This document shows positions 1 through 64,000 of a stretch of DNA of 64,000 nt, in pieces. The stretch comes from Escherichia phage vB_EcoM_SA35RD. A model generated the notes under the pieces. The model was not told where the DNA came from. It searched no databases and saw only the letters and a list, made by a program, of their open reading frames with translations. Made by a program: the position numbers and the translations under genes. Positions within the stretch are counted from its first letter, which is position 1, and every line of letters begins with the position of its first letter. The DNA is taken from the sequence record OL960577.1; one strand, 5' to 3'.

Positions 1-126
1 GCTTACAAGTTTCTTACGGTCTTTATCGGACAAATCATGAAATGAATGGGCCTTTTTATTTATAGCGGCTTCTAATTTACCTGCACTCACTCGAGCTTCA
101 GTAATAAATTCTTGATATGTTTTCAT
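1..126 (-). CDS. ipIII: internal protein, IPIII-like, N-terminal 42 codons only (3' end off-window)
   Basis: Minus-strand ATG at 126..124; translation MKTYQEFITEARVSAGKLEAAINKKAHSFHDLSDKDRKKLVS resembles T4 IPIII N-terminus as I recall it, with the capsid-targeting sequence MKTYQEFI.E. Confidence 0.6.
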   Translation of the reverse strand, partial: MKTYQEFITEARVSAGKLEAAINKKAHSFHDLSDKDRKKLVS

Positions 127-151
127 TTTGTTCCTATTGTTTTAATTTATG

Positions 152-466
152 TTATTCTTTAGGGAAGTTTTTAGAGTATGCATCATAAAGTTTATTACCA
201 ATACGGCGGAAGACTTTAGCTGCAAAACGGTTTTCAGGGTTTTTAATCATGATTTGCATCATGTAAGTTCCTGCATCCGAAAGAGCTTCTTCATAGTACC
301 CATTAATTTCTTTAAGAGTCCTACGTTTACCACCAGGACCATCAACAGTAATTTTCCATTTACCTGTAGAAGTGCGGCTCGGTGGCTCAACTTGTTCAAT
401 CCAAATATAACCACCTTCAACGCGTTGGTTGGCGGATTCTGCAATAAATTCTTTATACGTTTTCAT
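152..466 (-). CDS. internal-protein-like head protein (CTS-bearing), 104 aa
   Basis: ORF starts MKTYKEFIAE (IP capsid-targeting sequence, gp21-type cleavage after E10); SD AAGGAA upstream; early promoter at 497..526. Confidence 0.6.
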   Translation of the reverse strand: MKTYKEFIAESANQRVEGGYIWIEQVEPPSRTSTGKWKITVDGPGGKRRTLKEINGYYEEALSDAGTYMMQIMIKNPENRFAAKVFRRIGNKLYDAYSKNFPKE

Positions 467-496
467 TTTTGTTTCCTTGTTTGTTTTGATAGAGTA

Positions 497-526
497 ATTA
501 TACCATATTAATACTTAAGCGTAAAC
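497..526 (-). promoter_or_regulatory. early sigma70-type promoter (GTTTAC-18-TATAAT)
   Basis: Minus strand: -35 GTTTAC (521..526), -10 TATAAT (497..502). Confidence 0.55.
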
Positions 527-529
527 AAT

Positions 530-790
530 TTAAGCTTTACCGCCAGAAATAATTCCGAAGTTGTTAAAATCGTATCCAATATCGTCAACATCTACTTTAG
601 GACTTGCTGCAACATAAGCAATTTCACTACGTTTTGCATAGGTGTTGATTTCTTTACCATCGCCACCTAAGAAAGAATACCCATTACGTTTTAATGAGCC
701 AAAGTCTTCCGCATCACCAATGAAAGCTTTAACTTTAAATTTGGGGTCTTTGGCATCTGATTCAGCGATAAATTCTTGATACATTTTCAT
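530..790 (-). CDS. internal-protein-like head protein (CTS-bearing), 86 aa
   Basis: ORF starts MKMYQEFIAE; tightly packed between the previous IP gene and denV. Confidence 0.6.
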   Translation of the reverse strand: MKMYQEFIAESDAKDPKFKVKAFIGDAEDFGSLKRNGYSFLGGDGKEINTYAKRSEIAYVAASPKVDVDDIGYDFNNFGIISGGKA

Positions 791-796
791 TTTTCC

Positions 797-1222
797 TTAG
801 TAAATTGATTTACCATAGTATTTGTACCAAGTCGGACGTTGAGCAATTTTTTCATCTAAGCGTGCTTGACTTATCGCAATGGACGCTTCGGACGGGTCAT
901 AATTATTACGAAATTCGGCAGGGATGTCGGAAATATCCTGGACTGTCGTGTCCTTGATTTTGAAACCACGTTTCAAGCATTCAGCGATTAGCTCGATTTG
1001 ACGTAAACGTAAAAATTCGAGTTTGTCGTAAAAGAATGTTACGTGACCTGTGCCTAAGATAAATGTTGGAGAGATTTTAAAATCCTTTACACGTTTACCG
1101 TTTTGAACATGTTTACGGACTGCACCAAATACGCGTGGTAATTCACGATACTCAGCCATAAGATGTTGGTCGGACAGTTCAGAAACAAGTGTTAAATTGA
1201 TACGAGTCATAATTTCCTCCAA
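797..1222 (-). CDS. denV: endonuclease V, pyrimidine-dimer DNA glycosylase/AP lyase
   Basis: 141 aa; [12 protein letters not shown]...[16 protein letters not shown]...[22 protein letters not shown] is near-identical to T4 endonuclease V as recalled. Confidence 0.9.
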
Positions 1223-1237
1223 GTAGTTGATGAATGT

Positions 1238-1267
1238 ATAGTATCAAAACCCTTGGAGGAAGTAAAC
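1238..1267 (-). promoter_or_regulatory. early promoter cassette upstream of denV, inside a 9-bp inverted repeat
   Basis: -35 GTTTAC (1262..1267), 18 bp, -10 TACTAT (1238..1243); inverted-repeat arms 1215..1223 and 1252..1260. Confidence 0.5.
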
Positions 1268-1268
1268 A

Positions 1269-1550
1269 CTATTTTTCTGAAGCGCCTGAAATATATTTTT
1301 CAAGACGTTGTTTCATCAGCGAGCCGTTCTTAGCGATTTCTTCTGGTTTATCGCACATACGCAACAAGGCTTCAAGCTTAGCGATATCGCTGGTACGTTC
1401 AAATTTGCGAGTATCTATCTTACTAGCAAGTTCAGAAATACGTGCTAATAGACTTTCAGCTTCAACCAAAGCTGCACCTAGCTTAGTTGCAAATGTGTCA
1501 GTAGCTTCGTTAAGAATAGATTCTGATAAAAATTCACTATATGTTTTCAT
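1269..1550 (-). CDS. internal-protein-like (CTS-bearing), 93 aa
   Basis: Internal ATG at 1550 gives [10 protein letters not shown]; ATG overlaps the lysozyme stop (ATGA); the 1565 start adds a 5-aa extension not compatible with a CTS. Confidence 0.55.
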
Positions 1551-2035
1551 ATATACGCTTTCCAAGTTCCTGTTTTAAATGTTGAGATTACGCGTTTCGC
1601 GCGATTAGGTGTCTGACGATACCATTTAGATTGAGCTAGATTTACTGCCGCTTCATCCCAACGTTTCTGTTTAAGCATACGAAGAGAATTAGTAAAACCG
1701 GCGACTCCTGCTACACCCATTTGGAAGACCATATTGACCAATGCACACCGACGAACTGCATCTAAAGAATCATATACCGGTTTAAGTTTAGCATTACCCA
1801 AGATTCCGCGAACGGCTTTATCAACGTCTTCATTAAATAGCTTTTCAGCCTCATCAAGGGTAATTGTACCGTTGCATTTACGACCGATCATTCTGTCAAG
1901 TTCAGCTTTAGCTACGGCTAAAGACGGGTTCTTTGTTACCAAGTGGCCTATGCCAATCGTCCAAAAGCCTTCAGTGTCTTTGTATAAAGTCAGTCTAAGA
2001 CCTTCGTCATTACGAAGCATTTCAAATATATTCAT
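1547..2035 (-). CDS. e: lysozyme (endolysin), T4 gene e homolog
   Basis: [32 protein letters not shown]... aligns along full length with T4 lysozyme; ATG at 2035 with SD GGGAGG; the track's 2047 start is GTG. Confidence 0.95.
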
Positions 2036-2059
2036 AATACCTCCCACGTTTATAGGAGA

Positions 2060-2067
2060 TATTTATT
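2060..2067 (-). promoter_or_regulatory. possible variant late promoter (AATAAATA) at the gene e RBS hairpin
   Basis: Minus strand reads GTAATAAATATCTCCTATAAACGTGGGAGGTATTATG; one mismatch to TATAAATA; a transcript start here would fall inside the 5' arm of the SD-sequestering hairpin. Confidence 0.3.
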
Positions 2068-2069
2068 AC

Positions 2070-2528
2070 TTATAGGATAGTAGTGAGCACCTTATATAAT
2101 GATTTGCCCATCACATATTCCCATTGAGAAGGTTTAATTAAAGCGAACGCATCAAATTCAGGAATCTGTCGTCCGTCTGGGAATGTATGATAGGAATTAC
2201 AAGCACTGTTTCTGAATTGCTCGTGCTCTACAGGGATGGTATATAGGAACAGATGAATATTCTTATTGTCTGAGTAATGATGTTCACCTAGGTCTTTCAG
2301 GAAGGCAGGGTCATATTGTGTAAACCCAGTTTCTTCTTCGCATTCGCGAATAGCGGCTTCAATAGGAGATTCACCGGGCTCGACACGTCCTTTAGGAATA
2401 TCCCAGCGATGAGCTAAAGAACCTTTAGGACGAGAACCAGTTACACGCCCCATGAATAATTCTTTATCTTCGGTAAGGAAAATAATACCGGCTGATAGTT
2501 CTTTCACTTTATTTTTCTTACTCATCAT
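2070..2528 (-). CDS. nudE: Nudix hydrolase (NudE/e.1-like)
   Basis: 152 aa; Nudix box GRVEPGESPIEAAIRECEEETG; position immediately upstream of e as in T4. Confidence 0.85.
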   Translation of the reverse strand: MMSKKNKVKELSAGIIFLTEDKELFMGRVTGSRPKGSLAHRWDIPKGRVEPGESPIEAAIRECEEETGFTQYDPAFLKDLGEHHYSDNKNIHLFLYTIPVEHEQFRNSACNSYHTFPDGRQIPEFDAFALIKPSQWEYVMGKSLYKVLTTIL

Positions 2529-2754
2529 CTCGGTCCCATGATTTGGCCATTAATTCGGACATAAATTCTTCAATGCGCGTTTCTTTAGATGGACTTTCAC
2601 TATTAGAGACCGCAAGTTTGTAATCTGCAATAGGACAGAACATATCAAGATCCGTATTAAGGTCGTCTTTGATTTTTTCTTCTGACACATCTTTATCGTA
2701 TGTGTACAGATAACTATCACATGATTCTGATTTAATGTAAATTGCTATACTCAT
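2518..2754 (-). CDS. hypothetical small acidic protein
   Basis: ORF; start chosen at ATG 2754 (MSIAIY), which overlaps the stop of the upstream gene as ATGA. Confidence 0.5.
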   Translation of the reverse strand: MSIAIYIKSESCDSYLYTYDKDVSEEKIKDDLNTDLDMFCPIADYKLAVSNSESPSKETRIEEFMSELMAKSWDRDDE

Positions 2755-3242
2755 CTCAAATTCCTGCATTCAGTAATAAAACATTCAACTTCGTTATTCT
2801 TGGCCTTTATCTTGTCTTTACGTTCCTGTAAACTACTTTTAACAAGATTAATAATGATGCCTACAGTACCTCCACCAATTATACCGCCAATTATACTTAC
2901 GATAGCAGATGCTAATAAGATAGCAATAATATCAACAAAACCGAAAGAACTCACCTTAGTACTAAAAAACCATACCGACGGTACAAATATAATCCATCCT
3001 GTTATCCATTGGCACTTATTGAAAAACTTTTCAAGATCAGCTTGAGTTGTTCGTATTACTTCATCGATAGGTTGATATCCATTAATGTATCTGTTCACGA
3101 TAATACCTGCTGGTTTGTCGATTTTAAATTCTTGGCAAATACGTTTCACTAAGTAGGATGGACATCCTGTCCAATCCACTGAATAGTACGAAATACCTTC
3201 ATTGCCGTCGTCAATATTAGACCAATATGTTTTGTTAATCAT
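2751..3242 (-). CDS. small membrane protein, FIxECR-tail family
   Basis: 163 aa; hydrophobic segments WIIFVPSVWFF and IIAILLASAIVSIIGGIIGGGTVGIII; C-terminus ECFITECRNLR. Confidence 0.6.
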   Translation of the reverse strand: MINKTYWSNIDDGNEGISYYSVDWTGCPSYLVKRICQEFKIDKPAGIIVNRYINGYQPIDEVIRTTQADLEKFFNKCQWITGWIIFVPSVWFFSTKVSSFGFVDIIAILLASAIVSIIGGIIGGGTVGIIINLVKSSLQERKDKIKAKNNEVECFITECRNLR

Positions 3243-3928
3243 TACCAGCCTTCCATAGGGAATTCCAGATAAACTTGGGCATTGACGCGAATTTCATTGG
3301 TAATCTTTTTAACTCGGTCTGTATTACGAGATACACGTCCGAACCAACGCCATCCATTACTAATTGCACGAGAACCAGTGTGCCATGTTTGCCAATCAAA
3401 CTGAAGAAGAGTACGGTCTGGAGCTTCCCATTTCTCTAGTTCGCCTTTTTCGATTTTTTCGAGGACTTCTTTGTGCCACTGGCGATAGATAAGTTCGCCA
3501 TCAGGAATCTGACTGAACTCTGCAGTTCCTGTTGCAAAATGAGTAGGACACACATCAGCGTTAACAAGACCAAGAATATGTTCAGACAAATAGCGAGGAT
3601 TGTCATAGTCAGGTTGTCCTGCAGTAATAAAATGTTGACCAACCGGAATATCCGGGCGTGGTACGTCATCATGGTGATAACCTGGGATAGCAGGATACCA
3701 ACCAGGCATCAGCATGTGGACTCGTGAATCAAATACAACCTGGTCGGTGTTCCAATCATCTGGCAAGTTCATAATGAAAGAGCGAGTAATAGGACCGCCG
3801 TTATTATAAGCAAATTCTAAACTACAGTTGAAGAACATAGGCTCGTTCTTGATTTTATCATTAGAAATACCGCCGGCAAAACCACCTACTGCACGAGCTT
3901 GACTATTAAACACTTTAGAACTATTCAT
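3242..3928 (-). CDS. hypothetical protein, 228 aa
   Basis: Long ORF with SD GAGGAAAA; no confidently recognised domain. Confidence 0.6.
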   Translation of the reverse strand: MNSSKVFNSQARAVGGFAGGISNDKIKNEPMFFNCSLEFAYNNGGPITRSFIMNLPDDWNTDQVVFDSRVHMLMPGWYPAIPGYHHDDVPRPDIPVGQHFITAGQPDYDNPRYLSEHILGLVNADVCPTHFATGTAEFSQIPDGELIYRQWHKEVLEKIEKGELEKWEAPDRTLLQFDWQTWHTGSRAISNGWRWFGRVSRNTDRVKKITNEIRVNAQVYLEFPMEGW

Positions 3929-3929
3929 A

Positions 3930-4235
3930 TTATTTTCCTCGACATTCTTTAATGAAATTTTCTAGATTGGTAGATTCAATAGCTTTTTTACGAGCTTCTG
4001 CGTGTTCTTCTTCGGACAATTTACGTTTATAATTGACCCAGACATTATGGTCGAAACCAGTCGTGGCATATAATAACAATGCTCCAACGAATAGCAAAAA
4101 CGGCGATAAGAATACAAAACCAGGAACACCATCCATATCGTAAGCCTTTTGTAATACTGCAACAGAAAGAGTTGCGTAAAAAGGTGATGCAAGTATTGTT
4201 AAAAGACCAATTCGATTGGTTTCTGTTAATTTCAT
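3930..4235 (-). CDS. small membrane protein, FIxECR-tail family
   Basis: 101 aa; two hydrophobic helices; C-terminus ENFIKECRGK; SD GAGGAG; early promoter at 4267..4296. Confidence 0.6.
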   Translation of the reverse strand: MKLTETNRIGLLTILASPFYATLSVAVLQKAYDMDGVPGFVFLSPFLLFVGALLLYATTGFDHNVWVNYKRKLSEEEHAEARKKAIESTNLENFIKECRGK

Positions 4236-4266
4236 AATATTCTCCTCATGTTTTAATAGGACTACT

Positions 4267-4296
4267 ACTATAACATAGTCCTATCAGTTTGTACAC
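4267..4296 (-). promoter_or_regulatory. early promoter cassette with palindrome around the -10 (PeSL-like)
   Basis: -35 GTGTAC, 18 bp, -10 TATAGT; 8-bp inverted repeat ATAGGACT/AGTCCTAT (4257..4264 and 4278..4285). Confidence 0.5.
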
Positions 4297-4497
4297 TTAT
4301 TTTGACATTTCTTCGATGTCACGACGATACCCATCACGAACTTCACGAAGAGCTTCAAGGCCACACATAGGCTCGATACCAGTAATGTGAACTTGATTAA
4401 TCTGATACTCTACATCTTCTAACTGAGCGAAAACATAACGACGTTCTGCTGCACAACCAGGTTTAGCTTTACCGAAACGTTTATTCAAAGTAGTCAT
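4297..4497 (-). CDS. hypothetical small protein
   Basis: Start at ATG 4497 (MTTLNKRFGK) with SD GGAG, downstream of early promoter 4536..4565. Confidence 0.45.
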   Translation of the reverse strand: MTTLNKRFGKAKPGCAAERRYVFAQLEDVEYQINQVHITGIEPMCGLEALREVRDGYRRDIEEMSK

Positions 4498-4535
4498 TTT
4501 TATATCTCCATTCACTCATTTGTTTTGATAGGTCT

Positions 4536-4565
4536 ATAGTATCAACAACTACAGACCTTGTAAAC
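4536..4565 (-). promoter_or_regulatory. early promoter cassette (PeSL-like)
   Basis: -35 GTTTAC, 18 bp, -10 TACTAT; flanking inverted repeat AGGTCT/AGACCT. Confidence 0.5.
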
Positions 4566-4577
4566 TGTTTTGTGAAA

Positions 4578-5534
4578 TTATTTGAAAGGTTTTACCATAT
4601 GAAAGTTTTGTTTGAAACGCTTGACGTAATCGTCGTGTCCTAAGCTTTGGTACATACTTACTACTTTGCTATAATTTTCCCAAGCGAACTCACGGAACCA
4701 TCCTGATGTGATTGATGTACAGACCTTTTCAAGGGCCATCATAAAACTATCACGTGGATGGATTTTAAAGTCGTTAGGAATCTGAGAACGTTCTAATGCT
4801 AGTACACATGATTCTTCATATACACCGGCCAATTTGACCATTTCTGGTAATGATTCGAACTTCTCGCGTGAGGTCATGACTTCAGAACCATCTTTCATGT
4901 AAAATGTATAAGCCGGACGGTCTGTTAGTGCAATAGCTTCGTGAATAGTATCATGGTCATATGTATAGATGTCATCTTTAAAGAACGCACTTTTAGAAGT
5001 GTCAAGAACAGGGTGAGCATAGTTCAAGGTTTCTTTCTGGCGTTTCAGCATAATTTCAGTAAGTTCATCGTTCAGTTTAACACCTTTACCACGAAGATAC
5101 TGAATATGGTTCATAGTCTTTAAAAAGAATGGATTATTTTTCTTGAAACGATGAGACATCTTAATTGCAAGACATATCTCAGGAGTTGCCCAGTAAAACC
5201 CGTTCAAACGGTCTTTAGTCAAATTTTTCTTGGCGTATTTTAAAAGGTCATAAGAAGACGTGAAATCTTCAGGAGTGAGTTCACCGACTAATTCACGGAC
5301 ACTAGTGATTGCCGGAACAATATATGCTTCAAAATGAGTTTCGCGTCCATTATGGAAGCATTTGAAAACTTGGACATCAGGGTTATCTTGGTGAACATAT
5401 ACACCCATCATTTGATTTTTGAATGCATTCCAAGAACCTTGGTCCGCAATAAAGTCCCAATCACTATTTTTAATAGCGCTAGAATCAATAAGACCGTGAT
5501 AGTGAAGTGCACGAGAACCAATAACTAACATCAT
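4578..5534 (-). CDS. hypothetical protein, possible nucleotidyltransferase fold
   Basis: 318 aa; N-terminal LVIGSRALHYHG...DWDF resembles the GS...DxD motif of Pol-beta-type nucleotidyltransferases (ANT-like); fold call is tentative. Confidence 0.65.
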   Translation of the reverse strand: MMLVIGSRALHYHGLIDSSAIKNSDWDFIADQGSWNAFKNQMMGVYVHQDNPDVQVFKCFHNGRETHFEAYIVPAITSVRELVGELTPEDFTSSYDLLKYAKKNLTKDRLNGFYWATPEICLAIKMSHRFKKNNPFFLKTMNHIQYLRGKGVKLNDELTEIMLKRQKETLNYAHPVLDTSKSAFFKDDIYTYDHDTIHEAIALTDRPAYTFYMKDGSEVMTSREKFESLPEMVKLAGVYEESCVLALERSQIPNDFKIHPRDSFMMALEKVCTSITSGWFREFAWENYSKVVSMYQSLGHDDYVKRFKQNFHMVKPFK

Positions 5535-5562
5535 AATATTTTCCTCGGATTAATTCATTAAC

Positions 5563-5802
5563 TTAAATTTCACGACATGCGATATTATATTCATCCCAGA
5601 GGTCATCATGTGAAGCCTCTACCAATGGAACGATTGTACCGTTTATGTCTTCATTATAAGGGCAAATTGTACAGTGCGCATCTTCGAATCGGATGCCTTT
5701 GTGTTCAGATTTTTTATAACGCATATCGAATATCTTTGCAAACTTTTCACGAGTAATGGTTTTACCAACCACTTTGGTTCCGATACTTTCGTAATAAATC
5801 AT
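5563..5802 (-). CDS. hypothetical small protein
   Basis: Start at ATG 5802 (MIYYES), which has SD GGAG; ends ...NIACREI; early promoter at 5831..5860. Confidence 0.5.
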   Translation of the reverse strand: MIYYESIGTKVVGKTITREKFAKIFDMRYKKSEHKGIRFEDAHCTICPYNEDINGTIVPLVEASHDDLWDEYNIACREI

Positions 5803-5830
5803 TGTGGACTCCATTTGTTTTGATAGGACT

Positions 5831-5860
5831 ACTATAACATAGCCCTATCTTGTTGTAAAC
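5831..5860 (-). promoter_or_regulatory. early promoter cassette (PeSL-like)
   Basis: -35 GTTTAC, 18 bp, -10 TATAGT; inverted repeat GATAGGGCT/AGTCCTATC around the -10. Confidence 0.5.
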
Positions 5861-5864
5861 TGTT

Positions 5865-6062
5865 TTAGCAAGAATAACTAGATGATACCCAGCCTTGAAC
5901 AGTGATACTATTGTGGGATAATGAGATCGCGTCCTGGAGATTCAGACCTGCGTTATCTTCAATCCATAATGTAACTTCTTCGCGTTCTTCTGTTGCAATT
6001 TGGAACAGGTTTTCCAGAGCAGCTACTGCCGTACGTACAGCACAATCTAATTCACGAGACAT
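5865..6062 (-). CDS. small protein, GWVSSS..C-tail family
   Basis: 65 aa; C-terminus QGWVSSSYSC; SD AAGGAA. Confidence 0.55.
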   Translation of the reverse strand: MSRELDCAVRTAVAALENLFQIATEEREEVTLWIEDNAGLNLQDAISLSHNSITVQGWVSSSYSC

Positions 6063-6071
6063 ATTGTTTCC

Positions 6072-6344
6072 TTAGCAAGTGTGAGAAGATGCGACCCAAC
6101 CACCAGTTTCGAGGCTCAGGTTGTAGTCGTATTGGTAAACGTCAGCCCATTCAGCATAGCCATTTTTTGTACAACGTTCAAGATCGGCTTTAAGATGTCC
6201 GGGTGAATGATAGGTTCCACCCATACCGTAAGCTGGATACAAGTCGAATGTTGTGTTTTGTTTATCAGCAATTTCTTTGGCAGCCTCAATAGCTGCATAG
6301 ATTTTTGCTACAGCTTCAGCCAGTTCGGTTTGTTCTTTAGACAT
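6072..6344 (-). CDS. small protein, GWVSSS..C-tail family
   Basis: 90 aa; C-terminus GGWVASSHTC; shares KEIAD...YG.GGTYH core with the next paralog. Confidence 0.6.
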   Translation of the reverse strand: MSKEQTELAEAVAKIYAAIEAAKEIADKQNTTFDLYPAYGMGGTYHSPGHLKADLERCTKNGYAEWADVYQYDYNLSLETGGWVASSHTC

Positions 6345-6353
6345 AATGATTCC

Positions 6354-6659
6354 TTAGCACAACGCAGAAGACGAAACCCAAGCACCTTCAGTAATAACGT
6401 AACCATTACCTTCACGCTTAACATCGCCACCATTATTTTCAATTTCATCTTTCATCCACTGGGATACGATTTCACCCTTAGGATAATAAGTACGACCGCT
6501 ACCATAATCACCTACAGAAAATGATACGGCATATTGGTCTGCGATCTTTGTTGCTTCTTCTTCGATACGTTCAGCTTGATTCAGAAGTTTATAAATTGCA
6601 TCTGAAGCGGATTTGGCATTATTAAACTCTGGTACTTTAATTTCAATAATCTTACTCAT
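6354..6659 (-). CDS. small protein, GWVSSS..C-tail family
   Basis: 101 aa; C-terminus GAWVSSSALC; ATG overlaps the upstream stop (ATGA). Confidence 0.6.
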   Translation of the reverse strand: MSKIIEIKVPEFNNAKSASDAIYKLLNQAERIEEEATKIADQYAVSFSVGDYGSGRTYYPKGEIVSQWMKDEIENNGGDVKREGNGYVITEGAWVSSSALC

Positions 6660-7015
6660 TTTCTACATTCCTTAATAAAGTTTTCGATTGTTTCATTTTC
6701 ACGTCTAGCTAGGAGTTCATTATAACTAATCATTTGAGAAGCGTAAACCTTTTTATTTTTCTTGTTATGGTTTATAAAATCGTAGTAAAAATAGACTACA
6801 GTACAAAATGATGCGATGGATGCAAAGGCTTGGGTATACCGTAAGTCCTGCCATTGGTCTGTGAATCCACCAGTGTTCCCTATAAATCCTAACACAACGC
6901 CGTCAATAAGAAATCCAACTAATCCAAAGGCAAATCCCATGCCAATACTCATAATAAAAATTAGAATGTTCTCACCAAGAGAAGGCCATACGGTTAAGAG
7001 TTGAGGCTTTTGCAT
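6656..7015 (-). CDS. small membrane protein, FIxECR-tail family
   Basis: 119 aa; hydrophobic helices; C-terminus IENFIKECRK. Confidence 0.6.
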   Translation of the reverse strand: MQKPQLLTVWPSLGENILIFIMSIGMGFAFGLVGFLIDGVVLGFIGNTGGFTDQWQDLRYTQAFASIASFCTVVYFYYDFINHNKKNKKVYASQMISYNELLARRENETIENFIKECRK

Positions 7016-7389
7016 CTTATTTCCTTAACGAATTCCATAGCTTCTTCATATTCATACTTTTTAATAGCTTCATCATACTGAGCTTGGGCTTTTGCGCACT
7101 GAACTTTCCATTCTCTTAATCGGGCTCTGTGATGACGGCCTTGGTGCCAATATCCCACCCAATTAATAGGCATTAATAAAAACGGTACAATAAGTGGTGC
7201 GACGAACATTAATGAAAATGCTGCATCAGACGATATAACTTCACTAGAATCTAAAACAGCTCCTATAATCATAAAGATTAAAAATGCTAAAGCTAAAATA
7301 GGGCCAAATAGTACTTCATTTGGGATTAATTTACGCTTGTATTCATACGCCCAGGGCTTACTTGGCATGTATAGGGTTGGCTTTGACAT
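6994..7389 (-). CDS. small membrane protein, FIxECR-like tail
   Basis: Start at ATG 7389 (MSKPTLY) directly after the conserved GAATGTAGAGAAT junction motif; two hydrophobic helices; tail MEFVKEIRCK. Confidence 0.55.
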   Translation of the reverse strand: MSKPTLYMPSKPWAYEYKRKLIPNEVLFGPILALAFLIFMIIGAVLDSSEVISSDAAFSLMFVAPLIVPFLLMPINWVGYWHQGRHHRARLREWKVQCAKAQAQYDEAIKKYEYEEAMEFVKEIRCKSLNS

Positions 7390-7954
7390 ATTCTCTACAT
7401 TCCATAATAAATTGCTCAAGGATTAAATTGTTAGTGAAATTAGGACTAACAACCATAGTTTCATAAAGCGCATCAATAGCACTTAAAGCATCAACTCTTT
7501 TAAGCAAAGGCTTGCCTTCATACATAGTTTCAGAATCGACGATTAAAGTGAAGTAGTATTTTTTATTATTGGCCAGAACTTCTGTATCAATATAAAACAT
7601 GTTAGACCTTAAAAGCTTGTCTCTAAAGCCTACGTAATCATCTGAACGTTCACTGATATATTCCCATTCGGTGTTTAAACAACAAACAGACCACGTAGGA
7701 GCAACGAAATCAGTGAATCTAATATCATGGTCTGCAACTAGTTTAGCAATAGCTCCGATATCATGAATCATAATACCTGGGGCTAATAAAGATTTTCGGT
7801 TATTTGCATATTCAGTTGTCTCATAAGAAGACGACCAGTACCATTTACGTCCAGTTGCAACATATCGTAATGAATCAACTAAAGACGTAGGTGGATTTAC
7901 CTTATCTCGGAACTCTTCGAACATTGAGTCAATATCATTATTTTGGTTTCGCAT
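7358..7954 (-). CDS. hypothetical protein with FIxECR motif near C-terminus
   Basis: Start at ATG 7954 with SD AAGGAG; ...EQFIMECREYVKANPIHAK; 3' end overlaps the next gene by 32 nt. Confidence 0.6.
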   Translation of the reverse strand: MRNQNNDIDSMFEEFRDKVNPPTSLVDSLRYVATGRKWYWSSSYETTEYANNRKSLLAPGIMIHDIGAIAKLVADHDIRFTDFVAPTWSVCCLNTEWEYISERSDDYVGFRDKLLRSNMFYIDTEVLANNKKYYFTLIVDSETMYEGKPLLKRVDALSAIDALYETMVVSPNFTNNLILEQFIMECREYVKANPIHAK

Positions 7955-7973
7955 GTTAACTCCTTTATTATCC

Positions 7974-7995
7974 AAAAGGAGGACCGGGGTCCTCC
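7974..7995 (-). terminator. rho-independent terminator
   Basis: GGAGGAC-CGGG-GTCCTCC hairpin followed by TTTT on the minus strand, just after the stop of the 8004..8597 gene. Confidence 0.6.
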
Positions 7996-8003
7996 GTATT
8001 ATT

Positions 8004-8597
8004 TTATTTCAAAGAGTTAATATATTCTTGTACATCAGCAGAAGTGGTTTCGACACCTGCTGGAGTGCCATTGAACGTTTCAACCCGAGTCAGAGTGTCT
8101 TCGATATCAACCTTAGTCAGTGCAGCGATTTCAATTACATCATCGGCCGTAGAGATACCAAGGGCATTAGCTGCTCGAGTTTCACGAATGTATTCGAGTT
8201 TGATTGCCAGATTCTGACGAGCATCATCAAGTTCAACCACCTTACGAGCAATTTCAATTCGCATAGCGGCATACCCGTCAGCTTTTGTATTAAGTTGTTC
8301 GGCAGTTCGACGATACAGAAGACCAAGCTTAGCATGCATGGTAACATCTTGTCCTTCAGCCAGGAGCTTACGAATTTCACGTTCCTTAGAAGCGGCTTGC
8401 TTGTTCTTTTCAATAACAAGTTCGCGAATACGTTTTTCTTCATTAATAGATTTAACAGAAGCCGTTTTTAGTTCTTTGATTTGGGTAATCAACTTATCTG
8501 CAGCTGCGTTATACTGTTCTTCGACAGTCAGATTTTTAGCCATAGCAGTACCCAGTTTAGTGCGAATGAATTCAACAAGTTTCTTCAGTGTGTTCAT
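8004..8597 (-). CDS. coiled-coil protein, PspA/IM30-like (tentative)
   Basis: 197 aa; heptad-rich and Ala/Glu/Lys/Arg-rich; layout resembles PspA as recalled; early promoter at 8639..8668; terminator at 7974..7995. Confidence 0.6.
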
Positions 8598-8638
8598 ATT
8601 ATTACCTTTCAATTGGTGGTTTATTATCCAACGAGAGC

Positions 8639-8668
8639 ATTATACTCTGCTCTCAAGAGTTTGTACAC
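8639..8668 (-). promoter_or_regulatory. early promoter cassette (PeSL-like)
   Basis: -35 GTGTAC, 18 bp, -10 TATAAT; inverted repeat GAGAGC/GCTCTC (8633..8638 and 8649..8654). Confidence 0.55.
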
Positions 8669-8917
8669 TTATTTGTACGAATTAATAATCTCTTCCATTT
8701 TATCCAGAACATGGATATCGATTATACGAGGAAGTGCCGAAAGATTAGAACCGTCGAAAGATTTAAGGTCTTCCAAAATAATATTTTCAATGGCCTTTAA
8801 AGCTTCCGCAGATTCTGATGCAGAATTAAATTCAGGAATTTCTCCAAAAAGACGTAAGAATGAACCAAAGTATTCTGCGGCGATTTCTTTAGCTTGTTCG
8901 ATATCAGACTTAAACAT
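8669..8917 (-). CDS. hypothetical small acidic protein
   Basis: Start at ATG 8917 (MFKSDIEQ), chosen because the promoter -10 at 8946..8951 lies inside the longer ORF. Confidence 0.5.
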   Translation of the reverse strand: MFKSDIEQAKEIAAEYFGSFLRLFGEIPEFNSASESAEALKAIENIILEDLKSFDGSNLSALPRIIDIHVLDKMEEIINSYK

Positions 8918-8945
8918 TTTGTTTTCCTCATTTGTTGGTGGAGTA

Positions 8946-8975
8946 ATCATATCACCATCCTTGGCGTTTGTACAT
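8946..8975 (-). promoter_or_regulatory. early promoter candidate (weaker match)
   Basis: -35 ATGTAC, 18 bp, -10 TATGAT. Confidence 0.35.
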
Positions 8976-9202
8976 TATTTTTTAATCAAGTTGACATAAA
9001 ATTCTGCATCTTCAGGGTGCATGCCTTCGCAGTATTCTTCAACCATGAACTTCTTAACAGCTTCATAAGGACCACTCAGATTAAGCTCAGTTGTCCAGAA
9101 CTTGGAATCTTGGACTGAATCGATATGAACTTCAGGGTGTCGGTTGCGAATAACTTCTTCGGTGTATTCATAATCAACGACATCAATACTAACTTTAGCC
9201 AT
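8975..9202 (-). CDS. hypothetical small protein
   Basis: 75 aa ORF; SD GAGGAAAA; promoter at 9231..9260. Confidence 0.55.
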   Translation of the reverse strand: MAKVSIDVVDYEYTEEVIRNRHPEVHIDSVQDSKFWTTELNLSGPYEAVKKFMVEEYCEGMHPEDAEFYVNLIKK

Positions 9203-9230
9203 TTTATTTTCCTCTTGATTTGATGTGATT

Positions 9231-9260
9231 ACTATAACATAAACTTACTTAGATGTAAAT
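9231..9260 (-). promoter_or_regulatory. early promoter candidate
   Basis: -35 ATTTAC, 18 bp, -10 TATAGT. Confidence 0.4.
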
Positions 9261-9413
9261 TATTTCAACGTCACCTTTAGCTGCTTTATAACCTTCAGCC
9301 CAAGATACAACAGAGTTTTTATCCGAGGATTCAAATTCAGGCATTGGACTTTCACCAATATTCACACAGTATGTTTCTTCATTTTCATCGAACCAAATAA
9401 TTAAAGTAGTCAT
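9249..9413 (-). CDS. hypothetical small protein (54 aa, absent from the ORF track)
   Basis: Own translation MTTLIIWFDENEETYCVNIGESPMPEFESSDKNSVVSWAEGYKAAKGDVEIIYI; SD AGAGGAG; promoter at 9444..9473. Confidence 0.45.
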   Translation of the reverse strand: MTTLIIWFDENEETYCVNIGESPMPEFESSDKNSVVSWAEGYKAAKGDVEIIYI

Positions 9414-9443
9414 TTTGTTTACTCCTCTGTAGTTGATAAGTCT

Positions 9444-9473
9444 ATAGTATCACCATCCTTGGTGCTTGTACAT
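9444..9473 (-). promoter_or_regulatory. early promoter cassette, part of the 47-bp module shared with 45531..45577
   Basis: -35 ATGTAC, 18 bp, -10 TACTAT; block 9407..9453 is identical to 45531..45577. Confidence 0.5.
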
Positions 9474-9480
9474 CATTATT

Positions 9481-9786
9481 TTATTTTTTCCAACTCAACA
9501 ACTTGTAATGTCCTTCATTCGTACGTGGTTTATCCCAAGAAATACTAATATATGATTCGCTGTCAATAGAAGTCGCCGGGTTTTTCTCTACCGTAAGACC
9601 TTCACTTTCCAGCCATTCAATAGTATTTGCGCATAAATCGGAAGAACACCTCATCGGGAACCGGCAAGATTTTTCACCTTTAGATGCTGCATCGTACATC
9701 TTTTCCAAAATACGCTTTTGCACGTTTTTAAAAATAGTTTCAGCAGATTCTTCAGATTTTTTATTCAGTTCAGTGTAAAGACTCAT
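9481..9786 (-). CDS. hypothetical small protein
   Basis: 101 aa; promoter at 9815..9843; several Cys residues. Confidence 0.55.
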   Translation of the reverse strand: MSLYTELNKKSEESAETIFKNVQKRILEKMYDAASKGEKSCRFPMRCSSDLCANTIEWLESEGLTVEKNPATSIDSESYISISWDKPRTNEGHYKLLSWKK

Positions 9787-9814
9787 AACATTTTCCTCTA
9801 TGGTTGATAAGTCT

Positions 9815-9843
9815 ATAGTATCATGTCCTTAGAAGAAGTAAAC
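9815..9843 (-). promoter_or_regulatory. early promoter cassette
   Basis: -35 GTTTAC, 17 bp, -10 TACTAT; downstream TAGACTTATCAAC core shared with 9444 and 45568. Confidence 0.5.
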
Positions 9844-9876
9844 ATCTTTATGAAATATTTTTATGCCCTAGATACC

Positions 9877-9903
9877 AAAAGGCCCCAACCATAAGGAAGG
9901 GGC
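9877..9903 (-). terminator. rho-independent terminator
   Basis: GGCCCC/GGGGC stem followed by TTTT on the minus strand, after the 9910..10374 gene. Confidence 0.55.
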
Positions 9904-9909
9904 ATTCTA

Positions 9910-10374
9910 TTATTTAATTTGTTTAGCAGACCAGATACGGTCTTTAATAAGTTTTTGGATATCTTCAACATACTCAAGGCTATGAGCGTGAGGATTATCT
10001 TTGAAGCTATGTGCTCGTGCCAGTTTCTGGCCTTCTGTTTTGATTACTAAAAGCTCTTTAAGAATTGCTTCATACTTAGAAATAATTCCTTTGGCGATAT
10101 TTTTTTCTTGAGCTGCTTTAGGGTCTGTTTTTGGCGCAGGTGCTTTACCTGTAGCTTTCTGGAACAATTCACCTGATGCAGCTAGGCTTTTAAAAACTCG
10201 GCTAACAGTATTAGCATTAGTAAAACCTTCGGCTTTAAAATCTCTAATAAAACGGAAACGTTCTTCATCAGAGGCGTCTTTGTAAGAATATTTACCTGCT
10301 TGAATTGCTGCAATCGCAGCGGCTTTTACATCTGAACTAGATTGTTCAGTCAAAAATTCAGCGTATGATTTCAT
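9910..10374 (-). CDS. internal-protein-like (CTS-bearing) basic protein, 154 aa
   Basis: Starts MKSYAEFLTE (CTS-like); Lys/Ala-rich; flanked by rho-independent terminators at 9877..9903 and 10419..10447. Confidence 0.6.
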   Translation of the reverse strand: MKSYAEFLTEQSSSDVKAAAIAAIQAGKYSYKDASDEERFRFIRDFKAEGFTNANTVSRVFKSLAASGELFQKATGKAPAPKTDPKAAQEKNIAKGIISKYEAILKELLVIKTEGQKLARAHSFKDNPHAHSLEYVEDIQKLIKDRIWSAKQIK

Positions 10375-10418
10375 GTTGCTTTTCCTAAGTTAATTAACTT
10401 ATCTATTTATTATTATGC

Positions 10419-10447
10419 CAAAAAGCCCCGACCTTTCGGAAGGGGCT
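10419..10447 (-). terminator. rho-independent terminator closing the tRNA/structured-RNA transcription unit
   Basis: AGCCCC-loop-GGGGCT hairpin followed by TTTTT on the minus strand. Confidence 0.6.
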
Positions 10448-10454
10448 AAGCCTT

Positions 10455-10750
10455 GCGGCAACCTTGTCGGGGTTTCCACCTACTAAGGCAAGTGTTTGTA
10501 CGAAACGCCGGGATTCGAACCCGGTTATCAAGTAGTTGACGCTACTCAATATTTTTAAAAGGCCATATCTCGACCATATCCGAACGTTCCGTCAAAAACG
10601 CTACTCGGCTTACGGCAAAGATATTTCCTCGAATCGATAATTCGGTGCGCCGTTTCTGCTGTGATGTAAGGGGATATTAACAAATCGTAAAGATTTATTA
10701 AGACCAGTCCTTACTCAGGGAACATCAGTCCGACGACTTACCGGTAGCGA
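10455..10750 (-). ncRNA. candidate small stable RNA region (T4 rnaC/rnaD-like position), tRNA-like T-arm at 10508..10524
   Basis: About 300 bp without a credible ORF between the 10760 gene and the terminator at 10419..10447; contains CCGGG-TTCGAAT-CCCGG plus a 7-bp acceptor-like strand, but I could not complete a cloverleaf. Confidence 0.3.
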
Positions 10751-10759
10751 CCCGGCTTC

Positions 10760-11104
10760 TTATTTTGGCATATCATCAATTTGCTCTCGACGCCGACGCC
10801 ATAGATTAATCGCTTCATTAACACATTCGGCGTTTGGTATATGACGGCAATAATATAATGATTCGCGTTTCTGGAACCGATGTTGCAATGGAATTTCGTT
10901 TAAAAGGTCTTTACGGTCAAAGTATTCAAAACTAGTTAACCCAGAACGATTTTTAATGAACTTCCAATGTCCAAATTCATTTTGAACATAGATGTAATCG
11001 GCATGCTGATACAGCAAATTAATCAATCGATGAGAAATAACTGTATCATATTCGTTAAAATAAAACGTTAAATCATGAACTACCAGATAAATATTGCCTT
11101 TCAT
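10760..11104 (-). CDS. hypothetical protein between the tRNAs and the structured-RNA region
   Basis: Start at ATG 11104 (MKGNIYLVVHDL) with SD GAGGAAAA; the longer 11152 start would overlap tRNA-Arg. Confidence 0.45.
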   Translation of the reverse strand: MKGNIYLVVHDLTFYFNEYDTVISHRLINLLYQHADYIYVQNEFGHWKFIKNRSGLTSFEYFDRKDLLNEIPLQHRFQKRESLYYCRHIPNAECVNEAINLWRRRREQIDDMPK

Positions 11105-11122
11105 ATTTTCCTCACTTGAAGT

Positions 11123-11199
<77 letters not shown>

Positions 11200-11205
11200 A
11201 ATATA

Positions 11206-11279
11206 TGACCCAGACCAGATTCGAACTGGTAACCTTTCCCTTATGAGGGGACTGCTGCTAACCATTGAGCTACAGGGCC
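11206..11279 (-). tRNA. tRNA with anticodon CAU (Ile2 or Met type), no encoded CCA
   Basis: Manual fold: acceptor GGCCCTG/CTGGGTC (one U-U mismatch), anticodon loop CTCATAA, T-arm ACCAG-TTCGAAT-CTGGT; D-stem only 3 bp, so slightly irregular. Confidence 0.6.
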
Positions 11280-11341
11280 TAAATAACTTTCTATTATGAA
11301 AGGCACTTTAGAGCACCTTTGGTAATAGAGGGTATGAATTA

Positions 11342-11366
11342 ATAATATCACATTATTCTTAAAGCA
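11342..11366 (-). promoter_or_regulatory. candidate MotA-dependent middle promoter upstream of the tRNA genes
   Basis: Minus-strand MotA box TGCTTTA (11360..11366), 12 bp, -10 TATTAT. Confidence 0.35.
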
Positions 11367-11874
11367 AATCAATCATTTTAACAGTCGGCAAAACGATTTC
11401 TTCTTCAATATAAGCGAATTCAACACGTTCAACTACACGCAAGAAATCATAGTCGTAGTATTCAGAAGCATAGCCAAGAATATCAATAAGGCCTTTGGAT
11501 ACCTCATCACCTTTCACAAAGAACAGGTCGAATACACGGGCTTCGTCTTCTTCAGATTTATCGCCAAGGTCAACTTCAATACCAAAGACCTTTTTAATGA
11601 ATTCCGGCTGGAGCTGGTCAGAGAACAGTCCTTCAACCAGATATTCGTAGATAATAAGCGAGCAACGACCGAATGGCGTATTACCACAGTAACGTTCGGC
11701 TTTAGTGCTGGAATGACGACTCTTAAATTTCTTCAAGAGATATTTAAACTGTTGGAGCTCATGCTCTTCTACACCAAATAATGTTTTGGTTTTATAGTTG
11801 TCACCGTCATTTTCCCAAGTAGTGACATCAATTACGTAACCCTTAGGAATTGTACTGCCTAAACAAATATTCAT
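11359..11874 (-). CDS. hypothetical protein, 171 aa
   Basis: ORF upstream of the tRNA pair; acidic; no recognised motif. Confidence 0.6.
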   Translation of the reverse strand: MNICLGSTIPKGYVIDVTTWENDGDNYKTKTLFGVEEHELQQFKYLLKKFKSRHSSTKAERYCGNTPFGRCSLIIYEYLVEGLFSDQLQPEFIKKVFGIEVDLGDKSEEDEARVFDLFFVKGDEVSKGLIDILGYASEYYDYDFLRVVERVEFAYIEEEIVLPTVKMIDLL

Positions 11875-11878
11875 TTAC

Positions 11879-12169
11879 TCACCTTACCATATTAATGTAA
11901 TTATATTCAATGCAACGCAATTTCAAAGGATTCTTGAAAATATCATATTCAAGAGGGCCTTTTTCTGTTTCAATAAAGAAATCAAAGTTAACTGTGTTAA
12001 ATTTATCATCTTCACATAGTAATTTAACCTGTGAAGATGAACGGTCGATATAAACCTTTTCAACCTCAAAGTTAGTCAGAATACCGTAGTCATCGACTAG
12101 TGCTTTAGCTGCACGTTGATCGCTTTCATATCCATTCTCAATGGACGATACTTTAGCATAAAGAATCAT
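11879..12169 (-). CDS. hypothetical protein, 96 aa
   Basis: ORF tightly packed with neighbours. Confidence 0.55.
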   Translation of the reverse strand: MILYAKVSSIENGYESDQRAAKALVDDYGILTNFEVEKVYIDRSSSQVKLLCEDDKFNTVNFDFFIETEKGPLEYDIFKNPLKLRCIEYNYINMVR

Positions 12170-12528
12170 GAATGTTCCACCACTTCAAAAGTATGTGCAC
12201 TGACAATCTGGTACCAGTCAAAATTTTCTTCAGCATTTTTGTAGATTTCACGAAGAGCTTCAACAGTTTTTCCTGTAGCAACAAGGTCGTCAATACCACC
12301 AAGAGGATAACAGTCATAACCAGCAAACAGAAGGAAATTAATAGTTTCTGTAGGTTCTTGATGCAGTGTACCATTGTCATCGACTACTTCAAAGAACATA
12401 TAACCAGGCGATTTAGATTTAATCCAAGCCCATGCTTGAGCTGCTGAATCAAATGGTTTGCGTATCAAACGACAATCAGGATCTTTAGAAGGATTTGCTT
12501 CAAAATCCGCATATACGTGATATTTCAT
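12166..12528 (-). CDS. hypothetical protein, 120 aa
   Basis: Start at ATG 12528 (MKYHVYADFE), abutting the upstream stop. Confidence 0.5.
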   Translation of the reverse strand: MKYHVYADFEANPSKDPDCRLIRKPFDSAAQAWAWIKSKSPGYMFFEVVDDNGTLHQEPTETINFLLFAGYDCYPLGGIDDLVATGKTVEALREIYKNAEENFDWYQIVSAHTFEVVEHS

Positions 12529-12529
12529 T

Positions 12530-12736
12530 TTACTCACCTTTTGCAATTTTATCCATAACAATAGCGATTAAACCGATTAGAAATGCTACTACCAATGAGA
12601 TAGAATTTTCGGTTGTTGTCAGTAGTCCGCAAATGAATCCTACAAACATCGAAAAACTAAAAGCCATTGAAGCAATTACTACAGCAACATTACGAATCAG
12701 TTCAGCGCGTTTCATTTTATTTCTCCATTTACTCAT
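12530..12736 (-). CDS. small membrane protein, 68 aa
   Basis: Basic N-terminus then VAVVIASMAFSFSMFVGFICGLL and LVVAFLIGLIAIVM helices; promoter at 12754..12783. Confidence 0.55.
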   Translation of the reverse strand: MSKWRNKMKRAELIRNVAVVIASMAFSFSMFVGFICGLLTTTENSISLVVAFLIGLIAIVMDKIAKGE

Positions 12737-12753
12737 TTTGTTTTGATAGGACT

Positions 12754-12783
12754 ACTATAACATAGTCCTATCGTGTTGTAAAC
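12754..12783 (-). promoter_or_regulatory. early promoter cassette (PeSL-like)
   Basis: -35 GTTTAC, 18 bp, -10 TATAGT; inverted repeat GATAGGACT/AGTCCTATC (12745..12753 and 12764..12772). Confidence 0.5.
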
Positions 12784-12786
12784 TAC

Positions 12787-13074
12787 TTACAGAAGAGTTT
12801 TTGCAATAATTTTAAGCTGAGCTACAGAAATGTGCTTAGTTTTAAACAGTGCAGTCTCTTCAGCCGGAGAGATAACAATAGTAGCGCCATCTTTCTTAGC
12901 AGACCATCCATCCCCTAAGTAAACAGTACCTTTTACTTCTTCGCCGTCAACCAGACTAATCATTGGTTTACCCTCACGTCCTTTATTTGCTTTAATAACT
13001 TCGGAAGTAAGGGTTGCTTCGGTTAGAGTAGAAACGTTAGCATCAGGTGATATAAATTCTTTATAGGTTTTCAT
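12787..13074 (-). CDS. ipI: internal protein I-like (CTS-bearing), 95 aa
   Basis: Starts MKTYKEFIS; sits immediately downstream of 57B as ipI does in T4; promoter at 13109..13138. Confidence 0.6.
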   Translation of the reverse strand: MKTYKEFISPDANVSTLTEATLTSEVIKANKGREGKPMISLVDGEEVKGTVYLGDGWSAKKDGATIVISPAEETALFKTKHISVAQLKIIAKTLL

Positions 13075-13108
13075 TTTATTTCCTTGAGGTCGTTTATTTG
13101 ATAGGATG

Positions 13109-13138
13109 ATAGTAACACGTCATCATCCTTATGTAAAC
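13109..13138 (-). promoter_or_regulatory. early promoter cassette (PeSL-like) upstream of the ipI-like gene
   Basis: -35 GTTTAC, 18 bp, -10 TACTAT; inverted repeat GGATGAT/ATCATCC. Confidence 0.5.
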
Positions 13139-13151
13139 TGTTTTGTGAAAA

Positions 13152-13837
<686 letters not shown>

Positions 13838-13841
13838 TTTA

Positions 13842-14576
13842 TTACCTTAAGATTGTTTCAATTTTAGAATAAAGCTCTTCTAAAGAGCCGTCGTTTGTAA
13901 TAACTAAATCGCCTTCTTCAATAGGCAACCCAGCTTCTGTAATATGTTTATCGGTGGATTCCGTACCAGAGCGAACCACATGAATAACTGTAGCACCCAT
14001 CGCTCTAGCGGTTTCCATTTCATGGACTTGGCGTGTATCGGTTACAACATAGTAATCGAAATCACTTCCAATATAATCCATATAATTTAATGCAAAAAGT
14101 TTAACCCAATACATACGGTCAAATAAATTAACGACAACATCCGTACCGAGGGCTTGCATAAGACGGCGGATTGACCATGTGTCGTTGATATTATTTATAG
14201 CTTCACGCAGGGCTTCATATGGTTTAATATCTAGATATGAATATCCACCTTCTAAGGATGATAATACTTTAACATTATTAATTGGTAAATATTGACTTTG
14301 TAAATAAATTAGCGCTTCTTCCATTAATTCAATAACATCCAACTTATTGATATTTAATGGCGTTTCACGGTCGTATCCAACACCTTCAAAGTATTCATAT
14401 TTCAACTCAGTGAATACATCAGGGTTTTCAGCATGTTTACGTCCCCAGGCTATTGCTAGAGCGTCTTTAATCGGATATGCCAATTGGTATTTTACGGATT
14501 TAAAGTTTGAATTGATGTAATCAGCAGTAGTGTCTTTACCACTACGTTTGATGCCACTTAAAAAGATTAGCTCCAT
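13842..14576 (-). CDS. 1: deoxynucleoside monophosphate kinase
   Basis: 244 aa; IFLSGIKRSGKDTTADYI P-loop; ...RRLMQALGTD...RMYWVKLFAL...HEM..ARAMGATVIHVVR closely matches T4 gp1. Confidence 0.95.
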   Translation of the reverse strand: MELIFLSGIKRSGKDTTADYINSNFKSVKYQLAYPIKDALAIAWGRKHAENPDVFTELKYEYFEGVGYDRETPLNINKLDVIELMEEALIYLQSQYLPINNVKVLSSLEGGYSYLDIKPYEALREAINNINDTWSIRRLMQALGTDVVVNLFDRMYWVKLFALNYMDYIGSDFDYYVVTDTRQVHEMETARAMGATVIHVVRSGTESTDKHITEAGLPIEEGDLVITNDGSLEELYSKIETILR

Positions 14577-14629
14577 AGGTTTTCCTCATATAATTTATGA
14601 GTGATTATAACATACGGAGCTAGAAGCGA

Positions 14630-15214
14630 TTAACGCAAGGAAGGGTGTCTAGAAATGGATTTAGATTCGGCTGCCTGACGTGGTTGTTGAGATACAATGA
14701 CTTCACCATCTTTTTCTATCGTCATATACGCATAGTGAATAGTTGCTACGCACGTAACAGCAGGGTCAGAGTCTTCAGTGTAACTAAATTCAATTTCACT
14801 CAAATCAGAAATCCATGGTTTATAGAAATTTGCCGTCAAAACGACTTCAGTCTTATTGTTGTTTAAAATGTGCAAAGTAACAAACTCAGGACCATCGGAG
14901 TGGGCCGTATTATGTCCGGTTATATAGTTATTAGTGCTGAGCATCCATTTATACATGTTCATCCAGGACGTCATGTCTTCATCAACTATAAATCGTACAA
15001 CAAAAGGGTCATATTCAAATGTGGTGCCTGCACGCATTGCACGTCCTAACCCCATTGTGCCTGTCACAGTTTCAACAACAGGAATTCTCACACCTGGCAA
15101 TGGAGCCGTTTGGGCATTGAGCACAAAACCCGAAGTTCGTGTACTATCTGGGATATCCACAACAAAGTTTGTTATATTTGTTTGGTTAAAAATCTGTCTC
15201 GCTGGACGAGTCAT
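14630..15214 (-). CDS. 3: tail completion / sheath stabiliser gp3 (assigned by position)
   Basis: ATG at 15214 with SD GAGG (the track's 15220 start is GTG); lies between genes 1 and 2 as in T4. Confidence 0.65.
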   Translation of the reverse strand: MTRPARQIFNQTNITNFVVDIPDSTRTSGFVLNAQTAPLPGVRIPVVETVTGTMGLGRAMRAGTTFEYDPFVVRFIVDEDMTSWMNMYKWMLSTNNYITGHNTAHSDGPEFVTLHILNNNKTEVVLTANFYKPWISDLSEIEFSYTEDSDPAVTCVATIHYAYMTIEKDGEVIVSQQPRQAAESKSISRHPSLR

Positions 15215-15316
15215 AAGCACCTCAAAAACGCTTTAATAAAAATGCAGTATAATGGTTTTAGGTCTCTTCCATTAATCCGGTTCAACAGAATATCGGAAGA
15301 ACGGAAGAGAATAGAA

Positions 15317-16138
15317 TTAAGATTTCCAAACAGTATTCGCAGAGAAACGTTTTCCTTTTGACATAAACTGCTGAGTAGGTAACATGATTATGTTAGCCCA
15401 GTCTTTAGGAGCTATTTCTGTTATTGTTCCTCTAATGTGGCCTGGCAGGTATGCTTTAATCATTTTGTCAGCACCTTGAAATCCTTTCACCTTGCTCCAG
15501 TCTATCTTCAACTTTGTGTTATTAGTAATAGTAGTTGTGCTAGCATATTGCTTCAGCAATTCTTCAAGAAACTGTTGTCGTGCTTTAGGTGGGATATAGT
15601 GCAAGTTTAACCCATACATCAAATTATGTTTACCTAATCCTAAATAAATAATCAAAGGATATCTGTCCCAATATGGCAGAGTATCTTTATGTTTAGCATC
15701 ATACACGTAAGTATAAATTTTGCCTGGCGTAGGCTTGACTACTTTATGACCTTTTACACTTTTCTTAATTGTTTCAACAAACCACTTAGATGATTTGTTG
15801 TTTACTGCTGCGCCTTCATTTCTAATCTTTTCTCGTATTGAACTGCGAAACGAGTTTATCATCAGAAGTTGACGTTCTTGCTTATTGAGTTTATTTTTAG
15901 GTTTAGATTCAAGCGTTTCAATTTTCTGTGCAGTCTTAATAGATGATGCATATCTAGACATTGCAGATGTAAACGACGAGTATTTTATTCCTTTTGATTC
16001 TGCAAATGCTTTTGCAGTGATTCCTTTCTCTTTAGCTTTCTTGTATTCTAATCCTATCTCAATCCATTTTCTTTCATTCATAGACTGAGCAATCTTAGGG
16101 GCTTGTACGCCTTCAGATATAATTTGGAATATGCTCAT
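15317..16138 (-). CDS. 2: DNA end-protector protein gp2
   Basis: 273 aa; basic; length and position match T4 gp2. Confidence 0.85.
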
Positions 16139-16140
16139 AA

Positions 16141-16590
16141 TTACCCCTTGTATCCGAGTTTTCTAAGACCATCTTCGGTTAGAACTCGAAATTTTATATT
16201 TCTCTTTTCAGCAACAGCTGAGGCAGCTTTCCATTTGTCACAGTTCACAGACCATGTGTAGATTTCATTCATATAACGTTTCTTAGCCGCAGTTGTAAGA
16301 TTCACCGGTTTAATAGGTGGCTGAGTTTCTTTCTTTGGTTTTATTTCTACAAAAAACTCTTGACCTGATGCATCTTTCATCCATATGTCCATATAGTATC
16401 GACGTTTTTTACCTTCAGCATTACAAAAATATGGAATTACTGCTGTTTCACTACCCCATGCAATAATTTCTGGATTTTTATCCAACCATTCGAAAAAGAA
16501 TTTTTCCCAGTTTGAACGATACGTTATTTTGGTATGGTCTCCACGGTATTTTTTTAAATTTTTTGGGACCCATTTACCAGAGTAGGCCAT
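16141..16590 (-). CDS. 4: head completion protein gp4
   Basis: Start at ATG 16590: [18 protein letters not shown]...[21 protein letters not shown] matches T4 gp4; SD AAGGAGGA; the longer track ORF would overlap the late promoter. Confidence 0.9.
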
Positions 16591-16592
16591 GT

Positions 16593-16600
16593 TGTCCTCC
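16593..16600 (+). promoter_or_regulatory. late promoter TATAAATA for gene 53
   Basis: Exact TATAAATA 52 nt upstream of the gene 53 start. Confidence 0.6.
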
Positions 16601-16616
16601 TTATAAATAGTATTAT

Positions 16617-16624
16617 TATTTATA
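16617..16624 (-). promoter_or_regulatory. late promoter TATAAATA for gene 4
   Basis: Exact TATAAATA on the minus strand 27 nt upstream of the gene 4 ATG; back-to-back with the gene 53 promoter. Confidence 0.6.
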
Positions 16625-16651
16625 CCAATTTCATATTGGAAGGAGACTATC

Positions 16652-17227
16652 TTGTTATTTACATTCTTCGACCCAATAGGATATAGTGCTAAAACAGTTG
16701 ATAAGAATGCACCTACTATTCCTATGACAGACATATTTCGTAACTATAAAGAGTACTTTAAGCGTGTTGCTGCCAATTATAGATTACGTTCTTATTATAT
16801 TAAAGGCTCTCCGCGTCCTGAAGAACTAGCGAATATCATTTATGGCAACCCTCAATTATACTGGGTCATTTTGATGTGTAATGACAACTATGATCCGTAT
16901 TATGGTTGGATTACATCTCAGGAAGCCGCGTATCAAGCTTCCATTCAGAAATATGCTAATGCAGGCGGCGACCAAGTTCTTTATCATATTAATGAAAATC
17001 GTGAGAAATTTTACAATTTGGTTTCATATCCGGACGAGCCTTTAGTGTGGTACGATAAAGGTGATGAAGCTCGTAAGTATCCGCAATATAAAGGACCTTT
17101 AGCTGCAGTAGATACTTATGAAGCGGCAGTATTAGATAATGAAAAACTTCGTAAAATAAAAATTGTTGCAAAAGAAGATATAAACTCGTTTATCACAGAT
17201 TTGATTCGTGAGATGGAGATTGCATAA
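16652..17227 (+). CDS. 53: baseplate wedge protein gp53
   Basis: MLFTFFDPIGYSAKTV... matches T4 gp53 from residue 1; initiator appears to be TTG at 16652 with SD AGGAG 6 nt upstream. Confidence 0.9.
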   Translation: MLFTFFDPIGYSAKTVDKNAPTIPMTDIFRNYKEYFKRVAANYRLRSYYIKGSPRPEELANIIYGNPQLYWVILMCNDNYDPYYGWITSQEAAYQASIQKYANAGGDQVLYHINENREKFYNLVSYPDEPLVWYDKGDEARKYPQYKGPLAAVDTYEAAVLDNEKLRKIKIVAKEDINSFITDLIREMEIA

Positions 17228-18960
17228 TGGAAATGATTAGCAGTAGCCTTAATTGGTTCGTGGGTGTTGTCGAGGACAGAATGGACCCGTTAAAACAAGG
17301 GCGAGTTCGAGTTCGAGTCGTTGGTCTTCATCCGGCCCAGAGAGCACAAGGTGACGTACAAGGTATTCCTACAGAAAAACTTCCATGGATGACTGTTATT
17401 CAACCTATTACGTCTGCATCAATGTCAGGTATTGGCGGTTCTGTTACAGGTCCTGTTGAAGGAACTCGAGTATATGGTCATTTCTTAGACAAATGGAAAA
17501 CAAACGGGATTGTACTTGGTACATACGGCGGAATCGTACGTGAAAAGCCTAATAGACTTGAAGGTTTTTCAGACCCGACGGGCCAGTATCCGCGACGTTT
17601 AGGTAATGATACGAACGTATTAAACCAAGGTGGTGAAGCTGGTTATTATTCGAACTCTAACGTAATTCAAGATAACAACTTAGATTATGGTATAAACCCA
17701 GACGATACAGATTTAGCAAATATTCCAGAAGATGACGACCCTAATTTTACAATAACAGAAATGTTACGTCGTGACGAAGGTCTTCGTGATAAAGTGTATT
17801 GGGACCATCTCGGGTATCCTACAGTAGGTATTGGACACCTTATCGTAATGGAAAAGACCCGAGATATGTCTCGAATTAATAAATTGTTATCTGATCAAGT
17901 AGGGCGTGAAGTAACAGGAAATCCGGGAACTATTACATTAGAAGAAGCAACAGCGTTATTTGAGAAGGACCTTGCTAAGATGCAGAAAGACATTCGTTCT
18001 AATTCTAAAGTAGGTCCTGTTTATGCTAAAATGAACAGATCTCGCCAAATGGCATTAGAAAACATGTGCTTCCAAATGGGCGTTGGTGGTGTAGCAAAAT
18101 TCAATACTATGCTTAAAGCAATGGCCGAAGGTGATTGGAAAACTGCATACAAATCTGGGCGCGATTCATTATGGTTCCAACAGACTAAAGGACGCGCTTC
18201 ACGTGTAACAACAATTATTTTAACCGGTAACATGGAATCATACGGTGTTCCTGTTAAAACACCGCCTTCACCAGGAGTTGGTGCCGATTTAGTTACTAGA
18301 AATACCGATCCAGAAGACCCGGCTGGTCCTCCTGTTCCATTAGATTCACGCATCCTTTTTAAAGAACCTGAATCAAGTTATCGTGGTGAGTATCCATATG
18401 TTCATGCTATGGAAACAGAAAGCGGTCATATCCAAGAATTTGACGATACTCCAGGTAATGAACGTTATCGCTTAGTTCATCCAACAGGGTCATATGAGGA
18501 AGTTTCTCCTTCTGGGCGTCGTACTCGTAAAACTGTAGAAGACCTTTTTGACATCACTAATGGCGATGGGAACTTTTTGATTTCTGGCGATAAGCTTGTT
18601 AACGTTGGTGCTAATGAAATATATTATAACATGGCAGACCGCCTCCATCAAATAGACGGCAATGACACAATCTTTATTCGTGGTAACCAATCTAAAACTG
18701 TTGAAGGCGATGGAACTCTTTACGTTAAGGGTGATATCAAAATAGTTGTTGACGGAAATGCAGATATTCTTGTTAAAGGTGATGCTAAAACTCAGGTCGA
18801 AGGGAATCATGATTACACCGTCAACGGAAACGTTAAATGGACTGTTAATGGTAATGTTGATATGACTGTTGCCGGGGATTGGGCAGAAACAATGTCTACA
18901 ATGAGCTCAGTAGCTTCAGGACAATACACTGTTGACGGATCTCGTATTGATATTGGGTAA
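17227..18960 (+). CDS. 5: baseplate hub / tail-associated lysozyme gp5
   Basis: 577 aa; internal lysozyme domain TEMLRRDEGLRDKVYWDHLGYPTVGIGHL; C-terminal VxGxxxxx beta-helix repeats. Confidence 0.95.
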   Translation: MEMISSSLNWFVGVVEDRMDPLKQGRVRVRVVGLHPAQRAQGDVQGIPTEKLPWMTVIQPITSASMSGIGGSVTGPVEGTRVYGHFLDKWKTNGIVLGTYGGIVREKPNRLEGFSDPTGQYPRRLGNDTNVLNQGGEAGYYSNSNVIQDNNLDYGINPDDTDLANIPEDDDPNFTITEMLRRDEGLRDKVYWDHLGYPTVGIGHLIVMEKTRDMSRINKLLSDQVGREVTGNPGTITLEEATALFEKDLAKMQKDIRSNSKVGPVYAKMNRSRQMALENMCFQMGVGGVAKFNTMLKAMAEGDWKTAYKSGRDSLWFQQTKGRASRVTTIILTGNMESYGVPVKTPPSPGVGADLVTRNTDPEDPAGPPVPLDSRILFKEPESSYRGEYPYVHAMETESGHIQEFDDTPGNERYRLVHPTGSYEEVSPSGRRTRKTVEDLFDITNGDGNFLISGDKLVNVGANEIYYNMADRLHQIDGNDTIFIRGNQSKTVEGDGTLYVKGDIKIVVDGNADILVKGDAKTQVEGNHDYTVNGNVKWTVNGNVDMTVAGDWAETMSTMSSVASGQYTVDGSRIDIG

Positions 18961-18963
18961 TAT

Positions 18964-19479
18964 ATGGCACAAATACTTCCTTTAAATACCGACTTAGGAG
19001 AAGACATGGAAGGGGCGTCTATTGAGGTCCTTTTTACTCCACAGTTAGAAACAACCGAAACTTTAGTGTCAATAAATATAACAGATTATGAACCGACACA
19101 AGGCATTACGGTAGATGGTAATCGTTTATATGGAACATATGAAAGTGTGTTTAGCTTTTCTTCGGATGCATTGAAATACCGATTAAATGATGATTTTGAA
19201 ACCGCATCTTCATGGGATGATTTACCAAAAGATGAATCCACACAGTTATATTTGTGGAGAGCTCCTCAGAATCTTCGTAAAGTGTTTAGTTATACGGTTG
19301 AAATGATTTATAACCACCAAGAAGAAAGTTCATCAGGCGGTTCTAGAAGTGACTCTGGTACAGAACCTCCACCGGCTCCAGTACAAAAAACTCTTACTAA
19401 GGTTTATACAAAAACTATAGTAGGAAATTGGAGCAAATGGGCTCATCAATTACGAAACTATGTTTATGTGAGGCCGTGA
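18964..19479 (+). CDS. 5.1: gp5.1-like protein
   Basis: 171 aa ORF between genes 5 and 5.4. Confidence 0.65.
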
Positions 19480-19481
19480 AA

Positions 19482-19775
19482 ATGTCTGGCTTAAGTTACG
19501 ACAAGTGCGTTACAGCAGGTCATGAAGCATGGCCTCCTACTGTAATAAATGCTTCTCAATCTAAAGTGTTCACCGGCGGTATTCCTGTTCTTGTGGCAGG
19601 AGACCAAATAACACCTCATACAGAAATTAAAAAACCATACGAGACTCATGGAGGTGTTACTGAACCTCGTACATCTAAAGTATACGTCACCGGTAAAAAG
19701 GCCGTTCAAATGGCTGACCCAATTTCATGCGGGGATACTGTTTCTCAGGCCTCGTCAAAAGTCTTTATCAAATAG
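19482..19775 (+). CDS. 5.4: PAAR-repeat spike tip protein gp5.4
   Basis: [33 protein letters not shown]... near-identical to T4 gp5.4; ATG at 19482. Confidence 0.85.
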
Positions 19776-19783
19776 GAATTAAA

Positions 19784-21757
19784 ATGGCAAACACTCCTGT
19801 AAATTATCAATTAACCCGAACAGCGAATGCTATTCCCGAGATTTTTATCGGGGGCACATTTGCCGAAATCAAACAGAATATTATCGAATGGCTTAATGGG
19901 CAGAATGAATTTCTTGATTATGATTTTGAAGGTTCACGCTTAAACGTATTGTGCGACCTTTTAGCATATAACACTCTTTACATCCAACAGTTTAGTAATA
20001 GTGCAGTGTATGAAAGTTTTATGCGTACTGCAAACTTGCGTAGTTCTGTTGTACAAGCGGCTCAAGATAACGGATATCTGCCTTCATCTAAATCAGCAGC
20101 ACAAACAGAAATTATGCTCACATGTACGGATGCATTAAATAGAAACTATATCACCATTCCACGTGGCACTCGTTTCTTAGCATACGCTAAAGATACTTCT
20201 GTTAACCCGTATAACTTTGTTTCTACTGAAGATGTCATTGTAGTTAAAGACAAAAATAACCAATATTTTCCACGTCTTCGATTAGCTCAAGGACGTATTG
20301 TTCGCACTGAATTAACATTTGATAAATTAAAACCTATCATTATTCGTGATAAGAATATTGACCGTAATTTGGTTAAGTTGTATGTTGACGGAGCAGAATG
20401 GATTAACTGGACTCGTAAGTCGATGGTTCACGCTGGTTCTACGTCAACAATCTATTATATGCGTGAAACAGTTGACGGGAACACCGAATTTTATTTTGGT
20501 GAGGGCGAAATCTCTATTAACACATCAGAAGGTGCGTTAACATCTAACTATATTGGTGGCCTTAAACCTGTTCAGGGTTCTAAAATCGTAATTGAGTATA
20601 TTTCTACTAATGGTGCAGATGCTAACGGAGCTGTAGGATTTTCTTATGCTGATACATTAGCTAATATCACGGTAATCGATATTAACGAGAACCCTAGCAA
20701 TAACCCAGACTTTGTTGGGGCCGACGGTGGTGGTGACCCTGAAGATATTGAACGTATCCGCGAATTAGGCACAATTAAACGCGAAACTCAACAACGTTGT
20801 GTAACCGCTTCCGACTATGACACATTCGTCTCTGAGCGGTTTGGTTCTATTATTCAAGCGGTTCAAACATTCACAGATTCATCTAAACCCGGGTACGCAT
20901 ATATTGCTGCTAAGCCTAAATCTGGATTGTATTTGACTTCTGTCCAACGTGATGATATCAAAAACTATTTGAATGATTATAACTTAGGGACTATTACACC
21001 TGTTGTTATTTCGCCTGATTATTTGTTTATCAAAATGAATATCAAAGTTACATATGCTTTGAATAAGCTTCAAGAATCAGAGCAATACCTTGAAGGGCAG
21101 ATTATTAATAAAATAGACCGTTATTATATTGAAGATGTAGAAATTTTTAACTCATCGTTTGCAAAATCTAAAATGCTAACTTATGTCGATGATGCAGATA
21201 TTTCTATTATTGGTTCTTCAGCTACTATTCAAATGGTTCGCGAAGTACAAAACTTCTATAAAACGCCTGAGGCCGGTATTAAATACAATAATCAGATTAA
21301 AGATAGATCGATGGAATCTAATATATTCTCGTTTGATTCACACAGACCTAATCCAGAAAATGCAAATGAAACTATTAAATACGGTGTTCGCATAGTATCT
21401 TCTGACCGTAATGACCGTGGCATAGGTCAAGTTATTATTGGACCATTTGCAGACGGTGATGTTGTTGAAAACGAAAATATACAACCTTATACAGGTAATG
21501 ATTTTAATAAACTTACTGTTACTGACGGACGAAACAAATACTATTCAATTGGTGAAGTGAATTATCCTGCCGATTCGATTTATTGGAACATTGCTAAAAT
21601 TGACCTCACTTCGGATCGTTTTGAAGTTCAAACAATTGAACTTTATTCCGACCCTGCAGATGATATTATTTTTACAAAGGATGGTTCTTTAATCGTATTC
21701 GAAAATGACTTACGTCCTCAGTACTTAACTATAGATTTGGAGCCTATTTCACAATGA
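19784..21757 (+). CDS. 6: baseplate wedge protein gp6
   Basis: Start at 19784 (MANTPVNYQLTRTANAIPEIF...) matches the T4 gp6 N-terminus. Confidence 0.9.
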   Translation: MANTPVNYQLTRTANAIPEIFIGGTFAEIKQNIIEWLNGQNEFLDYDFEGSRLNVLCDLLAYNTLYIQQFSNSAVYESFMRTANLRSSVVQAAQDNGYLPSSKSAAQTEIMLTCTDALNRNYITIPRGTRFLAYAKDTSVNPYNFVSTEDVIVVKDKNNQYFPRLRLAQGRIVRTELTFDKLKPIIIRDKNIDRNLVKLYVDGAEWINWTRKSMVHAGSTSTIYYMRETVDGNTEFYFGEGEISINTSEGALTSNYIGGLKPVQGSKIVIEYISTNGADANGAVGFSYADTLANITVIDINENPSNNPDFVGADGGGDPEDIERIRELGTIKRETQQRCVTASDYDTFVSERFGSIIQAVQTFTDSSKPGYAYIAAKPKSGLYLTSVQRDDIKNYLNDYNLGTITPVVISPDYLFIKMNIKVTYALNKLQESEQYLEGQIINKIDRYYIEDVEIFNSSFAKSKMLTYVDDADISIIGSSATIQMVREVQNFYKTPEAGIKYNNQIKDRSMESNIFSFDSHRPNPENANETIKYGVRIVSSDRNDRGIGQVIIGPFADGDVVENENIQPYTGNDFNKLTVTDGRNKYYSIGEVNYPADSIYWNIAKIDLTSDRFEVQTIELYSDPADDIIFTKDGSLIVFENDLRPQYLTIDLEPISQ

Positions 21758-24700
21758 CAGTAAAAGCGCCAGCAGTCACAAGTCTCAGAATATCCAAGTT
21801 GTCCGCTAACCAAGTTCAAATACGCTGGGATGACGTTGGTGCTAATTTCTACTATTTCGTAGAAATCGCTGAGACTAAAACGGCAGACGGGGAAATAATT
21901 CCCCCTGCCAGCTACAGATGGATAAATTTAGGATATACTCCTGATAGCAACTGGTTCGAAAGTAGCTTAGACCCATTAACTTCTTATATTATTCGTGTAT
22001 CAACTGCCGCTGAAGGCTTTGAGAGATCTGATTGGGTATATACCGAAATATTTGAATCATTTCAGACTAACGCGTATACATTTCAACATATGATTGAAAT
22101 GCAATTGGCTAACACTTTTATTAGAGAAAAATTTACAAATAACAACATGGCTTATGTCGATTTTAATAACGACACTATAATGGCAGCTCTAATGAATGAA
22201 TCGTTCCAATTTAGCCCTGCTTATGCGGATATTTCATCTATTAAAAATTTCATTATTGGCGAAAATGAGTATCATGAAATTCAAGGTTCGATTCAACAGG
22301 TGTGTCATGATATAAACCGTGTTTATTTGATGGAATCCGAAGGAATTCTTTATTTGTTTGAACGGTATCAGCCTGTGGTTAAAGTCTCTAATGATAAGGG
22401 ACAAACCTGGAAATCGGTTAAATTGTTTAATGACCGTGTAGGGTACCCTGTATCAAGAACAGTGTATTACCAGACAGGTTATACCACGTATGTTCTTGGG
22501 TATGATAAATTATTTTACGGCCGTAAATCAACTGACGTTCGTTGGTCTGCTGATGATGTGAGATTTAGTTCTCAAGATATAACATTTGCTAAAATTGGTG
22601 ACCAGTTAAATTTAGGATTTGATGTAGAAATATTTGGTAACTATGCATCATTACCTGCTAACGTATCACGTATTGCAGAAGCTATCGTTTGCAATGACGA
22701 TTATGTATACGTTGCTGCTCGAGATAAAGTTCGTTTTATTAAAACTAGTAATGCCCCTATTGATTCAGACCCGTTATCTCCGACATATTCCGAACGTTTG
22801 TTTGAACAAGAAACATTTAACATCACAGGTAACCCTAAGGCAGTTTGCTATAAAATGGATTCTGTCGGTGGTAAAATATTTGCACTGATTATTGGTGAAG
22901 TTGTTAATCTTAATGACGACCCGAGGACCACTCCTATTGTCGATTCTGCTGATAAGGGTGTTTACGTTCTAGACCATGATGCTGGCACATTTAAACGTGT
23001 GTTTGGTAATACTGAAGAAGAACGCCGTCGTATTGAACCTGGGTACACCAGTATGTCTACTGATGGTGTTGAGTTATCTATTTCATCTAGTAATTTTAAA
23101 TTTCTAGAATCGGATATTGTTGATGACCCGAAAACACAAATCAAGTACGGTTTAATCGGTGCTGTTAAATATGAGTATCCTCGCGAATGGTTGGCTGATA
23201 AACATTATCATATGATGGCATTTATTTCAACTGAAGACTCTCAATGGGAATCGTTCACTCCTCAACCGATGGAATACTATGCTGAGCCATTCTTTAGTTA
23301 TTCTAGAAAGTCTGGTACTCGATGTTGGATTAATAACTCAGACAAGGCCGTTGTAATTTATTCTGATTTACTTTACACTAAGGTTATTGAGAATCATCCA
23401 CTTAGTTCTTCAGACCGTGAAGTTCATGAATATTGGAAGGACGGCGACTGTACAATAGTGATGCCTAACGTAGATTTCACCGGATTTAAAAAATATGCAT
23501 CTGGCATGATTTTCTATAAAGCATCAGGTGAGATTATTTCTTATTATGATTTTAGTTACCGTGTTAGAGATAATGTTTCTATAATTTGGAAGCCTACTAA
23601 TATATTCTTAACAGCATCGTTACAAAACCAAGAAAAAGATACCACATGGACTCCTGTAGAAGAGAACGGTATTGCAGACCCAGATTTACGACCATTGCTC
23701 ACTACAATGATGCCAGAGTCTTATCTTTTAGATAATACAAACTTCGAAGCATTCTGCGAGGCTTATATTCAGTATCTTTCTGACGGTTATGGGACCCATT
23801 ATAACAACCTTTTGAATCTTATTAAAAATCAGTATCCGCGCGAAGAACATGCGTGGGAATATTTATGGTCTGAGATTTATAAACGAAACATTTACTTAAA
23901 CGCCGAAAAACGCGATTTAGTGTCTCGTTTCTTTGAATCAAGAAGTTATGACTTCTATTCAACTAAAGGAACTGAAGCATCGTATAAATTCTTGTTTAAA
24001 GTGCTTTATAACGAAGATGTTGAAATTGAAATTGAATCTAGTTCCGGGACCGAATATGATATCATCATTGAATCTGATTCGTTGACAGAAGATTTGGTCG
24101 GACAAACCATATACACCGCGACAGGACGTTGTAATGTGACGTATATCGAGAGAAGTTACTCTAAAGGTAAATTACAATGGACTGTAACAATTCACAACCT
24201 CTTAGGTCGTTTAATCCAAGGACAGGAAGTTAAAGCTGAAAGACTCCCTGGTTTTGAAGGTGAAATTGTTCGTGGTATTAAAGGTAAAGAGCTTTCTCAG
24301 AACAACATCGATTACATAAATCGTGGTAGAGCATACTACGTAATGAAGATTAAATCTAAACTTCCATCATCTCGTTGGAAATCAGACGTATTACGTTTTG
24401 TTCATCCGGTTGGATTTGGATTTATCGCAATTACCCTTCTCACAATGTTTATTAACACCGGATTAACACTTAAACATGTTGAAACCATTATTAATAAATA
24501 CAAAAACTATAAGTGGGATTCTGGATTACCGACTAAATATGCAGACCGAGTGGCTAAATTAGACCCACAAGGAAATGTTGAGTTTGACCCTATTACAGGT
24601 AAAGCGATATATGAAATAGGCCCTATGGCTGGTCAAGATTATCCATTGCCTGAAGATTATAATGCTGAAAACAATAACTCCATATTTCAAGGTCAACTTC

Positions 24701-24852
24701 CATCGGAACGACGTAAACTGATGAGCCCATTATTTGATGCGTCCGGAACAACATTCTCTAGATTTAGAGATTTGGTTGAACAACGGTTAATCGATAATGT
24801 AGGAAATCCAAGAGACCCCGTGAATCCACCACAGGTTAAATTAGATGAATGA
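21754..24852 (+). CDS. 7: baseplate wedge initiator gp7
   Basis: 1032 aa, the same length as T4 gp7; ATGA overlap with gene 6. Confidence 0.9.
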   Translation: MTVKAPAVTSLRISKLSANQVQIRWDDVGANFYYFVEIAETKTADGEIIPPASYRWINLGYTPDSNWFESSLDPLTSYIIRVSTAAEGFERSDWVYTEIFESFQTNAYTFQHMIEMQLANTFIREKFTNNNMAYVDFNNDTIMAALMNESFQFSPAYADISSIKNFIIGENEYHEIQGSIQQVCHDINRVYLMESEGILYLFERYQPVVKVSNDKGQTWKSVKLFNDRVGYPVSRTVYYQTGYTTYVLGYDKLFYGRKSTDVRWSADDVRFSSQDITFAKIGDQLNLGFDVEIFGNYASLPANVSRIAEAIVCNDDYVYVAARDKVRFIKTSNAPIDSDPLSPTYSERLFEQETFNITGNPKAVCYKMDSVGGKIFALIIGEVVNLNDDPRTTPIVDSADKGVYVLDHDAGTFKRVFGNTEEERRRIEPGYTSMSTDGVELSISSSNFKFLESDIVDDPKTQIKYGLIGAVKYEYPREWLADKHYHMMAFISTEDSQWESFTPQPMEYYAEPFFSYSRKSGTRCWINNSDKAVVIYSDLLYTKVIENHPLSSSDREVHEYWKDGDCTIVMPNVDFTGFKKYASGMIFYKASGEIISYYDFSYRVRDNVSIIWKPTNIFLTASLQNQEKDTTWTPVEENGIADPDLRPLLTTMMPESYLLDNTNFEAFCEAYIQYLSDGYGTHYNNLLNLIKNQYPREEHAWEYLWSEIYKRNIYLNAEKRDLVSRFFESRSYDFYSTKGTEASYKFLFKVLYNEDVEIEIESSSGTEYDIIIESDSLTEDLVGQTIYTATGRCNVTYIERSYSKGKLQWTVTIHNLLGRLIQGQEVKAERLPGFEGEIVRGIKGKELSQNNIDYINRGRAYYVMKIKSKLPSSRWKSDVLRFVHPVGFGFIAITLLTMFINTGLTLKHVETIINKYKNYKWDSGLPTKYADRVAKLDPQGNVEFDPITGKAIYEIGPMAGQDYPLPEDYNAENNNSIFQGQLPSERRKLMSPLFDASGTTFSRFRDLVEQRLIDNVGNPRDPVNPPQVKLDE

Positions 24853-25849
24853 TTCAAGTGTTATCTATCGTGCAATAGTTACATCAAAATTTAGAACAGA
24901 GAAAATGCTGAATTTTTATAATTCAGTTGGGGATGGAGATGATAAGAACTCCATTTATATTACGTTTGGACGTTCAGAGCCTTGGGCGTCAAATGAAAAT
25001 GAGGTGGGCTTCGCCCCACCTTATCCTACAGATTCTGTTCTTGGTGTTACCGATATGTGGACCCATATGATGGGTACCGTTAAAGTTTTACCTTCAATGT
25101 TAGATTCTGTTATTCCTAGACGTGATTGGGGAGATGTACGATATCCAGACCCTTACACGTTTAGAATTAACGATATAGTCGCATGTAATACTGCTCCGTA
25201 CAACGCGACAGAAGTTGGAGCCGGTTGGTTAATTTACCGTTGTTTAGATGTCCCTGACGTAGGGCTCTGTTCAATAGAATCTTTAGATAATAAAGATGAA
25301 TGTCTTAAATTAGGTGGTAAATGGACTCCGTCTGTTCGTTCTATGTCTCCTCCTGAAGGCAGAGGCGATGCTAATGGGGTTATCGAAACCGGTGATGGAT
25401 ATATTTGGGAATATCTTTATGAGATTCCTGCCGATGTGTCAATTAACCGTTGCACTAATGAATATCTTGTAGTTCCATGGCCGGAAGAAATTAAAGAAGA
25501 CCCCACCCGTTGGGGATATGAAAATAACTTAACTTGGCAACAAGACGACTACGGCTTGATTTATCGTGTTAAAGCTAATACAATGCGGTTTAAAGCATAT
25601 TTTGATTCTGTTTATTTCCCTGAGGCAGCTTTGCCAGGTAACAAGGGTTTTAGACAGATATCAATTATCGCAAACCCATTAGAAGCTAAGAAAAATCCAA
25701 ATGACCCTAATGTTAAAGCAGAAAAGGATTATTACGACCCTAGAGACCTGCAACGTCATTCTGGTGAAATGATTTATATGGAAAACCGACCACCTGTTAT
25801 TATGGCAATGGACCAAACAGAAGAAATTAACATTTTGTTTATGTTTTAA
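24845..25849 (+). CDS. 8: baseplate wedge protein gp8
   Basis: 334 aa as in T4 gp8; followed by terminator 25852..25876. Confidence 0.9.
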   Translation: MNDSSVIYRAIVTSKFRTEKMLNFYNSVGDGDDKNSIYITFGRSEPWASNENEVGFAPPYPTDSVLGVTDMWTHMMGTVKVLPSMLDSVIPRRDWGDVRYPDPYTFRINDIVACNTAPYNATEVGAGWLIYRCLDVPDVGLCSIESLDNKDECLKLGGKWTPSVRSMSPPEGRGDANGVIETGDGYIWEYLYEIPADVSINRCTNEYLVVPWPEEIKEDPTRWGYENNLTWQQDDYGLIYRVKANTMRFKAYFDSVYFPEAALPGNKGFRQISIIANPLEAKKNPNDPNVKAEKDYYDPRDLQRHSGEMIYMENRPPVIMAMDQTEEINILFMF

Positions 25850-25851
25850 TT

Positions 25852-25876
25852 AGGGAGCCTTCGGGCTCCCATTTTT
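25852..25876 (+). terminator. rho-independent terminator after gene 8
   Basis: GGGAGCC-TTCG-GGCTCCC hairpin followed by ATTTTTG. Confidence 0.7.
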
Positions 25877-25880
25877 GTAT

Positions 25881-25888
25881 CTATAAAT
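25881..25888 (+). promoter_or_regulatory. late promoter TATAAATA for gene 9
   Basis: Exact match directly after the gene 8 terminator, 34 nt upstream of the ATG. Confidence 0.7.
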
Positions 25889-25921
25889 AGAATATAATAT
25901 CGGACAACAAAAGGCAGAATT

Positions 25922-26794
25922 ATGGCATTTTTTAAGCAAACTCCTAAACAATTAATCGATACCGGCGAAATTGGTAATGCCTCAACAGGTGATATCTTAT
26001 TCGACGGTGGTAATAAAATAAATGACGATATCAACGCTATTTACAATGCATTTGGCGATCAACGTAAAATGGCTGTAGCAGATGGAACCGGACCTACAGG
26101 TCAAACTATTCATGCCACAGGTTATTATCAAAAAGGAAAGGCGGCCGATTATCAAACTCCTATTAAACCAGGCACCATGCATGATATTGATGCTTCTGAT
26201 GGTGGTGTGATTGTTATTATTGACCGTCCTGAATTAGGTGACTCTGTAGAATTCATAAACTCTAATGGGTCTATTTCTGTTAACAATCCTTTAAGTATCC
26301 AAGTAACCGATGGTTCGATTAAAGGTGTTCTTAATAATCTTGTTATTTCCACCCCTTATACCCATGTTGTTCTTCGTTGTGTTGAACTTAATGGGCCAAC
26401 TTCAGTATGGAATTATTCTACTGATAGCATGTTTGGGCAGAAAGAATCTCCTGTTGATGGGACTTGGAGTCTTACAGGAAACACAGTTTCTATTCCTCTG
26501 TTTTATCGCACAGATTATAACATGGCTAAATTGCTTGTTACATGTCAATCCGCCGACGGTAGAAAAATAAAAACATGCGAAATAAATATTCTAATAGATA
26601 CAATTAACTCAGAAGTTCTTTCTACCGAATTTGCAGTAATGCGAGTTGGTAATGTAGATGAAACCGACGAGATTGCTAATATTAGCTTTAGTATTATTAA
26701 CAACTTTGCTACTATGACGATTACATCCGATATTATTGGATTACGTTCGGCAGTTAAAATTATCTCAACTCAGAAAATTGGGGTCGCTCAATAA
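25922..26794 (+). CDS. 9: baseplate wedge / long-tail-fibre socket gp9
   Basis: 290 aa; LIDTGEIGNASTGDILFDGGNKIN...KLLVTCQS.DGRKIKT.EINIL matches T4 gp9; late promoter upstream. Confidence 0.9.
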   Translation: MAFFKQTPKQLIDTGEIGNASTGDILFDGGNKINDDINAIYNAFGDQRKMAVADGTGPTGQTIHATGYYQKGKAADYQTPIKPGTMHDIDASDGGVIVIIDRPELGDSVEFINSNGSISVNNPLSIQVTDGSIKGVLNNLVISTPYTHVVLRCVELNGPTSVWNYSTDSMFGQKESPVDGTWSLTGNTVSIPLFYRTDYNMAKLLVTCQSADGRKIKTCEINILIDTINSEVLSTEFAVMRVGNVDETDEIANISFSIINNFATMTITSDIIGLRSAVKIISTQKIGVAQ

Positions 26795-28599
26795 TGAAAC
26801 AAAATATTAAAATTGGTAACGTCGTTGATGACGGACAAGGCGATTACCTTCGTCGAGGTGGTGAAAAAATAAATGAGAACTTTGACGAAATCTATTATGA
26901 ATTAGGTGATGGTGAAGTTCCTTATGCAGCTGGTGCATGGAAGACTTATGATGCGGCTGATGGTCTTAATCTTAAGGCTGCTTGGGGTAAATCTTATGCA
27001 ATTAATACTACTTCTGGGCGAGTTTCGGTAAATCTTCCTAAAGGGACAATTGCAGACTATAATAAAGTTATTCGTGCTCGTGACGTATTTGCAACTTGGA
27101 ACATTAACCCTGTTACTTTAATTCCGGCAAACGGAGATACGATTAAAGGTTCTTCATCTCCGGTAGAAATTAACGTTCAGTTCTCTGATTTAGAATTAGT
27201 TTATTGTGCTCCTGGACGTTGGGAATACATCAAGAACAAACAAATTGATAAAATAGTTAGCTCTGACATTAGTAATGTTGCTCGTAGAGAATATCTGGTT
27301 GAAACCCAAGGTCAGACCGATTTCATGGATGTTTTTAACGGTACCTCTTATAACATTAACAACATTCGCGTAAAACATCGTGGCAACGAATTGTATTATG
27401 GTGATGTATTCAGTGATAATAGTGATTTTGGTTCTCCAGGCGCTAATCCTGGTGAACTGGTTGCACTCGATGGATTTAATATTAGATTACGCCAACCATG
27501 TAATGTTGGGGACACTGTACAAATTGAGACATTCCTAGACGGTGTTTCTCAGTGGCGTAGTTCATATACTCGTCGCCAAGTTCGCATTTTAGATAGTAAA
27601 TTGACTGCTAAAAAGTCTATTGACGGAAGTATTTACGTCACTGATTTGAGTACATTCAGGTCTATTCCATTTACAGCATTTGGTATTAATCCTACAGAAC
27701 CACCTAACCCGAATTCATTAGAAGTTCGCTTCAATGGTATTCTCCAAGAATTAGCGGGTACTGTTGGAACTCCTATTTTCCGTTGTGAAGGTGTGGATGC
27801 TGATTCTGAAGAGTCATGCGCTAATCTCGGTGGGACATGGACTCAATCGTATACAGATTATGCGATTGAATATACTGATAATATCCCTAGCGCAATTCTG
27901 TTTGACCGTCAATTTGAAGACCAAGACATTATTACCATCACATGGTTTAATAACGATTTAGGAACTCTTCTTGAAATGGAAGAAATCCTTGATGCCACTG
28001 ACGAGAAATATGTTTCTCAAGGGTCTAACATTGAAATTACTGGCGATGTTGCATTAACCGATTTTGATAAAATCGGCTGGCCTAATGTAGAACCTGTTCC
28101 TACATATGAACGTGAATTCTCGACTATTTCAGCAATATTTGACACAATTTATCCTGTTGGGACTATTTACGAAAATGCTGTTAACCCTAATAATCCGGCC
28201 ACTTATTTAGGTTTTGGTTCGTGGAAAATTTGGGGACAAGGCAAAGTATTAGCAGGTTGGAATGACGACGCATCCGATCCTAATTTTGCATTAAATAATA
28301 ATGACCTTGACGTCAATGGTAACCCTACTCATACCGCGGGTGGTACCGTTGGTGTAACAACCATCACATTAGAAAATGCTGATTTACCGGCTACACAAAC
28401 CGATGAAAAGGTTCTTATTTCTGATGATAATGGTACAGTAATTATAGGCGGTTGCCAATATGACCCGGATGAAGAAGGTCCTATTTACACTAAATATCGT
28501 GAAGACCATGCAAAGACTAATGGATCTCATGTTCCAGCGCGTTCTATAACTAATATTCAGCCATCTATAACTGTATACCGTTGGGTAAGGATTGCATAA
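26794..28599 (+). CDS. 10: baseplate wedge protein gp10
   Basis: 601 aa (T4 gp10 about 602); TAATG junction with gene 9. Confidence 0.9.
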
Positions 28600-29258
28600 T
28601 GACTGTACTTAATACAAAGGCGGGAGTTATTTCCCGTCATGCTGATTTTTTGAATTACAGAAAAAATCCAGATCAAATTGATGTTTTAAACAACCAAGCT
28701 GTAGGTTCCGTGACTATTTCTCAGTTAGCTCGCGGTTTTTATGATGCTAACGTAGAATCTGCAATAAATGATGTCCATAATATGGCACGAGCTGATATTG
28801 GTACTGTTGTCACAAACACTTCAGGCGTATCGCCTGAAGGTACAGCACAAGTTGATTATTGGACTTTTTCTGGTGATGTTCTCGACGATACTTTGGCCCC
28901 TGGAACGCCGGTCGTTATTAACGTATTTGGACTTGCGGTTAAAGCAACAATCGGTATGACTGATAACGAATTAACGGCACAAGTTCGTATAGCTTTACAA
29001 GAAGCCATTGCTAATCAAATCGCTATTTCTTCTTATAAAGACCATCCGTCAGAAGGTAATAAACTTCAGGTGACATATTTAGATAACCAACGTCATGTGT
29101 TGCCAACATATGCTTCGTTTGGTGTAACAATTTCGCAAGAAATTTTGTCTGAAGCAAAATCCGGATACGGAACATGGAATTTACTGGGTGCCCAAACGGT
29201 TACTCTTGATAACCATAATACTCCTACCGTTTTCTACCACTTTGTGAGAGCCTCATGA
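28599..29258 (+). CDS. 11: baseplate wedge / short-tail-fibre anchor gp11
   Basis: Start at ATG 28599 ([12 protein letters not shown]...), 219 aa as in T4 gp11. Confidence 0.9.
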
Positions 29259-30838
29259 GTAATAACAATACATACCAACACGTTTCAAACGAATCCATTT
29301 ACGTTGAATTCGACCCTACGGGGTCGAATTTTCCAGATACAGTCACTAATGTCCAAGCCGCATTAGCTGCTATTTCTCCTTCAGGTGTTAATGGTGTACC
29401 GGAAGCGACAACTACTACATCAGGAATTATTCAAATAGCTACTCCACAAGAAGTTATTGATGGATTAGATAATAGTAAAGCTGTTACTCCGGCATCACTG
29501 AATGCTCGTCTACAATATCCTAATGCAACTGAAACTCAATATGGCTTAACTCGTTATGCTACTGAAGATGAAGCAGTAACAGGAACTATTGACGATGCAT
29601 CAATTACTCCGCTTAAATTGAATCAAAAAATAGACAATGTATTTCAGACAAAAGTGTCAACAGAAGCAACAAATGGTGTAATTAAAATTTCAACTTCTGC
29701 TGCGGCATTAGCTGGCTCTGACGATACAACGGCAATGACCCCGTTAAAAACGCAACAATTAGCAATTAAACTTATTTCGCAAATTGCTCCAAATAATAGT
29801 GACGCCACCGAATCTATTACCGGTGTTGTTCGTTTGGCTACAGTTGCTCAAGCACAACAAGGCACCCTGCGTGAAGGCTATGCAATTTCACCTTATACCT
29901 TTATGAATTCAGTAGCATCAGAAACTAATAAAGGTGTCGTTAAACTAGGGACACAGACTGAAGTAAATAGTAACAACTCTTCAGCTGTAGTGACCGGCGC
30001 AACATTAAACGGACGTGGTGCTACAACTTCTTTACGTGGAGTTGTTCGTTTAACTACACAAGCGGGTAGTCAATCAGGTGGTGATGGTTCTTCTGCCCTT
30101 GCTTGGAATGCTGATGTTATCCACCAACGAGGTGGACAAACTATTAATGGCACGCTTCGCATTAATAATACGTTGACGGTTGGTTCTGGTGGTGCTAATA
30201 TAACGGGTAATGTCAATATGACCGGCGGTTATATTCAAGGCAATCGTATTGTGACTCAAAATGAATTAGACCGAATTCTTCCAGTTGGCGCTATTACAAT
30301 GTGGGCTGCAGATAGTTTACCGAGTTCTGATTGGCGCTTCTGTCACGGTGGGACCGTTTCTGCTTCAGAATGTCCGGTATATGCTTCCAGAATTGGGACA
30401 CGATATGGTGGTAGTTCTTCTAACCCAGGCTTGCCTGATATGCGTGGATTATTTGTTCGTGGCTCAGGTCGTGGCTCTCACTTAACAAATCCAAATGTTA
30501 ATGGTAATGACCAGTTTGGTAAGCCTAGATTAGGTGTAGGTTGTACTGGTGGATATGTTGGTGAAGTACAGAAACAACAGATGTCTTATCATAAACACGC
30601 TGGCGGATTTGGTGAGCATGATGATTCTGGAGCATTCGGTAATACCCGTAGATCAAATTTCGTTGGTACACGTAAAGGACTTGACTGGGATAACCGTTCA
30701 TACTTCACCAATGACGGATATGAAATCGACCCGGCATCACAACGAAATTCCAAATATACATTAAATCGTCCTGAATTAATTGGAAATGAAACACGTCCAT
30801 GGAACATTTCTTTAAACTATATCATTAAGGTAAAATAA
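29255..30838 (+). CDS. 12: short tail fibre gp12
   Basis: 527 aa as in T4 gp12; Ser/Thr/Gly-rich repeats. Confidence 0.9.
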
Positions 30839-32286
30839 TGGCTGATATAACTCTGGTAGATTTACCATATGTTGACGGCCCGCCAGACGCGGGTCAGAGT
30901 CGTATTGAATGGATTAAAAACGATGAAGAAATAACAGGTGCTGACACAAAATACGGTTCTGAAGGTGTAATGAACCGTCCTATTGTTGAAGTTCAACGTA
31001 ACGTAGAAGCGTTAGATGTTAATATTAAAACTATAGCATCTTCTTTGAATACGGCCAATGAAGATATAAAAGTTATTCAAGGTATTTTAGATGTTTCTGG
31101 GGATGTTGATGCTCTTGCACAGATAGGCCAGAACACCCAAGATATTGATGTCATTAAAGTCACAGTTCAAACCCATGCTAGTGAATTGAATGATTTGAAT
31201 GAACGTATTGATGCGAATACTGATGATATTGGTGTTTATAATCAGGAAACAGATTCAGTTTATAGAACGGTTCGTAACGACCTGCTTTGGATTAAAAATG
31301 AATTAGGACAATATACTGGTCAAGATATTAATGGGGTTCCTACTCCAGGAAATGATAGCACTGGTATGAAACGCCGTATTATGACTAATAGCTCCGTAAT
31401 TGTTGACCATGGCGTTCGATTAACTGATTTAGAAACTAAATTTGCTGATTCTGACGTCGGCTCTTTAACTATTGAAGTCGAACACTTGCGCGAAGAAATG
31501 GGACCTCGCACTTCTTTCACTACTCCAGTGTTTAGTCGTCTTTCCGGTATTGATTTAACTTTGTCGCGTCAAAATGCTGACTTGGATGGCATTAAACAGT
31601 CTATTGGGTATCCTAATACGACTTCTATTATTACTACAACTAATGCGAATAGTTCAGCAATAAACGACATTAATCTTGAGCTCAATAAATCAGGTGGTAT
31701 TAAACCTCGTTTGACTACAGTAGAAACTGTCATTGGCGCTGATGATTTGCCTACTACAATCCAAGGACGTATTAAACTCAATACTGATGCTATCGGAGCA
31801 TTGAACACTGTTGTCGGCTCTGATTCTTCGTCAGGATTGCGTTTTAATGTGTCATGGTTAAATAACGTAGTCGGTGTTGACGCTTCAGGTGGGAAACCGG
31901 AACCAGCCGGCTCTTTGCTTTATCGTACTCGAGAGCTTGAAGGAACTATCAGTGGGATGAGTAATGACATTCAGAACATTCAAACTGATGTTGGGACTAA
32001 TACCACAGGAATTAAGGGTTCTGTAAACACATTAAATACTCTTATAAATGGCACCAACCCAAATGGTTCGACTGTTGAAGAACGCGGTATATTGCCTACA
32101 GTTAAAAGTCACGATACGACAATTAATAGTTTAACTTCTAGAATTGCTACTCTTGAAACTGATTTGGCCGCTGCAGAAGCTGAAATCCAAACTCTTAAGG
32201 AAGCTGGATATATTGAAGATGCTCCTTCAGACGGTAAATTCTATGTTCGCAAAGATGGCGCATGGGTTGAACTTCCTACAGCTTAA
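30838..32286 (+). CDS. wac: fibritin (whisker, neck)
   Basis: 482 aa coiled coil; C-terminal foldon-like GYIEDAPSDGKFYVRKDGAWVEL. Confidence 0.9.
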   Translation: MADITLVDLPYVDGPPDAGQSRIEWIKNDEEITGADTKYGSEGVMNRPIVEVQRNVEALDVNIKTIASSLNTANEDIKVIQGILDVSGDVDALAQIGQNTQDIDVIKVTVQTHASELNDLNERIDANTDDIGVYNQETDSVYRTVRNDLLWIKNELGQYTGQDINGVPTPGNDSTGMKRRIMTNSSVIVDHGVRLTDLETKFADSDVGSLTIEVEHLREEMGPRTSFTTPVFSRLSGIDLTLSRQNADLDGIKQSIGYPNTTSIITTTNANSSAINDINLELNKSGGIKPRLTTVETVIGADDLPTTIQGRIKLNTDAIGALNTVVGSDSSSGLRFNVSWLNNVVGVDASGGKPEPAGSLLYRTRELEGTISGMSNDIQNIQTDVGTNTTGIKGSVNTLNTLINGTNPNGSTVEERGILPTVKSHDTTINSLTSRIATLETDLAAAEAEIQTLKEAGYIEDAPSDGKFYVRKDGAWVELPTA

Positions 32287-32292
32287 TGAAAA

Positions 32293-32310
32293 GGGCCTTC
32301 GGGCCCTAAA
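32293..32310 (+). terminator. stem-loop after wac (weak terminator)
   Basis: GGGCC-TTCG-GGCCC hairpin; the downstream U-tract is poor. Confidence 0.35.
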
Positions 32311-32318
32311 GGATTTAT

Positions 32319-33245
32319 ATGTCAGGTTATAATGCACAAAACCCTAAAGAATTAAAGGATGTAATATTACGTCGTTTAGGCGCTCCTATTGTAAATGTTG
32401 AATTAACTACGGACCAAATTTATGATTGTATTTCACGAGCGTTAGAACTTTATGGCGAATACCATTTTGACGGGTTGAATAAAGGTTTCCATGTATTTTT
32501 TGTTGATGACGAAGAAAAATACCGTCATGGCGTATTTGATATGCGTGGTTCTAACGTATTTGCCGTAACAAGAATTATAAGAACAAATGTTGGCTCTATT
32601 ACTTCAATGGATGGTAATGCAACTTATCCATGGTTCACTGATTTCCTTTTAGGAATGGCTGGTGTTTCAGGTGGTATGGGTAGTAATTGTGGTAAATTCT
32701 ACGGCCCTAACGCTTTTGGCGCTGATCTCGGGTATTATTCTCAATTAGTATCTTATATGGGTATGCTTCAAGATATGATTGCTCCTCTCCCAGATTTTTG
32801 GTTTAACTCTGCAAACGAGCAATTAAAAGTAATGGGTAACTTTAGACAGAAAGATGTCATTATCGTTGAATCATATGTTCGCTCTTATATCGAGACCCAT
32901 AAGATGGTAGGAAATACAGTAGGGTACGGACAGGTCGGTCCTCGTGATTCATGGTCTATTTCTGAGCGGTATGACAACCCGGACCATAATTTGGTCGGAC
33001 GTCGAGTTGGTGAAGATCCTGCAACTAAACAAGGCGCATATAACAACCGCTGGGTTAAAGATTACGCAACTGCATTAGCTAAAGAGCTTAATGGGCAAAT
33101 TCTTGCTAAACATCAAGGTATGATGTTACCGGGTGGCGTCACTGTTGATGGTGTTCGATTAATTGAAGAAGCTCGTTTAGAGAAAGAAGCTTTACGAGAA
33201 GAGTTATATTTACTGGACCCTCCTGCAGGTATTTTGGTAGGTTAA
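32319..33245 (+). CDS. 13: neck protein gp13
   Basis: 308 aa; position and length as T4 gp13. Confidence 0.85.
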
Positions 33246-33246
33246 T

Positions 33247-34011
33247 ATGGCAACTTATGATAAAAATCTTTTCGCCAAGCTAGAAAATCGTGGCGGGTAT
33301 TCTCAGACAAATGAAACCGAAATCCTCAATCCATTTGTCAATTTTAATAATTATGAGAATAGTCAGACCTTAGCCGATGTTCTAGTGGCAGAAAGCATAC
33401 AGATGCGCGGTATTGAATGTTTTTATGTTCCACGTGAATATGTTGCAGTGGACCTTATCTTTGGTGAGGACCTTAAAAATAAATTTACTAAAGCATGGAA
33501 ATTTGCTGCATATCTGAACTCTTTTGAAGGTTATGAAGGAGCGAAATCGTTCTTCAGCAACTTCGGAATGCAAGTTCAAGACGAAGTTACATTATCTATT
33601 AACCCAGGTCTTTTCAAACACCAGGTCAACAATCAGGAGCCTAAGGAAGGTGATTTAATATACTTCCCAATGGACAACAGTTTGTTTGAGATTAACTGGG
33701 TTGAACCATATGACCCATTCTATCAAGTAGGTAAAAATGCTATTCGTAAAATTACTGCAGGCAAGTTTATTTACTCTGGCGAAGAAATCAATCCGGTGCT
33801 TCAGAAAAATGAAGGTATCAATATACCTGAATTTAGTGACTTGGAACTTAACCCTGTTAGAAATCTTGACGGTATCCATGACATTAATATCGATGAATAT
33901 TCTGAAGTTGAGCAAATCAATTCAGAGGCAAGTGAATACGTTGAGCCGTATGTAGTAGTTAACAACCGTGGTAGACAAAATTCACCATTTGACGATGGGT
34001 TTATGAATTAA
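33247..34011 (+). CDS. 14: neck protein gp14
   Basis: 254 aa; position and length as T4 gp14. Confidence 0.85.
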
Positions 34012-34063
34012 TAAATAGATAAGATAAAGCAAACACCGGTCGAAAGGCCGGTTAGGAGAAATG

Positions 34064-34885
34064 ATGTTTGGCTATTTTTACAACTCGTCGTTCAGGCGAT
34101 ATATCACAATGATGGGCGATTTGTTTTCAAATATCCAAGTTAACCGTCAATTGTCTACAGGCAATAAATTAATTAGAGTTCCTATCACGTATGCATCTAA
34201 AGAGCACTTTATGATGAAACTTAATAAATGGACCTCTATAAACTCACAAGAAGATGTGGCTAAAGTCGAAACTATTCTACCACGTATAAATCTCCAAATG
34301 GTAGATTTCGTTTATAACCCAACGTTTAAAACGAATATATTGAATAACTCTCTTTTGAGTAAATCGACTAAGGATATTGTAGACCAATACAACCCATCAC
34401 CAATTAAAATGATTTTTGAACTGAGCATCTTTACTCGTTATGAAGATGATATGTTCCAAATCGTTGAGCAAATTATTCCATATTTTCAGCCGCATTTTAA
34501 TACGACTATGATTGAGCAATACGGACAGGATATTCCATTTGAAAGGGATATTAAAGTCGTATGGATGGCAGCAGCAATGGATGAACAAATAGACGGTGAT
34601 AATTTATCTCGTCGACGTTTAGAGTGGTCATTAACATTTGAAGTAAATGGATGGATGTATCCTCCGGTAGGCGCAGCTGAAGGCCTTATTAAAACGACTT
34701 ATCTTGATTTTCATGCTAATGAACGAGACCTTCAAACAGCCGCCAGTGTTTTTGAATCAGTTGATACAGAAATTAAACCGAGAGACGTTGAAGCACAAGA
34801 TTGGAATGGTGAAGTTGAACAAACTTATACTCATGATATTCCAATCCCGACTCCACCAACCCCTCCTGGTCCTAGAAAACAATAA
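34064..34885 (+). CDS. 15: tail sheath stabiliser / tail completion gp15
   Basis: MFGYFYNSSFRRY... matches the T4 gp15 N-terminus; start at the second ATG. Confidence 0.85.
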   Translation: MFGYFYNSSFRRYITMMGDLFSNIQVNRQLSTGNKLIRVPITYASKEHFMMKLNKWTSINSQEDVAKVETILPRINLQMVDFVYNPTFKTNILNNSLLSKSTKDIVDQYNPSPIKMIFELSIFTRYEDDMFQIVEQIIPYFQPHFNTTMIEQYGQDIPFERDIKVVWMAAAMDEQIDGDNLSRRRLEWSLTFEVNGWMYPPVGAAEGLIKTTYLDFHANERDLQTAASVFESVDTEIKPRDVEAQDWNGEVEQTYTHDIPIPTPPTPPGPRKQ

Positions 34886-34894
34886 GAGGTAAAT

Positions 34895-37211
<2,317 letters not shown>

Positions 37212-37238
37212 AAATAAAGCAAATTAAGAGGAATTAAA

Positions 37239-39221
37239 ATGGCACTTCTCTCTCCGGGCGTTGAGCTCAAAGAAACTACCGTACAGAGTACTGTAGTTAA
37301 TAACTCCACTGGTACTGCTGCCCTGGCTGGAAAATTCCAATGGGGACCTGCATTCCAGATTAAACAAATCACTGATGAAGTTGCGTTAGTTGATATGTTT
37401 GGTACTCCTAATACGGATACAGCAGATTATTTCATGTCTGCTATGAACTTCCTTCAATATGGTAATGACCTTCGTGTTGTACGCGCAGTTGACCGTGATA
37501 CTGCTAAGAACTCATCTCCTGTAGCAGGCAATATTGAATTCACAATCTCTGCTGCTGGTAGTAACTATGCAGTTGGTGATAAAATTATCGTTAAGTATTT
37601 GACCGAAACTGTTGAAGCAGATGGTTATGTCACTTCAGTTGATGTCGATGGTAAAATTCTTAACATTTATATCCCAACCGGTAAAATTATTGCTCGTGCA
37701 AAAGAAATTAATGAATATCCGGCATTGGGTTCTAACTGGACCGCCGAAGTTGCCAGTTCTTCTTCTGGACTTTCTGGCGTTATTACAATTGGTTCTATCG
37801 TAACCGATTCGGGTATTCTGTTAACTGAAGTTGAAACTTCTGAAGAAGCTATTACTTCTCTAACTTTCCAAGAATCTATTAAAAAATATGGTGTCCCAGG
37901 CGTAGTTGCTCTTTATCCTGGTGAACTTGGCGACCAGCTCGAAATTGAAATCGTATCTAAAGCAGACTACGACAAAGGTGCTTCAGCCCAGTTAAAAATT
38001 TATCCTGATGGTGGTACTCGTGCATCTACTGCTAAAGCAATCTTTGGGTATGGCCCACAAACTGATGACCAATATGCAATTATCGTTCGTCGTAACGATG
38101 CTGTAGTTCAGAGCGTAATTCTTTCTACTAAACGTGGTGAACGCGATATTTATGGTAGTAATATCTTTATTGATGATTTCTTTGCTAAAGGTGCAAGCAA
38201 TTATATTTTCGCTACTGCACAAGGTTGGCCAAAAGGTTTCTCTGGTGTAATCAAACTGGGTGGTGGCTTATCATCTAATGAAACGGTTGACGCTGGTGAT
38301 TTAATGGAAGCTTGGGATTTGTTTGCTGACCGCGAATCTGTTAATGCGCAGTTGTTTATTGCAGGTTCTTGTGCAGGTGAATCTTTAGAAGTTGCTTCTA
38401 CAGTTCAGAAACATGTTGTAGCAATTGGTGATTCTCGCCAAGATTGCTTGGTTCTTTGCTCACCACCACGTGCAACTATAGTCGGTATTCCTGTTAATCG
38501 TGCAGTTGATAATCTGGTTGATTGGCGTACTGCGTCAGGAACTTACACTGATAATAACTTTAATGTAAGTTCTACTTATGCCGCTATTGACGGTAACTAT
38601 AAATATCAATACGATAAATATAATGATGTGAATCGTTGGGTTCCATTAGCTGCTGATATCGCCGGTCTTTGTGCTCGCACAGACAATATTTCTCAGCCTT
38701 GGATGTCTCCTGCTGGTTATAATCGTGGACAAATTCTTAACGTTATTAAGCTTGCAATTGAAACTCGTCAACCACAGCGTGATCGTTTGTATCAGGAAGC
38801 TATTAACCCTGTTACTGGTACCGGTGGTGATGGGTATGTTCTGTACGGTGATAAAACTGCCACTTCTGTTCCTTCACCATTTGACCGTATTAACGTTCGT
38901 CGTTTGTTCAATATGGTTAAAACGAACATTGGTTCAGCATCCAAATATCGCCTGTTTGAATTGAACAACGCATTTACCCGTTCTTCTTTCCGTACAGAGA
39001 CTTCTCAATATCTACAGGGTATTAAAGCTCTCGGTGGTGTATATAACTTTAAAGTTGTTTGTGATACTACCAATAACACCCCAGCAGTTATCGACCGTAA
39101 TGAATTTGTAGCTACTTTCTACTTACAACCTGCCCGCTCGATAAATTATATTACGTTGAACTTTGTAGCAACAGCAACTGGTGCCGATTTCGACGAACTG
39201 ATTGGTGCTGTAGGTGGTTAA
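37239..39221 (+). CDS. 18: tail sheath protein gp18
   Basis: 660 aa; late promoter TATAAATA 28 nt upstream. Confidence 0.95.
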   Translation: MALLSPGVELKETTVQSTVVNNSTGTAALAGKFQWGPAFQIKQITDEVALVDMFGTPNTDTADYFMSAMNFLQYGNDLRVVRAVDRDTAKNSSPVAGNIEFTISAAGSNYAVGDKIIVKYLTETVEADGYVTSVDVDGKILNIYIPTGKIIARAKEINEYPALGSNWTAEVASSSSGLSGVITIGSIVTDSGILLTEVETSEEAITSLTFQESIKKYGVPGVVALYPGELGDQLEIEIVSKADYDKGASAQLKIYPDGGTRASTAKAIFGYGPQTDDQYAIIVRRNDAVVQSVILSTKRGERDIYGSNIFIDDFFAKGASNYIFATAQGWPKGFSGVIKLGGGLSSNETVDAGDLMEAWDLFADRESVNAQLFIAGSCAGESLEVASTVQKHVVAIGDSRQDCLVLCSPPRATIVGIPVNRAVDNLVDWRTASGTYTDNNFNVSSTYAAIDGNYKYQYDKYNDVNRWVPLAADIAGLCARTDNISQPWMSPAGYNRGQILNVIKLAIETRQPQRDRLYQEAINPVTGTGGDGYVLYGDKTATSVPSPFDRINVRRLFNMVKTNIGSASKYRLFELNNAFTRSSFRTETSQYLQGIKALGGVYNFKVVCDTTNNTPAVIDRNEFVATFYLQPARSINYITLNFVATATGADFDELIGAVGG

Positions 39222-39253
39222 TAAGACGCCTGATGGGCTATTTCGGTAGCCCA

Positions 39254-39261
39254 TATAAATA
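39254..39261 (+). promoter_or_regulatory. late promoter TATAAATA for gene 19
   Basis: Exact match (CCATATAAATATA) after a hairpin, 73 nt upstream of the ATG. Confidence 0.55.
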
Positions 39262-39333
39262 TACTATATCGTTTAAAAATTAATTCTATGGGCATCAGGT
39301 TAATCCTAAGCCCATATTACTACAGAGGCTAAT

Positions 39334-39825
39334 ATGTTTGTAGATGACGTAACTCGTGCCTTCGAATCAGGTGATTTCGCTCGCCCTAACCTATTCGAAG
39401 TAGAAATTTCTTATCTTGGGCAAAACTTTAGCTTCCAGTGTCGTGCTACGGCTCTTCCTGCTGCGATCGTTGAAAAGGTTCCTGTTTCTTATATGAACCG
39501 TAAAATTAACGTGGCCGGTGATCGTACATTCGATGATTGGACTATTACAGTAATGAACGATGATGCTCATAGCATTCGTCAGAAATTTGTTGATTGGCAA
39601 GGTATTGCAGCAGGACAAGGTAATGAAATTACCGGTGGTAAACCTGCTGAATATAAAAAGACTGCTATCGTTCGTCAATTTGCTCGTGATGCTAAAACGG
39701 TCACTAAAGAAGTTGAAATTGTCGGCTTGTGGCCTACTAACGTTGGTGAAGTATCTCTTGATTGGGATTCGAATAACGAGATTGAAACGTTCGAAGTAAC
39801 TCTTGCTCTTGATTGGTGGGAATAA
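39334..39825 (+). CDS. 19: tail tube protein gp19
   Basis: 163 aa as T4 gp19. Confidence 0.9.
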   Translation: MFVDDVTRAFESGDFARPNLFEVEISYLGQNFSFQCRATALPAAIVEKVPVSYMNRKINVAGDRTFDDWTITVMNDDAHSIRQKFVDWQGIAAGQGNEITGGKPAEYKKTAIVRQFARDAKTVTKEVEIVGLWPTNVGEVSLDWDSNNEIETFEVTLALDWWE

Positions 39826-39873
39826 TCTGGTTGGGGAGAAATCCCCAGCTTCCCGTGATGACGGAGAAGTCCA

Positions 39874-39881
39874 TATAAATA
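39874..39881 (+). promoter_or_regulatory. late promoter TATAAATA for gene 20
   Basis: Exact match (CCATATAAATATA), 29 nt upstream of the ATG. Confidence 0.7.
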
Positions 39882-39909
39882 TAACTATAATTCCCATTCG
39901 GAGAATACA

Positions 39910-41481
39910 ATGAAATTTAATATCTTAAGTTTGTTTGCTCCATGGGCAAAAATGGACGAACGTGATTACAAAGACCAAGAAAAAGAAAATTTAGAATCTA
40001 TCACCACACCAAAATTAGACGATGGTGCTAAAGAATACGAAGTATCTGAAAATGAAGCACAGCAAACATATAATGCTATGTTTCAGAGAATGTTTGGTAG
40101 TCAAGAACCAGGGCTCAAATCAACCCGTGAATTAATCGATACGTATCGAAATTTGATGACGAACTATGAAGTGGATAATGCAGTCTCTGAAATAGTTTCC
40201 GATGCTATCGTATATGAAGATGATACAGAAGTCGTTTCTATAAATTTAGACAACACAAAATTTAGTCCAAATATAAAATCAATGATGTTGGATGAATTTA
40301 ACGAAGTGTTGAATCATTTATCTTTCCAACGTAAAGGTTCAGACCATTTTAGGCGTTGGTATGTGGATTCTCGAATTTTCTTCCATAAAATTATTGACCC
40401 TAAACGCCCTAAAGAAGGTATTAAAGAGCTTCGTCGTTTAGACCCGCGTCAAGTTCAATATGTCCGTGAAGTTATTACAACCACTGAAGCCGGTGTTAAA
40501 ATAGTCAAGGGTTATAAAGAATATTTCATTTATGACACATCACACGAATCTTATGCTTGTGATGGCCGCATATATGAAGCTGGCACAAAAATAAAAATCC
40601 CTAAAGCCGCGATTGTTTACGCCCATTCTGGTTTAGTTGATTGTTGTGGTAAAAATATCATTGGTTATTTGCATCGGGCTATTAAGCCAGCGAACCAATT
40701 AAAACTTCTTGAAGATGCCGTCGTAATTTATCGTATTACTCGTGCTCCCGATCGTCGTGTATGGTATGTTGATACAGGTAATATGCCTTCAAGAAAAGCA
40801 GCAGAACATATGCAACATGTTATGAATACGATGAAAAACCGTATTGCATATGATGCTACTACAGGCAAGATTAAAAACCAGCAGCATATTATGTCGATGA
40901 CCGAAGATTATTGGTTACAACGACGTGATGGTAAAGCAGTAACAGAAGTTGATACATTACCAGGTGCAGATAATACTGGAAATATGGAAGATGTACGTTG
41001 GTTCCGTAATGCACTTTATATGGCTTTACGTATTCCTATTACCCGTATTCCAAGTGACCAAGGTGGTATACAGTTTGATGCTGGTACTTCTATTACACGA
41101 GATGAATTATCATTTGGTAAATTTATTCGTGAGCTGCAACATAAATTTGAAGAGATATTCCTAGACCCGCTTAAAACTAATTTAATTCTTAAAGGAATTA
41201 TTACAGAAGATGAGTGGAATGATGAAATAAATAATATTAAGATAAAATTTCATCGGGATAGTTATTTCTCGGAATTAAAGGATGCTGAGATTCTGGAGCG
41301 TCGCATTAATATGCTTCAGATGGCCGAACCATTTATTGGTAAATATATTTCTCACAGAACAGCTATGAAAGATATTCTTCAGATGTCTGACGAGGAAATT
41401 GAACAAGAGGCTAAGCAAATTGAAGAAGAGTCGAAAGAGGCTCGTTTCCAAGACCCCGACCAAGAACAAGAGGATTTTTAA
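39910..41481 (+). CDS. 20: portal vertex protein gp20
   Basis: 523 aa; late promoter at 39874. Confidence 0.9.
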
Positions 41482-41717
41482 TGGACGATTTAATTCAAGC
41501 TATTAAATCAAACGACCTCGTTGCTACTCGAAAGTTTTTTGAAAGTGCAATGGCAGAAAAAACGGTTCGTTTGATTGAAGCACGCAAAGCAGAAATCGCT
41601 TCTCAATTTTTGATTGAAGGCGAAGAACCTGAAGAAGAAAAGAAAGCTAAAGCTTCGGAAGACGACGCTGATGAAGGCGATGACGACGAAGACGAAGATG
41701 ATGAGGACGATGAATAA
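41481..41717 (+). CDS. 67: prohead core protein gp67
   Basis: 78 aa with extremely acidic C-terminus [18 protein letters not shown]. Confidence 0.8.
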
Positions 41718-42142
41718 TGTATCTTATCCCTGAATCTTATGAATTGGTACTCGAAAATGTCGAAGCACTTATTCCTGAAGCACAGGGCCGAATCGATGCA
41801 TTGTCTTCTGCTCTCGATATTGACGATATAAATACTATTATCGAGAACATGCTTGAAACTGAAACGGATTTAGCTGTTGCAATGGCTTCCATTATTAATG
41901 AAGAACAGTTAAATGAGTTTATCGTTAAACATGTTTCTTCTCGTGGTGAAGTCACCCGCACTAAAGACCGTAAAACTCGTGAACGTAACGCGTTCCAAAC
42001 CACCGGTCTTTCTAAAGCAAAACGTAGACAAATCGCTCGTAAGGTCGTTAAAGCTAAAAAAGCTAACCCTTCAGGCCAAGTTAAAGGCTTGCGTAAGCGT
42101 AAAAAGGCTCTTAAACGTCGTAAAGCATTAGGATTAAGCTAA
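41717..42142 (+). CDS. 68: prohead core protein gp68
   Basis: 141 aa; basic C-terminus; position as in T4. Confidence 0.8.
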
Positions 42143-42783
42143 TGAATAAACCCGAGTTACTTATTGAAACTTGGGGTCAACCCGGTGAGATTATTGATGG
42201 CGTTCCAATGTTGGAATCTCATGATGGAAAAGATTCTGGCTTAAAACCAGGGCTTTATATAGAAGGTATTTTTCTTCAGGCAGAGGTTGTTAACCGAAAT
42301 AAACGTTTATATCCTAAACGCGTTTTGGAAAAAGCAGTAAGTGACTATATTAAAGAACAAGTCGCAACCAAACAAGCCCTTGGAGAATTAAACCATCCAC
42401 CTCGTGCAAATGTTGACCCTATGCAAGCCGCTATCATTATTGAAGATATGTGGTGGAAAGGAAACGATGTATATGGACGTGCTAGAATTATTGAAGGCGA
42501 CCATGGTCCCGGCGATAAATTAGCTGCTAATATACGAGCTGGTTGGATTCCAGGTGTTTCCTCTCGTGGTCTTGGTTCTTTAACCGACACCAATAAAGGG
42601 TACCGTATCGTGAACGAAGGATTTAAATTAACCGTCGGCGTAGATGCCGTATGGGGACCTTCTGCTCCAGATGCTTGGGTTACTCCTAAACAAATATCAG
42701 AATCAGAAAATTCGGTGGAAACCACCAAAAACAGTGCTGATGAAGCATTTAAAGCTCTCGCAGAGAGTTTAAAAGCATTATAA
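42142..42783 (+). CDS. 21: prohead core protease gp21
   Basis: 213 aa; position and length as T4 gp21. Confidence 0.9.
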   Translation: MNKPELLIETWGQPGEIIDGVPMLESHDGKDSGLKPGLYIEGIFLQAEVVNRNKRLYPKRVLEKAVSDYIKEQVATKQALGELNHPPRANVDPMQAAIIIEDMWWKGNDVYGRARIIEGDHGPGDKLAANIRAGWIPGVSSRGLGSLTDTNKGYRIVNEGFKLTVGVDAVWGPSAPDAWVTPKQISESENSVETTKNSADEAFKALAESLKAL

Positions 42784-42786
42784 ATA
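42779..42786 (+). promoter_or_regulatory. late promoter TATAAATA for gene 22
   Basis: Exact match spanning the gene 21 stop, 31 nt upstream of the gene 22 ATG. Confidence 0.65.
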
Positions 42787-42816
42787 ATAATGTAATCTAA
42801 ACCACAGGACACTAAA

Positions 42817-43629
42817 ATGATCAAAGAACAACTTTTGAAAGAAGCTCAGAACATCGAGACTTCAGTTGCTCTTAATAGTGTTTTCGAATCAGTAGAACTG
42901 TCTCCGGACGTTAAAGCTAATTTCAGCACTGTATTCGAAGCCACCGTTAAGCAGGAAGCAGTCAAACTGGCTGAATCTCATATCAAAGCCATCGCCGAAA
43001 AGGCCGAAGAAGAAGTTGAAAAGGCTAAAGAAGATGCTGAAGAGAAAGCTGATAAAAAATTGGCTGAACAAGCTTCTAAATTCCTAGACCATCTTGCAAA
43101 AGAATGGCTCGCAGAAAACCAAATCGCAGTTGATAAAGGCATTAAAGCTGATTTGTTCGAATCCATGCTTGGTGGTCTGAAAGAACTGTTTGTTGAACAT
43201 AACGTTGTTGTTCCAGAAGAATCTGTAGATGTTGTAGCAGAAATGGAAGAAGAGCTGGCCGAACATAAAGAAGAAACCGCTCGTTTGTTCGAAGAAGTTA
43301 CCAAACGTGATGCATATATCAATTACGTTCAGCGTGAAACCGCTATTAATGAAAGCGTAAAAGACCTGACTGAATCTCAGAAAGAAAAAGTTATTGGCCT
43401 GGTTGAAGGTATGGATTATTCTGACGCATTTGGTACTAAGTTAACTGCTATTGTAGAAATGGTTAAAGGTTCTACTAAAGAAGAAGCCGCTATTACCGAA
43501 AGTATAAATACAGTTGACAATGACGCTGCCGGTCTTAATTTTGTTGCCGAAGCAGTTGACACTACCACAACTCAGGTAGAACAGAATTCTAATGTAAGTT
43601 TATATGCGAAAGTCGCATCTCGTTTCTAA
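42817..43629 (+). CDS. 22: prohead core scaffold protein gp22
   Basis: 270 aa, acidic coiled coil; late promoter at 42779. Confidence 0.9.
   Translation: MIKEQLLKEAQNIETSVALNSVFESVELSPDVKANFSTVFEATVKQEAVKLAESHIKAIAEKAEEEVEKAKEDAEEKADKKLAEQASKFLDHLAKEWLAENQIAVDKGIKADLFESMLGGLKELFVEHNVVVPEESVDVVAEMEEELAEHKEETARLFEEVTKRDAYINYVQRETAINESVKDLTESQKEKVIGLVEGMDYSDAFGTKLTAIVEMVKGSTKEEAAITESINTVDNDAAGLNFVAEAVDTTTTQVEQNSNVSLYAKVASRF
43503..43510 (+). promoter_or_regulatory. possible late promoter for gene 23, inside the gene 22 coding sequence
   Basis: Exact TATAAATA 137 nt upstream of the gene 23 ATG; no closer match found. Confidence 0.35.
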
Positions 43630-43646
43630 TTTAAAGGTTAACACAA

Positions 43647-45215
43647 ATGACTACTATCAAAACTAAAGCTCAGCTCGTAGACAAATGGAAAGAACTGCTG
43701 GAAGGTGAAGGCCTGCCGGAAATCGCTAATAGCAAGCAGGCTATTATCGCTAAAATCTTCGAAAACCAGGAAAAAGATTTCGAAGTATCCCCTGAATATA
43801 AAGACGAGAAAATCGCTCAGGCATTTGGTTCTTTCTTGACCGAAGCTGAAATTGGTGGTGACCACGGTTATAATGCTCAAAACATCGCAGCAGGTCAAAC
43901 CTCTGGTGCAGTAACCCAAATTGGGCCGGCAGTTATGGGTATGGTTCGTCGTGCTATTCCTAATCTGATCGCTTTTGATATTTGTGGTGTTCAGCCTATG
44001 AACAGCCCGACCGGTCAGGTATTTGCTCTCCGTGCAGTATATGGTAAAGACCCTATCGCTGCTGGTGCTAAAGAAGCTTTCCATCCGATGTATGCCCCAG
44101 ACGCGATGTTCTCTGGTCAGGGTGCTGCTAAGAAATTCCCAGCTCTGGCTGCTGACACTACTACTGTTGTAGGTGATATCTATACTCACTTCTTCCAAGA
44201 AACTGGTACTGTATATCTGCAAGCTTCTGCTATCGTAACACTTGATTCTGGTGCAACTGATGCAGCTAAATTAGATGCAGAAGTTAAGAAACAAATGGAA
44301 GCTGGTGCACTGGTAGAAATCGCTGAAGGTATGGCTACTTCTATCGCTGAACTCCAGGAAGGTTTCAACGGTTCTACCGATAACCCATGGAATGAAATGG
44401 GCTTCCGTATCGATAAACAAGTTATCGAAGCTAAATCTCGCCAGCTGAAAGCTGCTTACTCTATCGAATTGGCACAAGACCTCCGTGCAGTACACGGTAT
44501 GGATGCTGATGCTGAACTGAGCGGTATTCTGGCTACAGAAATTATGCTAGAAATCAACCGTGAAGTTGTTGATTGGATTAACTACTCAGCACAGGTTGGT
44601 AAATCTGGTATGACCCTGACTCCGGGTTCTAAAGCTGGTGTATTTGACTTCCAGGACCCGATTGATATCCGTGGTGCTCGTTGGGCCGGTGAAAGCTTTA
44701 AATCTCTGTTGTTCCAGATTGATAAAGAAGCAGTTGAAATTGCTCGTCAAACCGGTCGTGGTGAAGGTAACTTCATTATCGCTTCCCGTAACGTAGTTAA
44801 CGTACTGGCTTCAGTTGATACTGGTATTTCTTACGCTGCACAGGGTCTGGCTTCTGGTTTTAATACCGACACTACTAAGTCTGTATTTGCCGGTGTACTT
44901 GGTGGTAAATACCGCGTGTACATCGACCAGTATGCTAAACAGGATTACTTCACCGTTGGTTACAAAGGCGCTAACGAAATGGATGCAGGTATTTACTATG
45001 CTCCTTACGTTGCACTTACCCCACTGCGTGGTTCCGATCCTAAGAACTTCCAGCCGGTAATGGGCTTTAAAACTCGTTACGGTATCGGTGTTAACCCGTT
45101 TGCTGAAAGTTCCCTGCAGGCTCCAGGTGCTCGCATCCAGTCCGGTATGCCGTCTATCCTGAACAGCCTTGGTAAGAACGCTTACTTCCGCCGTGTATAT
45201 GTAAAAGGCATCTAA
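43647..45215 (+). CDS. 23: major capsid protein gp23
   Basis: 522 aa; strong codon bias; strong terminator follows. Confidence 0.95.
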   Translation: MTTIKTKAQLVDKWKELLEGEGLPEIANSKQAIIAKIFENQEKDFEVSPEYKDEKIAQAFGSFLTEAEIGGDHGYNAQNIAAGQTSGAVTQIGPAVMGMVRRAIPNLIAFDICGVQPMNSPTGQVFALRAVYGKDPIAAGAKEAFHPMYAPDAMFSGQGAAKKFPALAADTTTVVGDIYTHFFQETGTVYLQASAIVTLDSGATDAAKLDAEVKKQMEAGALVEIAEGMATSIAELQEGFNGSTDNPWNEMGFRIDKQVIEAKSRQLKAAYSIELAQDLRAVHGMDADAELSGILATEIMLEINREVVDWINYSAQVGKSGMTLTPGSKAGVFDFQDPIDIRGARWAGESFKSLLFQIDKEAVEIARQTGRGEGNFIIASRNVVNVLASVDTGISYAAQGLASGFNTDTTKSVFAGVLGGKYRVYIDQYAKQDYFTVGYKGANEMDAGIYYAPYVALTPLRGSDPKNFQPVMGFKTRYGIGVNPFAESSLQAPGARIQSGMPSILNSLGKNAYFRRVYVKGI

Positions 45216-45239
45216 TCTTAATTGATTAAATCTTATTTT

Positions 45240-45264
45240 GGGAGACTTCGGTCTCCCATTTTTG
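45240..45264 (+). terminator. rho-independent terminator after gene 23
   Basis: GGGAGAC-TTCG-GTCTCCC hairpin followed by ATTTTTGGTTTT. Confidence 0.75.
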
Positions 45265-45267
45265 GTT

Positions 45268-45537
45268 TTATTTCTGTGCAATTTTGATGTAAGTTTTCAA
45301 AATATTTTGCCAATTAGGCATACCTTCTTGGACATACGCTGGAGAACCGTCTTTGTTTTTGAATGATGCAAGTTTATCAGTGGCCCAATAACCTTTAGCT
45401 CGAGCTTCAGAATCAACTTTCATCCATACTTTGTTGAAGGCATTACCATTAACTTTTGCACCATATTTTTCTACTAACTTAACTGCTTCAGCTTCTAGAA
45501 CTTTTAAAGTATCTCGTAAGAAACGTGCTTTAGTCAT
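45268..45537 (-). CDS. hypothetical small basic protein in the gene 23-24 intergenic slot
   Basis: 89 aa (MTKARFLRDTLK...); own early-promoter cassette at 45568..45597; opposite strand to the flanking late genes. Confidence 0.55.
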   Translation of the reverse strand: MTKARFLRDTLKVLEAEAVKLVEKYGAKVNGNAFNKVWMKVDSEARAKGYWATDKLASFKNKDGSPAYVQEGMPNWQNILKTYIKIAQK

Positions 45538-45567
45538 TTTGTTTACTCCTCTGTAGTTGATAAGTCT

Positions 45568-45597
45568 ATAGTATCACATACCAAATACGTTGTAAAC
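45568..45597 (-). promoter_or_regulatory. early promoter cassette within the late-gene block
   Basis: -35 GTTTAC (45592..45597), 18 bp, -10 TACTAT (45568..45573). Confidence 0.5.
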
Positions 45598-45603
45598 AAT
45601 CTT

Positions 45604-45611
45604 TATAAATA
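45604..45611 (+). promoter_or_regulatory. late promoter TATAAATA for gene 24
   Basis: Exact match 28 nt upstream of the ATG. Confidence 0.7.
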
Positions 45612-45638
45612 ATCTATATCACATAAGGAAAAAATGCA

Positions 45639-46922
45639 ATGAGTAAAATCCAAAAATTATTGCGTGAATCTACAACGTCTACTAGCAACTCAATTGGTCG
45701 CCCAAATCTCGTTGCTTTGACTCGCGCTACGACTAAATTAATATATTCTGACATTGTAGCAACACAAAGAACTAATCAACCTGTTGCTGCTTTTTATGGT
45801 ATCAAATATCTTAACCCAGATAACGAATTCACATTTAAAACTGGTGCTACTTATGCAGGCGAAGCTGGATATGTAGACCGAGAAAAAATTACTGAGCTCA
45901 CAGAAGAATCAAAAGTCACACTAAATAAAGGTGATTTTTTCAAATATAATAATATCGTCTATAAAGTGTTAGAAGATACACCATTTGCAGATATTCAAGA
46001 AAGTGATCTAGAATTAGCTCTTCAGATTGCAGTCGTTCATTTAAAGGTACGGTTATTTTCAGATGCAGCGGTAACAAACAAATTTGAAAGCTCTGATAGC
46101 GAAATTTCTGATGCAAGATTCCAGATTAATAAATGGCAAACTTCAGTCAAATCTCGTAAACTTAAAACTGGCCTAACGGTCGAATTAGCGCAAGATTTAG
46201 AAGCGAATGGATTTGATGCCCCTAACTTCTTAGAAGATTTGCTTGCTACTGAAATGGCAGATGAAATTAATAAAGATATTCTTCAGTCTTTAATTACTGT
46301 ATCGAAACGTTATAAAGTTACTGGAATTACTGACACCGGATTTATTGACTTGAGTTATGCATCAGCTCCAGAAGCAGGTCGTTCATTATATCGAATGGTG
46401 TGTGAAATGGTATCACACATTCAAAAAGAAACAACTTATACTGCAACGTTTTGTGTAGCCTCAGCCCGTGCAGCTGCTATTCTTGCTGCTTCTGGTTGGT
46501 TAAAACATAAGCCAGAAGATGACAAGTATCTTTCACAAAATGCTTATGGATTCTTGGCAAATGGATTACCTCTTTACTGCGATACCAACAGCCCGTTAGA
46601 TTATGTTATTGTGGGTGTTGTAGAAAATCTCGGCGAAAAAGAAATTGTAGGGTCCATCTTTTATGCTCCATACACTGAAGGAATAGATTTAGATGACCCG
46701 GAACATGTCGGTGCATTTAAAGTTGTAGTTGATCCAGAAAGCTTGCAACCGTCTATCGGATTATTGGTTAGATATGCGTTATCAGCAAATCCTTACACAG
46801 TAGCAAAAGATGAAAAAGAAGCGAGAATAATTGATGGCGGGGACATGGATAAAATGGCAGGACGTTCAGACTTGTCTGTTTTATTAGGTGTTAAACTACC
46901 AAAAATTATCATCGATGAATAA
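45639..46922 (+). CDS. 24: capsid vertex protein gp24
   Basis: 427 aa as T4 gp24; late promoter at 45604; bidirectional terminator follows. Confidence 0.9.
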   Translation: MSKIQKLLRESTTSTSNSIGRPNLVALTRATTKLIYSDIVATQRTNQPVAAFYGIKYLNPDNEFTFKTGATYAGEAGYVDREKITELTEESKVTLNKGDFFKYNNIVYKVLEDTPFADIQESDLELALQIAVVHLKVRLFSDAAVTNKFESSDSEISDARFQINKWQTSVKSRKLKTGLTVELAQDLEANGFDAPNFLEDLLATEMADEINKDILQSLITVSKRYKVTGITDTGFIDLSYASAPEAGRSLYRMVCEMVSHIQKETTYTATFCVASARAAAILAASGWLKHKPEDDKYLSQNAYGFLANGLPLYCDTNSPLDYVIVGVVENLGEKEIVGSIFYAPYTEGIDLDDPEHVGAFKVVVDPESLQPSIGLLVRYALSANPYTVAKDEKEARIIDGGDMDKMAGRSDLSVLLGVKLPKIIIDE

Positions 46923-46929
46923 AACAAAA

Positions 46930-46952
46930 GGGACCTTACGGTCCCTTTTTTT
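46930..46952. terminator. bidirectional rho-independent terminator between gene 24 and rnlB
   Basis: GGGACC-TTAC-GGTCCC hairpin with TTTTTTT on plus and TTTTGTTTT on minus. Confidence 0.75.
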
Positions 46953-46954
46953 CG

Positions 46955-47953
46955 TTATGATACTAATTCAATCCATGCAGGACGCAGAACATCTTGCACC
47001 ATTCGGACTAATTCTTTCTTAACAAGATTCGGATTATCAGATGATGTTAATACAATACCTTCACGAGAAGTTTCTTCCAGAATATCTTGAACAGTCAATC
47101 CCATCACTTTGCCAAAATCTTTTGGCGTTACAGTCCCAATCTTAGAAATCACATTATTAATACGATTTAATGTAACATAACAAGCTAGAACATCAAGCAA
47201 GTTTTTGTCAGTTTCGGTTAATGGAACCTGAGTTTTAATAGGCTTATCAGACTTTTTCTTTTCACTGAATTTAGAGTTCTTGCACTTAATAGCTACACGA
47301 GTACCGTTTGGCAGCCATTTAGGGAAACAGGGCTTCAGAACATAACCTTCTGCCGTATTATCACCAATAACATTAGCATCAAATACACAATTATTTGCTT
47401 CGACAAGGTCTTCTGACGCAGTAGCATTATAAGCGGCTAAGACGGAATCAAGGTCATTTGGAATCATGATAAGAGAATCAAATGTTCCACGACCAAGCAT
47501 TGGTGCCATTTTAAAACCGAATTCATTACAGAAATCTTGCATTTCATAATCGGTCAAATACGTATTATCACCACTTTCTGTATTGATAAGGATATCGAAC
47601 ACATAAAAATCTTTTTCACCGTAGTCAACACCTTTCTGGATTCCACCACCGGCGAATTCACCGAATACTTGATATGATACAGCTCGAGCTGTGTACATGA
47701 ATTCCTGAACGGCTTTAATAGCTTTATCATACTTCTTGAGTACGATTTCATAACCATAAAAATCTTCTGCTGGAAGAATAGGGCCTGTGCGCTTGGCGCA
47801 TGTGACGTTGTCACGTTCAATTATTAACGAGAAGTTGGTCCCATGGATTTTCTCACGTGCTACCCAAACACCGGTAGTCAAACCATTAGTGTAGAGTTTT
47901 TCAATAAACTTAGAGTTGTAGTGGTTTTCAAGACTGCTGTATTTCTTAAACAT
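46955..47953 (-). CDS. rnlB: RNA ligase 2
   Basis: 332 aa; [21 protein letters not shown]...[14 protein letters not shown] (KxHG adenylation motif) near-identical to T4 Rnl2. Confidence 0.95.
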
Positions 47954-47963
47954 AAATCACCAT

Positions 47964-47971
47964 TATAAATA
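47964..47971 (+). promoter_or_regulatory. orphan plus-strand TATAAATA directed antisense into the 24.2/24.3/hoc genes
   Basis: Exact late-promoter octamer 11 bp from the rnlB start codon on the opposite strand; no plus-strand ORF downstream. Confidence 0.3.
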
Positions 47972-48044
47972 ATAATATCAAAATAATTAGCAGAGACTCT
48001 GTCTCCGACCAGATGTTTAATTTGAATGGATAGAACCTAGATTC

Positions 48045-48070
48045 ATTATACCATCAAAAAATGTAAAGCA
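48045..48070 (-). promoter_or_regulatory. candidate middle promoter for rnlB
   Basis: Minus-strand MotA box TGCTTTA (48064..48070), 13 bp, -10 TATAAT (48045..48050). Confidence 0.4.
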
Positions 48071-48072
48071 TA

Positions 48073-48324
48073 TTAGAACTTGATTTCTATCCAATGACCA
48101 TCACGCTGGTCGTGATTAATTTTATACTGAAAGCCATTATCACGTAACCACTGCCCGACTTGCTCAGTGATAGTTAAATCGTTCTTTGACGGGTAGTACG
48201 TGAATTGTGTCTGGCCTTTATCAGCGGCTTTCTCTGCCATCACAGAGAAGTTAGTAATAAAATCACTCAACAAATTAGCTTTAGTGGCCAGTGCCCTTTC
48301 TCTTAATTCCTGTGCAAAACTCAT
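48073..48324 (-). CDS. hypothetical protein (24.2 position)
   Basis: 83 aa ORF between rnlB and hoc. Confidence 0.5.
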   Translation of the reverse strand: MSFAQELRERALATKANLLSDFITNFSVMAEKAADKGQTQFTYYPSKNDLTITEQVGQWLRDNGFQYKINHDQRDGHWIEIKF

Positions 48325-48521
48325 TTCTTCACCTTTTTGTTAATCAAACGTTTACGGTATACAACTTTTTCTTTTGCTTTAAACTTTGACCGAGCTGTCT
48401 CGGCTTTAGTCCATAGTAATCCAACTTCTTTAGGTTGTAAACCAATTTTTTGAGCAATTTCTACGAATGAAAATCCCGCCTCATGTAATGTATAAACTTC
48501 AACTTCAGCTCTCATAATCAA
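48321..48521 (-). CDS. hypothetical small basic protein (24.3 position)
   Basis: 66 aa ORF with Lys-rich C-terminus. Confidence 0.45.
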   Translation of the reverse strand: MIMRAEVEVYTLHEAGFSFVEIAQKIGLQPKEVGLLWTKAETARSKFKAKEKVVYRKRLINKKVKK

Positions 48522-48584
48522 TCCAGTATTATTTGGTTTGTGCCATTATATACATCAATCTCAAGATGTGTTTTGTATGCTTTA

Positions 48585-48610
48585 AAAACGAAGAAAGGGG
48601 CCGAAGCCCC
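48585..48610 (-). terminator. terminator after hoc
   Basis: GGGGC-CGAA-GCCCC hairpin followed by TTTCTTCGTTTTT on the minus strand. Confidence 0.5.
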
Positions 48611-48616
48611 TTACGA

Positions 48617-49747
48617 TTATGGATATGTATAGATGATACCAGTTTCCAAAGCAGTTTTATGGATGATGTATCCATTACGTGATTCTTGAACATCAACTTC
48701 CGGATAGTCTTTCATCATCTTCTGAAGAGTGTAACGATGCAGGTAGTATTTACTATCTGGATCTTCAGTTTTCCAATCTTTACCTTCTTCAGTCATTTTT
48801 TGGATTTCATCCATAACCCACCATCCGCACCAGATGTAAGCTGAAGTACGATGTGGAAGAGGATGAACATAAGGTAGTTCACCTTCTGGTTCTGGAGCAA
48901 CTTTATCAGTTACCTGAACTTGACCTTCTGCTGTAATAGTTTTTCTATCGTAATCAGTTGCAGTAATAGTTGCAGTAACTTCAATAGTTTGACTTCCAAT
49001 AGACGAGGTATCAACGGTATATACATTAGTTGACCCTTCTACAGGAGAAGAATCTTTCTTCCATGAATAAGTAATTTGTGCTTCTGGTGGTGCATCAGTG
49101 ACATTAGCAGTAAATGTGGCTGAAGCGTCTTGCTGAACATTAATAGAAGGAGGGGTCAACGTAACCTGTGGATTCATTGTCTTCTTATTAACCGTTAATG
49201 ATACTTCATTCGAAGTAACTTCCTTTGCATCATAATCTGTCGCAGTTACTTGGGCTACACATTTAATTCTTTTTACTCCATTTGTAGTTGGAGTATAATT
49301 AAATGTAGAGTTAGTTTCTCCACTAACTTGAGAACCGTCAACATACCATTGGTACGTAGCAGATGCACCTGATGGCTTCGAAGCCAAAGCAGCGGTAAAT
49401 TTAACAGCTGTTCCAATTACTCCTGCTGGAGGACTATTGGGAGTTACAGCTAAGGTAGTCGTTTGTGTCTTGTTTTGAACTGTGATGGTTGTAGAAGCTT
49501 CTGCTGTTTCAGCTTCAGCTTCTGGAACTGTATTTGTTGCAACTACTTTAATAGTCTTTTGACCGGCAGGTCCTTTTAGTACATAACTAAAAGTTGCTTC
49601 AGCTCCATCTTGCGGAACATCATCTACAGTCCAAGCATATGTAATAGTTCCACCTCCAGTTTCACCACTGGGAGTAGCAGTAAACTGCTTAGTCTCATCT
49701 ATAACTCCAGTAGGTGTTTTAGGAGTTATATCAACTGTAAAAGCCAT
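48617..49747 (-). CDS. hoc: highly immunogenic outer capsid protein Hoc
   Basis: 376 aa (same as T4 Hoc); repeated Ig-like T/V-rich modules. Confidence 0.85.
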   Translation of the reverse strand: MAFTVDITPKTPTGVIDETKQFTATPSGETGGGTITYAWTVDDVPQDGAEATFSYVLKGPAGQKTIKVVATNTVPEAEAETAEASTTITVQNKTQTTTLAVTPNSPPAGVIGTAVKFTAALASKPSGASATYQWYVDGSQVSGETNSTFNYTPTTNGVKRIKCVAQVTATDYDAKEVTSNEVSLTVNKKTMNPQVTLTPPSINVQQDASATFTANVTDAPPEAQITYSWKKDSSPVEGSTNVYTVDTSSIGSQTIEVTATITATDYDRKTITAEGQVQVTDKVAPEPEGELPYVHPLPHRTSAYIWCGWWVMDEIQKMTEEGKDWKTEDPDSKYYLHRYTLQKMMKDYPEVDVQESRNGYIIHKTALETGIIYTYP

Positions 49748-49756
49748 AAGTTATCC

Positions 49757-50425
49757 TTATTTTAATGTTACGAAAGAAGAATTACGAGTTTCACGAATTA
49801 GAACTGATCCATCGCGATTAATATAATAAATTAAGCTAAATAATGTTTGGTGAGCAGAAGCGTGCACAAAACTGGTTGGACGAGATTTCCAATCTGGGGT
49901 TTCGGCTATCCATTGATAAATCCACCAAGGAACAGTAACATATCCTGGGGCTTTGCCTAATTTAATGAGTGTAGGACTAAAATTTTCAGGCAGAACAAAA
50001 TTTACTTCTTTATTTACTTCTGGCTCAGGCTCTTTTTCAGATTCAACAACCTGAGTAATTGCTTCTTCGAATTTATCATGGTCGAATTCTTTTTCTTGTT
50101 CGACAACTTCTAATACTTCAACTTGTTCTGTTGGAGAATCAAACAACAGAATAGCTTCTTCTTTAACTTCTTCGTTGGTGAAATTAACACCGTCCACATC
50201 ATCTGCGGCAGTAATTAAATCGGTGATAGATAATCCATCAGTTTCAGGTAATGGTTCATCAGCCAGTGCGTTAAGAGCTTCTTCGATATCAATAACAATA
50301 TTATCGAATGATTTTGTTTTCTTAACACTAATGCCAAATTGTTCCGCATATTCAAACAGTTTAGCTTTGGCTTCCTTTTTATCAGAAAGAGCACGTAACT
50401 CTTCAATATAGTCTTTATCGATCAT
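49757..50425 (-). CDS. inh: inhibitor of prohead protease (Inh-like)
   Basis: 222 aa acidic protein in the hoc-uvsW slot. Confidence 0.6.
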   Translation of the reverse strand: MIDKDYIEELRALSDKKEAKAKLFEYAEQFGISVKKTKSFDNIVIDIEEALNALADEPLPETDGLSITDLITAADDVDGVNFTNEEVKEEAILLFDSPTEQVEVLEVVEQEKEFDHDKFEEAITQVVESEKEPEPEVNKEVNFVLPENFSPTLIKLGKAPGYVTVPWWIYQWIAETPDWKSRPTSFVHASAHQTLFSLIYYINRDGSVLIRETRNSSFVTLK

Positions 50426-50438
50426 GATATTTCCTCAT

Positions 50439-50446
50439 TATAAATA
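50439..50446 (+). promoter_or_regulatory. late promoter TATAAATA for uvsW
   Basis: Exact match 30 nt upstream of the uvsW ATG. Confidence 0.65.
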
Positions 50447-50475
50447 TAGTTATATTTATTACATGGTAATTTGAC

Positions 50476-51990
50476 ATGACTGACATTAAAGTACATTTTT
50501 ATGATTTTAGTCACGTGCGCATTGAATGCGACGAAAGTACGTTTTACGAACTTCGTGACTTTTTTAGCTTTGAAGCTGACGGGTATAAATTTAACCCAAA
50601 ATATCGCTATGGGAACTGGGATGGTAGAATTCGTCTTTTAGATTACAACCGTTTGTTACCATATGGACTTGTAGGACAAATAAAAAAGTTCTGTAACAAT
50701 ATGAGTTATTCTGTATGGATTGACCCTAAAATCTTTGAGACTGAAGACCTTACCAGGGAAGATTTTGACTCATGGCTTTCTAAACAAGAAATTTATTCAG
50801 GCAACGCCAAAATCGAACCACATTGGTATCAAAAAGATGCAGTATACGAAGGACTAGTTAATCGTCGTCGAATTTTAAACCTTCCGACATCAGCAGGTAA
50901 ATCACTAATCCAAGCACTTTTAGCTCGGTATTATCTAGAGAACTATGAAGGTAAAATTCTCATTATCGTCCCTACAACAGCATTGACAACCCAGATGGCT
51001 AATGATTTTGTTGATTATCGCTTGTTTAGTCATTCGATGATTAAGAAAATTGGCGGTGGTGCTGATAAAGCGGACAAATCTAAAAACGACGCTCCAATTA
51101 TTGTTGGCACCTGGCAAACGGTAGTTAAGCAGCCTAAAGAATGGTTCTCTCAGTTCGGTATGATGATGAACGATGAATGCCACTTAGCAACAGGCAAAAG
51201 TATTTCTTCAATCATCTCAGGATTAAATAATTGCATGTTTAAATTCGGTTTATCCGGCTCATTAAGAGACGGAAAAGCCAATGTAATGCAGTACGTAGGT
51301 ATGTTCGGCGAAATCTTCCGTCCTGTTAGCACGTCTAAATTAATGGAAGACGGACAGGTAACTGAGCTTAAGATTAATAGTATTTTCCTTCGTTATCCGG
51401 ACGAATTCACTGTTAAATTAAAAGGTAAAACATACCAAGAAGAAGTTAAAATTATTACCGGACTAAAACGTCGTACAAAGTGGATTGCTCAACTTTCAGT
51501 CAAATTGGCTAAGAAAGACGAGAACGCCTTTGTAATGTTTAAACACGTTACACACGGTAAAGAAATATTTGAAGCTATTAAAGAGCTTGGATACGAAAAA
51601 GTTTATTACGTATCAGGTGAAGTTGATACTGAAACACGTAATGCGCTTAAAGTCATGGCAGAAAATGGTAAAGGCATTATTATTGTCGCATCATATGGAG
51701 TATTCTCTACTGGTATTTCAGTCAAGAATCTTCATCATGTTATTTTTGCCCATGGTGTTAAATCAAAAATTATCGTACTTCAAACCGTAGGTCGTGTGCT
51801 TCGTAAGCACGGTTCTAAAGCTGTTGCTACAGTTTGGGATCTCATAGATGACGCAGGTGTAAAACCTAAATCATTAAATACTAAAAAGAAGTATACTCAT
51901 CTTAATTACTTGTTAAAACACGGTATTGATCGTATCCAACGTTACGCTGATGAGAAATTTAACTATGTAATGAAAACAATTAATTTATAA
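50476..51990 (+). CDS. uvsW: UvsW RNA-DNA / DNA helicase
   Basis: 504 aa; Walker A PTSAGKS and DECH box; near-identical to T4 UvsW. Confidence 0.95.
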   Translation: MTDIKVHFYDFSHVRIECDESTFYELRDFFSFEADGYKFNPKYRYGNWDGRIRLLDYNRLLPYGLVGQIKKFCNNMSYSVWIDPKIFETEDLTREDFDSWLSKQEIYSGNAKIEPHWYQKDAVYEGLVNRRRILNLPTSAGKSLIQALLARYYLENYEGKILIIVPTTALTTQMANDFVDYRLFSHSMIKKIGGGADKADKSKNDAPIIVGTWQTVVKQPKEWFSQFGMMMNDECHLATGKSISSIISGLNNCMFKFGLSGSLRDGKANVMQYVGMFGEIFRPVSTSKLMEDGQVTELKINSIFLRYPDEFTVKLKGKTYQEEVKIITGLKRRTKWIAQLSVKLAKKDENAFVMFKHVTHGKEIFEAIKELGYEKVYYVSGEVDTETRNALKVMAENGKGIIIVASYGVFSTGISVKNLHHVIFAHGVKSKIIVLQTVGRVLRKHGSKAVATVWDLIDDAGVKPKSLNTKKKYTHLNYLLKHGIDRIQRYADEKFNYVMKTINL

Positions 51991-52002
51991 GGGCTTCGGC
52001 CC
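51991..52002 (+). other. GGGC-UUCG-GCCC tetraloop hairpin between uvsW and uvsW.1
   Basis: Short hairpin directly ahead of the uvsW.1 SD; no U-tract. Confidence 0.3.
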
Positions 52003-52015
52003 TTAGGAGATAAAA

Positions 52016-52246
52016 ATGGTACTTGAATTTAAACAATTTTTATACGAAGCATCTATTGACGAATTCATGGGTAAAATTGCTAGTTGTCATACCTTAGAAG
52101 GGCTTGAAGAATTGGAAGCTTATTATAAGAAACGTATAAAAGAAACGGAATTAAAAGATACAGATGATATTTCTGTCAGGGATGCCTTAGCAGGTAAGCG
52201 TGCCGAACTTGAAGGCGATGATGAGGATGTGGAAGAAGACTTCTAA
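52016..52246 (+). CDS. uvsW.1: UvsW.1 small acidic protein
   Basis: 76 aa ORF directly after uvsW with SD GGAGA. Confidence 0.7.
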   Translation: MVLEFKQFLYEASIDEFMGKIASCHTLEGLEELEAYYKKRIKETELKDTDDISVRDALAGKRAELEGDDEDVEEDF

Positions 52247-52248
52247 TT

Positions 52249-52278
52249 AAAAAAAGGCCCGACCTTTTTGGAAGGGCC
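52249..52278 (-). terminator. rho-independent terminator
   Basis: GGCCC-13 nt-GGGCC hairpin followed by TTTTTTT on the minus strand. Confidence 0.45.
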
Positions 52279-52304
52279 AAAAACCATAGGCAAAAAAGGT
52301 AACA

Positions 52305-52472
52305 CTATAGTAAAAGTTGGGTTTCGTTCAATTGCTCTTCTGAACTTTCTGAAACCGGCAATTGTTGGACATAATTATAACAAGGACCAGGATGTGCTGG
52401 ACCTTTGTCTGTTTCAACAACCAATGCAGAATCGATTGGAGTTTTACAGACAACACAAATCTTATCTGACAT
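52305..52472 (-). CDS. hypothetical small Cys-containing protein (55 aa)
   Basis: Own translation MSDKICVVCKTPIDSALVVETDKGPAHPGPCYNY...; SD GGAGG; terminator at 52249..52278; the plus-strand track ORF 52268..52474 is its antisense. Confidence 0.4.
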   Translation of the reverse strand: MSDKICVVCKTPIDSALVVETDKGPAHPGPCYNYVQQLPVSESSEEQLNETQLLL

Positions 52473-52504
52473 GATTGCCTCCTAAGTTGAAATTACATAT
52501 CTAT

Positions 52505-52729
52505 TTATACCACTCGCATGCACATATCGATACCCATATCTTTTGTATAAAAATACTCGTCGATGTACCCGGCAAACTTCCCTTTAATATAAAGGACGTC
52601 TTCGCCACAAGGATGGTCTGCCAGGATACGAATATCCTGACGTCGTAGACGATACTTTTCCATTAAGAATTTAATTTCTGTTTCAAATTCTTCATCATTA
52701 TTAAAGGCATCTTCAATTGAATAACGCAT
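52505..52729 (-). CDS. hypothetical protein upstream of uvsY
   Basis: 74 aa ORF abutting the uvsY stop. Confidence 0.5.
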   Translation of the reverse strand: MRYSIEDAFNNDEEFETEIKFLMEKYRLRRQDIRILADHPCGEDVLYIKGKFAGYIDEYFYTKDMGIDMCMRVV

Positions 52730-53142
52730 TATTGCCCCGCTTCAAATTCTCGCATATCCTGGATATGTTTAAGTGCAAAACTACGAGACTTAACTGCATC
52801 AAGTGCACCACTACAGAACTCAAGTAAAATTCCCCAGTATTGTAAAGTAGTCTCTATTTTAAGCACATCTTTATCAGCAGCCAGGACAGTTTTCATTTCA
52901 GATTTCTCGTATCGGTCCATACTGAATTCATCACCGTCACCTCGTCCCGAGTAGTAGTCTAATCTCGCTTTTAGAGCAGTTTTCTTCTGAGTCTCTATAC
53001 GCAACATTTCTTTACGAATAAATGAGTGCTTACGTAGCCATTTGCTGTATAACTTAACATTATTCGCTGTCTCATATTGCAACTTTGTCGTATCAATAGC
53101 TAAGTCTGTGTCTAACTCTTCCTGTAAATCTTCCAGCTTCAT
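52729..53142 (-). CDS. uvsY: recombination mediator UvsY
   Basis: Start at ATG 53142 (MKLEDLQEEL...), 137 aa; ...LDYYSGRGDGDEFSMDRYEKSEMKTV... matches T4 UvsY; the longer track ORF is a 5' extension. Confidence 0.9.
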   Translation of the reverse strand: MKLEDLQEELDTDLAIDTTKLQYETANNVKLYSKWLRKHSFIRKEMLRIETQKKTALKARLDYYSGRGDGDEFSMDRYEKSEMKTVLAADKDVLKIETTLQYWGILLEFCSGALDAVKSRSFALKHIQDMREFEAGQ

Positions 53143-53197
53143 AATATTCTCTCTTTTAACTAATAATCTCCCGGCTGTATCGGAAGGACCTAAAACC

Positions 53198-53222
53198 ATT
53201 ATACATAGGTTGCCTTGAAGCA
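53198..53222 (-). promoter_or_regulatory. candidate middle promoter for uvsY
   Basis: Minus-strand MotA box TGCTTCA (53216..53222), 12 bp, -10 TATAAT (53198..53203), about 50 nt upstream of the uvsY ATG. Confidence 0.45.
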
Positions 53223-53621
53223 TTACACTCTATTGCTTGACGCTAACTGAAGTTTGATTTGTTCGATATCATCAGGGTTATCTACGACCGAAAATCTAAT
53301 CTCTACTATAACTGTATAGTCATCATATACTGGCGTTACACTTACAGAAAGTTTGTCGATGCGCGGCTCATAGTTACGGACGGCTGCCTGGATATTACGC
53401 TCAATCGTATCGGCTGTAAGTGGTGTCATGTTCTCGAAAAGTTCATCAACCAAATCGCATCCAAATTCAGGGTCGAAGGGGCGTGAGCCTTTTCTAGTTG
53501 TCACTATGCCAAGAAGACTATTTTTAATAGAACGAAGTCCTACAGAACGAGCAACGTCCTTGTTCCAATCCATACGCATTTCTGGGTCGATATCTGAATA
53601 AAGTTTATTGATATTAGACAT
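53223..53621 (-). CDS. 25: baseplate wedge protein gp25
   Basis: 132 aa as T4 gp25. Confidence 0.85.
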   Translation of the reverse strand: MSNINKLYSDIDPEMRMDWNKDVARSVGLRSIKNSLLGIVTTRKGSRPFDPEFGCDLVDELFENMTPLTADTIERNIQAAVRNYEPRIDKLSVSVTPVYDDYTVIVEIRFSVVDNPDDIEQIKLQLASSNRV

Positions 53622-54247
53622 TATAGTAACTCAAAGAATTCTTTGAGGCCTCGTATTGTGTGAACGTGTGACGCCCCACATTTGGGACATTTAATAGGGG
53701 TTGCCAGATAAATTGATGGCGATACCAAAAGATTTTTAATATTGATCATGTCATCTTCTGTTATAAGGCCGTAAAGGTCGTTTATTTCTGCTTCAGTTAA
53801 ATCTTCAACAGGGATGGACTCTCCATTGACAAAAACAGCCTCAATACATGAAGCAATCATTAATGCGATATTTTTATCGTCAAATAATTTAGGTTGACGG
53901 AACTTAATTTTAATACCACTGAACGAATACCAGGGATCGGCCTGTTCATCTAATTGAGTGTGCAATAAATTCATATAGACTTGAAATGAATGCCCACAGG
54001 AACAATTCCAGGTGTGTTCTTGATTCACTTCACCTAATGAATGTGCCCACAGATTTACCAACAATAACTCGGCTTCTTGTTTAGACAAGTTTTTAGCGTT
54101 AGAGCAATTAGTGATAATATTGTTCACTGCTGATTCAATAGTACCGGTAGCCCGCGCACCTATGAGTCCTAAATATTCTTTTAAAGTAAAGGCTCTACAA
54201 TTCACTTCTTTATCGCCTAAACGTACGGTAAACGTATATTTGTACAT
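53621..54247 (-). CDS. 26: baseplate hub protein gp26
   Basis: 208 aa as T4 gp26; late promoter on minus strand at 54266..54273. Confidence 0.85.
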   Translation of the reverse strand: MYKYTFTVRLGDKEVNCRAFTLKEYLGLIGARATGTIESAVNNIITNCSNAKNLSKQEAELLLVNLWAHSLGEVNQEHTWNCSCGHSFQVYMNLLHTQLDEQADPWYSFSGIKIKFRQPKLFDDKNIALMIASCIEAVFVNGESIPVEDLTEAEINDLYGLITEDDMINIKNLLVSPSIYLATPIKCPKCGASHVHTIRGLKEFFELL

Positions 54248-54265
54248 GTTAACTCCTTTATTGTG

Positions 54266-54277
54266 TATTTATAAATA
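54266..54277. promoter_or_regulatory. overlapping divergent late promoters for genes 26 and 51 (palindrome TATTTATAAATA)
   Basis: Plus TATAAATA at 54270..54277, 18 nt upstream of gene 51; minus TATAAATA at 54273..54266, 19 nt upstream of gene 26. Confidence 0.65.
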
Positions 54278-54294
54278 ATAGAAAAGGAGTAATT

Positions 54295-55047
54295 ATGGCT
54301 AATATAATTCGTTGTAAATTACCGGATGGTGTTCATCGTTTTAAGCCGTTCACTGTGGCGGATTATAGAGACTTTTTACTAGTTAGAAATGATATCGAAC
54401 ATCGTTCGCCGCAAGAACAAAAAGAAATAATTGCCGATCTGATTGATGATTATTTTGGCGAGTACCCTAAAACATGGCAACCATTTATATTCCTGCAAGT
54501 TTTTGCAGGCTCTATAGGCAAAACAAAAGTTCCTGTTATTTTCACTTGCCCTAAATGCTCTAAAGAAAAAACTGCACCATTTGAGATATATCAAAAAGAA
54601 CTAGTCGAACCTGAACTTGATGTTGCTGGTATAAAAATACGTTTTTCTTTCCCTGAAAAGTTTTATGACAACAAGGCATTAATGATAAGTGAAAACATAA
54701 AAGAAATATACTATAATGATGAATGGTACCCATGGAATGATTTGACTGAAGAGAACCAAATCCAAGTAATAGAAGCAATAGACATTGACTCGCTCGAGAA
54801 GGTTATTGCTTCTATGAATCCTATTAATTTGACCCTTAGATTAGGTTGTTGTGAACGACATGTTAAAACATATACTGATATCTTAGAGGTTTTTAAATTG
54901 TTAGTTAACCCTGATGAGATTTTTACATTCTATCAGATAAACCATTCACTGGTAAAGAGTCAATACACATTGGATTCTATTATGCAAATGATTCCTGTTG
55001 AACGTGGTATTGCTTTAACATTAGTAGAAAAGGACCATAAAAAATGA
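54295..55047 (+). CDS. 51: baseplate hub assembly catalyst gp51
   Basis: 250 aa; late promoter at 54270. Confidence 0.85.
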
Positions 55048-56216
55048 AAGTATTCCAACGTCCAGGATATCCTAACTTAAGCGTTAAATTATACCAAGAT
55101 TATTCGGCTTGGCAAGAAAATAGATACGTTGAACTCGCAGCAACAATAACAACTTTAACCATGCGAGATTCGTTATATGGAAGAAATGAAGGGATTCTTC
55201 AATTTTATGACACTAAAAACATCCACACTAAAATGGACGGTAGACAGATAGTTCAAATCTCTGTTTCAAATTCAAACACGCCTCTCCAAGTTAGAACTCG
55301 AATTTATGGATGCAAACATTATTCTGTGTCTGTGGACTCAAAAGGTGACAATATTATTGCAATTGAGCTTGGAACAATACATTCTATAGAGAACCTTAAA
55401 TTTGGGCGACCATTCTTCCCGGACGCAGGCGAATCTATACGTGAAATGTTAGGTGTCATATACAAAGACCGTGCGTTAATTACTCCGCCAATAAACACTA
55501 TTAATGCTTATGTTCCTGATATCCCTTGGACAAGCACATTTGATGATTATTTGGCATATGTCAGAGAATTAGGACTTGCTACAGCGAGTGATAAGTTCGT
55601 ATTCGTATGGCAAGATATTTTAGGCGTAAACATGATTGACTATGATACTCTTATTGGTCAGGAAGGCATTAAGATGATTGTAGGCGAGCCAAATACCGTA
55701 GGTCAGTATATTCAAGAGCTTGAGTATCCATTAGTATGGGATTTCACCTGGATGACTAAAGCTAACCAATTTACAAGAGACCCTATTAAAAACGCCACGA
55801 TATTCGCTCATTCATTTTTAGATACATCTATTCCGGTTATTGTTACAGGCGATGGTGATAATGCTATTGTTGTGTCAAGATCCGGTGGATATTCCGAAAT
55901 GACCTATCGTAATGGATTTGAAGAAGCAAGTCGTCTTCAGACAATGGCTCAATATGACGGATATGCTAAATGCACTACTACAGGTAATTTTAACATAACT
56001 CCTGCTACTAAAATTATATTTGTTGACCAAAAGAACCAATTCAAATCCGAATTTTACGTAGATGAAGTTATTCATGAGTTATCAAATAACAACTCACAAA
56101 CTCATCTGTACATGTTTACCAACTCAATGGTGTTAGAACCTGTTAACCCAGTTAAGGTTAAAAATGAACTTAAATCTGATTCTACCTCTAAAGAAAATAA
56201 TTCTACCACAGTCTAA
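55044..56216 (+). CDS. 27: baseplate hub protein gp27
   Basis: 390 aa (T4 gp27 about 391). Confidence 0.85.
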
Positions 56217-56697
56217 TAAAAAGGTAATGATTCCTAAATTAGGGCTCAAACATTATAATCTTTTAAAGGACGTTAAAGGTCCTGACGAAAACATGAAAAT
56301 CTTAGCTGATTCTATTTGTAAAAATATGAGTCCTGCAGATTTTGATTTTGCATGTCTACACATATTGGAATTTAATAACAAACTTAAGTCTGAAGTTGAA
56401 AAAGACGGATTCACGTATAAACTAGATGACGTCTATGTATGCCAACGAACAGAATTCCAATTCCAAGGCAATACTTTTTATTTTAGACCTCCAGGCAAAT
56501 TTGAACAATTCGCTACAATCAGTGAAATGCTATCAAATTGCTTAATAAAAGTTAATGACGAAGAGAAAGAAATTTCTTTCCTTGAGATGCCTGCTTTTGT
56601 AATCAAATGGGCAGAAGACCTTTCGACAACTATTGCTATTCCAGGCCCTAATGGCCCTATTAAGGGTATAGCAGAAATTATTGGATTGCTTGAATGA
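56164..56697 (+). CDS. 28: baseplate hub distal protein gp28
   Basis: 177 aa as T4 gp28; overlaps the end of gene 27. Confidence 0.8.
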
Positions 56698-58466
56698 AAC
56701 CTGAAGAAATGAAATCCATGCGTAGAAATAAGGTCATTGCCGATAATAAACCACAAAAAGTAGCTGCAACAGCAGCTACCGATTCATTAGAAGCATTGAA
56801 TGACATTTCATCAAAACTAGACGATGTCCAAGCCGCGTCTGAACTCACATCACAAAGTGTAGAAGATAAAGGCAATGGAATTATTGAATCAATTGGAGAC
56901 TTAAAGAATTCGACAGATAATACTGCTGAAGGCACAGAGCTTATCGCAGAAGTTATTGAAAAACAAACTGAAGTCACTAAAAGTATAAACGAAGTTTCTA
57001 GTGCAATAAGCTCTAAGTTAGACCGATTAGCTACATTATTAGAGCAAAAATTACAAACATCTACCGCTATTCAAAATACAGGAGGCACCTCTCTTGAAGT
57101 AATTGAGAACGCAATACCTGTTAAAGTGGTTGAGAATGAAACTTCTGATGAGTTGTTTAAAGCATTACCTACACCTGAAAAGATTGATAATAAGCCAGAC
57201 GAAGATTTCTTCCCAGCCCCGGTTCAAGAAAGTGCTAATTCTACTTCCGATTCTAAAGGCGGAATTAGCTTTAAATTGAGCGATAAAATTGCAATGCTCA
57301 CCAAAACAGTTCAAACCGGGTTTAATAAATCAATATCAATTTCGGACAGAATTGCTGGAATGCTTTTCAAATACACTATAACGGCCGCTATTGAAGCAGC
57401 AAAAATGGCCGCACTTATTCTTGGTATTGTTATCGGTATTGATTTATTGATAGTCCATTTCAAATATTGGACAGACAAGTTCACTTCTGCTTGGGATTTA
57501 TTTGATGAAAACTTTACTAAATTCTCTGATGAAGCTAAAGAGTGGGGTAAATTCTTAAGTGATATATTCACTTCTATTGACTCGATAAAACAATTGTGGG
57601 AAGCTGGAGACTGGGGCGGTTTAACCGTTGCTATTGTCAAAGGTGTAGGAACGGCATTAATGAACTTAGGTGAACTAATTCAATTAGGAATGGCTAAACT
57701 CTCCGCGTCTATATTGCGTGCTATAGGTTTTGGTGATACTGCGGACGAAATAGAAGGACGTGCTTTGGAAGGATTCCAAGAAACTACTGGGAATAAATTA
57801 AAGAAAGAAGACCAAGAGAAAGTCGCTAAATATCAAATGAAGCGTGACGATGGGGAATTAGGAACCGTTTCTAAAGGTCTTGATATGTTACAACGCGGCA
57901 AAACATTCGTTACTAACTGGGTTCGTGGTAATGACAATAAAGAAGAGTTTAGTACAAGCGATGAGCGTGCTGCGGAATCAGCAAAATTAAAAGAGTTACC
58001 TGAAGAGGAGCGTAAAGAGGCATACATAAAAGCGAATGAAACTCGTGCGGCACTGGTTAGATTTGAGGATTATATCGATAAAATCGATATGACTAATCCG
58101 GAAAATGCTAAAAACGTTGAGAAGTCTTATGCTGATTTAAGTAAACTTATTAAAGACCCTGAACTTAATAAAACTCCTGTTGTTAAAAAGGAATTAGATG
58201 CTAGATTTGAAAAGCTAAATAATAAAATGGCTGAAGCCAAAAAGGCTCAGACCACAGTTAAGCCTGAATCTTCGTCTAAATCTCCGGAAGCAAAACAAGT
58301 TCAGTCAATAGAGAAAGGACGTGCTTCTGAATCTAAACAACAGCAACCGGTAGCGGCGATTAGTAACACAAATAATGTCGTCAAAAAGAATACCGTAGTC
58401 CAGAATATGGCCCCTGTAACAAGTACAACGGCTCCTGGAATTTTCCATGCCACCGGTGTTAATTAA
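56694..58466 (+). CDS. 29: tail tape-measure / baseplate hub protein gp29
   Basis: 590 aa as T4 gp29. Confidence 0.85.
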   Translation: MKPEEMKSMRRNKVIADNKPQKVAATAATDSLEALNDISSKLDDVQAASELTSQSVEDKGNGIIESIGDLKNSTDNTAEGTELIAEVIEKQTEVTKSINEVSSAISSKLDRLATLLEQKLQTSTAIQNTGGTSLEVIENAIPVKVVENETSDELFKALPTPEKIDNKPDEDFFPAPVQESANSTSDSKGGISFKLSDKIAMLTKTVQTGFNKSISISDRIAGMLFKYTITAAIEAAKMAALILGIVIGIDLLIVHFKYWTDKFTSAWDLFDENFTKFSDEAKEWGKFLSDIFTSIDSIKQLWEAGDWGGLTVAIVKGVGTALMNLGELIQLGMAKLSASILRAIGFGDTADEIEGRALEGFQETTGNKLKKEDQEKVAKYQMKRDDGELGTVSKGLDMLQRGKTFVTNWVRGNDNKEEFSTSDERAAESAKLKELPEEERKEAYIKANETRAALVRFEDYIDKIDMTNPENAKNVEKSYADLSKLIKDPELNKTPVVKKELDARFEKLNNKMAEAKKAQTTVKPESSSKSPEAKQVQSIEKGRASESKQQQPVAAISNTNNVVKKNTVVQNMAPVTSTTAPGIFHATGVN

Positions 58467-58474
58467 GGATTATT

Positions 58475-59584
58475 ATGATTAGTGTAAAAGAAATAGTAGT
58501 AGATGCAAAGGATTTAAATAAAGCAATCCCAGTCTCAGAAAGTGCTGGGCAAAGCACTAAAACCGAAACAACTACTAAAACTTATGTTGCTCAATTTCCT
58601 ACAGGAAGAGCAGCCGGAAATGACTCCACAGGAGACTTCCAGGTAACAGACCTTTATAAGAACGGATTATTATTTACCGCGTACAATATGTCTGCACGCG
58701 ATTCAGGATCCCTCAGGAATTTACGTCCGGCGTATGCCGGAACTTCATCTAATGGTATCATATCAGATTTAACTGATAATGTGAAAGATGCAGTGACTAA
58801 ATTCTCTAATGGGTTGCTTCCTGCCGGAGCTAATAAATCTACTATAAATAAAACTCCTGTTGCCAATATCCTTTTGCCACGTTCCAAATCTGACGTTGAT
58901 ACAACTTCACATCGTTTTAATGATATCGGTGATAGCCTTATTACTAAAGGTGGAGGTACTGCTACGGGTGTTTTAAGTAACATTGCTTCTACTGCAGTTT
59001 TTGGTGCATTAGATTCTATTACTCAAGGGCTTATGGCTGATAATAACGAACAGATTTATACGACTTCTCGTAGTATGTATGGCGGTGCTGAGAACCGTAC
59101 TAAAGTCTTTACATGGGATTTAACTCCACGTTCAACTGAAGACCTTATGGCTATTATAAACATTTACCAGTATTTTAACTATTTCTCATATGGTGAGACC
59201 GGTAAATCACAGTACGCCCAAGAGATTAAAAGTTATTTAGACGAATGGTATCGTTCAACGTTTATTGAGCCTATGACGCCAGATGATGCAGTAAAAAATA
59301 AGACATTGTTTGAAAAGATTACTGCGTCATTAACAAACGTATTAGTTGTAAGCAACCCTACAATTTGGATGGTTAAAAACTTTGGTTATACATCTAAATT
59401 TGATGGATTAACTGACGTATTTGGCCCATGTCAAATTCAAAGTGTACGTTTTGATAAAACTCCAAATGGACAATTTAATGGTCTCGCTGTTGCTCCTAAC
59501 TTACCATCAACATTTACGTTAGAGATAACAATGCGAGAAATTATTACATTAAACCGTTCTTCACTTTATGCGGGGACTTTCTAA
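58475..59584 (+). CDS. 48: baseplate-tail tube junction protein gp48
   Basis: 369 aa; position as T4 gp48. Confidence 0.85.
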   Translation: MISVKEIVVDAKDLNKAIPVSESAGQSTKTETTTKTYVAQFPTGRAAGNDSTGDFQVTDLYKNGLLFTAYNMSARDSGSLRNLRPAYAGTSSNGIISDLTDNVKDAVTKFSNGLLPAGANKSTINKTPVANILLPRSKSDVDTTSHRFNDIGDSLITKGGGTATGVLSNIASTAVFGALDSITQGLMADNNEQIYTTSRSMYGGAENRTKVFTWDLTPRSTEDLMAIINIYQYFNYFSYGETGKSQYAQEIKSYLDEWYRSTFIEPMTPDDAVKNKTLFEKITASLTNVLVVSNPTIWMVKNFGYTSKFDGLTDVFGPCQIQSVRFDKTPNGQFNGLAVAPNLPSTFTLEITMREIITLNRSSLYAGTF

Positions 59585-60546
59585 TGTACTCTTTAGAAGA
59601 ATTTAATAACCACGCTATAAATGCGGATTTCCAACGAAACAATATGTTTAGTTGTGTATTTGCTACTACCCCATCGACCAAATCATCTTCACTAATTTCG
59701 TCAATTGGTAGTTTTGCTTATAATAACTTAGGGTTGGATTCAGATTGGCTAGGATTGTCTCAAGGTGATATCAATCAGGGCGTAACAACCCTGATTACAG
59801 CAGGAACACAGAAATTAATTCGAAAATCGGGTGCAAGTAAATATCTGATTGGAGCAATGAGTCAACGTACGGTACAAAGCTTGTTAGGTGAGTTCACAGT
59901 AGGAACTTATCTGATAGACTTCTTCAATATGGCATATAATAATACAGGTTTAATGATTTATTCTGTAAAAATGCCTGAGAACCGATTATCTTATGAAACG
60001 GATTTCAACTATAACTCCCCGAACATCCGAATTACCGGTCGTGAAATGGACCCGTTAGTAATAAGCTTTAGAATGGATTCCGAAGCATCTAACTTTAGAG
60101 CAATGCAAGACTGGGTAAACTCAGTCCAAGACCCTGTAACAGGTCTTCGTGCTTTACCACAAGACGTCGAAGCAGATATTCAGGTTAATTTACACGCACG
60201 AAATGGTTTACCGCATACCGCTGTCATGTTCACCGGATGTATTCCTGTTAGTGTCTCTTCTCCTGAGTTAACGTATGATGGTGATAATCAGATAACAGTT
60301 TTTGATGTAACATTTGCTTATCGCGTTATGCAATCAGGTGCTGTAAATAGACAGGCTGCTTTAGAATGGTTGGAATCAGGACTTATTAGTAGTGTTTCAG
60401 GAATGTTTGGAAATAATCAGAATGATTCTGGACTAGGAAGTGCAGTATCAAGACTTTCTAGATTAGGTGGGACTGCTGGTGGTGTGTCTAATATAAACAC
60501 ATTGACAGGTGTTGTGAATTCTGCGTCAAGAGTTTTAGGACTATAA
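59584..60546 (+). CDS. 54: baseplate-tail tube initiator gp54
   Basis: 320 aa as T4 gp54; terminator follows. Confidence 0.85.
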   Translation: MYSLEEFNNHAINADFQRNNMFSCVFATTPSTKSSSLISSIGSFAYNNLGLDSDWLGLSQGDINQGVTTLITAGTQKLIRKSGASKYLIGAMSQRTVQSLLGEFTVGTYLIDFFNMAYNNTGLMIYSVKMPENRLSYETDFNYNSPNIRITGREMDPLVISFRMDSEASNFRAMQDWVNSVQDPVTGLRALPQDVEADIQVNLHARNGLPHTAVMFTGCIPVSVSSPELTYDGDNQITVFDVTFAYRVMQSGAVNRQAALEWLESGLISSVSGMFGNNQNDSGLGSAVSRLSRLGGTAGGVSNINTLTGVVNSASRVLGL

Positions 60547-60552
60547 GAAAAA

Positions 60553-60580
60553 GGGAGACGTTGTCTCCCTTTAGGGGTTT
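60553..60580. terminator. bidirectional terminator after gene 54
   Basis: GGGAGAC-GTT-GTCTCCC hairpin; TTTAGGGGTTTATTT on plus and TTTTT on minus. Confidence 0.65.
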
Positions 60581-60872
60581 ATTTACGGAATGAAAGGAAT
60601 GCTGGTGCTCGGAATGGAGTATCATCTTTAGAGTATTTAACTAATACGACCATTGGTACCTCTGTTTCTAAATGACCTGTCACTACACCGATAAAAATTT
60701 GATCAGTGTGCTCAGGGTCACGAAAGTTTTTAAGAGGTTCCATAGCAATATGGAATGCACCTGGGAATACTCGATTCAATTCGTCAATCACAGCTTCGTT
60801 AAAAACATCATCCGCTGGGATAGCATCTTCAACTACTAGTTCTTGACCATTAAAGCGAAGCATAGATTTCAT
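60579..60872 (-). CDS. hypothetical protein downstream of alt
   Basis: Start at ATG 60872 (MKSMLRFNGQ), SD GAGGAAAA; early-promoter cassette at 60902..60931 lies inside the longer track ORF. Confidence 0.5.
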   Translation of the reverse strand: MKSMLRFNGQELVVEDAIPADDVFNEAVIDELNRVFPGAFHIAMEPLKNFRDPEHTDQIFIGVVTGHLETEVPMVVLVKYSKDDTPFRAPAFLSFRK

Positions 60873-60901
60873 AACGTTTTCCTCATGTTGTTGATGGGAT
60901 G

Positions 60902-60931
60902 ATAGTATCACACATCCATGTGTTTGTAAAC
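60902..60931 (-). promoter_or_regulatory. early promoter cassette
   Basis: -35 GTTTAC, 18 bp, -10 TACTAT; overlaps the alt stop codon. Confidence 0.45.
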
Positions 60932-63018
60932 TATCCTTGGACAAATTTAAACGGAACTGATTCTAAATCCATTAAAGATGCTAACAATTTCAAACCTTTA
61001 GGTGCACTAGTTTTTTCTACAAATGAAGCAAAAGATACCGGCTCATCTGATTCGATTTCACCCGTCATAGCAACCACATCGCCTGTTTCCATGAGAACAT
61101 CGCCATCGTAAATGACAGCTTCGTCCAACTGGTCCGAGGACATGACTTCAGCTTGAATAAATTTAAGGTTGGATTCTAAACCTGCACCAGTATCAGATGA
61201 CGCATCTGTAATTTTATTTATCTGCAAGAGGATGCCTCTAGGCAAAATAATTTCTTGCTCATTAGGGTGATTACTCAACTGTCCTGGATAAATCACGTTA
61301 ACTTTATGGGCACCATCAATAGCCCATCCGACGTTAACACGGATTTGTTCTGGTGCATGTATAGCTGTTCTTACTTGACTAGGAGAAATAGTAACACCTT
61401 CGTCATTATTGTCAATGTTAAGCTCTTTGCGAACTTCTTCAGGAGCAAGTCCAAGGGCAACGTTCTCTTTAAACCCACCGAAAATAATAGGAGCTAGTGA
61501 AGTGGAAACATAGTTTCTGAAGTAGAATACCTTATTTTTAACCATTGCTTCGTAAATAGGCATTCTGATAGACTGAGCTCTATATAACGTTAGTCCTTCA
61601 GGTAAACGGTCTCCATTTAAAAACGCCGAATCAAGACCATCAATAGCGCGTTTAACTTCATCTTCATCCGCAACATCGTAAAAATCTGGTTTATAACGAC
61701 CTAACAACATGTTATTGATATCGGTATACGCAGAAGAGGCGTATTCACGAATAGCTCGTTTTTCAGCAACAGAGTATTGTTTAGGGTCCCGATTCATTGT
61801 TATATTAAAGGTGCCTCTAGCCGATTCTCGTGCATAAGTATACATCACATTAGACAAGAACGCTGATTTACGTTGTTTCCAAGTTCTTTCAGATACTTCA
61901 GCTAAAACGTCATCAGGCAGTTGGAAATTATCACGTCTAAAATCTTCAAACCATTCGTCTTTAATAGAGTCTGCAATTTCATTTGCAGCTTCAACAAAAG
62001 CAGCTAATGCTTTAACAGATGTTGTTTTTTCGGTTTTAATTTTCTTAGCAAACTTTTCTAAAGTCGGCTTAATAACACTACCATAAGAAACTTCATCGGC
62101 AAATTTAAAGGATTCATCAATACGATTATAAATCTTATTTTCGATATCAGCAACTAAAGTGCCTTTTGCTGTGGACGATGCTTGGGCTAGTACGATTTCA
62201 TATGCTTCAGGAAGTAATTCGGCTGTAGCCGGGCCACTAACTTCTTTAGCAGAATTTTCGTATTTCTGGAATAACTCACCTTCTTGGCGGTCAGCTTCTA
62301 AAGATTGACTTGCTGCAATAGCACGACGAGAAATTTTAGTACGAGCAATAACAGGCTTATCTTTACGTTTTTCTTCTACAGCAGCAATAGAACCAGCGAT
62401 AGCCGTTTCTTTGGTGACCTTTTCGCCGGTCTTTTTACTCACATAAACTTCGCCAACATCAGAATCTACTTTCGTGTACAACTCTGTGTTAATGTTAGGG
62501 ATGCCTTTAATATCTTCAATGTTGGCATTTTTACGAACCATCATCACATAGGTGTGTTTACCTGTGAATTGATACATTGCCGACAATACTTTAAAACGAC
62601 CACCGGTTTTAGTAGAAACTAAACGAGCAAGAAGAGTTTGAAGCTGTTGTCCACGTCCTTTCAATTTCTTGGTAGGGAACCGGAACAGAACTGCATCCAT
62701 ACGAAGAGCTTTAACCTGTTCATATACTGTATTGAAAATAGTGTTGATTGCATCAATAGGAGCAGGGCCAAGGCCATTTTTCAATTCAGCGAGATTACCC
62801 TTTTCAGATAGACTCATAATAACAACATGAGCGTATTTGTCGCCAAGTTTAACTTGTTTTACTGCGTCGCCTTCAGAAAGGTAAGAGAATAAGCGAACTA
62901 CGATGTTTGTATCGATATCACCAATTTTCCAGACTTGTGGAACTTTAGCTTTAGGGTTCAAATTGACGACAGGAAGACTGCCTTCAGATTCAAACACTTC
63001 ATTTAATTGTTCAGACAT
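60931..63018 (-). CDS. alt: Alt ADP-ribosyltransferase (head-packaged, modifies host RNA polymerase)
   Basis: 695 aa; ...GLTLYRAQSI...FYFRNYVSTSL...EIILPRG (R/STS/E ART-like triad); position next to gene 54. Confidence 0.8.
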   Translation of the reverse strand: MSEQLNEVFESEGSLPVVNLNPKAKVPQVWKIGDIDTNIVVRLFSYLSEGDAVKQVKLGDKYAHVVIMSLSEKGNLAELKNGLGPAPIDAINTIFNTVYEQVKALRMDAVLFRFPTKKLKGRGQQLQTLLARLVSTKTGGRFKVLSAMYQFTGKHTYVMMVRKNANIEDIKGIPNINTELYTKVDSDVGEVYVSKKTGEKVTKETAIAGSIAAVEEKRKDKPVIARTKISRRAIAASQSLEADRQEGELFQKYENSAKEVSGPATAELLPEAYEIVLAQASSTAKGTLVADIENKIYNRIDESFKFADEVSYGSVIKPTLEKFAKKIKTEKTTSVKALAAFVEAANEIADSIKDEWFEDFRRDNFQLPDDVLAEVSERTWKQRKSAFLSNVMYTYARESARGTFNITMNRDPKQYSVAEKRAIREYASSAYTDINNMLLGRYKPDFYDVADEDEVKRAIDGLDSAFLNGDRLPEGLTLYRAQSIRMPIYEAMVKNKVFYFRNYVSTSLAPIIFGGFKENVALGLAPEEVRKELNIDNNDEGVTISPSQVRTAIHAPEQIRVNVGWAIDGAHKVNVIYPGQLSNHPNEQEIILPRGILLQINKITDASSDTGAGLESNLKFIQAEVMSSDQLDEAVIYDGDVLMETGDVVAMTGEIESDEPVSFASFVEKTSAPKGLKLLASLMDLESVPFKFVQG

Positions 63019-63054
63019 AGTGTTTTCCTTTTAGTAATAATTTATATTTATGCC

Positions 63055-63074
63055 AAAAAGAGCCCGAAGGCTCT
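63055..63074 (-). terminator. terminator between the small ORF and alt
   Basis: GAGCC-CGAA-GGCTC hairpin followed by TTTTTGG on the minus strand. Confidence 0.5.
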
Positions 63075-63262
63075 TAATCCACAATCGGAAGCAAAGTACG
63101 ATAAACTTCAAAATTAGAGCCTTTTTCGTACTTATCGAAATTGTCCATAAAAATATGATAGGAATCGTTATTAGGAAAATCTAATATAATCTGAGAGCAA
63201 GAGGTGGAAACATCTCCACCATCCTTCTTAGCTACAATAACTGTTTCTAAATAAGCTTTCAT
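63074..63262 (-). CDS. hypothetical small protein between gene 30 and alt
   Basis: Start at ATG 63262 (MKAYLETV...), TAATG junction with the gene 30 stop. Confidence 0.4.
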   Translation of the reverse strand: MKAYLETVIVAKKDGGDVSTSCSQIILDFPNNDSYHIFMDNFDKYEKGSNFEVYRTLLPIVD

Positions 63263-64000
63263 TATAAACCTGTCTGGGACCACGGTCCAAATACGTCTTC
63301 AAATGAATCCGCTTCTGTTTTATCAAAACGGAACCCTTTAATAATTGGAAGGAAAATACCTACAGTGCCTTCACGGCCTTTAGAATGAACCCAACCATTG
63401 CATTCACAATCAGCAATACGTCCAATCAATTTACCTTCACGAGCTTCGGTCATTAATCGTTCACGGTCTAAATCATGACGCTCGTCTAAAGGAATAAGAA
63501 CCTTTACACCGTCAACTGTTTTATGAGTTGTATCTTTAAAACCTGAACCACAATCAGTTGTAATACGACGACAACGTGATACGAGTTCGACACCACCTAA
63601 TTTGTTAGGGTCTTTAGAGTGTTCATAGTATCCTACAACTTCTAAAGCGATATCAATAACTTCTTTAAATTTAATTAGGTTCTTAGAGCGTTTGTTTTCC
63701 CAATATGAATCACGGTTTTTAAGGATAATACCTTCAAGACCTTGGTCAACATATTTTTTATAAACCACTTTAGCTTCGTCAAGATTACGAACTAACTGAT
63801 TTTCAATTGGCTCAATTCGCTTAAAGCCTTCAGCCATATTTTCAAGAGCAGCAAAACGAACATCGTATTTCTGACCTTTAATTTTGCCGTCAGAATAGAC
63901 TTCATCTAAAGGAACATAGTCCCAGGCTTGAAGAACCATACCTTCCGCTTCTTTAGGAGAAATAGTCCCTTGAAGAGATTTATTTGCTAAACCGTTTGAA
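63262..64000 (-). CDS. 30: DNA ligase gp30, C-terminal part (5' end off-window)
   Basis: Reading frame open to the window edge; ...GWVHSKGREGTVGIFLPIIKGFRFDKTEADSFEDVFG matches the T4 DNA ligase C-terminus. Confidence 0.9.
   Translation of the reverse strand, partial: SNGLANKSLQGTISPKEAEGMVLQAWDYVPLDEVYSDGKIKGQKYDVRFAALENMAEGFKRIEPIENQLVRNLDEAKVVYKKYVDQGLEGIILKNRDSYWENKRSKNLIKFKEVIDIALEVVGYYEHSKDPNKLGGVELVSRCRRITTDCGSGFKDTTHKTVDGVKVLIPLDERHDLDRERLMTEAREGKLIGRIADCECNGWVHSKGREGTVGIFLPIIKGFRFDKTEADSFEDVFGPWSQTGL

Follow-up and report, generated by a model that had tools for sequence, protein, structure and literature searches.

A 47-bp block that occurs twice, 36 kb apart and in direct orientation, in Escherichia phage vB_EcoM_SA35RD (OL960577.1) is probably a duplicated T4-type early core-promoter/leader patch that drives two unrelated genes and also serves as a recombination joint. 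The source phage is a Mosigvirus (RB69-like, T4-type), and our analysis covers a stretch of 64,000 nucleotides of its genome, hereafter the window. We interpret the block as the downstream half of a T4-type early (sigma-70) promoter fused to a translation initiation region, and as a likely member of a family of early promoter/leader cassettes dispersed across the Tevenvirinae. Under the preferred reading, homologous recombination or gene conversion would have carried a copy of the -16 to +31 patch between the e-tRNA hyperplastic region and the slot that separates genes 23 and 24. The copying would have taken place in an ancestor of the sampled Mosigviruses, where the patch would have joined two resident -35 halves and two unrelated small early genes.

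Identity of the two blocks and their relatives in the window

An exact search of the window placed the 47-mer TAGTCATTTTGTTTACTCCTCTGTAGTTGATAAGTCTATAGTATCAC at exactly two sites, both on the plus strand as written (block copies 1 and 2 in Table 1). The copies match at 47/47 positions, which bears out the identity of two loci claimed in the initial annotation, and 100 dinucleotide-preserving shuffles contained no match to the 47-mer (chance expectation 0). Mismatch begins immediately outside the block at both ends, so that the identity is exactly 47 bp, and it extends 4 nt beyond the ATG into two unrelated genes. The loci had also been named correctly. Locus 1 lies in the e-tRNA region, among e.3-e.8, frd.3 and the tRNA genes, and locus 2 is flanked by major capsid gene 23 (43647-45215, plus strand) and vertex gene 24 (45639-46922, plus strand). 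The 23-24 region is 100% identical to that of phage EP32a and has matches in hundreds of Mosigvirus records.

An assembly or sequencing artefact, which the initial annotation had named as the circumstance that would overturn its reading, is of practically negligible probability. The same block is found at 237 places in 140 independent phage records, which implies that ~97 records hold two copies; these ~97 genomes, with the block at both loci, were sequenced independently in many laboratories, and locus-private SNPs and natural variants of the block also exist.

Table 1 Features at and around the two block copies, with related modules in the window
Feature	Position	Strand	Description
Block copy 1	9407..9453	-	Predicted -16 to +31; RB69 orthologue predicted as early promoter Pe:72567
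Block copy 2	45531..45577	-	Identical to copy 1; RB69 orthologue predicted as Pe:109605
Upstream half, locus-1 promoter	9454..9480	-	Spacer, -35 TGTACA 9472-9467, AT-rich; ends at stop codon of 101-aa ORF
Upstream half, locus-2 promoter	45578..45611	-	-35 TTTACA 45596-45591 and AT-rich region
orf54, 54-aa ORF (cargo 1)	9249..9413	-	phrog_5461, PHROGs family without known function; beside frd.3
orf89, 89-aa ORF (cargo 2)	45268..45537	-	phrog_6003, PHROGs family without known function; antisense between genes 23 and 24
Copy 3, diverged, full cassette layout	9787..9913	-	Hairpin, -35, -10, core, SD, then ATG 9786 of 101-aa ORF
denV promoter/leader, fourth family member	1200..1270	-	29/47 with block in register
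Module B, frd.3 early promoter/leader	9203..9262	-	TTTACA-17-TATAGT; RB69 Pe:72354
Promoter/leader of 93-aa ORF (8669-8950)	8925..8986	-	TGTACA-17-TATGAT; upstream half repeats that of locus 1
Gene-23 terminator hairpin	45239..45258	+	GGGAGACTTCGGTCTCCC, then T-run; distal end of 23-24 slot cassette; common to window, LF82-3 and JK45

We searched the window for modules consisting of a T4-type promoter, an SD and an ORF, which gave 17 candidates, mostly on the minus strand at 497-13109. Compared in the same 47-nt register, these modules share a mean of 20.5 positions per pair (sd 6.2), with 36 for the next-best pair and 47 for the block pair. Since the other modules share so much less, we conclude that the patch was copied, as the initial annotation had proposed, and that convergence cannot explain the identity. 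Convergence would have two independent early promoters arrive at the same optimal -10, leader and SD under selection, with no copying. The -10 features and the conserved ATCAA start region are common to all early promoters in the window, and the block is almost invariant over ~100 genomes, as such selection would predict. However, the other functional modules differ at more than half of the 47 positions, so most positions are not tied to one base, and selection on the signals does not account for identity that passes the ATG by 4 nt and stops abruptly on both sides. This explanation is therefore scarcely credible.

The core of the block has five copies in the window, and ~13 related minus-strand modules lie at 497-13109. 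The diverged relative reported close to locus 1 is real: in register (9778-9824), copy 3 is identical to the block at 33/47 positions (70%) and contains the exact 20-nt core GATACTATAGACTTATCAAC at 9822-9803. Its terminator-like GCCCC/GGGGC hairpin and U-run occupy 9872-9913, and its promoter, TTTACT-16-TACTAT, has the -35 at 9842-9837 and the -10 at 9820-9815. Weaker relatives of the block are found at 4524-4543 and, in the denV promoter, at 1201-1247. Inverted repeats are present in several family members. The denV module of the window has a 10-bp inverted repeat (TTCCTCCAAG/CTTGGAGGAA) by which the promoter spacer and the SD pair (RNA fold -19.4 kcal/mol, z -3.2), and inverted repeats of 10-11 bp bracket the -10 in sister modules at 12754, 5831, 4267 and 4536. 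The two identical block copies have no significant stem (z -0.9 and -1.4).

Predicted promoter, leader and cargo genes

Read on the minus strand, the block is G-TGA-TACTAT-AGACTT-A-TCAACTACAGAGGAGTAAACAAA-ATG-ACT-A, and thus holds the -10 TACTAT, short 5' UTR, SD (A)GAGGAG and ATG ACT that had been described in it. Copy 1 has an extended -10, TGA-TACTAT, with the hexamer at 9449-9444, the SD GAGGAG at 9427-9422 and the ATG at 9413-9411, followed by ACT A. The corresponding positions in copy 2 are 45573-45568 for the -10, 45551-45546 for the SD and 45537-45535 for the ATG, again followed by ACT A, and at both loci the SD is 8 nt upstream of the ATG. Because ATCAA is conserved 7 nt past the -10 in nearly all early modules of the window, we put the start site at A 9437 (locus 1) and A 45561 (locus 2). 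With this start site the block runs from -16 to +31 and the 5' UTR is 24 nt.

Both loci have the features of a T4-type early promoter, namely position and orientation directly 5' of an early-strand ORF, an A/T-rich upstream element, a GTTTAC-like -35 and a TAnnnT -10, as set out by Nolan et al. 2006. A consensus promoter scan identified the locus-2 promoter as TTTACA-17-TACTAT, with TG before the -10. The locus-1 promoter, TGTACA-17-TACTAT, has a variant -35; the scan missed it along with that of copy 3, since both match at only 8/12 hexamer positions, below the threshold. Nolan et al. 2006 (PMC1524935, Additional file 3) list the HMM-predicted RB69 early promoters Pe:72567, Pe:109605 and Pe:72354 and the late promoter Pl:109573. 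Both promoter orthologues are therefore included in that list, as coordinates only; in the text and supplementary files searched, PMC1524935 does not say that the two leaders are identical, that one locus was copied to the other or that either is tied to indels. From the sequence and this published RB69 prediction we infer the start site, the promoter and its early timing. Host RNA polymerase would then be expected to fire the block immediately on infection.

Outside the block, the upstream halves of the two promoters are specific to their locus and orthologous across phages. The locus-1 half is absent at locus 2 and is repeated at 8946-8986, 498 bp away, before the 93-aa ORF. The same half, TGTACA...CCAAGGA(T/C)GG, also precedes the orf54 homologue in Tequatrovirus RB3, where the leader is different and longer. 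The locus-2 half (GTTTAC) is conserved in LF82-3, and the region of its -35 and TATAAATA is similar in JK45 and VR7. Here the AT-rich region overlaps the gene-24 late promoter TATAAATA (45604-45611, plus strand), which has Pl:109573 as its RB69 counterpart. The initial annotation had described a copied promoter/leader module; this holds for the -16 to +31 patch common to both loci, but the -35 and the rest of the upstream half stay each locus's own. The copied DNA comprises a leader and only part of a promoter, and is not a self-contained unit that brings its cargo.

The two ORFs named as cargo are real, start inside the block and are mutually unrelated, with no similarity between orf54 and orf89 by BLASTP. 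orf54 is absent from SF, NHEP11, G2285 and LH01, and is 96-98% identical in Tequatroviruses of the T2/RB3 type. orf89 is a pseudogene in RB69, where frameshifts split it into ORF188c and ORF189c, and is frameshifted in mogra. Searches of the cargo proteins against NCBIfam gave no match, and the Pfam result for orf89 was a sub-threshold match to DUF4859. A single-sequence structure model of orf89 had a pLDDT of 64.7, too low for a meaningful fold search.

The leader shared by the two genes has no predicted RNA structure at either locus (z +0.7 and +0.3), and on these folding results a shared structure was rejected. RegB cuts GGAG sites in T4 early mRNAs, with the strong-site consensus GGAGRAYARAA. 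In our leader the GGAG, at 9425-9422 in copy 1 and 45549-45546 in copy 2, is predicted to be unpaired, and the A-rich context 3' of it, UAAACAA, fits 4/7 positions of the strong context. An open GGAG leader of this kind may give efficient translation and, at the same time, offer a plausible RegB cleavage site for later shut-off, as judged from its sequence.

These properties also bear on a different account of the identity, in which the transcribed part is a cis-acting operator (for example a RegB/S1 or RegA target) kept identical for post-transcriptional co-regulation. The GGAG followed by A-rich, unstructured sequence would suit such a target. SNPs in intact copies fall mostly at the 5' edge, at positions 1 and 4, and the copy with three internal SNPs belongs to the RB69 pseudogene, a pattern that also favors constraint on the transcribed part. 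Against this, EP32a and an IMG/VR contig tolerate SNPs next to the SD, the leader matches the strong RegB consensus only in part, the UAA repeats selected by RB69 RegA are missing from the block, and sister genes use different leaders. We consider an operator unlikely on balance, and it is compatible with the preferred reading of a copied promoter/leader patch, not exclusive of it.

Age of the copies and gene-content junctions

A 32-nt core of the block has matches in 774 phage records. By BLAST, the number of core places per genome is 3-6 in Mosigvirus, 12-15 in IME281, CLB_P2, E33 and ESCO10, and 3-5 in T4-like phages of Klebsiella. A scan of IMG/VR for the 20-nt core returned 3 loci, too few for a census of contexts, and we used the GenBank phage collection instead. 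One record flagged UNVERIFIED, OLB35, contains three tandem copies of promoter plus block together with chimeric ORF fragments; it was left out of the evidence.

We compared both block copies in seven further genomes with a mismatch scan. Each SNP in the block is confined to a single locus, namely locus 1 in EP32a, SCS57 and pEK20 and locus 2 in vB_EQ1, with a further case in an IMG/VR contig. The two RB69 copies differ at 3/47 positions, and all three SNPs are at locus 2, where the 89-aa gene is broken. This comparison of both copies gave no sign of ongoing homogenisation or concerted evolution of the two loci, and ongoing gene conversion was rejected on present evidence because every SNP is private to one locus. 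Since the block is common to ~100 genomes and its SNPs are confined to single copies, the copy event is old and predates the radiation of the sampled Mosigviruses. Low overall divergence together with purifying selection, which is relaxed in the RB69 pseudogene, best accounts for the lasting identity.

RB3 was the outgroup for orf54, and JK45 and VR7 were those for the 23-24 slot; their signals on the direction of copying conflict. The orf54 of RB3 also begins with ATGACTA, behind a different leader, so this start belongs natively to orf54, which favors locus 1 as the donor. In length and sequence the leader comes nearer to the JK45-type leader found in the 23-24 slot, which favors locus 2.

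Gain, loss and replacement junctions among close relatives fall inside promoter/leader modules at both loci. At locus 1, SF and NHEP11 are without orf54, and in both the block minus one T drives frd.3 directly, with the crossover close to the ATG. G2285 also is without orf54 and has a hybrid leader with a crossover point unlike that of SF and NHEP11. In SF/NHEP11 and in G2285, the block recombined with the frd.3 module (module B) in two separate, independent events. LH01 has frd.3 directly behind a variant of the block promoter. The adjacent 93-aa ORF cassette of ~305 bp, present in the window and missing from RB69 and SF, is bounded by direct TTTGTACA (-35) repeats, and the match of the closest relatives to the window ends at ~8966, within the promoter module of this ORF. 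The block itself does not change where phages differ in the gene upstream of it, which is either the 101-aa ORF or a 168-aa ORF, and each of two promoter-half haplotypes, agcacc and aacgcc, accompanies a different upstream gene. The SD/ATG of copy 3 is exactly where synteny with RB69 is lost.

At locus 2, the initial annotation had proposed to look for segD in the 23-24 slot of relatives, and this was positive for two Mosigviruses. In both LF82-3 and JK45 the slot contains segD together with an allele that is 33% identical to the 89-aa gene. LF82-3 retains the promoter/leader, being identical to the window through GGAG and continuing from there with the JK45-type allele and segD. The presence of segD in exactly this slot raises the possibility that the block is a by-product of a homing endonuclease, through double-strand-break repair started by SegD and co-conversion in the 23-24 slot, with no recombination between promoter modules. 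The LF82-3 mosaic is consistent with this, as one of its ends lies within the leader, and on its other flank the sequence past the gene-23 terminator is already different from that of the window. Such repair gives no account of the match to a locus 36 kb away without a seg gene, nor of the several module-bounded indels in the e-tRNA region, and we regard it as very improbable.

Our preferred reading, a copied patch that is also a joint, thus assigns the block a second job from genome comparison, in which it and its sister modules would supply short homologies for inserting, deleting and swapping small ORFs. As a caveat to this linker role, junctions would be enriched at gene boundaries anyway, as recombinants survive only with their genes intact. 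A more specialized possibility is that the block is a dedicated sequence-specific element, either an operator for an unnamed phage factor that co-regulates early accessory genes or a preferred recombination site for cassette exchange. If true, this would explain why two direct copies separated by 36 kb keep all 47 bp alike although they risk a lethal deletion, and an exchange site could put accessory genes even inside the conserved head-gene cluster. We give a dedicated element of either type little credence.

The copied patch reveals no new mechanism and is of modest specialist interest, as a clean example, repeated in nature, of the way in which small accessory genes travel in T4-like phages. 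In a single genus, one 47-bp core on different upstream halves drives orf54, frd.3, orf89, or a diverged orf89 allele with segD. It also flags orf54 and orf89 as early accessory genes worth testing. In practical terms, the engineering of Mosigvirus phages may profit from the block and its neighbors, as ready-made signals for strong early expression and as natural sites for insertion.

Comparison with known cassette systems

A close T4 counterpart of the block is the denV early promoter/leader. It reads TGATACTATAGACCTATCAACTACAGGAG, which agrees with the block core at 25/26 aligned bases and is followed by ATGACT, and T4 denV accounts for one place of the core. T4 denV has the same layout as denV in the window with a different stem sequence. 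The denV versions of the window, T4 and an IMG/VR contig all have an inverted repeat of 9-10 bp from spacer to SD (z about -3.1 to -3.2), whereas in the 47-bp pair the 5' arm is missing.

A comparison by outcome is offered by integron gene cassettes (attC/attI with an integrase), in that small, promoter-adjacent cassettes, each with a single ORF of unknown function, are gained and lost at defined joints. However, no integrase and no attC-like site is present here, exchange apparently proceeds via general homologous recombination of the phage between short regulatory homologies, and each phage cassette brings or reuses its own promoter. Circular intermediates are possible both for integron cassettes and for promoter-early stem-loops (PeSLs), for which circles have been proposed (Arbiol 2010, PMC2839356).

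PeSLs are the known elements that the block most closely concerns. They were described as "mobile regulatory cassettes" in RB49/phi1 and later in T4/PST and KVP40/nt-1. They combine AT-rich DNA and a stem-loop with an early promoter, an SD and an ATG, and are concentrated among small ORFs and located at indel junctions (PMC2839356; PMC4122927). Crossovers in PeSLs were mapped between the -10 and the SD/ATG, recombination in T4 needs <50 bp of homology, and inverse PCR revealed excised PeSL mini-circles (Arbiol et al. 2010, PMC2839356). The promoter consensus of the T4/PST PeSLs is TTTACW-N17-TAYWAT (Comeau et al. 2014, PMC4122927).

The modules described here share with PeSLs the succession of AT-rich stretch, -35, 17-bp spacer, -10, SD and ATG, with hexamers that fit TTTACW-N17-TAYWAT. 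Like PeSLs, they have a sigma-70-like early promoter with ~17-bp spacing, and the SD and start codon are at the 3' end of the element. Each genome again has several copies that resemble one another, lying among small early ORFs that are non-essential, and indel and replacement junctions coincide with them. The published crossover span, from the -10 to the SD/ATG, is the span of the 47-bp block. Two differences stand out. The defining stem-loop is missing from the two identical copies and is present in sister modules, and one block copy, that between genes 23 and 24, is embedded in the conserved head-gene cluster.

The block is thus at best a "half/degraded" PeSL in the terms of Comeau 2014, which behaves like a PeSL and is no full member of the class. 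It looks like the right half of a PeSL-type cassette grafted on two left halves that lack the complementary arm, an outcome to be expected of a crossover in the -10 loop. A literature search with both terms found no published link of PeSLs with RB69 or Mosigvirus. The block extends the PeSL idea to RB69-like phages, with a cassette that still marks joints without a stem-loop, one of them in the head-gene cluster. It represents a known kind of element, the PeSL-type reuse of early-promoter cassettes as joints, for which the RB69-like genus is new.

Gene content beside and between the block loci

The 54-aa ORF (orf54) had 96-98% protein identity to its counterparts in T2/RB3-type Tequatroviruses, a far higher degree of conservation than an ORF of unknown function would be expected to show. 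Several Mosigviruses nonetheless lacked it, and it was not among the T4 matches listed. The OLB35 record (MH992122.1), which is flagged UNVERIFIED, contained the locus 1 promoter with a block-like leader three times in tandem, and chimeric pieces of frd.3, orf54, and the 101-aa ORF separated the promoter copies. This arrangement is either a genuine recombination scar or a misassembly. Compared with RB69 and SF, the window had an insertion between frd.3 and the e.6 homologue that carried a 93-aa ORF and a TGTACA promoter for this ORF. The insertion was bounded by TTTGTACA direct repeats, and the segment was missing from the closest database relatives.

The 89-aa gene in the 23-24 slot was disrupted by frameshifts in RB69 (ORF188c/189c) and mogra, and the block copy beside the broken gene had three SNPs in RB69 and was intact in mogra. 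In the Mosigviruses LF82-3 and JK45, the 23-24 slot contained an 89-aa ORF allele with 33% identity, followed directly by a segD-like gene for a homing endonuclease, and the flank 3' of gene 23 likewise came from another lineage.

Six small early ORFs opened with a conserved coding motif at the N-terminus, MK(T/S)Y(Q/A)EF(I/L)TE. This common start suggests that their products are a paralogous family dispersed over the hyperplastic region.

Features of the window and of the comparison loci (L)
Feature	Coordinates	Strand	Remark
54-aa ORF	window 9249-9413; L022 (RB3) 901-1077		
OLB35 tandem promoters	L023 560-1080		
93-aa ORF	window 8669-8986		
Disrupted 89-aa gene	L005 (RB69) 2792-3032; L024 (mogra) 251-519		
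segD-like gene, 89-aa allele	L010 and L011 (LF82-3, JK45) 1501-2430		
N-terminal coding motif	window 97-129, 437-469, 761-793, 1521-1553, 10345-10377, 13045-13077	-	six small early ORFs
Gene-24 late promoter TATAAATA	window 45604-45611	+	opposite 89-aa ORF early promoter, 45591-45611 (-)
Locus 2 promoter/leader	window 45538-45604	-	
denV promoters	window 1200-1270	-	
denV promoters	L015 (T4 denV) 1178-1245; L003 (further denV locus) 6925-6995		
Second early promoter/leader subfamily	window 12725-12791, 5802-5868, 4238-4304, 4507-4573	-	inverted repeats

Overlapping promoters at locus 2

The AT-rich upstream region of the 89-aa ORF early promoter contained the gene-24 late promoter on the opposite strand, which places an early and a late promoter back to back on a common ~20 bp. 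Since the minus strand has no T-run after the gene-23 hairpin in the path of the 89-aa early transcript, this transcript may extend antisense into gene 23. A stretch of the locus 2 leader, GTAAACAA, was also the reverse complement of the -35 region TTGTTTAC, and the plus strand of the block could be read as GTTTAC...TATAGT with an overlong spacer (19-20 bp). Both the complementarity and the promoter-like reading are probably coincidental.

Early promoters with predicted stems

The SD region of the denV promoters was complementary to the promoter spacer (z about -3.1 to -3.2), pairing TTCCTCCAAG with CTTGGAGGAA in the window and CTCCTGTAG with CTACAGGAG in T4. Pairing was maintained among denV orthologues although the stem sequence varied. 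The SD is predicted to be sequestered in read-through transcripts and would be free in those from the internal promoter.

The early promoter/leader modules included a second subfamily, in which 10-11-bp inverted repeats flanked the -10 box on both sides (e.g., GATAGGACTA...TAGTCCTATC), with z as low as -3.7 for DNA folds. Two modules of this subfamily shared 93% identity across 54 nt (5808-5861 vs 12731-12784). With a stem overlapping the -10, the modules look like the promoter-early stem-loops (PeSLs) of the RB49 type.

Follow-up and report, generated by a model that had tools for sequence, protein, structure and literature searches.

The DNA analyzed here, referred to as the window, is a stretch of 64,000 nucleotides from Escherichia phage vB_EcoM_SA35RD (sequence record OL960577.1), and all positions are those of this stretch. 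An open reading frame encoding 154 amino acids was found at 9910..10374 on the minus strand. It starts with ATG, is preceded by an AGGA Shine-Dalgarno sequence ~10 nt upstream, and its product begins with MKSYAEFLTE. A first-pass annotation had described this ORF without giving its strand, and its existence is confirmed. The segment from 9700 to 10600 is 99.6% identical to the corresponding DNA of Escherichia phages APCEc01, JK36, and moha, and 98% identical to that of ATK47. The window phage is a member of Mosigvirus, the RB69-like genus in which ATK47 is classified.

The order of genes on the minus strand is 57A, 57B, ipI (12787-13074), ORFs resembling tRNA.4, tRNA.3, and tRNA.2, tRNA-Met (11206-11279), and tRNA-Arg (11123-11199). 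It continues with an ORF resembling RB69ORF150c, rnaD, rnaC, a hairpin, the 154-aa ORF, a second hairpin, a 101-aa ORF, small ORFs, and e.6. The genes for rnaC (10497..10635, minus strand; the stable "species 1" RNA) and rnaD (~10642-10760, minus strand) were placed by homology, each being ~95% identical to its T4 counterpart; rnaC is annotated in phage ATK47. A scan against Rfam, which holds no family for rnaC or rnaD, found the two tRNAs only. The tRNA genes at 11123-11279 on the minus strand are just those for Arg-UCU and Met-CAU, compared with eight in T4, and yet rnaD and rnaC have remained ~95% identical to those of T4. The mechanically called ORFs at 10403-10549 and 10555-10683 sit inside the rnaC and rnaD RNAs and are spurious.

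The 154-aa ORF is flanked by two hairpin terminators. The upstream hairpin, which with its U-run occupies 10415..10446 on the minus strand, ends the tRNA-rnaD-rnaC unit and reads GCCCCUUCC-GAAA-GGUCGGGGC followed by CUUUUUGG. The downstream hairpin (9872..9903, minus strand) lies 6 nt past the stop codon and reads GCCCCUUCC-UUAU-GGUUGGGGC followed by CUUUUGG; it has just 4 U and escaped a simple terminator scan. The folding energies alone are unexceptional against shuffled sequences, with z = -1.6 for the upstream and -0.85 for the downstream hairpin. The case for these hairpins is thus made by their repetition, position, and conservation and not by folding energy. The motif GCCCC-N2-CC-N4-GG-N2-GGGGC occurs exactly twice in the 64 kb, where 0.02 occurrences are expected, and the two hairpins with their U-tracts constitute the first (upstream) and second (downstream) copies of a 32-nt direct repeat with 81% identity, 543 bp apart. 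The first-pass annotation had proposed that two terminators bracket the gene as an autonomous cassette. Both hairpins are real, and relatives either have the gene as a whole block or lack it; the upstream hairpin, however, is shared with the tRNA-rnaD-rnaC unit, which it also terminates.

Next to the downstream hairpin, a promoter of the T4 early type (GTTTAC-N17-TACTAT) and the leader of the following gene, the 101-aa ORF at 9481-9786, were read from the sequence at 9794..9860 on the minus strand. The downstream hairpin and this promoter together form a terminator/early-promoter junction of the PeSL (promoter-early stem-loop) kind, a concept developed for T4-like phages (Comeau, Arbiol and Krisch 2014, PMC4122927; Arbiol 2010). 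As with PeSL elements, the borders of the 154-aa gene are repeated terminator hairpins next to promoters that bound a variable gene and coincide with indel breakpoints between close relatives. Unlike PeSL elements, the upstream junction combines a hairpin with a late-type box and has no early promoter; only the downstream junction pairs a hairpin with an early promoter. Another repeated junction of the PeSL kind is provided by a 30-nt direct repeat (93% identity) at 9423-9452 and 9794-9823, which covers the promoter -10 element, the leader, and the Shine-Dalgarno sequence before the 54-aa and 101-aa ORFs.

Orthologues of the 154-aa protein, which we call type A, were found in 510 phage records; they are 154-157 aa long and 73-100% identical, and in every record inspected the annotation is "hypothetical". 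The pairwise dN/dS between the 154-aa ORF and its RB68 orthologue was determined to be 0.07, which shows that the protein is under purifying selection. In T4, the space between e.8 and rnaC measures 285 bp and contains no annotated gene, and the slot is likewise without a gene in T2 and PST. The first-pass annotation was therefore correct in stating that T4 has no internal-protein gene at this place. The empty site of T4, T2, and PST keeps one hairpin, and in T4 and PST this hairpin runs into the flank GGTATCTA(A/G)GCCTTTCCAG... The same flank is found in RB68 after the second hairpin, downstream of the gene, and in the window the sequence that follows the downstream hairpin is the one that follows the single hairpin of T4 and PST (GGTATCTAGGCC...). 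The difference between presence and absence of the gene is thus one repeat unit plus the gene, which is the signature expected from recombination between repeated hairpins. We infer from these genome comparisons that recombination at the hairpin repeats probably moves the gene in and out of the slot.

The variability of the slot among T-even genomes, raised as a question in the first-pass annotation, is extensive: it holds zero, one, or two genes, and some of the copies are frameshifted. In RB69 the slot is occupied only by a second type of gene, type B (RB69ORF149c/148c), which begins with MKTYAEFLTE. RB69ORF149c and ORF148c (NC_004928, record positions 73428-73990) are the halves of one CTS-bearing gene that is interrupted by a frameshift in the reference genome, where CTS denotes a capsid targeting sequence. 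No mention of RB69ORF149c was found in the literature. Intact type B genes, encoding 187 aa, are present in 165 phage records. In ECML-134 and several other phages types A and B are arranged in tandem, each with its own hairpin, so that ECML-134 has three hairpins around two cassettes. Frameshifts of the gene are found in RB69 and in several other records. The 154-aa gene is dispensable, and its state differs from one close relative to the next.

Type B resembles type A in its slot, its leader, and its layout, which consists of a promoter-like box, a Shine-Dalgarno sequence, a CTS-bearing ORF, and a hairpin. The N-terminal domains differ, with a ..MYxxDTSS.. motif in type B and GKYSYKD..RFxF in type A. 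A BLASTP comparison of the two types matched the leader only, and a profile-profile comparison detected homology over the full length (99.2% probability, E = 1.5e-19). As judged from these profiles, types A and B are two diverged types of one superfamily. Distant homologues are encoded directly after the tRNA/rnaC terminator in JS98 (orf135, MKTYNEFLNESVLNE...), Marfa (gp137, MLKFKDILTES...), and Mineola (gp134, MKFKEFLAEASS...), and metagenomic homologues begin with MLKFNEFLAE... and MISFNEFVDGNLITE... The N- and C-terminal domains are differently combined across the members of the superfamily. Homology to IpIV of PST, whose 157 aa equal the length of the Tequatrovirus orthologues, was considered and ruled out because the leader alone matches. 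Homology to T4 IPIII was also ruled out (hhalign probability 1.2%). The products of the other internal-protein (Ip) genes of the window likewise have no similarity to the 154-aa protein outside the leader.

A metagenomic protein of 94 aa (P0009) is a chimera in which the N-terminal part resembles the tRNA.3-like ORF at 12166-12561 on the minus strand (..LLFAG..YYP.GG..) and the last 31 residues are those of the type A C-terminus (compare 9910-10005, minus strand); this suggests a deletion that joined two genes across the tRNA region. In a protein of 182 aa (P0013), the type A N-terminal domain is fused to an unrelated C-terminus ending in ..AVLDKMEELINAYK, which resembles the end of the 93-aa ORF at 8669-8950 on the minus strand (..HVLDKMEEIINSYK) and represents further domain shuffling in this region.

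Directly after the upstream hairpin, at 10404..10411 on the minus strand and 30 nt before the ATG, is the box AATAAATA, which differs by one mismatch (A for T at position 1) from the T4 late promoter TATAAATA. The canonical TATAAATA is found at the equivalent place in RB68, the type A gene of ECML-134, JS98, and Mineola, AATAAATA precedes type B, and Marfa has CATAAATA. Altogether, an xATAAATA box comes straight after the upstream hairpin in 7/7 homologous genes examined, and the leader of the JS98 gene (TATAAATAGATAAGTTAATTAAC..AGGAAA) is nearly identical to that in the window. A scan for sigma-70 promoters found no early promoter before the 154-aa ORF. Early-type promoters serve ipI and the ip gene that encodes 104 aa in the window, which, like the mismatch in the box, counts against late expression of an internal protein here; unlike these two, the 154-aa gene is insulated by the upstream terminator and carries only the late-type box. 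From this arrangement of the sequence, late transcription of the gene from AATAAATA is plausible. The same box was also found 25-45 nt upstream of the lysozyme gene e (2067, minus strand) and of two other ORF starts (34010, plus strand; 50460, minus strand). At 34010 the match extends to TAATAAATAGATAAG, the same sequence as that upstream of the 154-aa ORF.

The first ten codons of the ORF (10345..10374, minus strand) encode a putative CTS with an L-T-E cleavage motif for the prohead protease gp21. Capsid targeting sequences direct proteins to the prohead core, and mutagenesis of the leader of T4 IPIII has demonstrated that targeting depends mainly on residues 4 and 7 and processing on residues 8 and 10, with L/I-X-E as the protease motif (PMC9026906). 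The leader of the 154-aa protein has Tyr4, Phe7, Leu8, and Glu10 and so agrees with the T4 CTS at all four of these critical positions, which upholds the CTS-like character noted in the first-pass annotation. Tyr4 and Phe7 are shared with the T4 leader MKTYQEFIAE, and Leu8-Thr9-Glu10 fits the L/I-X-E motif. The 64-kb window has 588 ORFs that start with Met and encode 40 aa or more. Five of these have the CTS-like N-terminal pattern, compared with none in 100 shuffles; the four besides the 154-aa ORF are ipI or members of the internal-protein region on the denV/e side.

The head genes within the window are those for the gp20 portal, gp67, gp68, gp21, gp22, and gp23. The prohead protease gp21, the enzyme expected to cut the leader, is encoded at 42142..42783 on the plus strand (Pfam Peptidase_S77, E = 2.8e-107), and gp22, the scaffolding core protein and major component of the prohead core, at 42817..43629 on the plus strand (Pfam T4_CASP, E = 1.5e-89). 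The residues FLTE of the leader are identical to P4-P1 of the site GSFLTE|AEIGG in the major capsid protein gp23 of this phage, a site that is homologous to the Glu65|Ala66 cleavage site of T4 gp23. The P1' residue at the leader site is Gln (L-T-E|Q), which counts against cleavage, as the sites seen in this phage have Ala or Ser at this position.

Several observations concern the other CTS-bearing genes of the window. The ipI homologue at 12787-13074 on the minus strand starts with MKTYKEFISPDANVSTLTE|ATLTSEV. Here ISP takes the place of IAE at residues 8-10, which is the first cleavage motif in T4 IPI, and the second site, LTE|A at residues 17-19, is retained. Further CTS-bearing ORFs are located at the left end of the window (1-126, 152-466, and 1269-1550, all on the minus strand), and the window edge truncates one of the three. 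Another, which encodes 104 aa, belongs to phrog_3966, a family of unknown function, and may thus be another under-annotated Ip.

The AlphaFold2 model of the 154-aa protein is of moderate confidence (mean pLDDT 73, from a shallow alignment). The leader (residues 1-10) is disordered, three helices make up the N-terminal domain (13-67), and a Lys/Pro/Ala linker (72-84) leads on to a long helical hairpin (85-151). Searches of Pfam and NCBIfam with the protein returned no significant family. It matches PHROG 2280 (phrog_2280), whose category is "unknown function", and one further, weak PHROG match is confined to the leader and is to an internal virion protein family. A Foldseek search of the PDB with the model returned nothing below E = 0.6; ferritin-like helical bundles appeared as candidate fold matches, and at a TM of ~0.2 they are meaningless. 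Against BFVD, Foldseek matched only uncharacterized members of the family and Serratia phage PS2. No sequence or fold similarity to known defence inhibitors or DNA-binding proteins was found with Pfam, NCBIfam, hhalign, or Foldseek.

Evidence from virions is available for an orthologue. Protein g140 of Yersinia phage fD1 (phiD1), which is 76% identical to the 154-aa protein, was among the proteins called particle-associated when purified virions were analyzed by LC-MS/MS, in a dataset of low specificity that lists many non-structural proteins. Of the 277 phage gene products, 113 to 137 received this label, among them denV, lysozyme, NudE, and thymidine kinase, as did 672 host proteins. Because of this low specificity, the detection of g140 is weak evidence of true packaging. 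Also on the list are g129 and g146 ("Head protein"), which we take to be the internal proteins of fD1, and the degraded core protein gp67 (g174) is not listed. The fPS phage paper contains no proteome.

If the protein were an unpackaged, cytoplasmic accessory protein, the CTS likeness would be a functionless result of shared ancestry of the 5' ends of genes, through recombination at ip-type leaders. Leaders could travel along by cassette recombination, all of the annotations inspected read "hypothetical protein", and the fD1 proteome is unspecific. However, leaders of the same kind (MLKFNEFLAE, MISFNEFV..LITE, MKFKEFLAE, and MKTYNEFLNE) are found in homologues as low as 32-47% identical. The retention of the critical positions in such diverged bodies, and in type B, argues for a function of the leader, which would otherwise be expected to decay. 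A late-promoter-like box is in keeping with a component of the prohead, and the absence of the CTS pattern from all 100 shuffles also speaks against a chance likeness. We consider an unpackaged protein improbable, and packaging of the 154-aa protein in the phage head to be quite likely.

A packaged protein could also be a transient accessory of the prohead-core scaffold, like gp67 and gp68, that is targeted to the core, degraded, and expelled at maturation instead of being injected. The predicted all-helical structure with long coiled helices is of the type seen in scaffold proteins, and motifs that resemble L/I-X-E occur internally, for instance LKE (105-107) and LEY (133-135). Against such a role, the leader is of the IP type and not of the gp67/gp68 type, the gene varies between phages and can be missing, in contrast to core assembly factors, and LC-MS/MS of mature fD1 virions detected the orthologue and not gp67. 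This explanation has very little probability in our judgment.

The reading that we prefer, with a probability of roughly 0.7 and in line with the injected head protein suggested in the first-pass annotation, is that the ORF represents a previously unnamed family of T-even internal proteins that are made late, cleaved after Glu10, injected, and probably counter a host defence. The gene would be transcribed late from AATAAATA after the tRNA/rnaC terminator, and the transcript would be ended by the gene's own hairpin. The leader MKSYAEFLTE would guide the protein to the scaffolding core as the prohead assembles, where the gp21 protease would cut after Glu10 (L-T-E|Q). The predicted mature form comprises residues 11-154 (144 residues, ~16 kDa, pI 9.6). 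This basic, all-helical product would remain with the packaged DNA and enter the cell with it at infection, and there it may neutralize a "first-response" host defence, by analogy with Ip1, Ip2, and Ip3 of T4. Recombination between the direct repeats of the hairpin would give rise to the zero, one, or two cassettes of related phages. Use of the late promoter, cleavage, injection, and an anti-defence role are what we infer for the 154-aa gene and its product.

T4 IPI, IPII, and IPIII (Ip1-3) and Ip4-Ip10 of other T-even phages have a 10-residue CTS of the MKTYQEFIAE type with an L/I-X-E motif, as does the 154-aa protein. In common with them, the gene is small, non-essential, and variable in its presence between relatives, and it lies in a hyperplastic region near tRNA genes. 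A possible further parallel is the listing of an orthologue (fD1 g140) among proteins of virion preparations in the unspecific dataset. The 154-aa gene differs from the T-even Ip genes in its slot, which extends from rnaC to e.8 and is separate from the classical ip loci between 57B and tRNA.4 and on the denV/e side. The product differs in its predicted two-domain, all-helical architecture and has no sequence similarity beyond the leader to IPIII, IpIV of PST, or the Ips of the window.

The composition of the protein bears on what it does after packaging. The first-pass annotation described it as Lys/Ala-rich and basic, which is accurate (21 Lys and 23 Ala among 154 residues, pI 9.5), and from this composition it suggested nucleic-acid binding. 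The main rival to the preferred reading is accordingly a packaged protein whose principal role is physical, namely the neutralization or organization of the condensed genome in the head or at ejection. The pI of 9.5-9.6, the lysines, and the Lys/Pro/Ala linker allow this role and do not show it; solid-state NMR of T4 has demonstrated contacts between DNA phosphates and the lysines of its internal proteins (PMC3012670). Against this role stands the dispensability of the gene, which T4, T2, and PST lack and which carries frameshifts in RB69 and in several further records. Types A and B coexist or replace each other, as arms-race genes more typically do, and neither Pfam nor Foldseek against the PDB revealed a DNA-binding fold. 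In addition, IPIII of T4, which is itself basic, proved to be a specific inhibitor of GmrSD. We judge a structural, DNA-neutralizing main role to be unlikely.

For the preferred reading of an injected protein directed against host defence, the precedent is provided by T4. Ip1, Ip2, and Ip3 are injected, and each inhibits a distinct GmrSD type IV restriction enzyme (PMC12373910); the site of action of IPIII, which works without its leader, is the cytoplasm of the host (PMC9391042). The presence or absence of the gene, the tandem paralogues, the domain shuffling, and the occasional frameshifts fit an accessory gene shaped by an arms race. On this analogy, we place the anti-defence role at about even odds. 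No similarity of the 154-aa protein to IPI* (Pfam IPI_T4) or IPIII was found with Pfam, with hhalign against IPIII, or with Foldseek against the PDB and BFVD. Because Ip1, Ip2, and Ip3 are mutually unrelated, this lack of similarity leaves room for GmrSD inhibition. That GmrSD specifically might be the target is, by the same analogy, doubtful.

The T-even internal proteins, their leader, and their hypervariability were known already. What appears to be new is that the type A family and its type B sister are probable internal proteins that had gone unrecognized as such. Also new are the clean, repeat-bounded structure of the cassette and, as the genomes suggest, a separate Ip slot at the rnaC-e.8 junction whose position is conserved across at least five genera. 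That the family is still "hypothetical" despite its occurrence in more than 500 phages is likely due to its absence from T4, T2, and PST and to the frameshift in the type B copy of RB69. In a broader and more tentative interpretation, which we regard as possible, the Tevenvirinae would have, in the rnaC-e.8 junction, a third and hitherto unrecognized locus for internal proteins. Housed there would be a modular superfamily of injected proteins, with exchangeable N- and C-terminal helical domains and types A and B, that keeps its position in Tequatrovirus, Mosigvirus, and on to Dhakavirus, Jiaodavirus, and Marfavirus and disarms defences other than the targets of Ip1-3. If this is true, possible targets are restriction systems that recognize arabinosyl-hmC as well as glucosyl-hmC DNA, or "first-response" systems that are not restriction systems.

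Since the T4 Ips are all injected inhibitors of type IV restriction, each new CTS-bearing family is a candidate anti-defence protein and a possible determinant of host range for therapeutic T4-like phages. The cassette also illustrates cleanly how, in nature, genes can be gained and lost when repeated terminators recombine, and the slot could accept engineered cargo genes that carry a packaging leader. In JS98 an unrelated ORF without a CTS, orf136 (184 aa; 1520-2074 of the JS98 stretch), which apparently encodes a membrane protein, is situated between rnaC and the CTS-bearing orf135. It has its own hairpin-bounded cassette, and thus the slot also takes cargo other than internal proteins.

Follow-up and report, generated by a model that had tools for sequence, protein, structure and literature searches.

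A putative early accessory cassette on the minus strand between the head genes 23 and 24 of an RB69-like phage

Introduction

Small accessory cassettes named PeSLs (promoter-early plus stem-loop) have been described in T4-type phages (Arbiol et al. 2010, PMC2839356; Comeau et al. 2014, PMC4122927), and the consensus of their early promoter for the phage pair PST and T4 is TTTACW-N17-TAYWAT (PMC4122927). In T4 the spacer between genes 23 and 24 holds segD, encoding a free-standing GIY-YIG homing endonuclease. A review of 2010 reported that no segD promoter was findable, considered transcript levels probably vanishingly low and suggested read-through from the promoters of 24.2 and rnlB (PMC2988022). 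In the supplements of a later study, segD is assigned to the early RNA class and the middle protein class, and SegD was detected by mass spectrometry (PMC9697503). A third kind of accessory unit is the moron of lambdoid phages, in which a gene with its own promoter and terminator is inserted between conserved genes.

In this study, we analyzed a stretch of 64,000 nucleotides from Escherichia phage vB_EcoM_SA35RD (OL960577.1), hereafter the window, in which the same spacer, or slot, holds a gene for a protein of 89 aa. The slot gene is already known: many deposited genomes list its product as hypothetical. We describe its cassette, its protein family and the states of the slot among relatives, and compare the locus with the systems above.

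Results

Locus and architecture of the cassette

The window belongs to Mosigvirus, the genus of RB69-like T-even phages. Over 661 bases around the locus it is 100% identical to Escherichia phage vB_EcoM_EP32a and 99.2-99.5% identical to HX01, JS09, PhAPEC2, ST0, APCEc01 and other isolates; two near-identical records, PhAPEC2 and O157 typing phage 3, were checked for their genus and both are Mosigvirus. Since gene 23 ends at 45215 and gene 24 starts at 45639, positions 45216-45638 are exactly the spacer between the two genes (Table 1). On the minus strand the cassette consists, in order, of an early-type promoter, a short leader with a Shine-Dalgarno sequence, the 89-aa ORF and a hairpin. It is wedged between the terminator of gene 23 and the late promoter of gene 24, and stands back to back with the latter. 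An earlier note, made from the letters alone, had placed this interval between genes 23 and 24 and had read in it a basic 89-aa protein transcribed against the flow of the late genes from an early-type promoter, between that terminator and that late promoter, with a leader made of a 47-bp module shared with the e-tRNA region. The flanking coordinates, the strand and position of the ORF, the isoelectric point of its product, the promoter, the hairpin, the late promoter and an exact second copy of the module all bear out this description. We consider the architecture (terminator, minus-strand unit of promoter, ORF and hairpin, late promoter), together with the ORF being a real gene, to be very probably correct.

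Table 1. Positions of the features of the window that are discussed in the text
Feature	Position	Strand	Remark
Gene 23	43647-45215	+	
Gene 23 terminator hairpin GGGAGAC-UUCG-GUCUCCC	45239-45258	both	8 pairs, UUCG loop
89-aa ORF	45268-45537	-	ATG start; RB69ORF188c homologue (PHROG 6003)
47-bp module	45531-45577	-	spans -10 element, leader, Shine-Dalgarno, ATGACTA
Shine-Dalgarno GAGGAG (contains GGAG)	45546-45551	-	8 nt before ATG
Extended -10 TGaTACTAT	45568-45576	-	fits TAYWAT consensus for PST/T4 PeSLs (PMC4122927)
-35 element GTTTACA	45591-45597	-	6 bp from late promoter on other strand
Late-promoter core TTTATAAA	45600-45611		nearly palindromic
Gene 24 late promoter TATAAATA	45604-45611	+	read from sequence; also in RB32 empty slot and T4
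Gene 24	45639-46922	+	
rnlB	46955-47953	-	
Second module copy	9407-9453	-	47/47 identical; precedes 54-aa ORF
54-aa ORF	9249-9413	-	TACTATAGACYTATCAA core locus
Partial module copy	9794-9823	-	28/30 nt; precedes 101-aa ORF
101-aa ORF	9481-9786	-	TACTATAGACYTATCAA core locus
TACTATAGACYTATCAA core locus	~4524-4544	-	
TACTATAGACYTATCAA core locus	1223-1246	-	
93-aa ORF	8669-8950	-	
ATGTACAA-N-C-N-CCAAGGATGGTGATA-like motif	~8951-8976		upstream of 93-aa ORF
ATGTACAA-N-C-N-CCAAGGATGGTGATA-like motif	~9449-9474		upstream of 54-aa ORF
Gene e start	near 2035	-	
tRNA genes	11123-11279		
Second UUCG-loop hairpin GGGAGCCTTCGGGCTCCCATTTTTG	25853-25877	+	92% identity to gene 23 terminator

The hairpin is stable on both strands, with folding energies of -16.1 and -13.5 kcal/mol and z values of -4.3 and -5.4, respectively. 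A run of T follows on the plus side only; after the hairpin the minus strand reads AAAAUAAG, where the U-tract is absent. The hairpin is the terminator of gene 23 on the plus strand and also the 3' boundary of the minus-strand cassette, and the 3' end of the cassette transcript is left undefined by the absence of a U-tract on that strand. An equivalent hairpin occupies the same place in the empty slot of RB32. An Rfam search of the spacer gave sub-threshold matches only. Elsewhere in the window, a second hairpin with a UUCG loop resembles this one closely, and the terminator type appears to be reused within the phage.

Promoters and leader

The minus-strand promoter is composed of TTTACA (45596 to 45591), a spacer of 17 nt and TACTAT (45573 to 45568), with TG upstream of the -10 element, and fits the PeSL consensus TTTACW-N17-TAYWAT. 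A consensus scan of this AT-rich 1 kb returned two sites against 2.6 expected, which is chance level when taken alone. Four other T-even lineages, however, have the element in the corresponding position. A common layout, rc(TATAAATA)-AAG-N2-3-GTTTACA-N17-(-10) followed by a GGAG Shine-Dalgarno sequence, was seen upstream of the slot gene in PhAPEC2, KAW3E185, IME341, VR7 and EAWsc9, and in a 173-kb metagenomic contig (P0006) with GTGTACA as the -35 element. The same layout precedes segD in T4 (NC_000866, ~107253-107281 on the minus strand; 4754-4782 of the extracted stretch), where the -35 region is ATTTACA and TTTACA-N17-TATTAT with TG fits 10 of the 12 consensus positions; its position relative to the late promoter of gene 24 is the same as in the window. 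The empty slot of RB32 lacks the early-type promoter altogether. Comparative support for this putative promoter is thus much stronger than the consensus match alone.

These observations suggest that segD of T4 is not promoterless, contrary to the review and in agreement with the published T4 omics. The early RNA class of segD and the detection of its protein provide experimental support for early expression of the slot minus strand in T4, although the early RNA over segD could be read-through from the 24.2 and rnlB promoters. Judged from its promoter together with the segD data of T4, the slot gene of the present phage is likely to be expressed early.

The late promoter of gene 24 has a nearly palindromic core, and the minus strand there reads TATAAAGA, one mismatch from TATAAATA and upstream of the early -35 element. 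TATAAA is also kept on the minus strand, at two mismatches, as TATAAAGT in T4 and as TATAAAAG in the slots of Dhakavirus and Gaprivervirus. Weak late transcription of the slot gene may start from TATAAAGA. The leader is unstructured (folding energy -0.1 kcal/mol). Its Shine-Dalgarno sequence contains GGAG, at which the T4 nuclease RegB cuts early mRNAs.

The repeated module

The 47-bp module that reaches from the -10 element into the first codons of the slot gene recurs, without a single difference, before a 54-aa ORF and in part before a 101-aa ORF (Table 1). Five occurrences of its 18-nt core TACTATAGACTTATCAAC are found in the window when up to three mismatches are allowed, against 0.03 expected. 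The label of e-tRNA region is accurate for the second copy, given the positions of gene e and of the tRNA genes on its two sides.

The -10 element and leader core TACTATAGACYTATCAA is common to several small minus-strand ORFs between gene e and the tRNA genes, and the same core is found in the slot gene of Dhakavirus, as TAATATAGACCTATCAAA. The initially transcribed sequence is therefore conserved, beyond the promoter hexamers. In the same region, a 93-aa ORF of the window is missing in the closest relatives; in O157 typing phage 3, for instance, 84% of the query is covered and the span is about 306 bp shorter. Motifs resembling ATGTACAA-N-C-N-CCAAGGATGGTGATA lie upstream of this ORF and of the 54-aa ORF, and the indel is a motif-associated one of the kind described for PeSLs.

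The 89-aa protein and its family

The slot ORF is the same gene as RB69ORF188c, without any difference from its family PHROG 6003, which it matches over its full length (E 2.9e-45; residues 1-89 on profile positions 1-90 of 90); ORF173c of JS98 and VR7ORF190c are distant forms of it. The product has a mass of 10.1 kDa, an isoelectric point of 9.8 and a net charge of about +7.5. In the PhAPEC2 record the slot gene is annotated as hypothetical, 'similar to RB69ORF188c'; its product differs from that of the window at one residue in 89, with slot and strand unchanged. A total of 238 phage records with a homologue were found by tblastn. About 119 of them, including PhAPEC2 and O157 typing phage 3, reach at least 80% identity and, among the matches listed, all of this group are in Escherichia or Shigella phage genomes of about 160-170 kb; about 119 lie at 31-37% identity, including VR7 and EAWsc9 (Gaprivervirus) and IME341 (Dhakavirus).

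Searches with a profile in two very large protein collections yielded 9 and 30 matches. The inspected matches are proteins of 41-104 residues, after two repetitive giants and a marginal match of 160 aa (E 1e-3) were set aside. Thirty family members were accepted at E<=0.01, and the 24 full-length ones were aligned. Values of dN/dS for the informative pairs range from 0.08 to 0.20, a sign of purifying selection; together with the family matches and the predicted fold they show the ORF to be a real protein-coding gene. From the 24-sequence alignment AlphaFold2 predicts, with a pLDDT of 94.7 and a pTM of 0.81, an alpha-alpha-beta-beta-alpha fold consisting of helices 3-25 and 31-48, a beta-hairpin at 52-70 and a helix at 76-88. 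Six residues are invariant (K3, F6, G31, N32, N35 and Q70), and a motif (V/P)NGNAxN marks the start of the second helix. A first structure model from 7 sequences (pLDDT 64) was dropped in favor of this one.

Neither the fold nor the sequence has an informative counterpart in the databases searched, and no signature of an enzyme or of a known domain was seen. Pfam gave nothing beyond a sub-threshold match to DUF4859, which we regard as noise (E 0.0029; 17.9 bits against a cut-off of 22.6; matched by 3 of the 24 family members). NCBIfam and PADLOC gave no match, the models of PADLOC covering defence proteins and not counter-defence; a profile search against PDB sequences gave nothing significant; and Foldseek found no match in PDB and only a family member in BFVD. 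Several candidate identities were rejected. A remnant of SegD is not indicated, since BLASTP against T4 SegD aligns 17 residues only (E 0.022) and the GIY-YIG domain is absent. The matches to the giant repetitive proteins (P0013, E 4.8e-16; P0016, E 3.3e-8) are summed noise from repeats of 2-13 bits each with independent E values of at least 1e4, and the part that they match is modelled as helical. The database names 'glycosyl hydrolase family 25' (EAWsc9, 1167-1448 of the extracted stretch) and 'NADPH-dependent curcumin reductase CurA' (the P0006 contig, JGI) are backed by no search. The literature searched contains nothing on the function of RB69ORF188c, including its 173c and 190c forms, the matches to ORF188c being ORFs of other phages; nor does it contain anything on transcriptomics of Mosigvirus (RB69).

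Disrupted forms of the gene were found in two isolates. In phage mogra (MN850579, 65653-65918) the ORF is split into two pieces with a 51-aa product annotated, and in 310Ecol104PP (P0015) a shortened product of 64 aa is annotated. These suggest that the slot gene is dispensable in laboratory culture.

Family members outside the T-even phages

A homologue is present in Acinetobacter phage ABPH49, an rV5-like member of Vequintavirinae, and a copy with 95.5% identity to it was found in a 141-kb contig. In ABPH49, in this contig and in a 75-kb contig the homologues lie within arrays of small unannotated ORFs, which in the two contigs are almost all without a Pfam match. In a 46-kb lambdoid-like contig (P0027) the homologue is located amid genes for NinX, Ead/Ea22 and a primase-helicase. 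There it has its own terminator and a promoter TTGACG-N17-TATACT, and its ribosome-binding region AGAGGATAAACAAAATG is nearly the same as that of the window. A search of complete E. coli genomes found no lambdoid-type homologue. Comparison of these genomes shows that the slot gene has moved horizontally.

The family also bears on whether the peptide matters at all. The cassette might act in cis, as an insulator or as an antisense RNA against the 3' end of gene 23 or the leader of gene 24. The back-to-back early and late promoters, 6 bp apart, would suit such a role, as would transcripts running antisense into gene 23 past a hairpin without a minus-strand U-tract, and in T4 the promoter is retained before another gene. 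Yet the coding sequence is under clear purifying selection with a confident predicted fold, the ORF recurs in unrelated genomic contexts, and the empty slot of RB32 is devoid of the promoter. We judge this explanation very improbable.

States of the slot among relatives

A survey with a 2-kb query across the slot distinguished four states. The slot is empty in RB32, whose 83-bp spacer contains the hairpin and TATAAATA only; a short span, with no feature listed between the two genes, is also present in most other sampled Tequatrovirus records and in the T4-like Klebsiella phages. The ORF alone is found in the window, PhAPEC2, VR7 and EAWsc9 and the 173-kb metagenomic contig. The third state, segD alone, was inspected in T4; RB18, T6 and PST have T4-type segD at matching genome positions. 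In the fourth, represented by Dhakavirus IME341 and Mosigvirus KAW3E185, the ORF is followed 3 bp later on the same strand by a segD homologue with 56-58% identity to T4 SegD. The slot homologues of Dhakavirus and Gaprivervirus have about 35% identity to the ORF of the window. Two tandem paralogues of gene 24 were observed downstream of the slot in Gaprivervirus (VR7, 331-2895 of the extracted stretch), Dhakavirus (IME341, 2218-4458) and the 173-kb contig (1337-3901); gene 24 is single in the window and in T4.

The earlier note had pointed to a seg gene of T4 in an intergenic slot of this part of the late region and had seen no seg endonuclease here. T4 does have segD (GIY-YIG) there on the opposite strand (PMC2988022), and no GIY-YIG gene was found in the slot of the window. 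Its implication that the ORF stands in place of a seg gene did not survive the survey: the two are not alternatives, because both are present, 3 bp apart, in IME341 and KAW3E185. The synteny comparison with T4 and the RB phages that it had proposed found segD in T4, an empty slot in RB32 and the gene present here, with a slot organization that varies over the four states.

The slot of KAW3E185 is further informative. This phage is 98-100% identical to the window over most of genes 23 and 24, falling to 90% in the last 100 nt of gene 23, and its slot ORF has 31% identity to that of the window and 94% to that of IME341. The cassette stretches compared were 1175-2104 of the extracted stretch for KAW3E185 (MK373782) and 1175-2116 for IME341. 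With flanks like those of the window and an ORF like that of IME341, the whole cassette, endonuclease gene included, must have been imported across the genus boundary. The swap has one junction within the last ~100 nt of gene 23 and the other shortly before the start of gene 24, and it was probably a co-conversion during homing rather than recombination at promoter or hairpin motifs. The comparison shows the 23/24 slot to be a small plastic site, at which genera exchange whole cassettes.

The linkage in IME341 and KAW3E185 raises the question of whether the ORF is tied to segD, as a helper or protective partner or as a landing pad with the homing site at its 3' end, and was here left without the endonuclease. 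The segD homologue shares strand and promoter with the ORF and begins 3 bp beyond its stop codon, about 38 records have that segD type at 80% identity or more, and in KAW3E185 the endonuclease gene and the foreign ORF allele arrived together. JK45 is another segD-positive Dhakavirus. The association is, however, not general: the Dhakavirus-type segD (~38 records at >=80% identity) is far rarer than the ORF (~240), all inspected slots of Mosigvirus type and of Gaprivervirus have the ORF without segD, and T4 has segD without the ORF. The ORF is also without sequence similarity to SegD, and the two homologues with annotated surroundings, in ABPH49 and in P0027 (the latter by Pfam), are without an adjacent endonuclease. 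A tie to segD is in our view improbable.

The same survey bears on a head-related function, such as that of an assembly chaperone or a minor or decoration protein. The place in the head gene cluster is conserved in three genera, Mosigvirus, Dhakavirus and Gaprivervirus, as well as in the unclassified 173-kb contig, and could instead reflect a capsid-related role; the near-late-promoter sequence TATAAAGA on the minus strand would agree with it. However, the gene runs opposite to the late operon behind a sigma-70 early-type promoter, and the same head is built by phages with an empty slot: RB32 and, judged by span, most of the Tequatrovirus records sampled and T4-like Klebsiella phages. The ORF is disrupted in viable isolates, and none of the outside homologues is in a structural module: those of ABPH49 and of the 75-kb and 141-kb contigs are in small-ORF arrays and that of P0027 is beside replication genes. 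A PHROG match to an internal virion protein is very weak (E 0.13). These points make a head-related function quite unlikely, even more so than a tie to segD. Each of the three alternatives thus has some support and stronger evidence against it.

Discussion

We favor, with somewhat better than even confidence, the interpretation that the locus is a real, self-contained early accessory cassette encoding a dispensable, host-directed protein. Host RNA polymerase with sigma-70 would transcribe the slot gene from its T4-early-type promoter in the first minutes of infection. The product would serve as a dispensable accessory factor that binds a macromolecule of the host, which may be nucleic acid or a protein of the host or of its defences, with a role as in host takeover or counter-defence; it would be neither a capsid component nor an enzyme. 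The host-directed role is drawn from the usual role of dispensable early genes common to unrelated phages of the same hosts, and by this analogy its chance is about even.

A broader proposal, which we put forward tentatively and think less likely than not to hold in full, is that the RB69ORF188c family represents a new early host-takeover or counter-defence protein with an orphan fold, horizontally mobile among T-even, rV5-like and lambdoid-like phages. The slot would then be an expression socket loaded with such genes and with segD, whose homing would carry ORF alleles across genera as in KAW3E185.

We did not find in the literature the four-state 23/24 slot, the ORF-segD operon of Dhakavirus, the cross-genus swap in KAW3E185, the conserved early-type promoter before T4 segD or the confidently predicted orphan fold. 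The four states constitute a natural experiment on the loading and exchange of accessory genes and homing endonucleases in the rigid head cluster of T4. A basic protein of 10 kDa that is confidently folded and horizontally mobile is also a candidate for screens of host takeover and counter-defence. By itself, the locus is a further case of a small phage gene without an assigned function, carried by a cassette of known type.

Compared with the known systems, the cassette is most readily placed beside the PeSLs. Like them it has a fitting early promoter, a stem-loop and a small gene without an assigned function; it also has a motif found in several places of the genome, and the gene is plastic, non-essential and set in a conserved core. 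It differs in that its stem-loop doubles as the terminator of gene 23 and has no U-tract on the cassette strand, and in that the repeat runs from the -10 element through the Shine-Dalgarno sequence into the first codons, whereas the PeSL repeat is made of stem-loop and promoter; the junctions of the KAW3E185 swap are in the 3' end of gene 23 and the leader of gene 24 and not in promoter or hairpin. With segD of T4 it has in common the slot, the minus strand and the position of the promoter relative to the late promoter of gene 24, but the proteins are unrelated, SegD having 223 aa and the product of the slot gene 89 aa without GIY-YIG. Like lambdoid morons, it forms a transcription unit of its own that separates two conserved genes and that some close relatives have and others lack, and one family member (P0027), preceded by a terminator and a promoter, is itself found in a lambdoid-like contig; classic morons, however, are expressed from prophages, whereas the slot gene belongs to a virulent phage, with expression expected early in the lytic cycle. 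Since the gene is already deposited and PeSL and moron cassettes are already described, the cassette is not of a new type. We regard it as an unremarkable case of a PeSL-like or moron-like accessory cassette, a kind already known.
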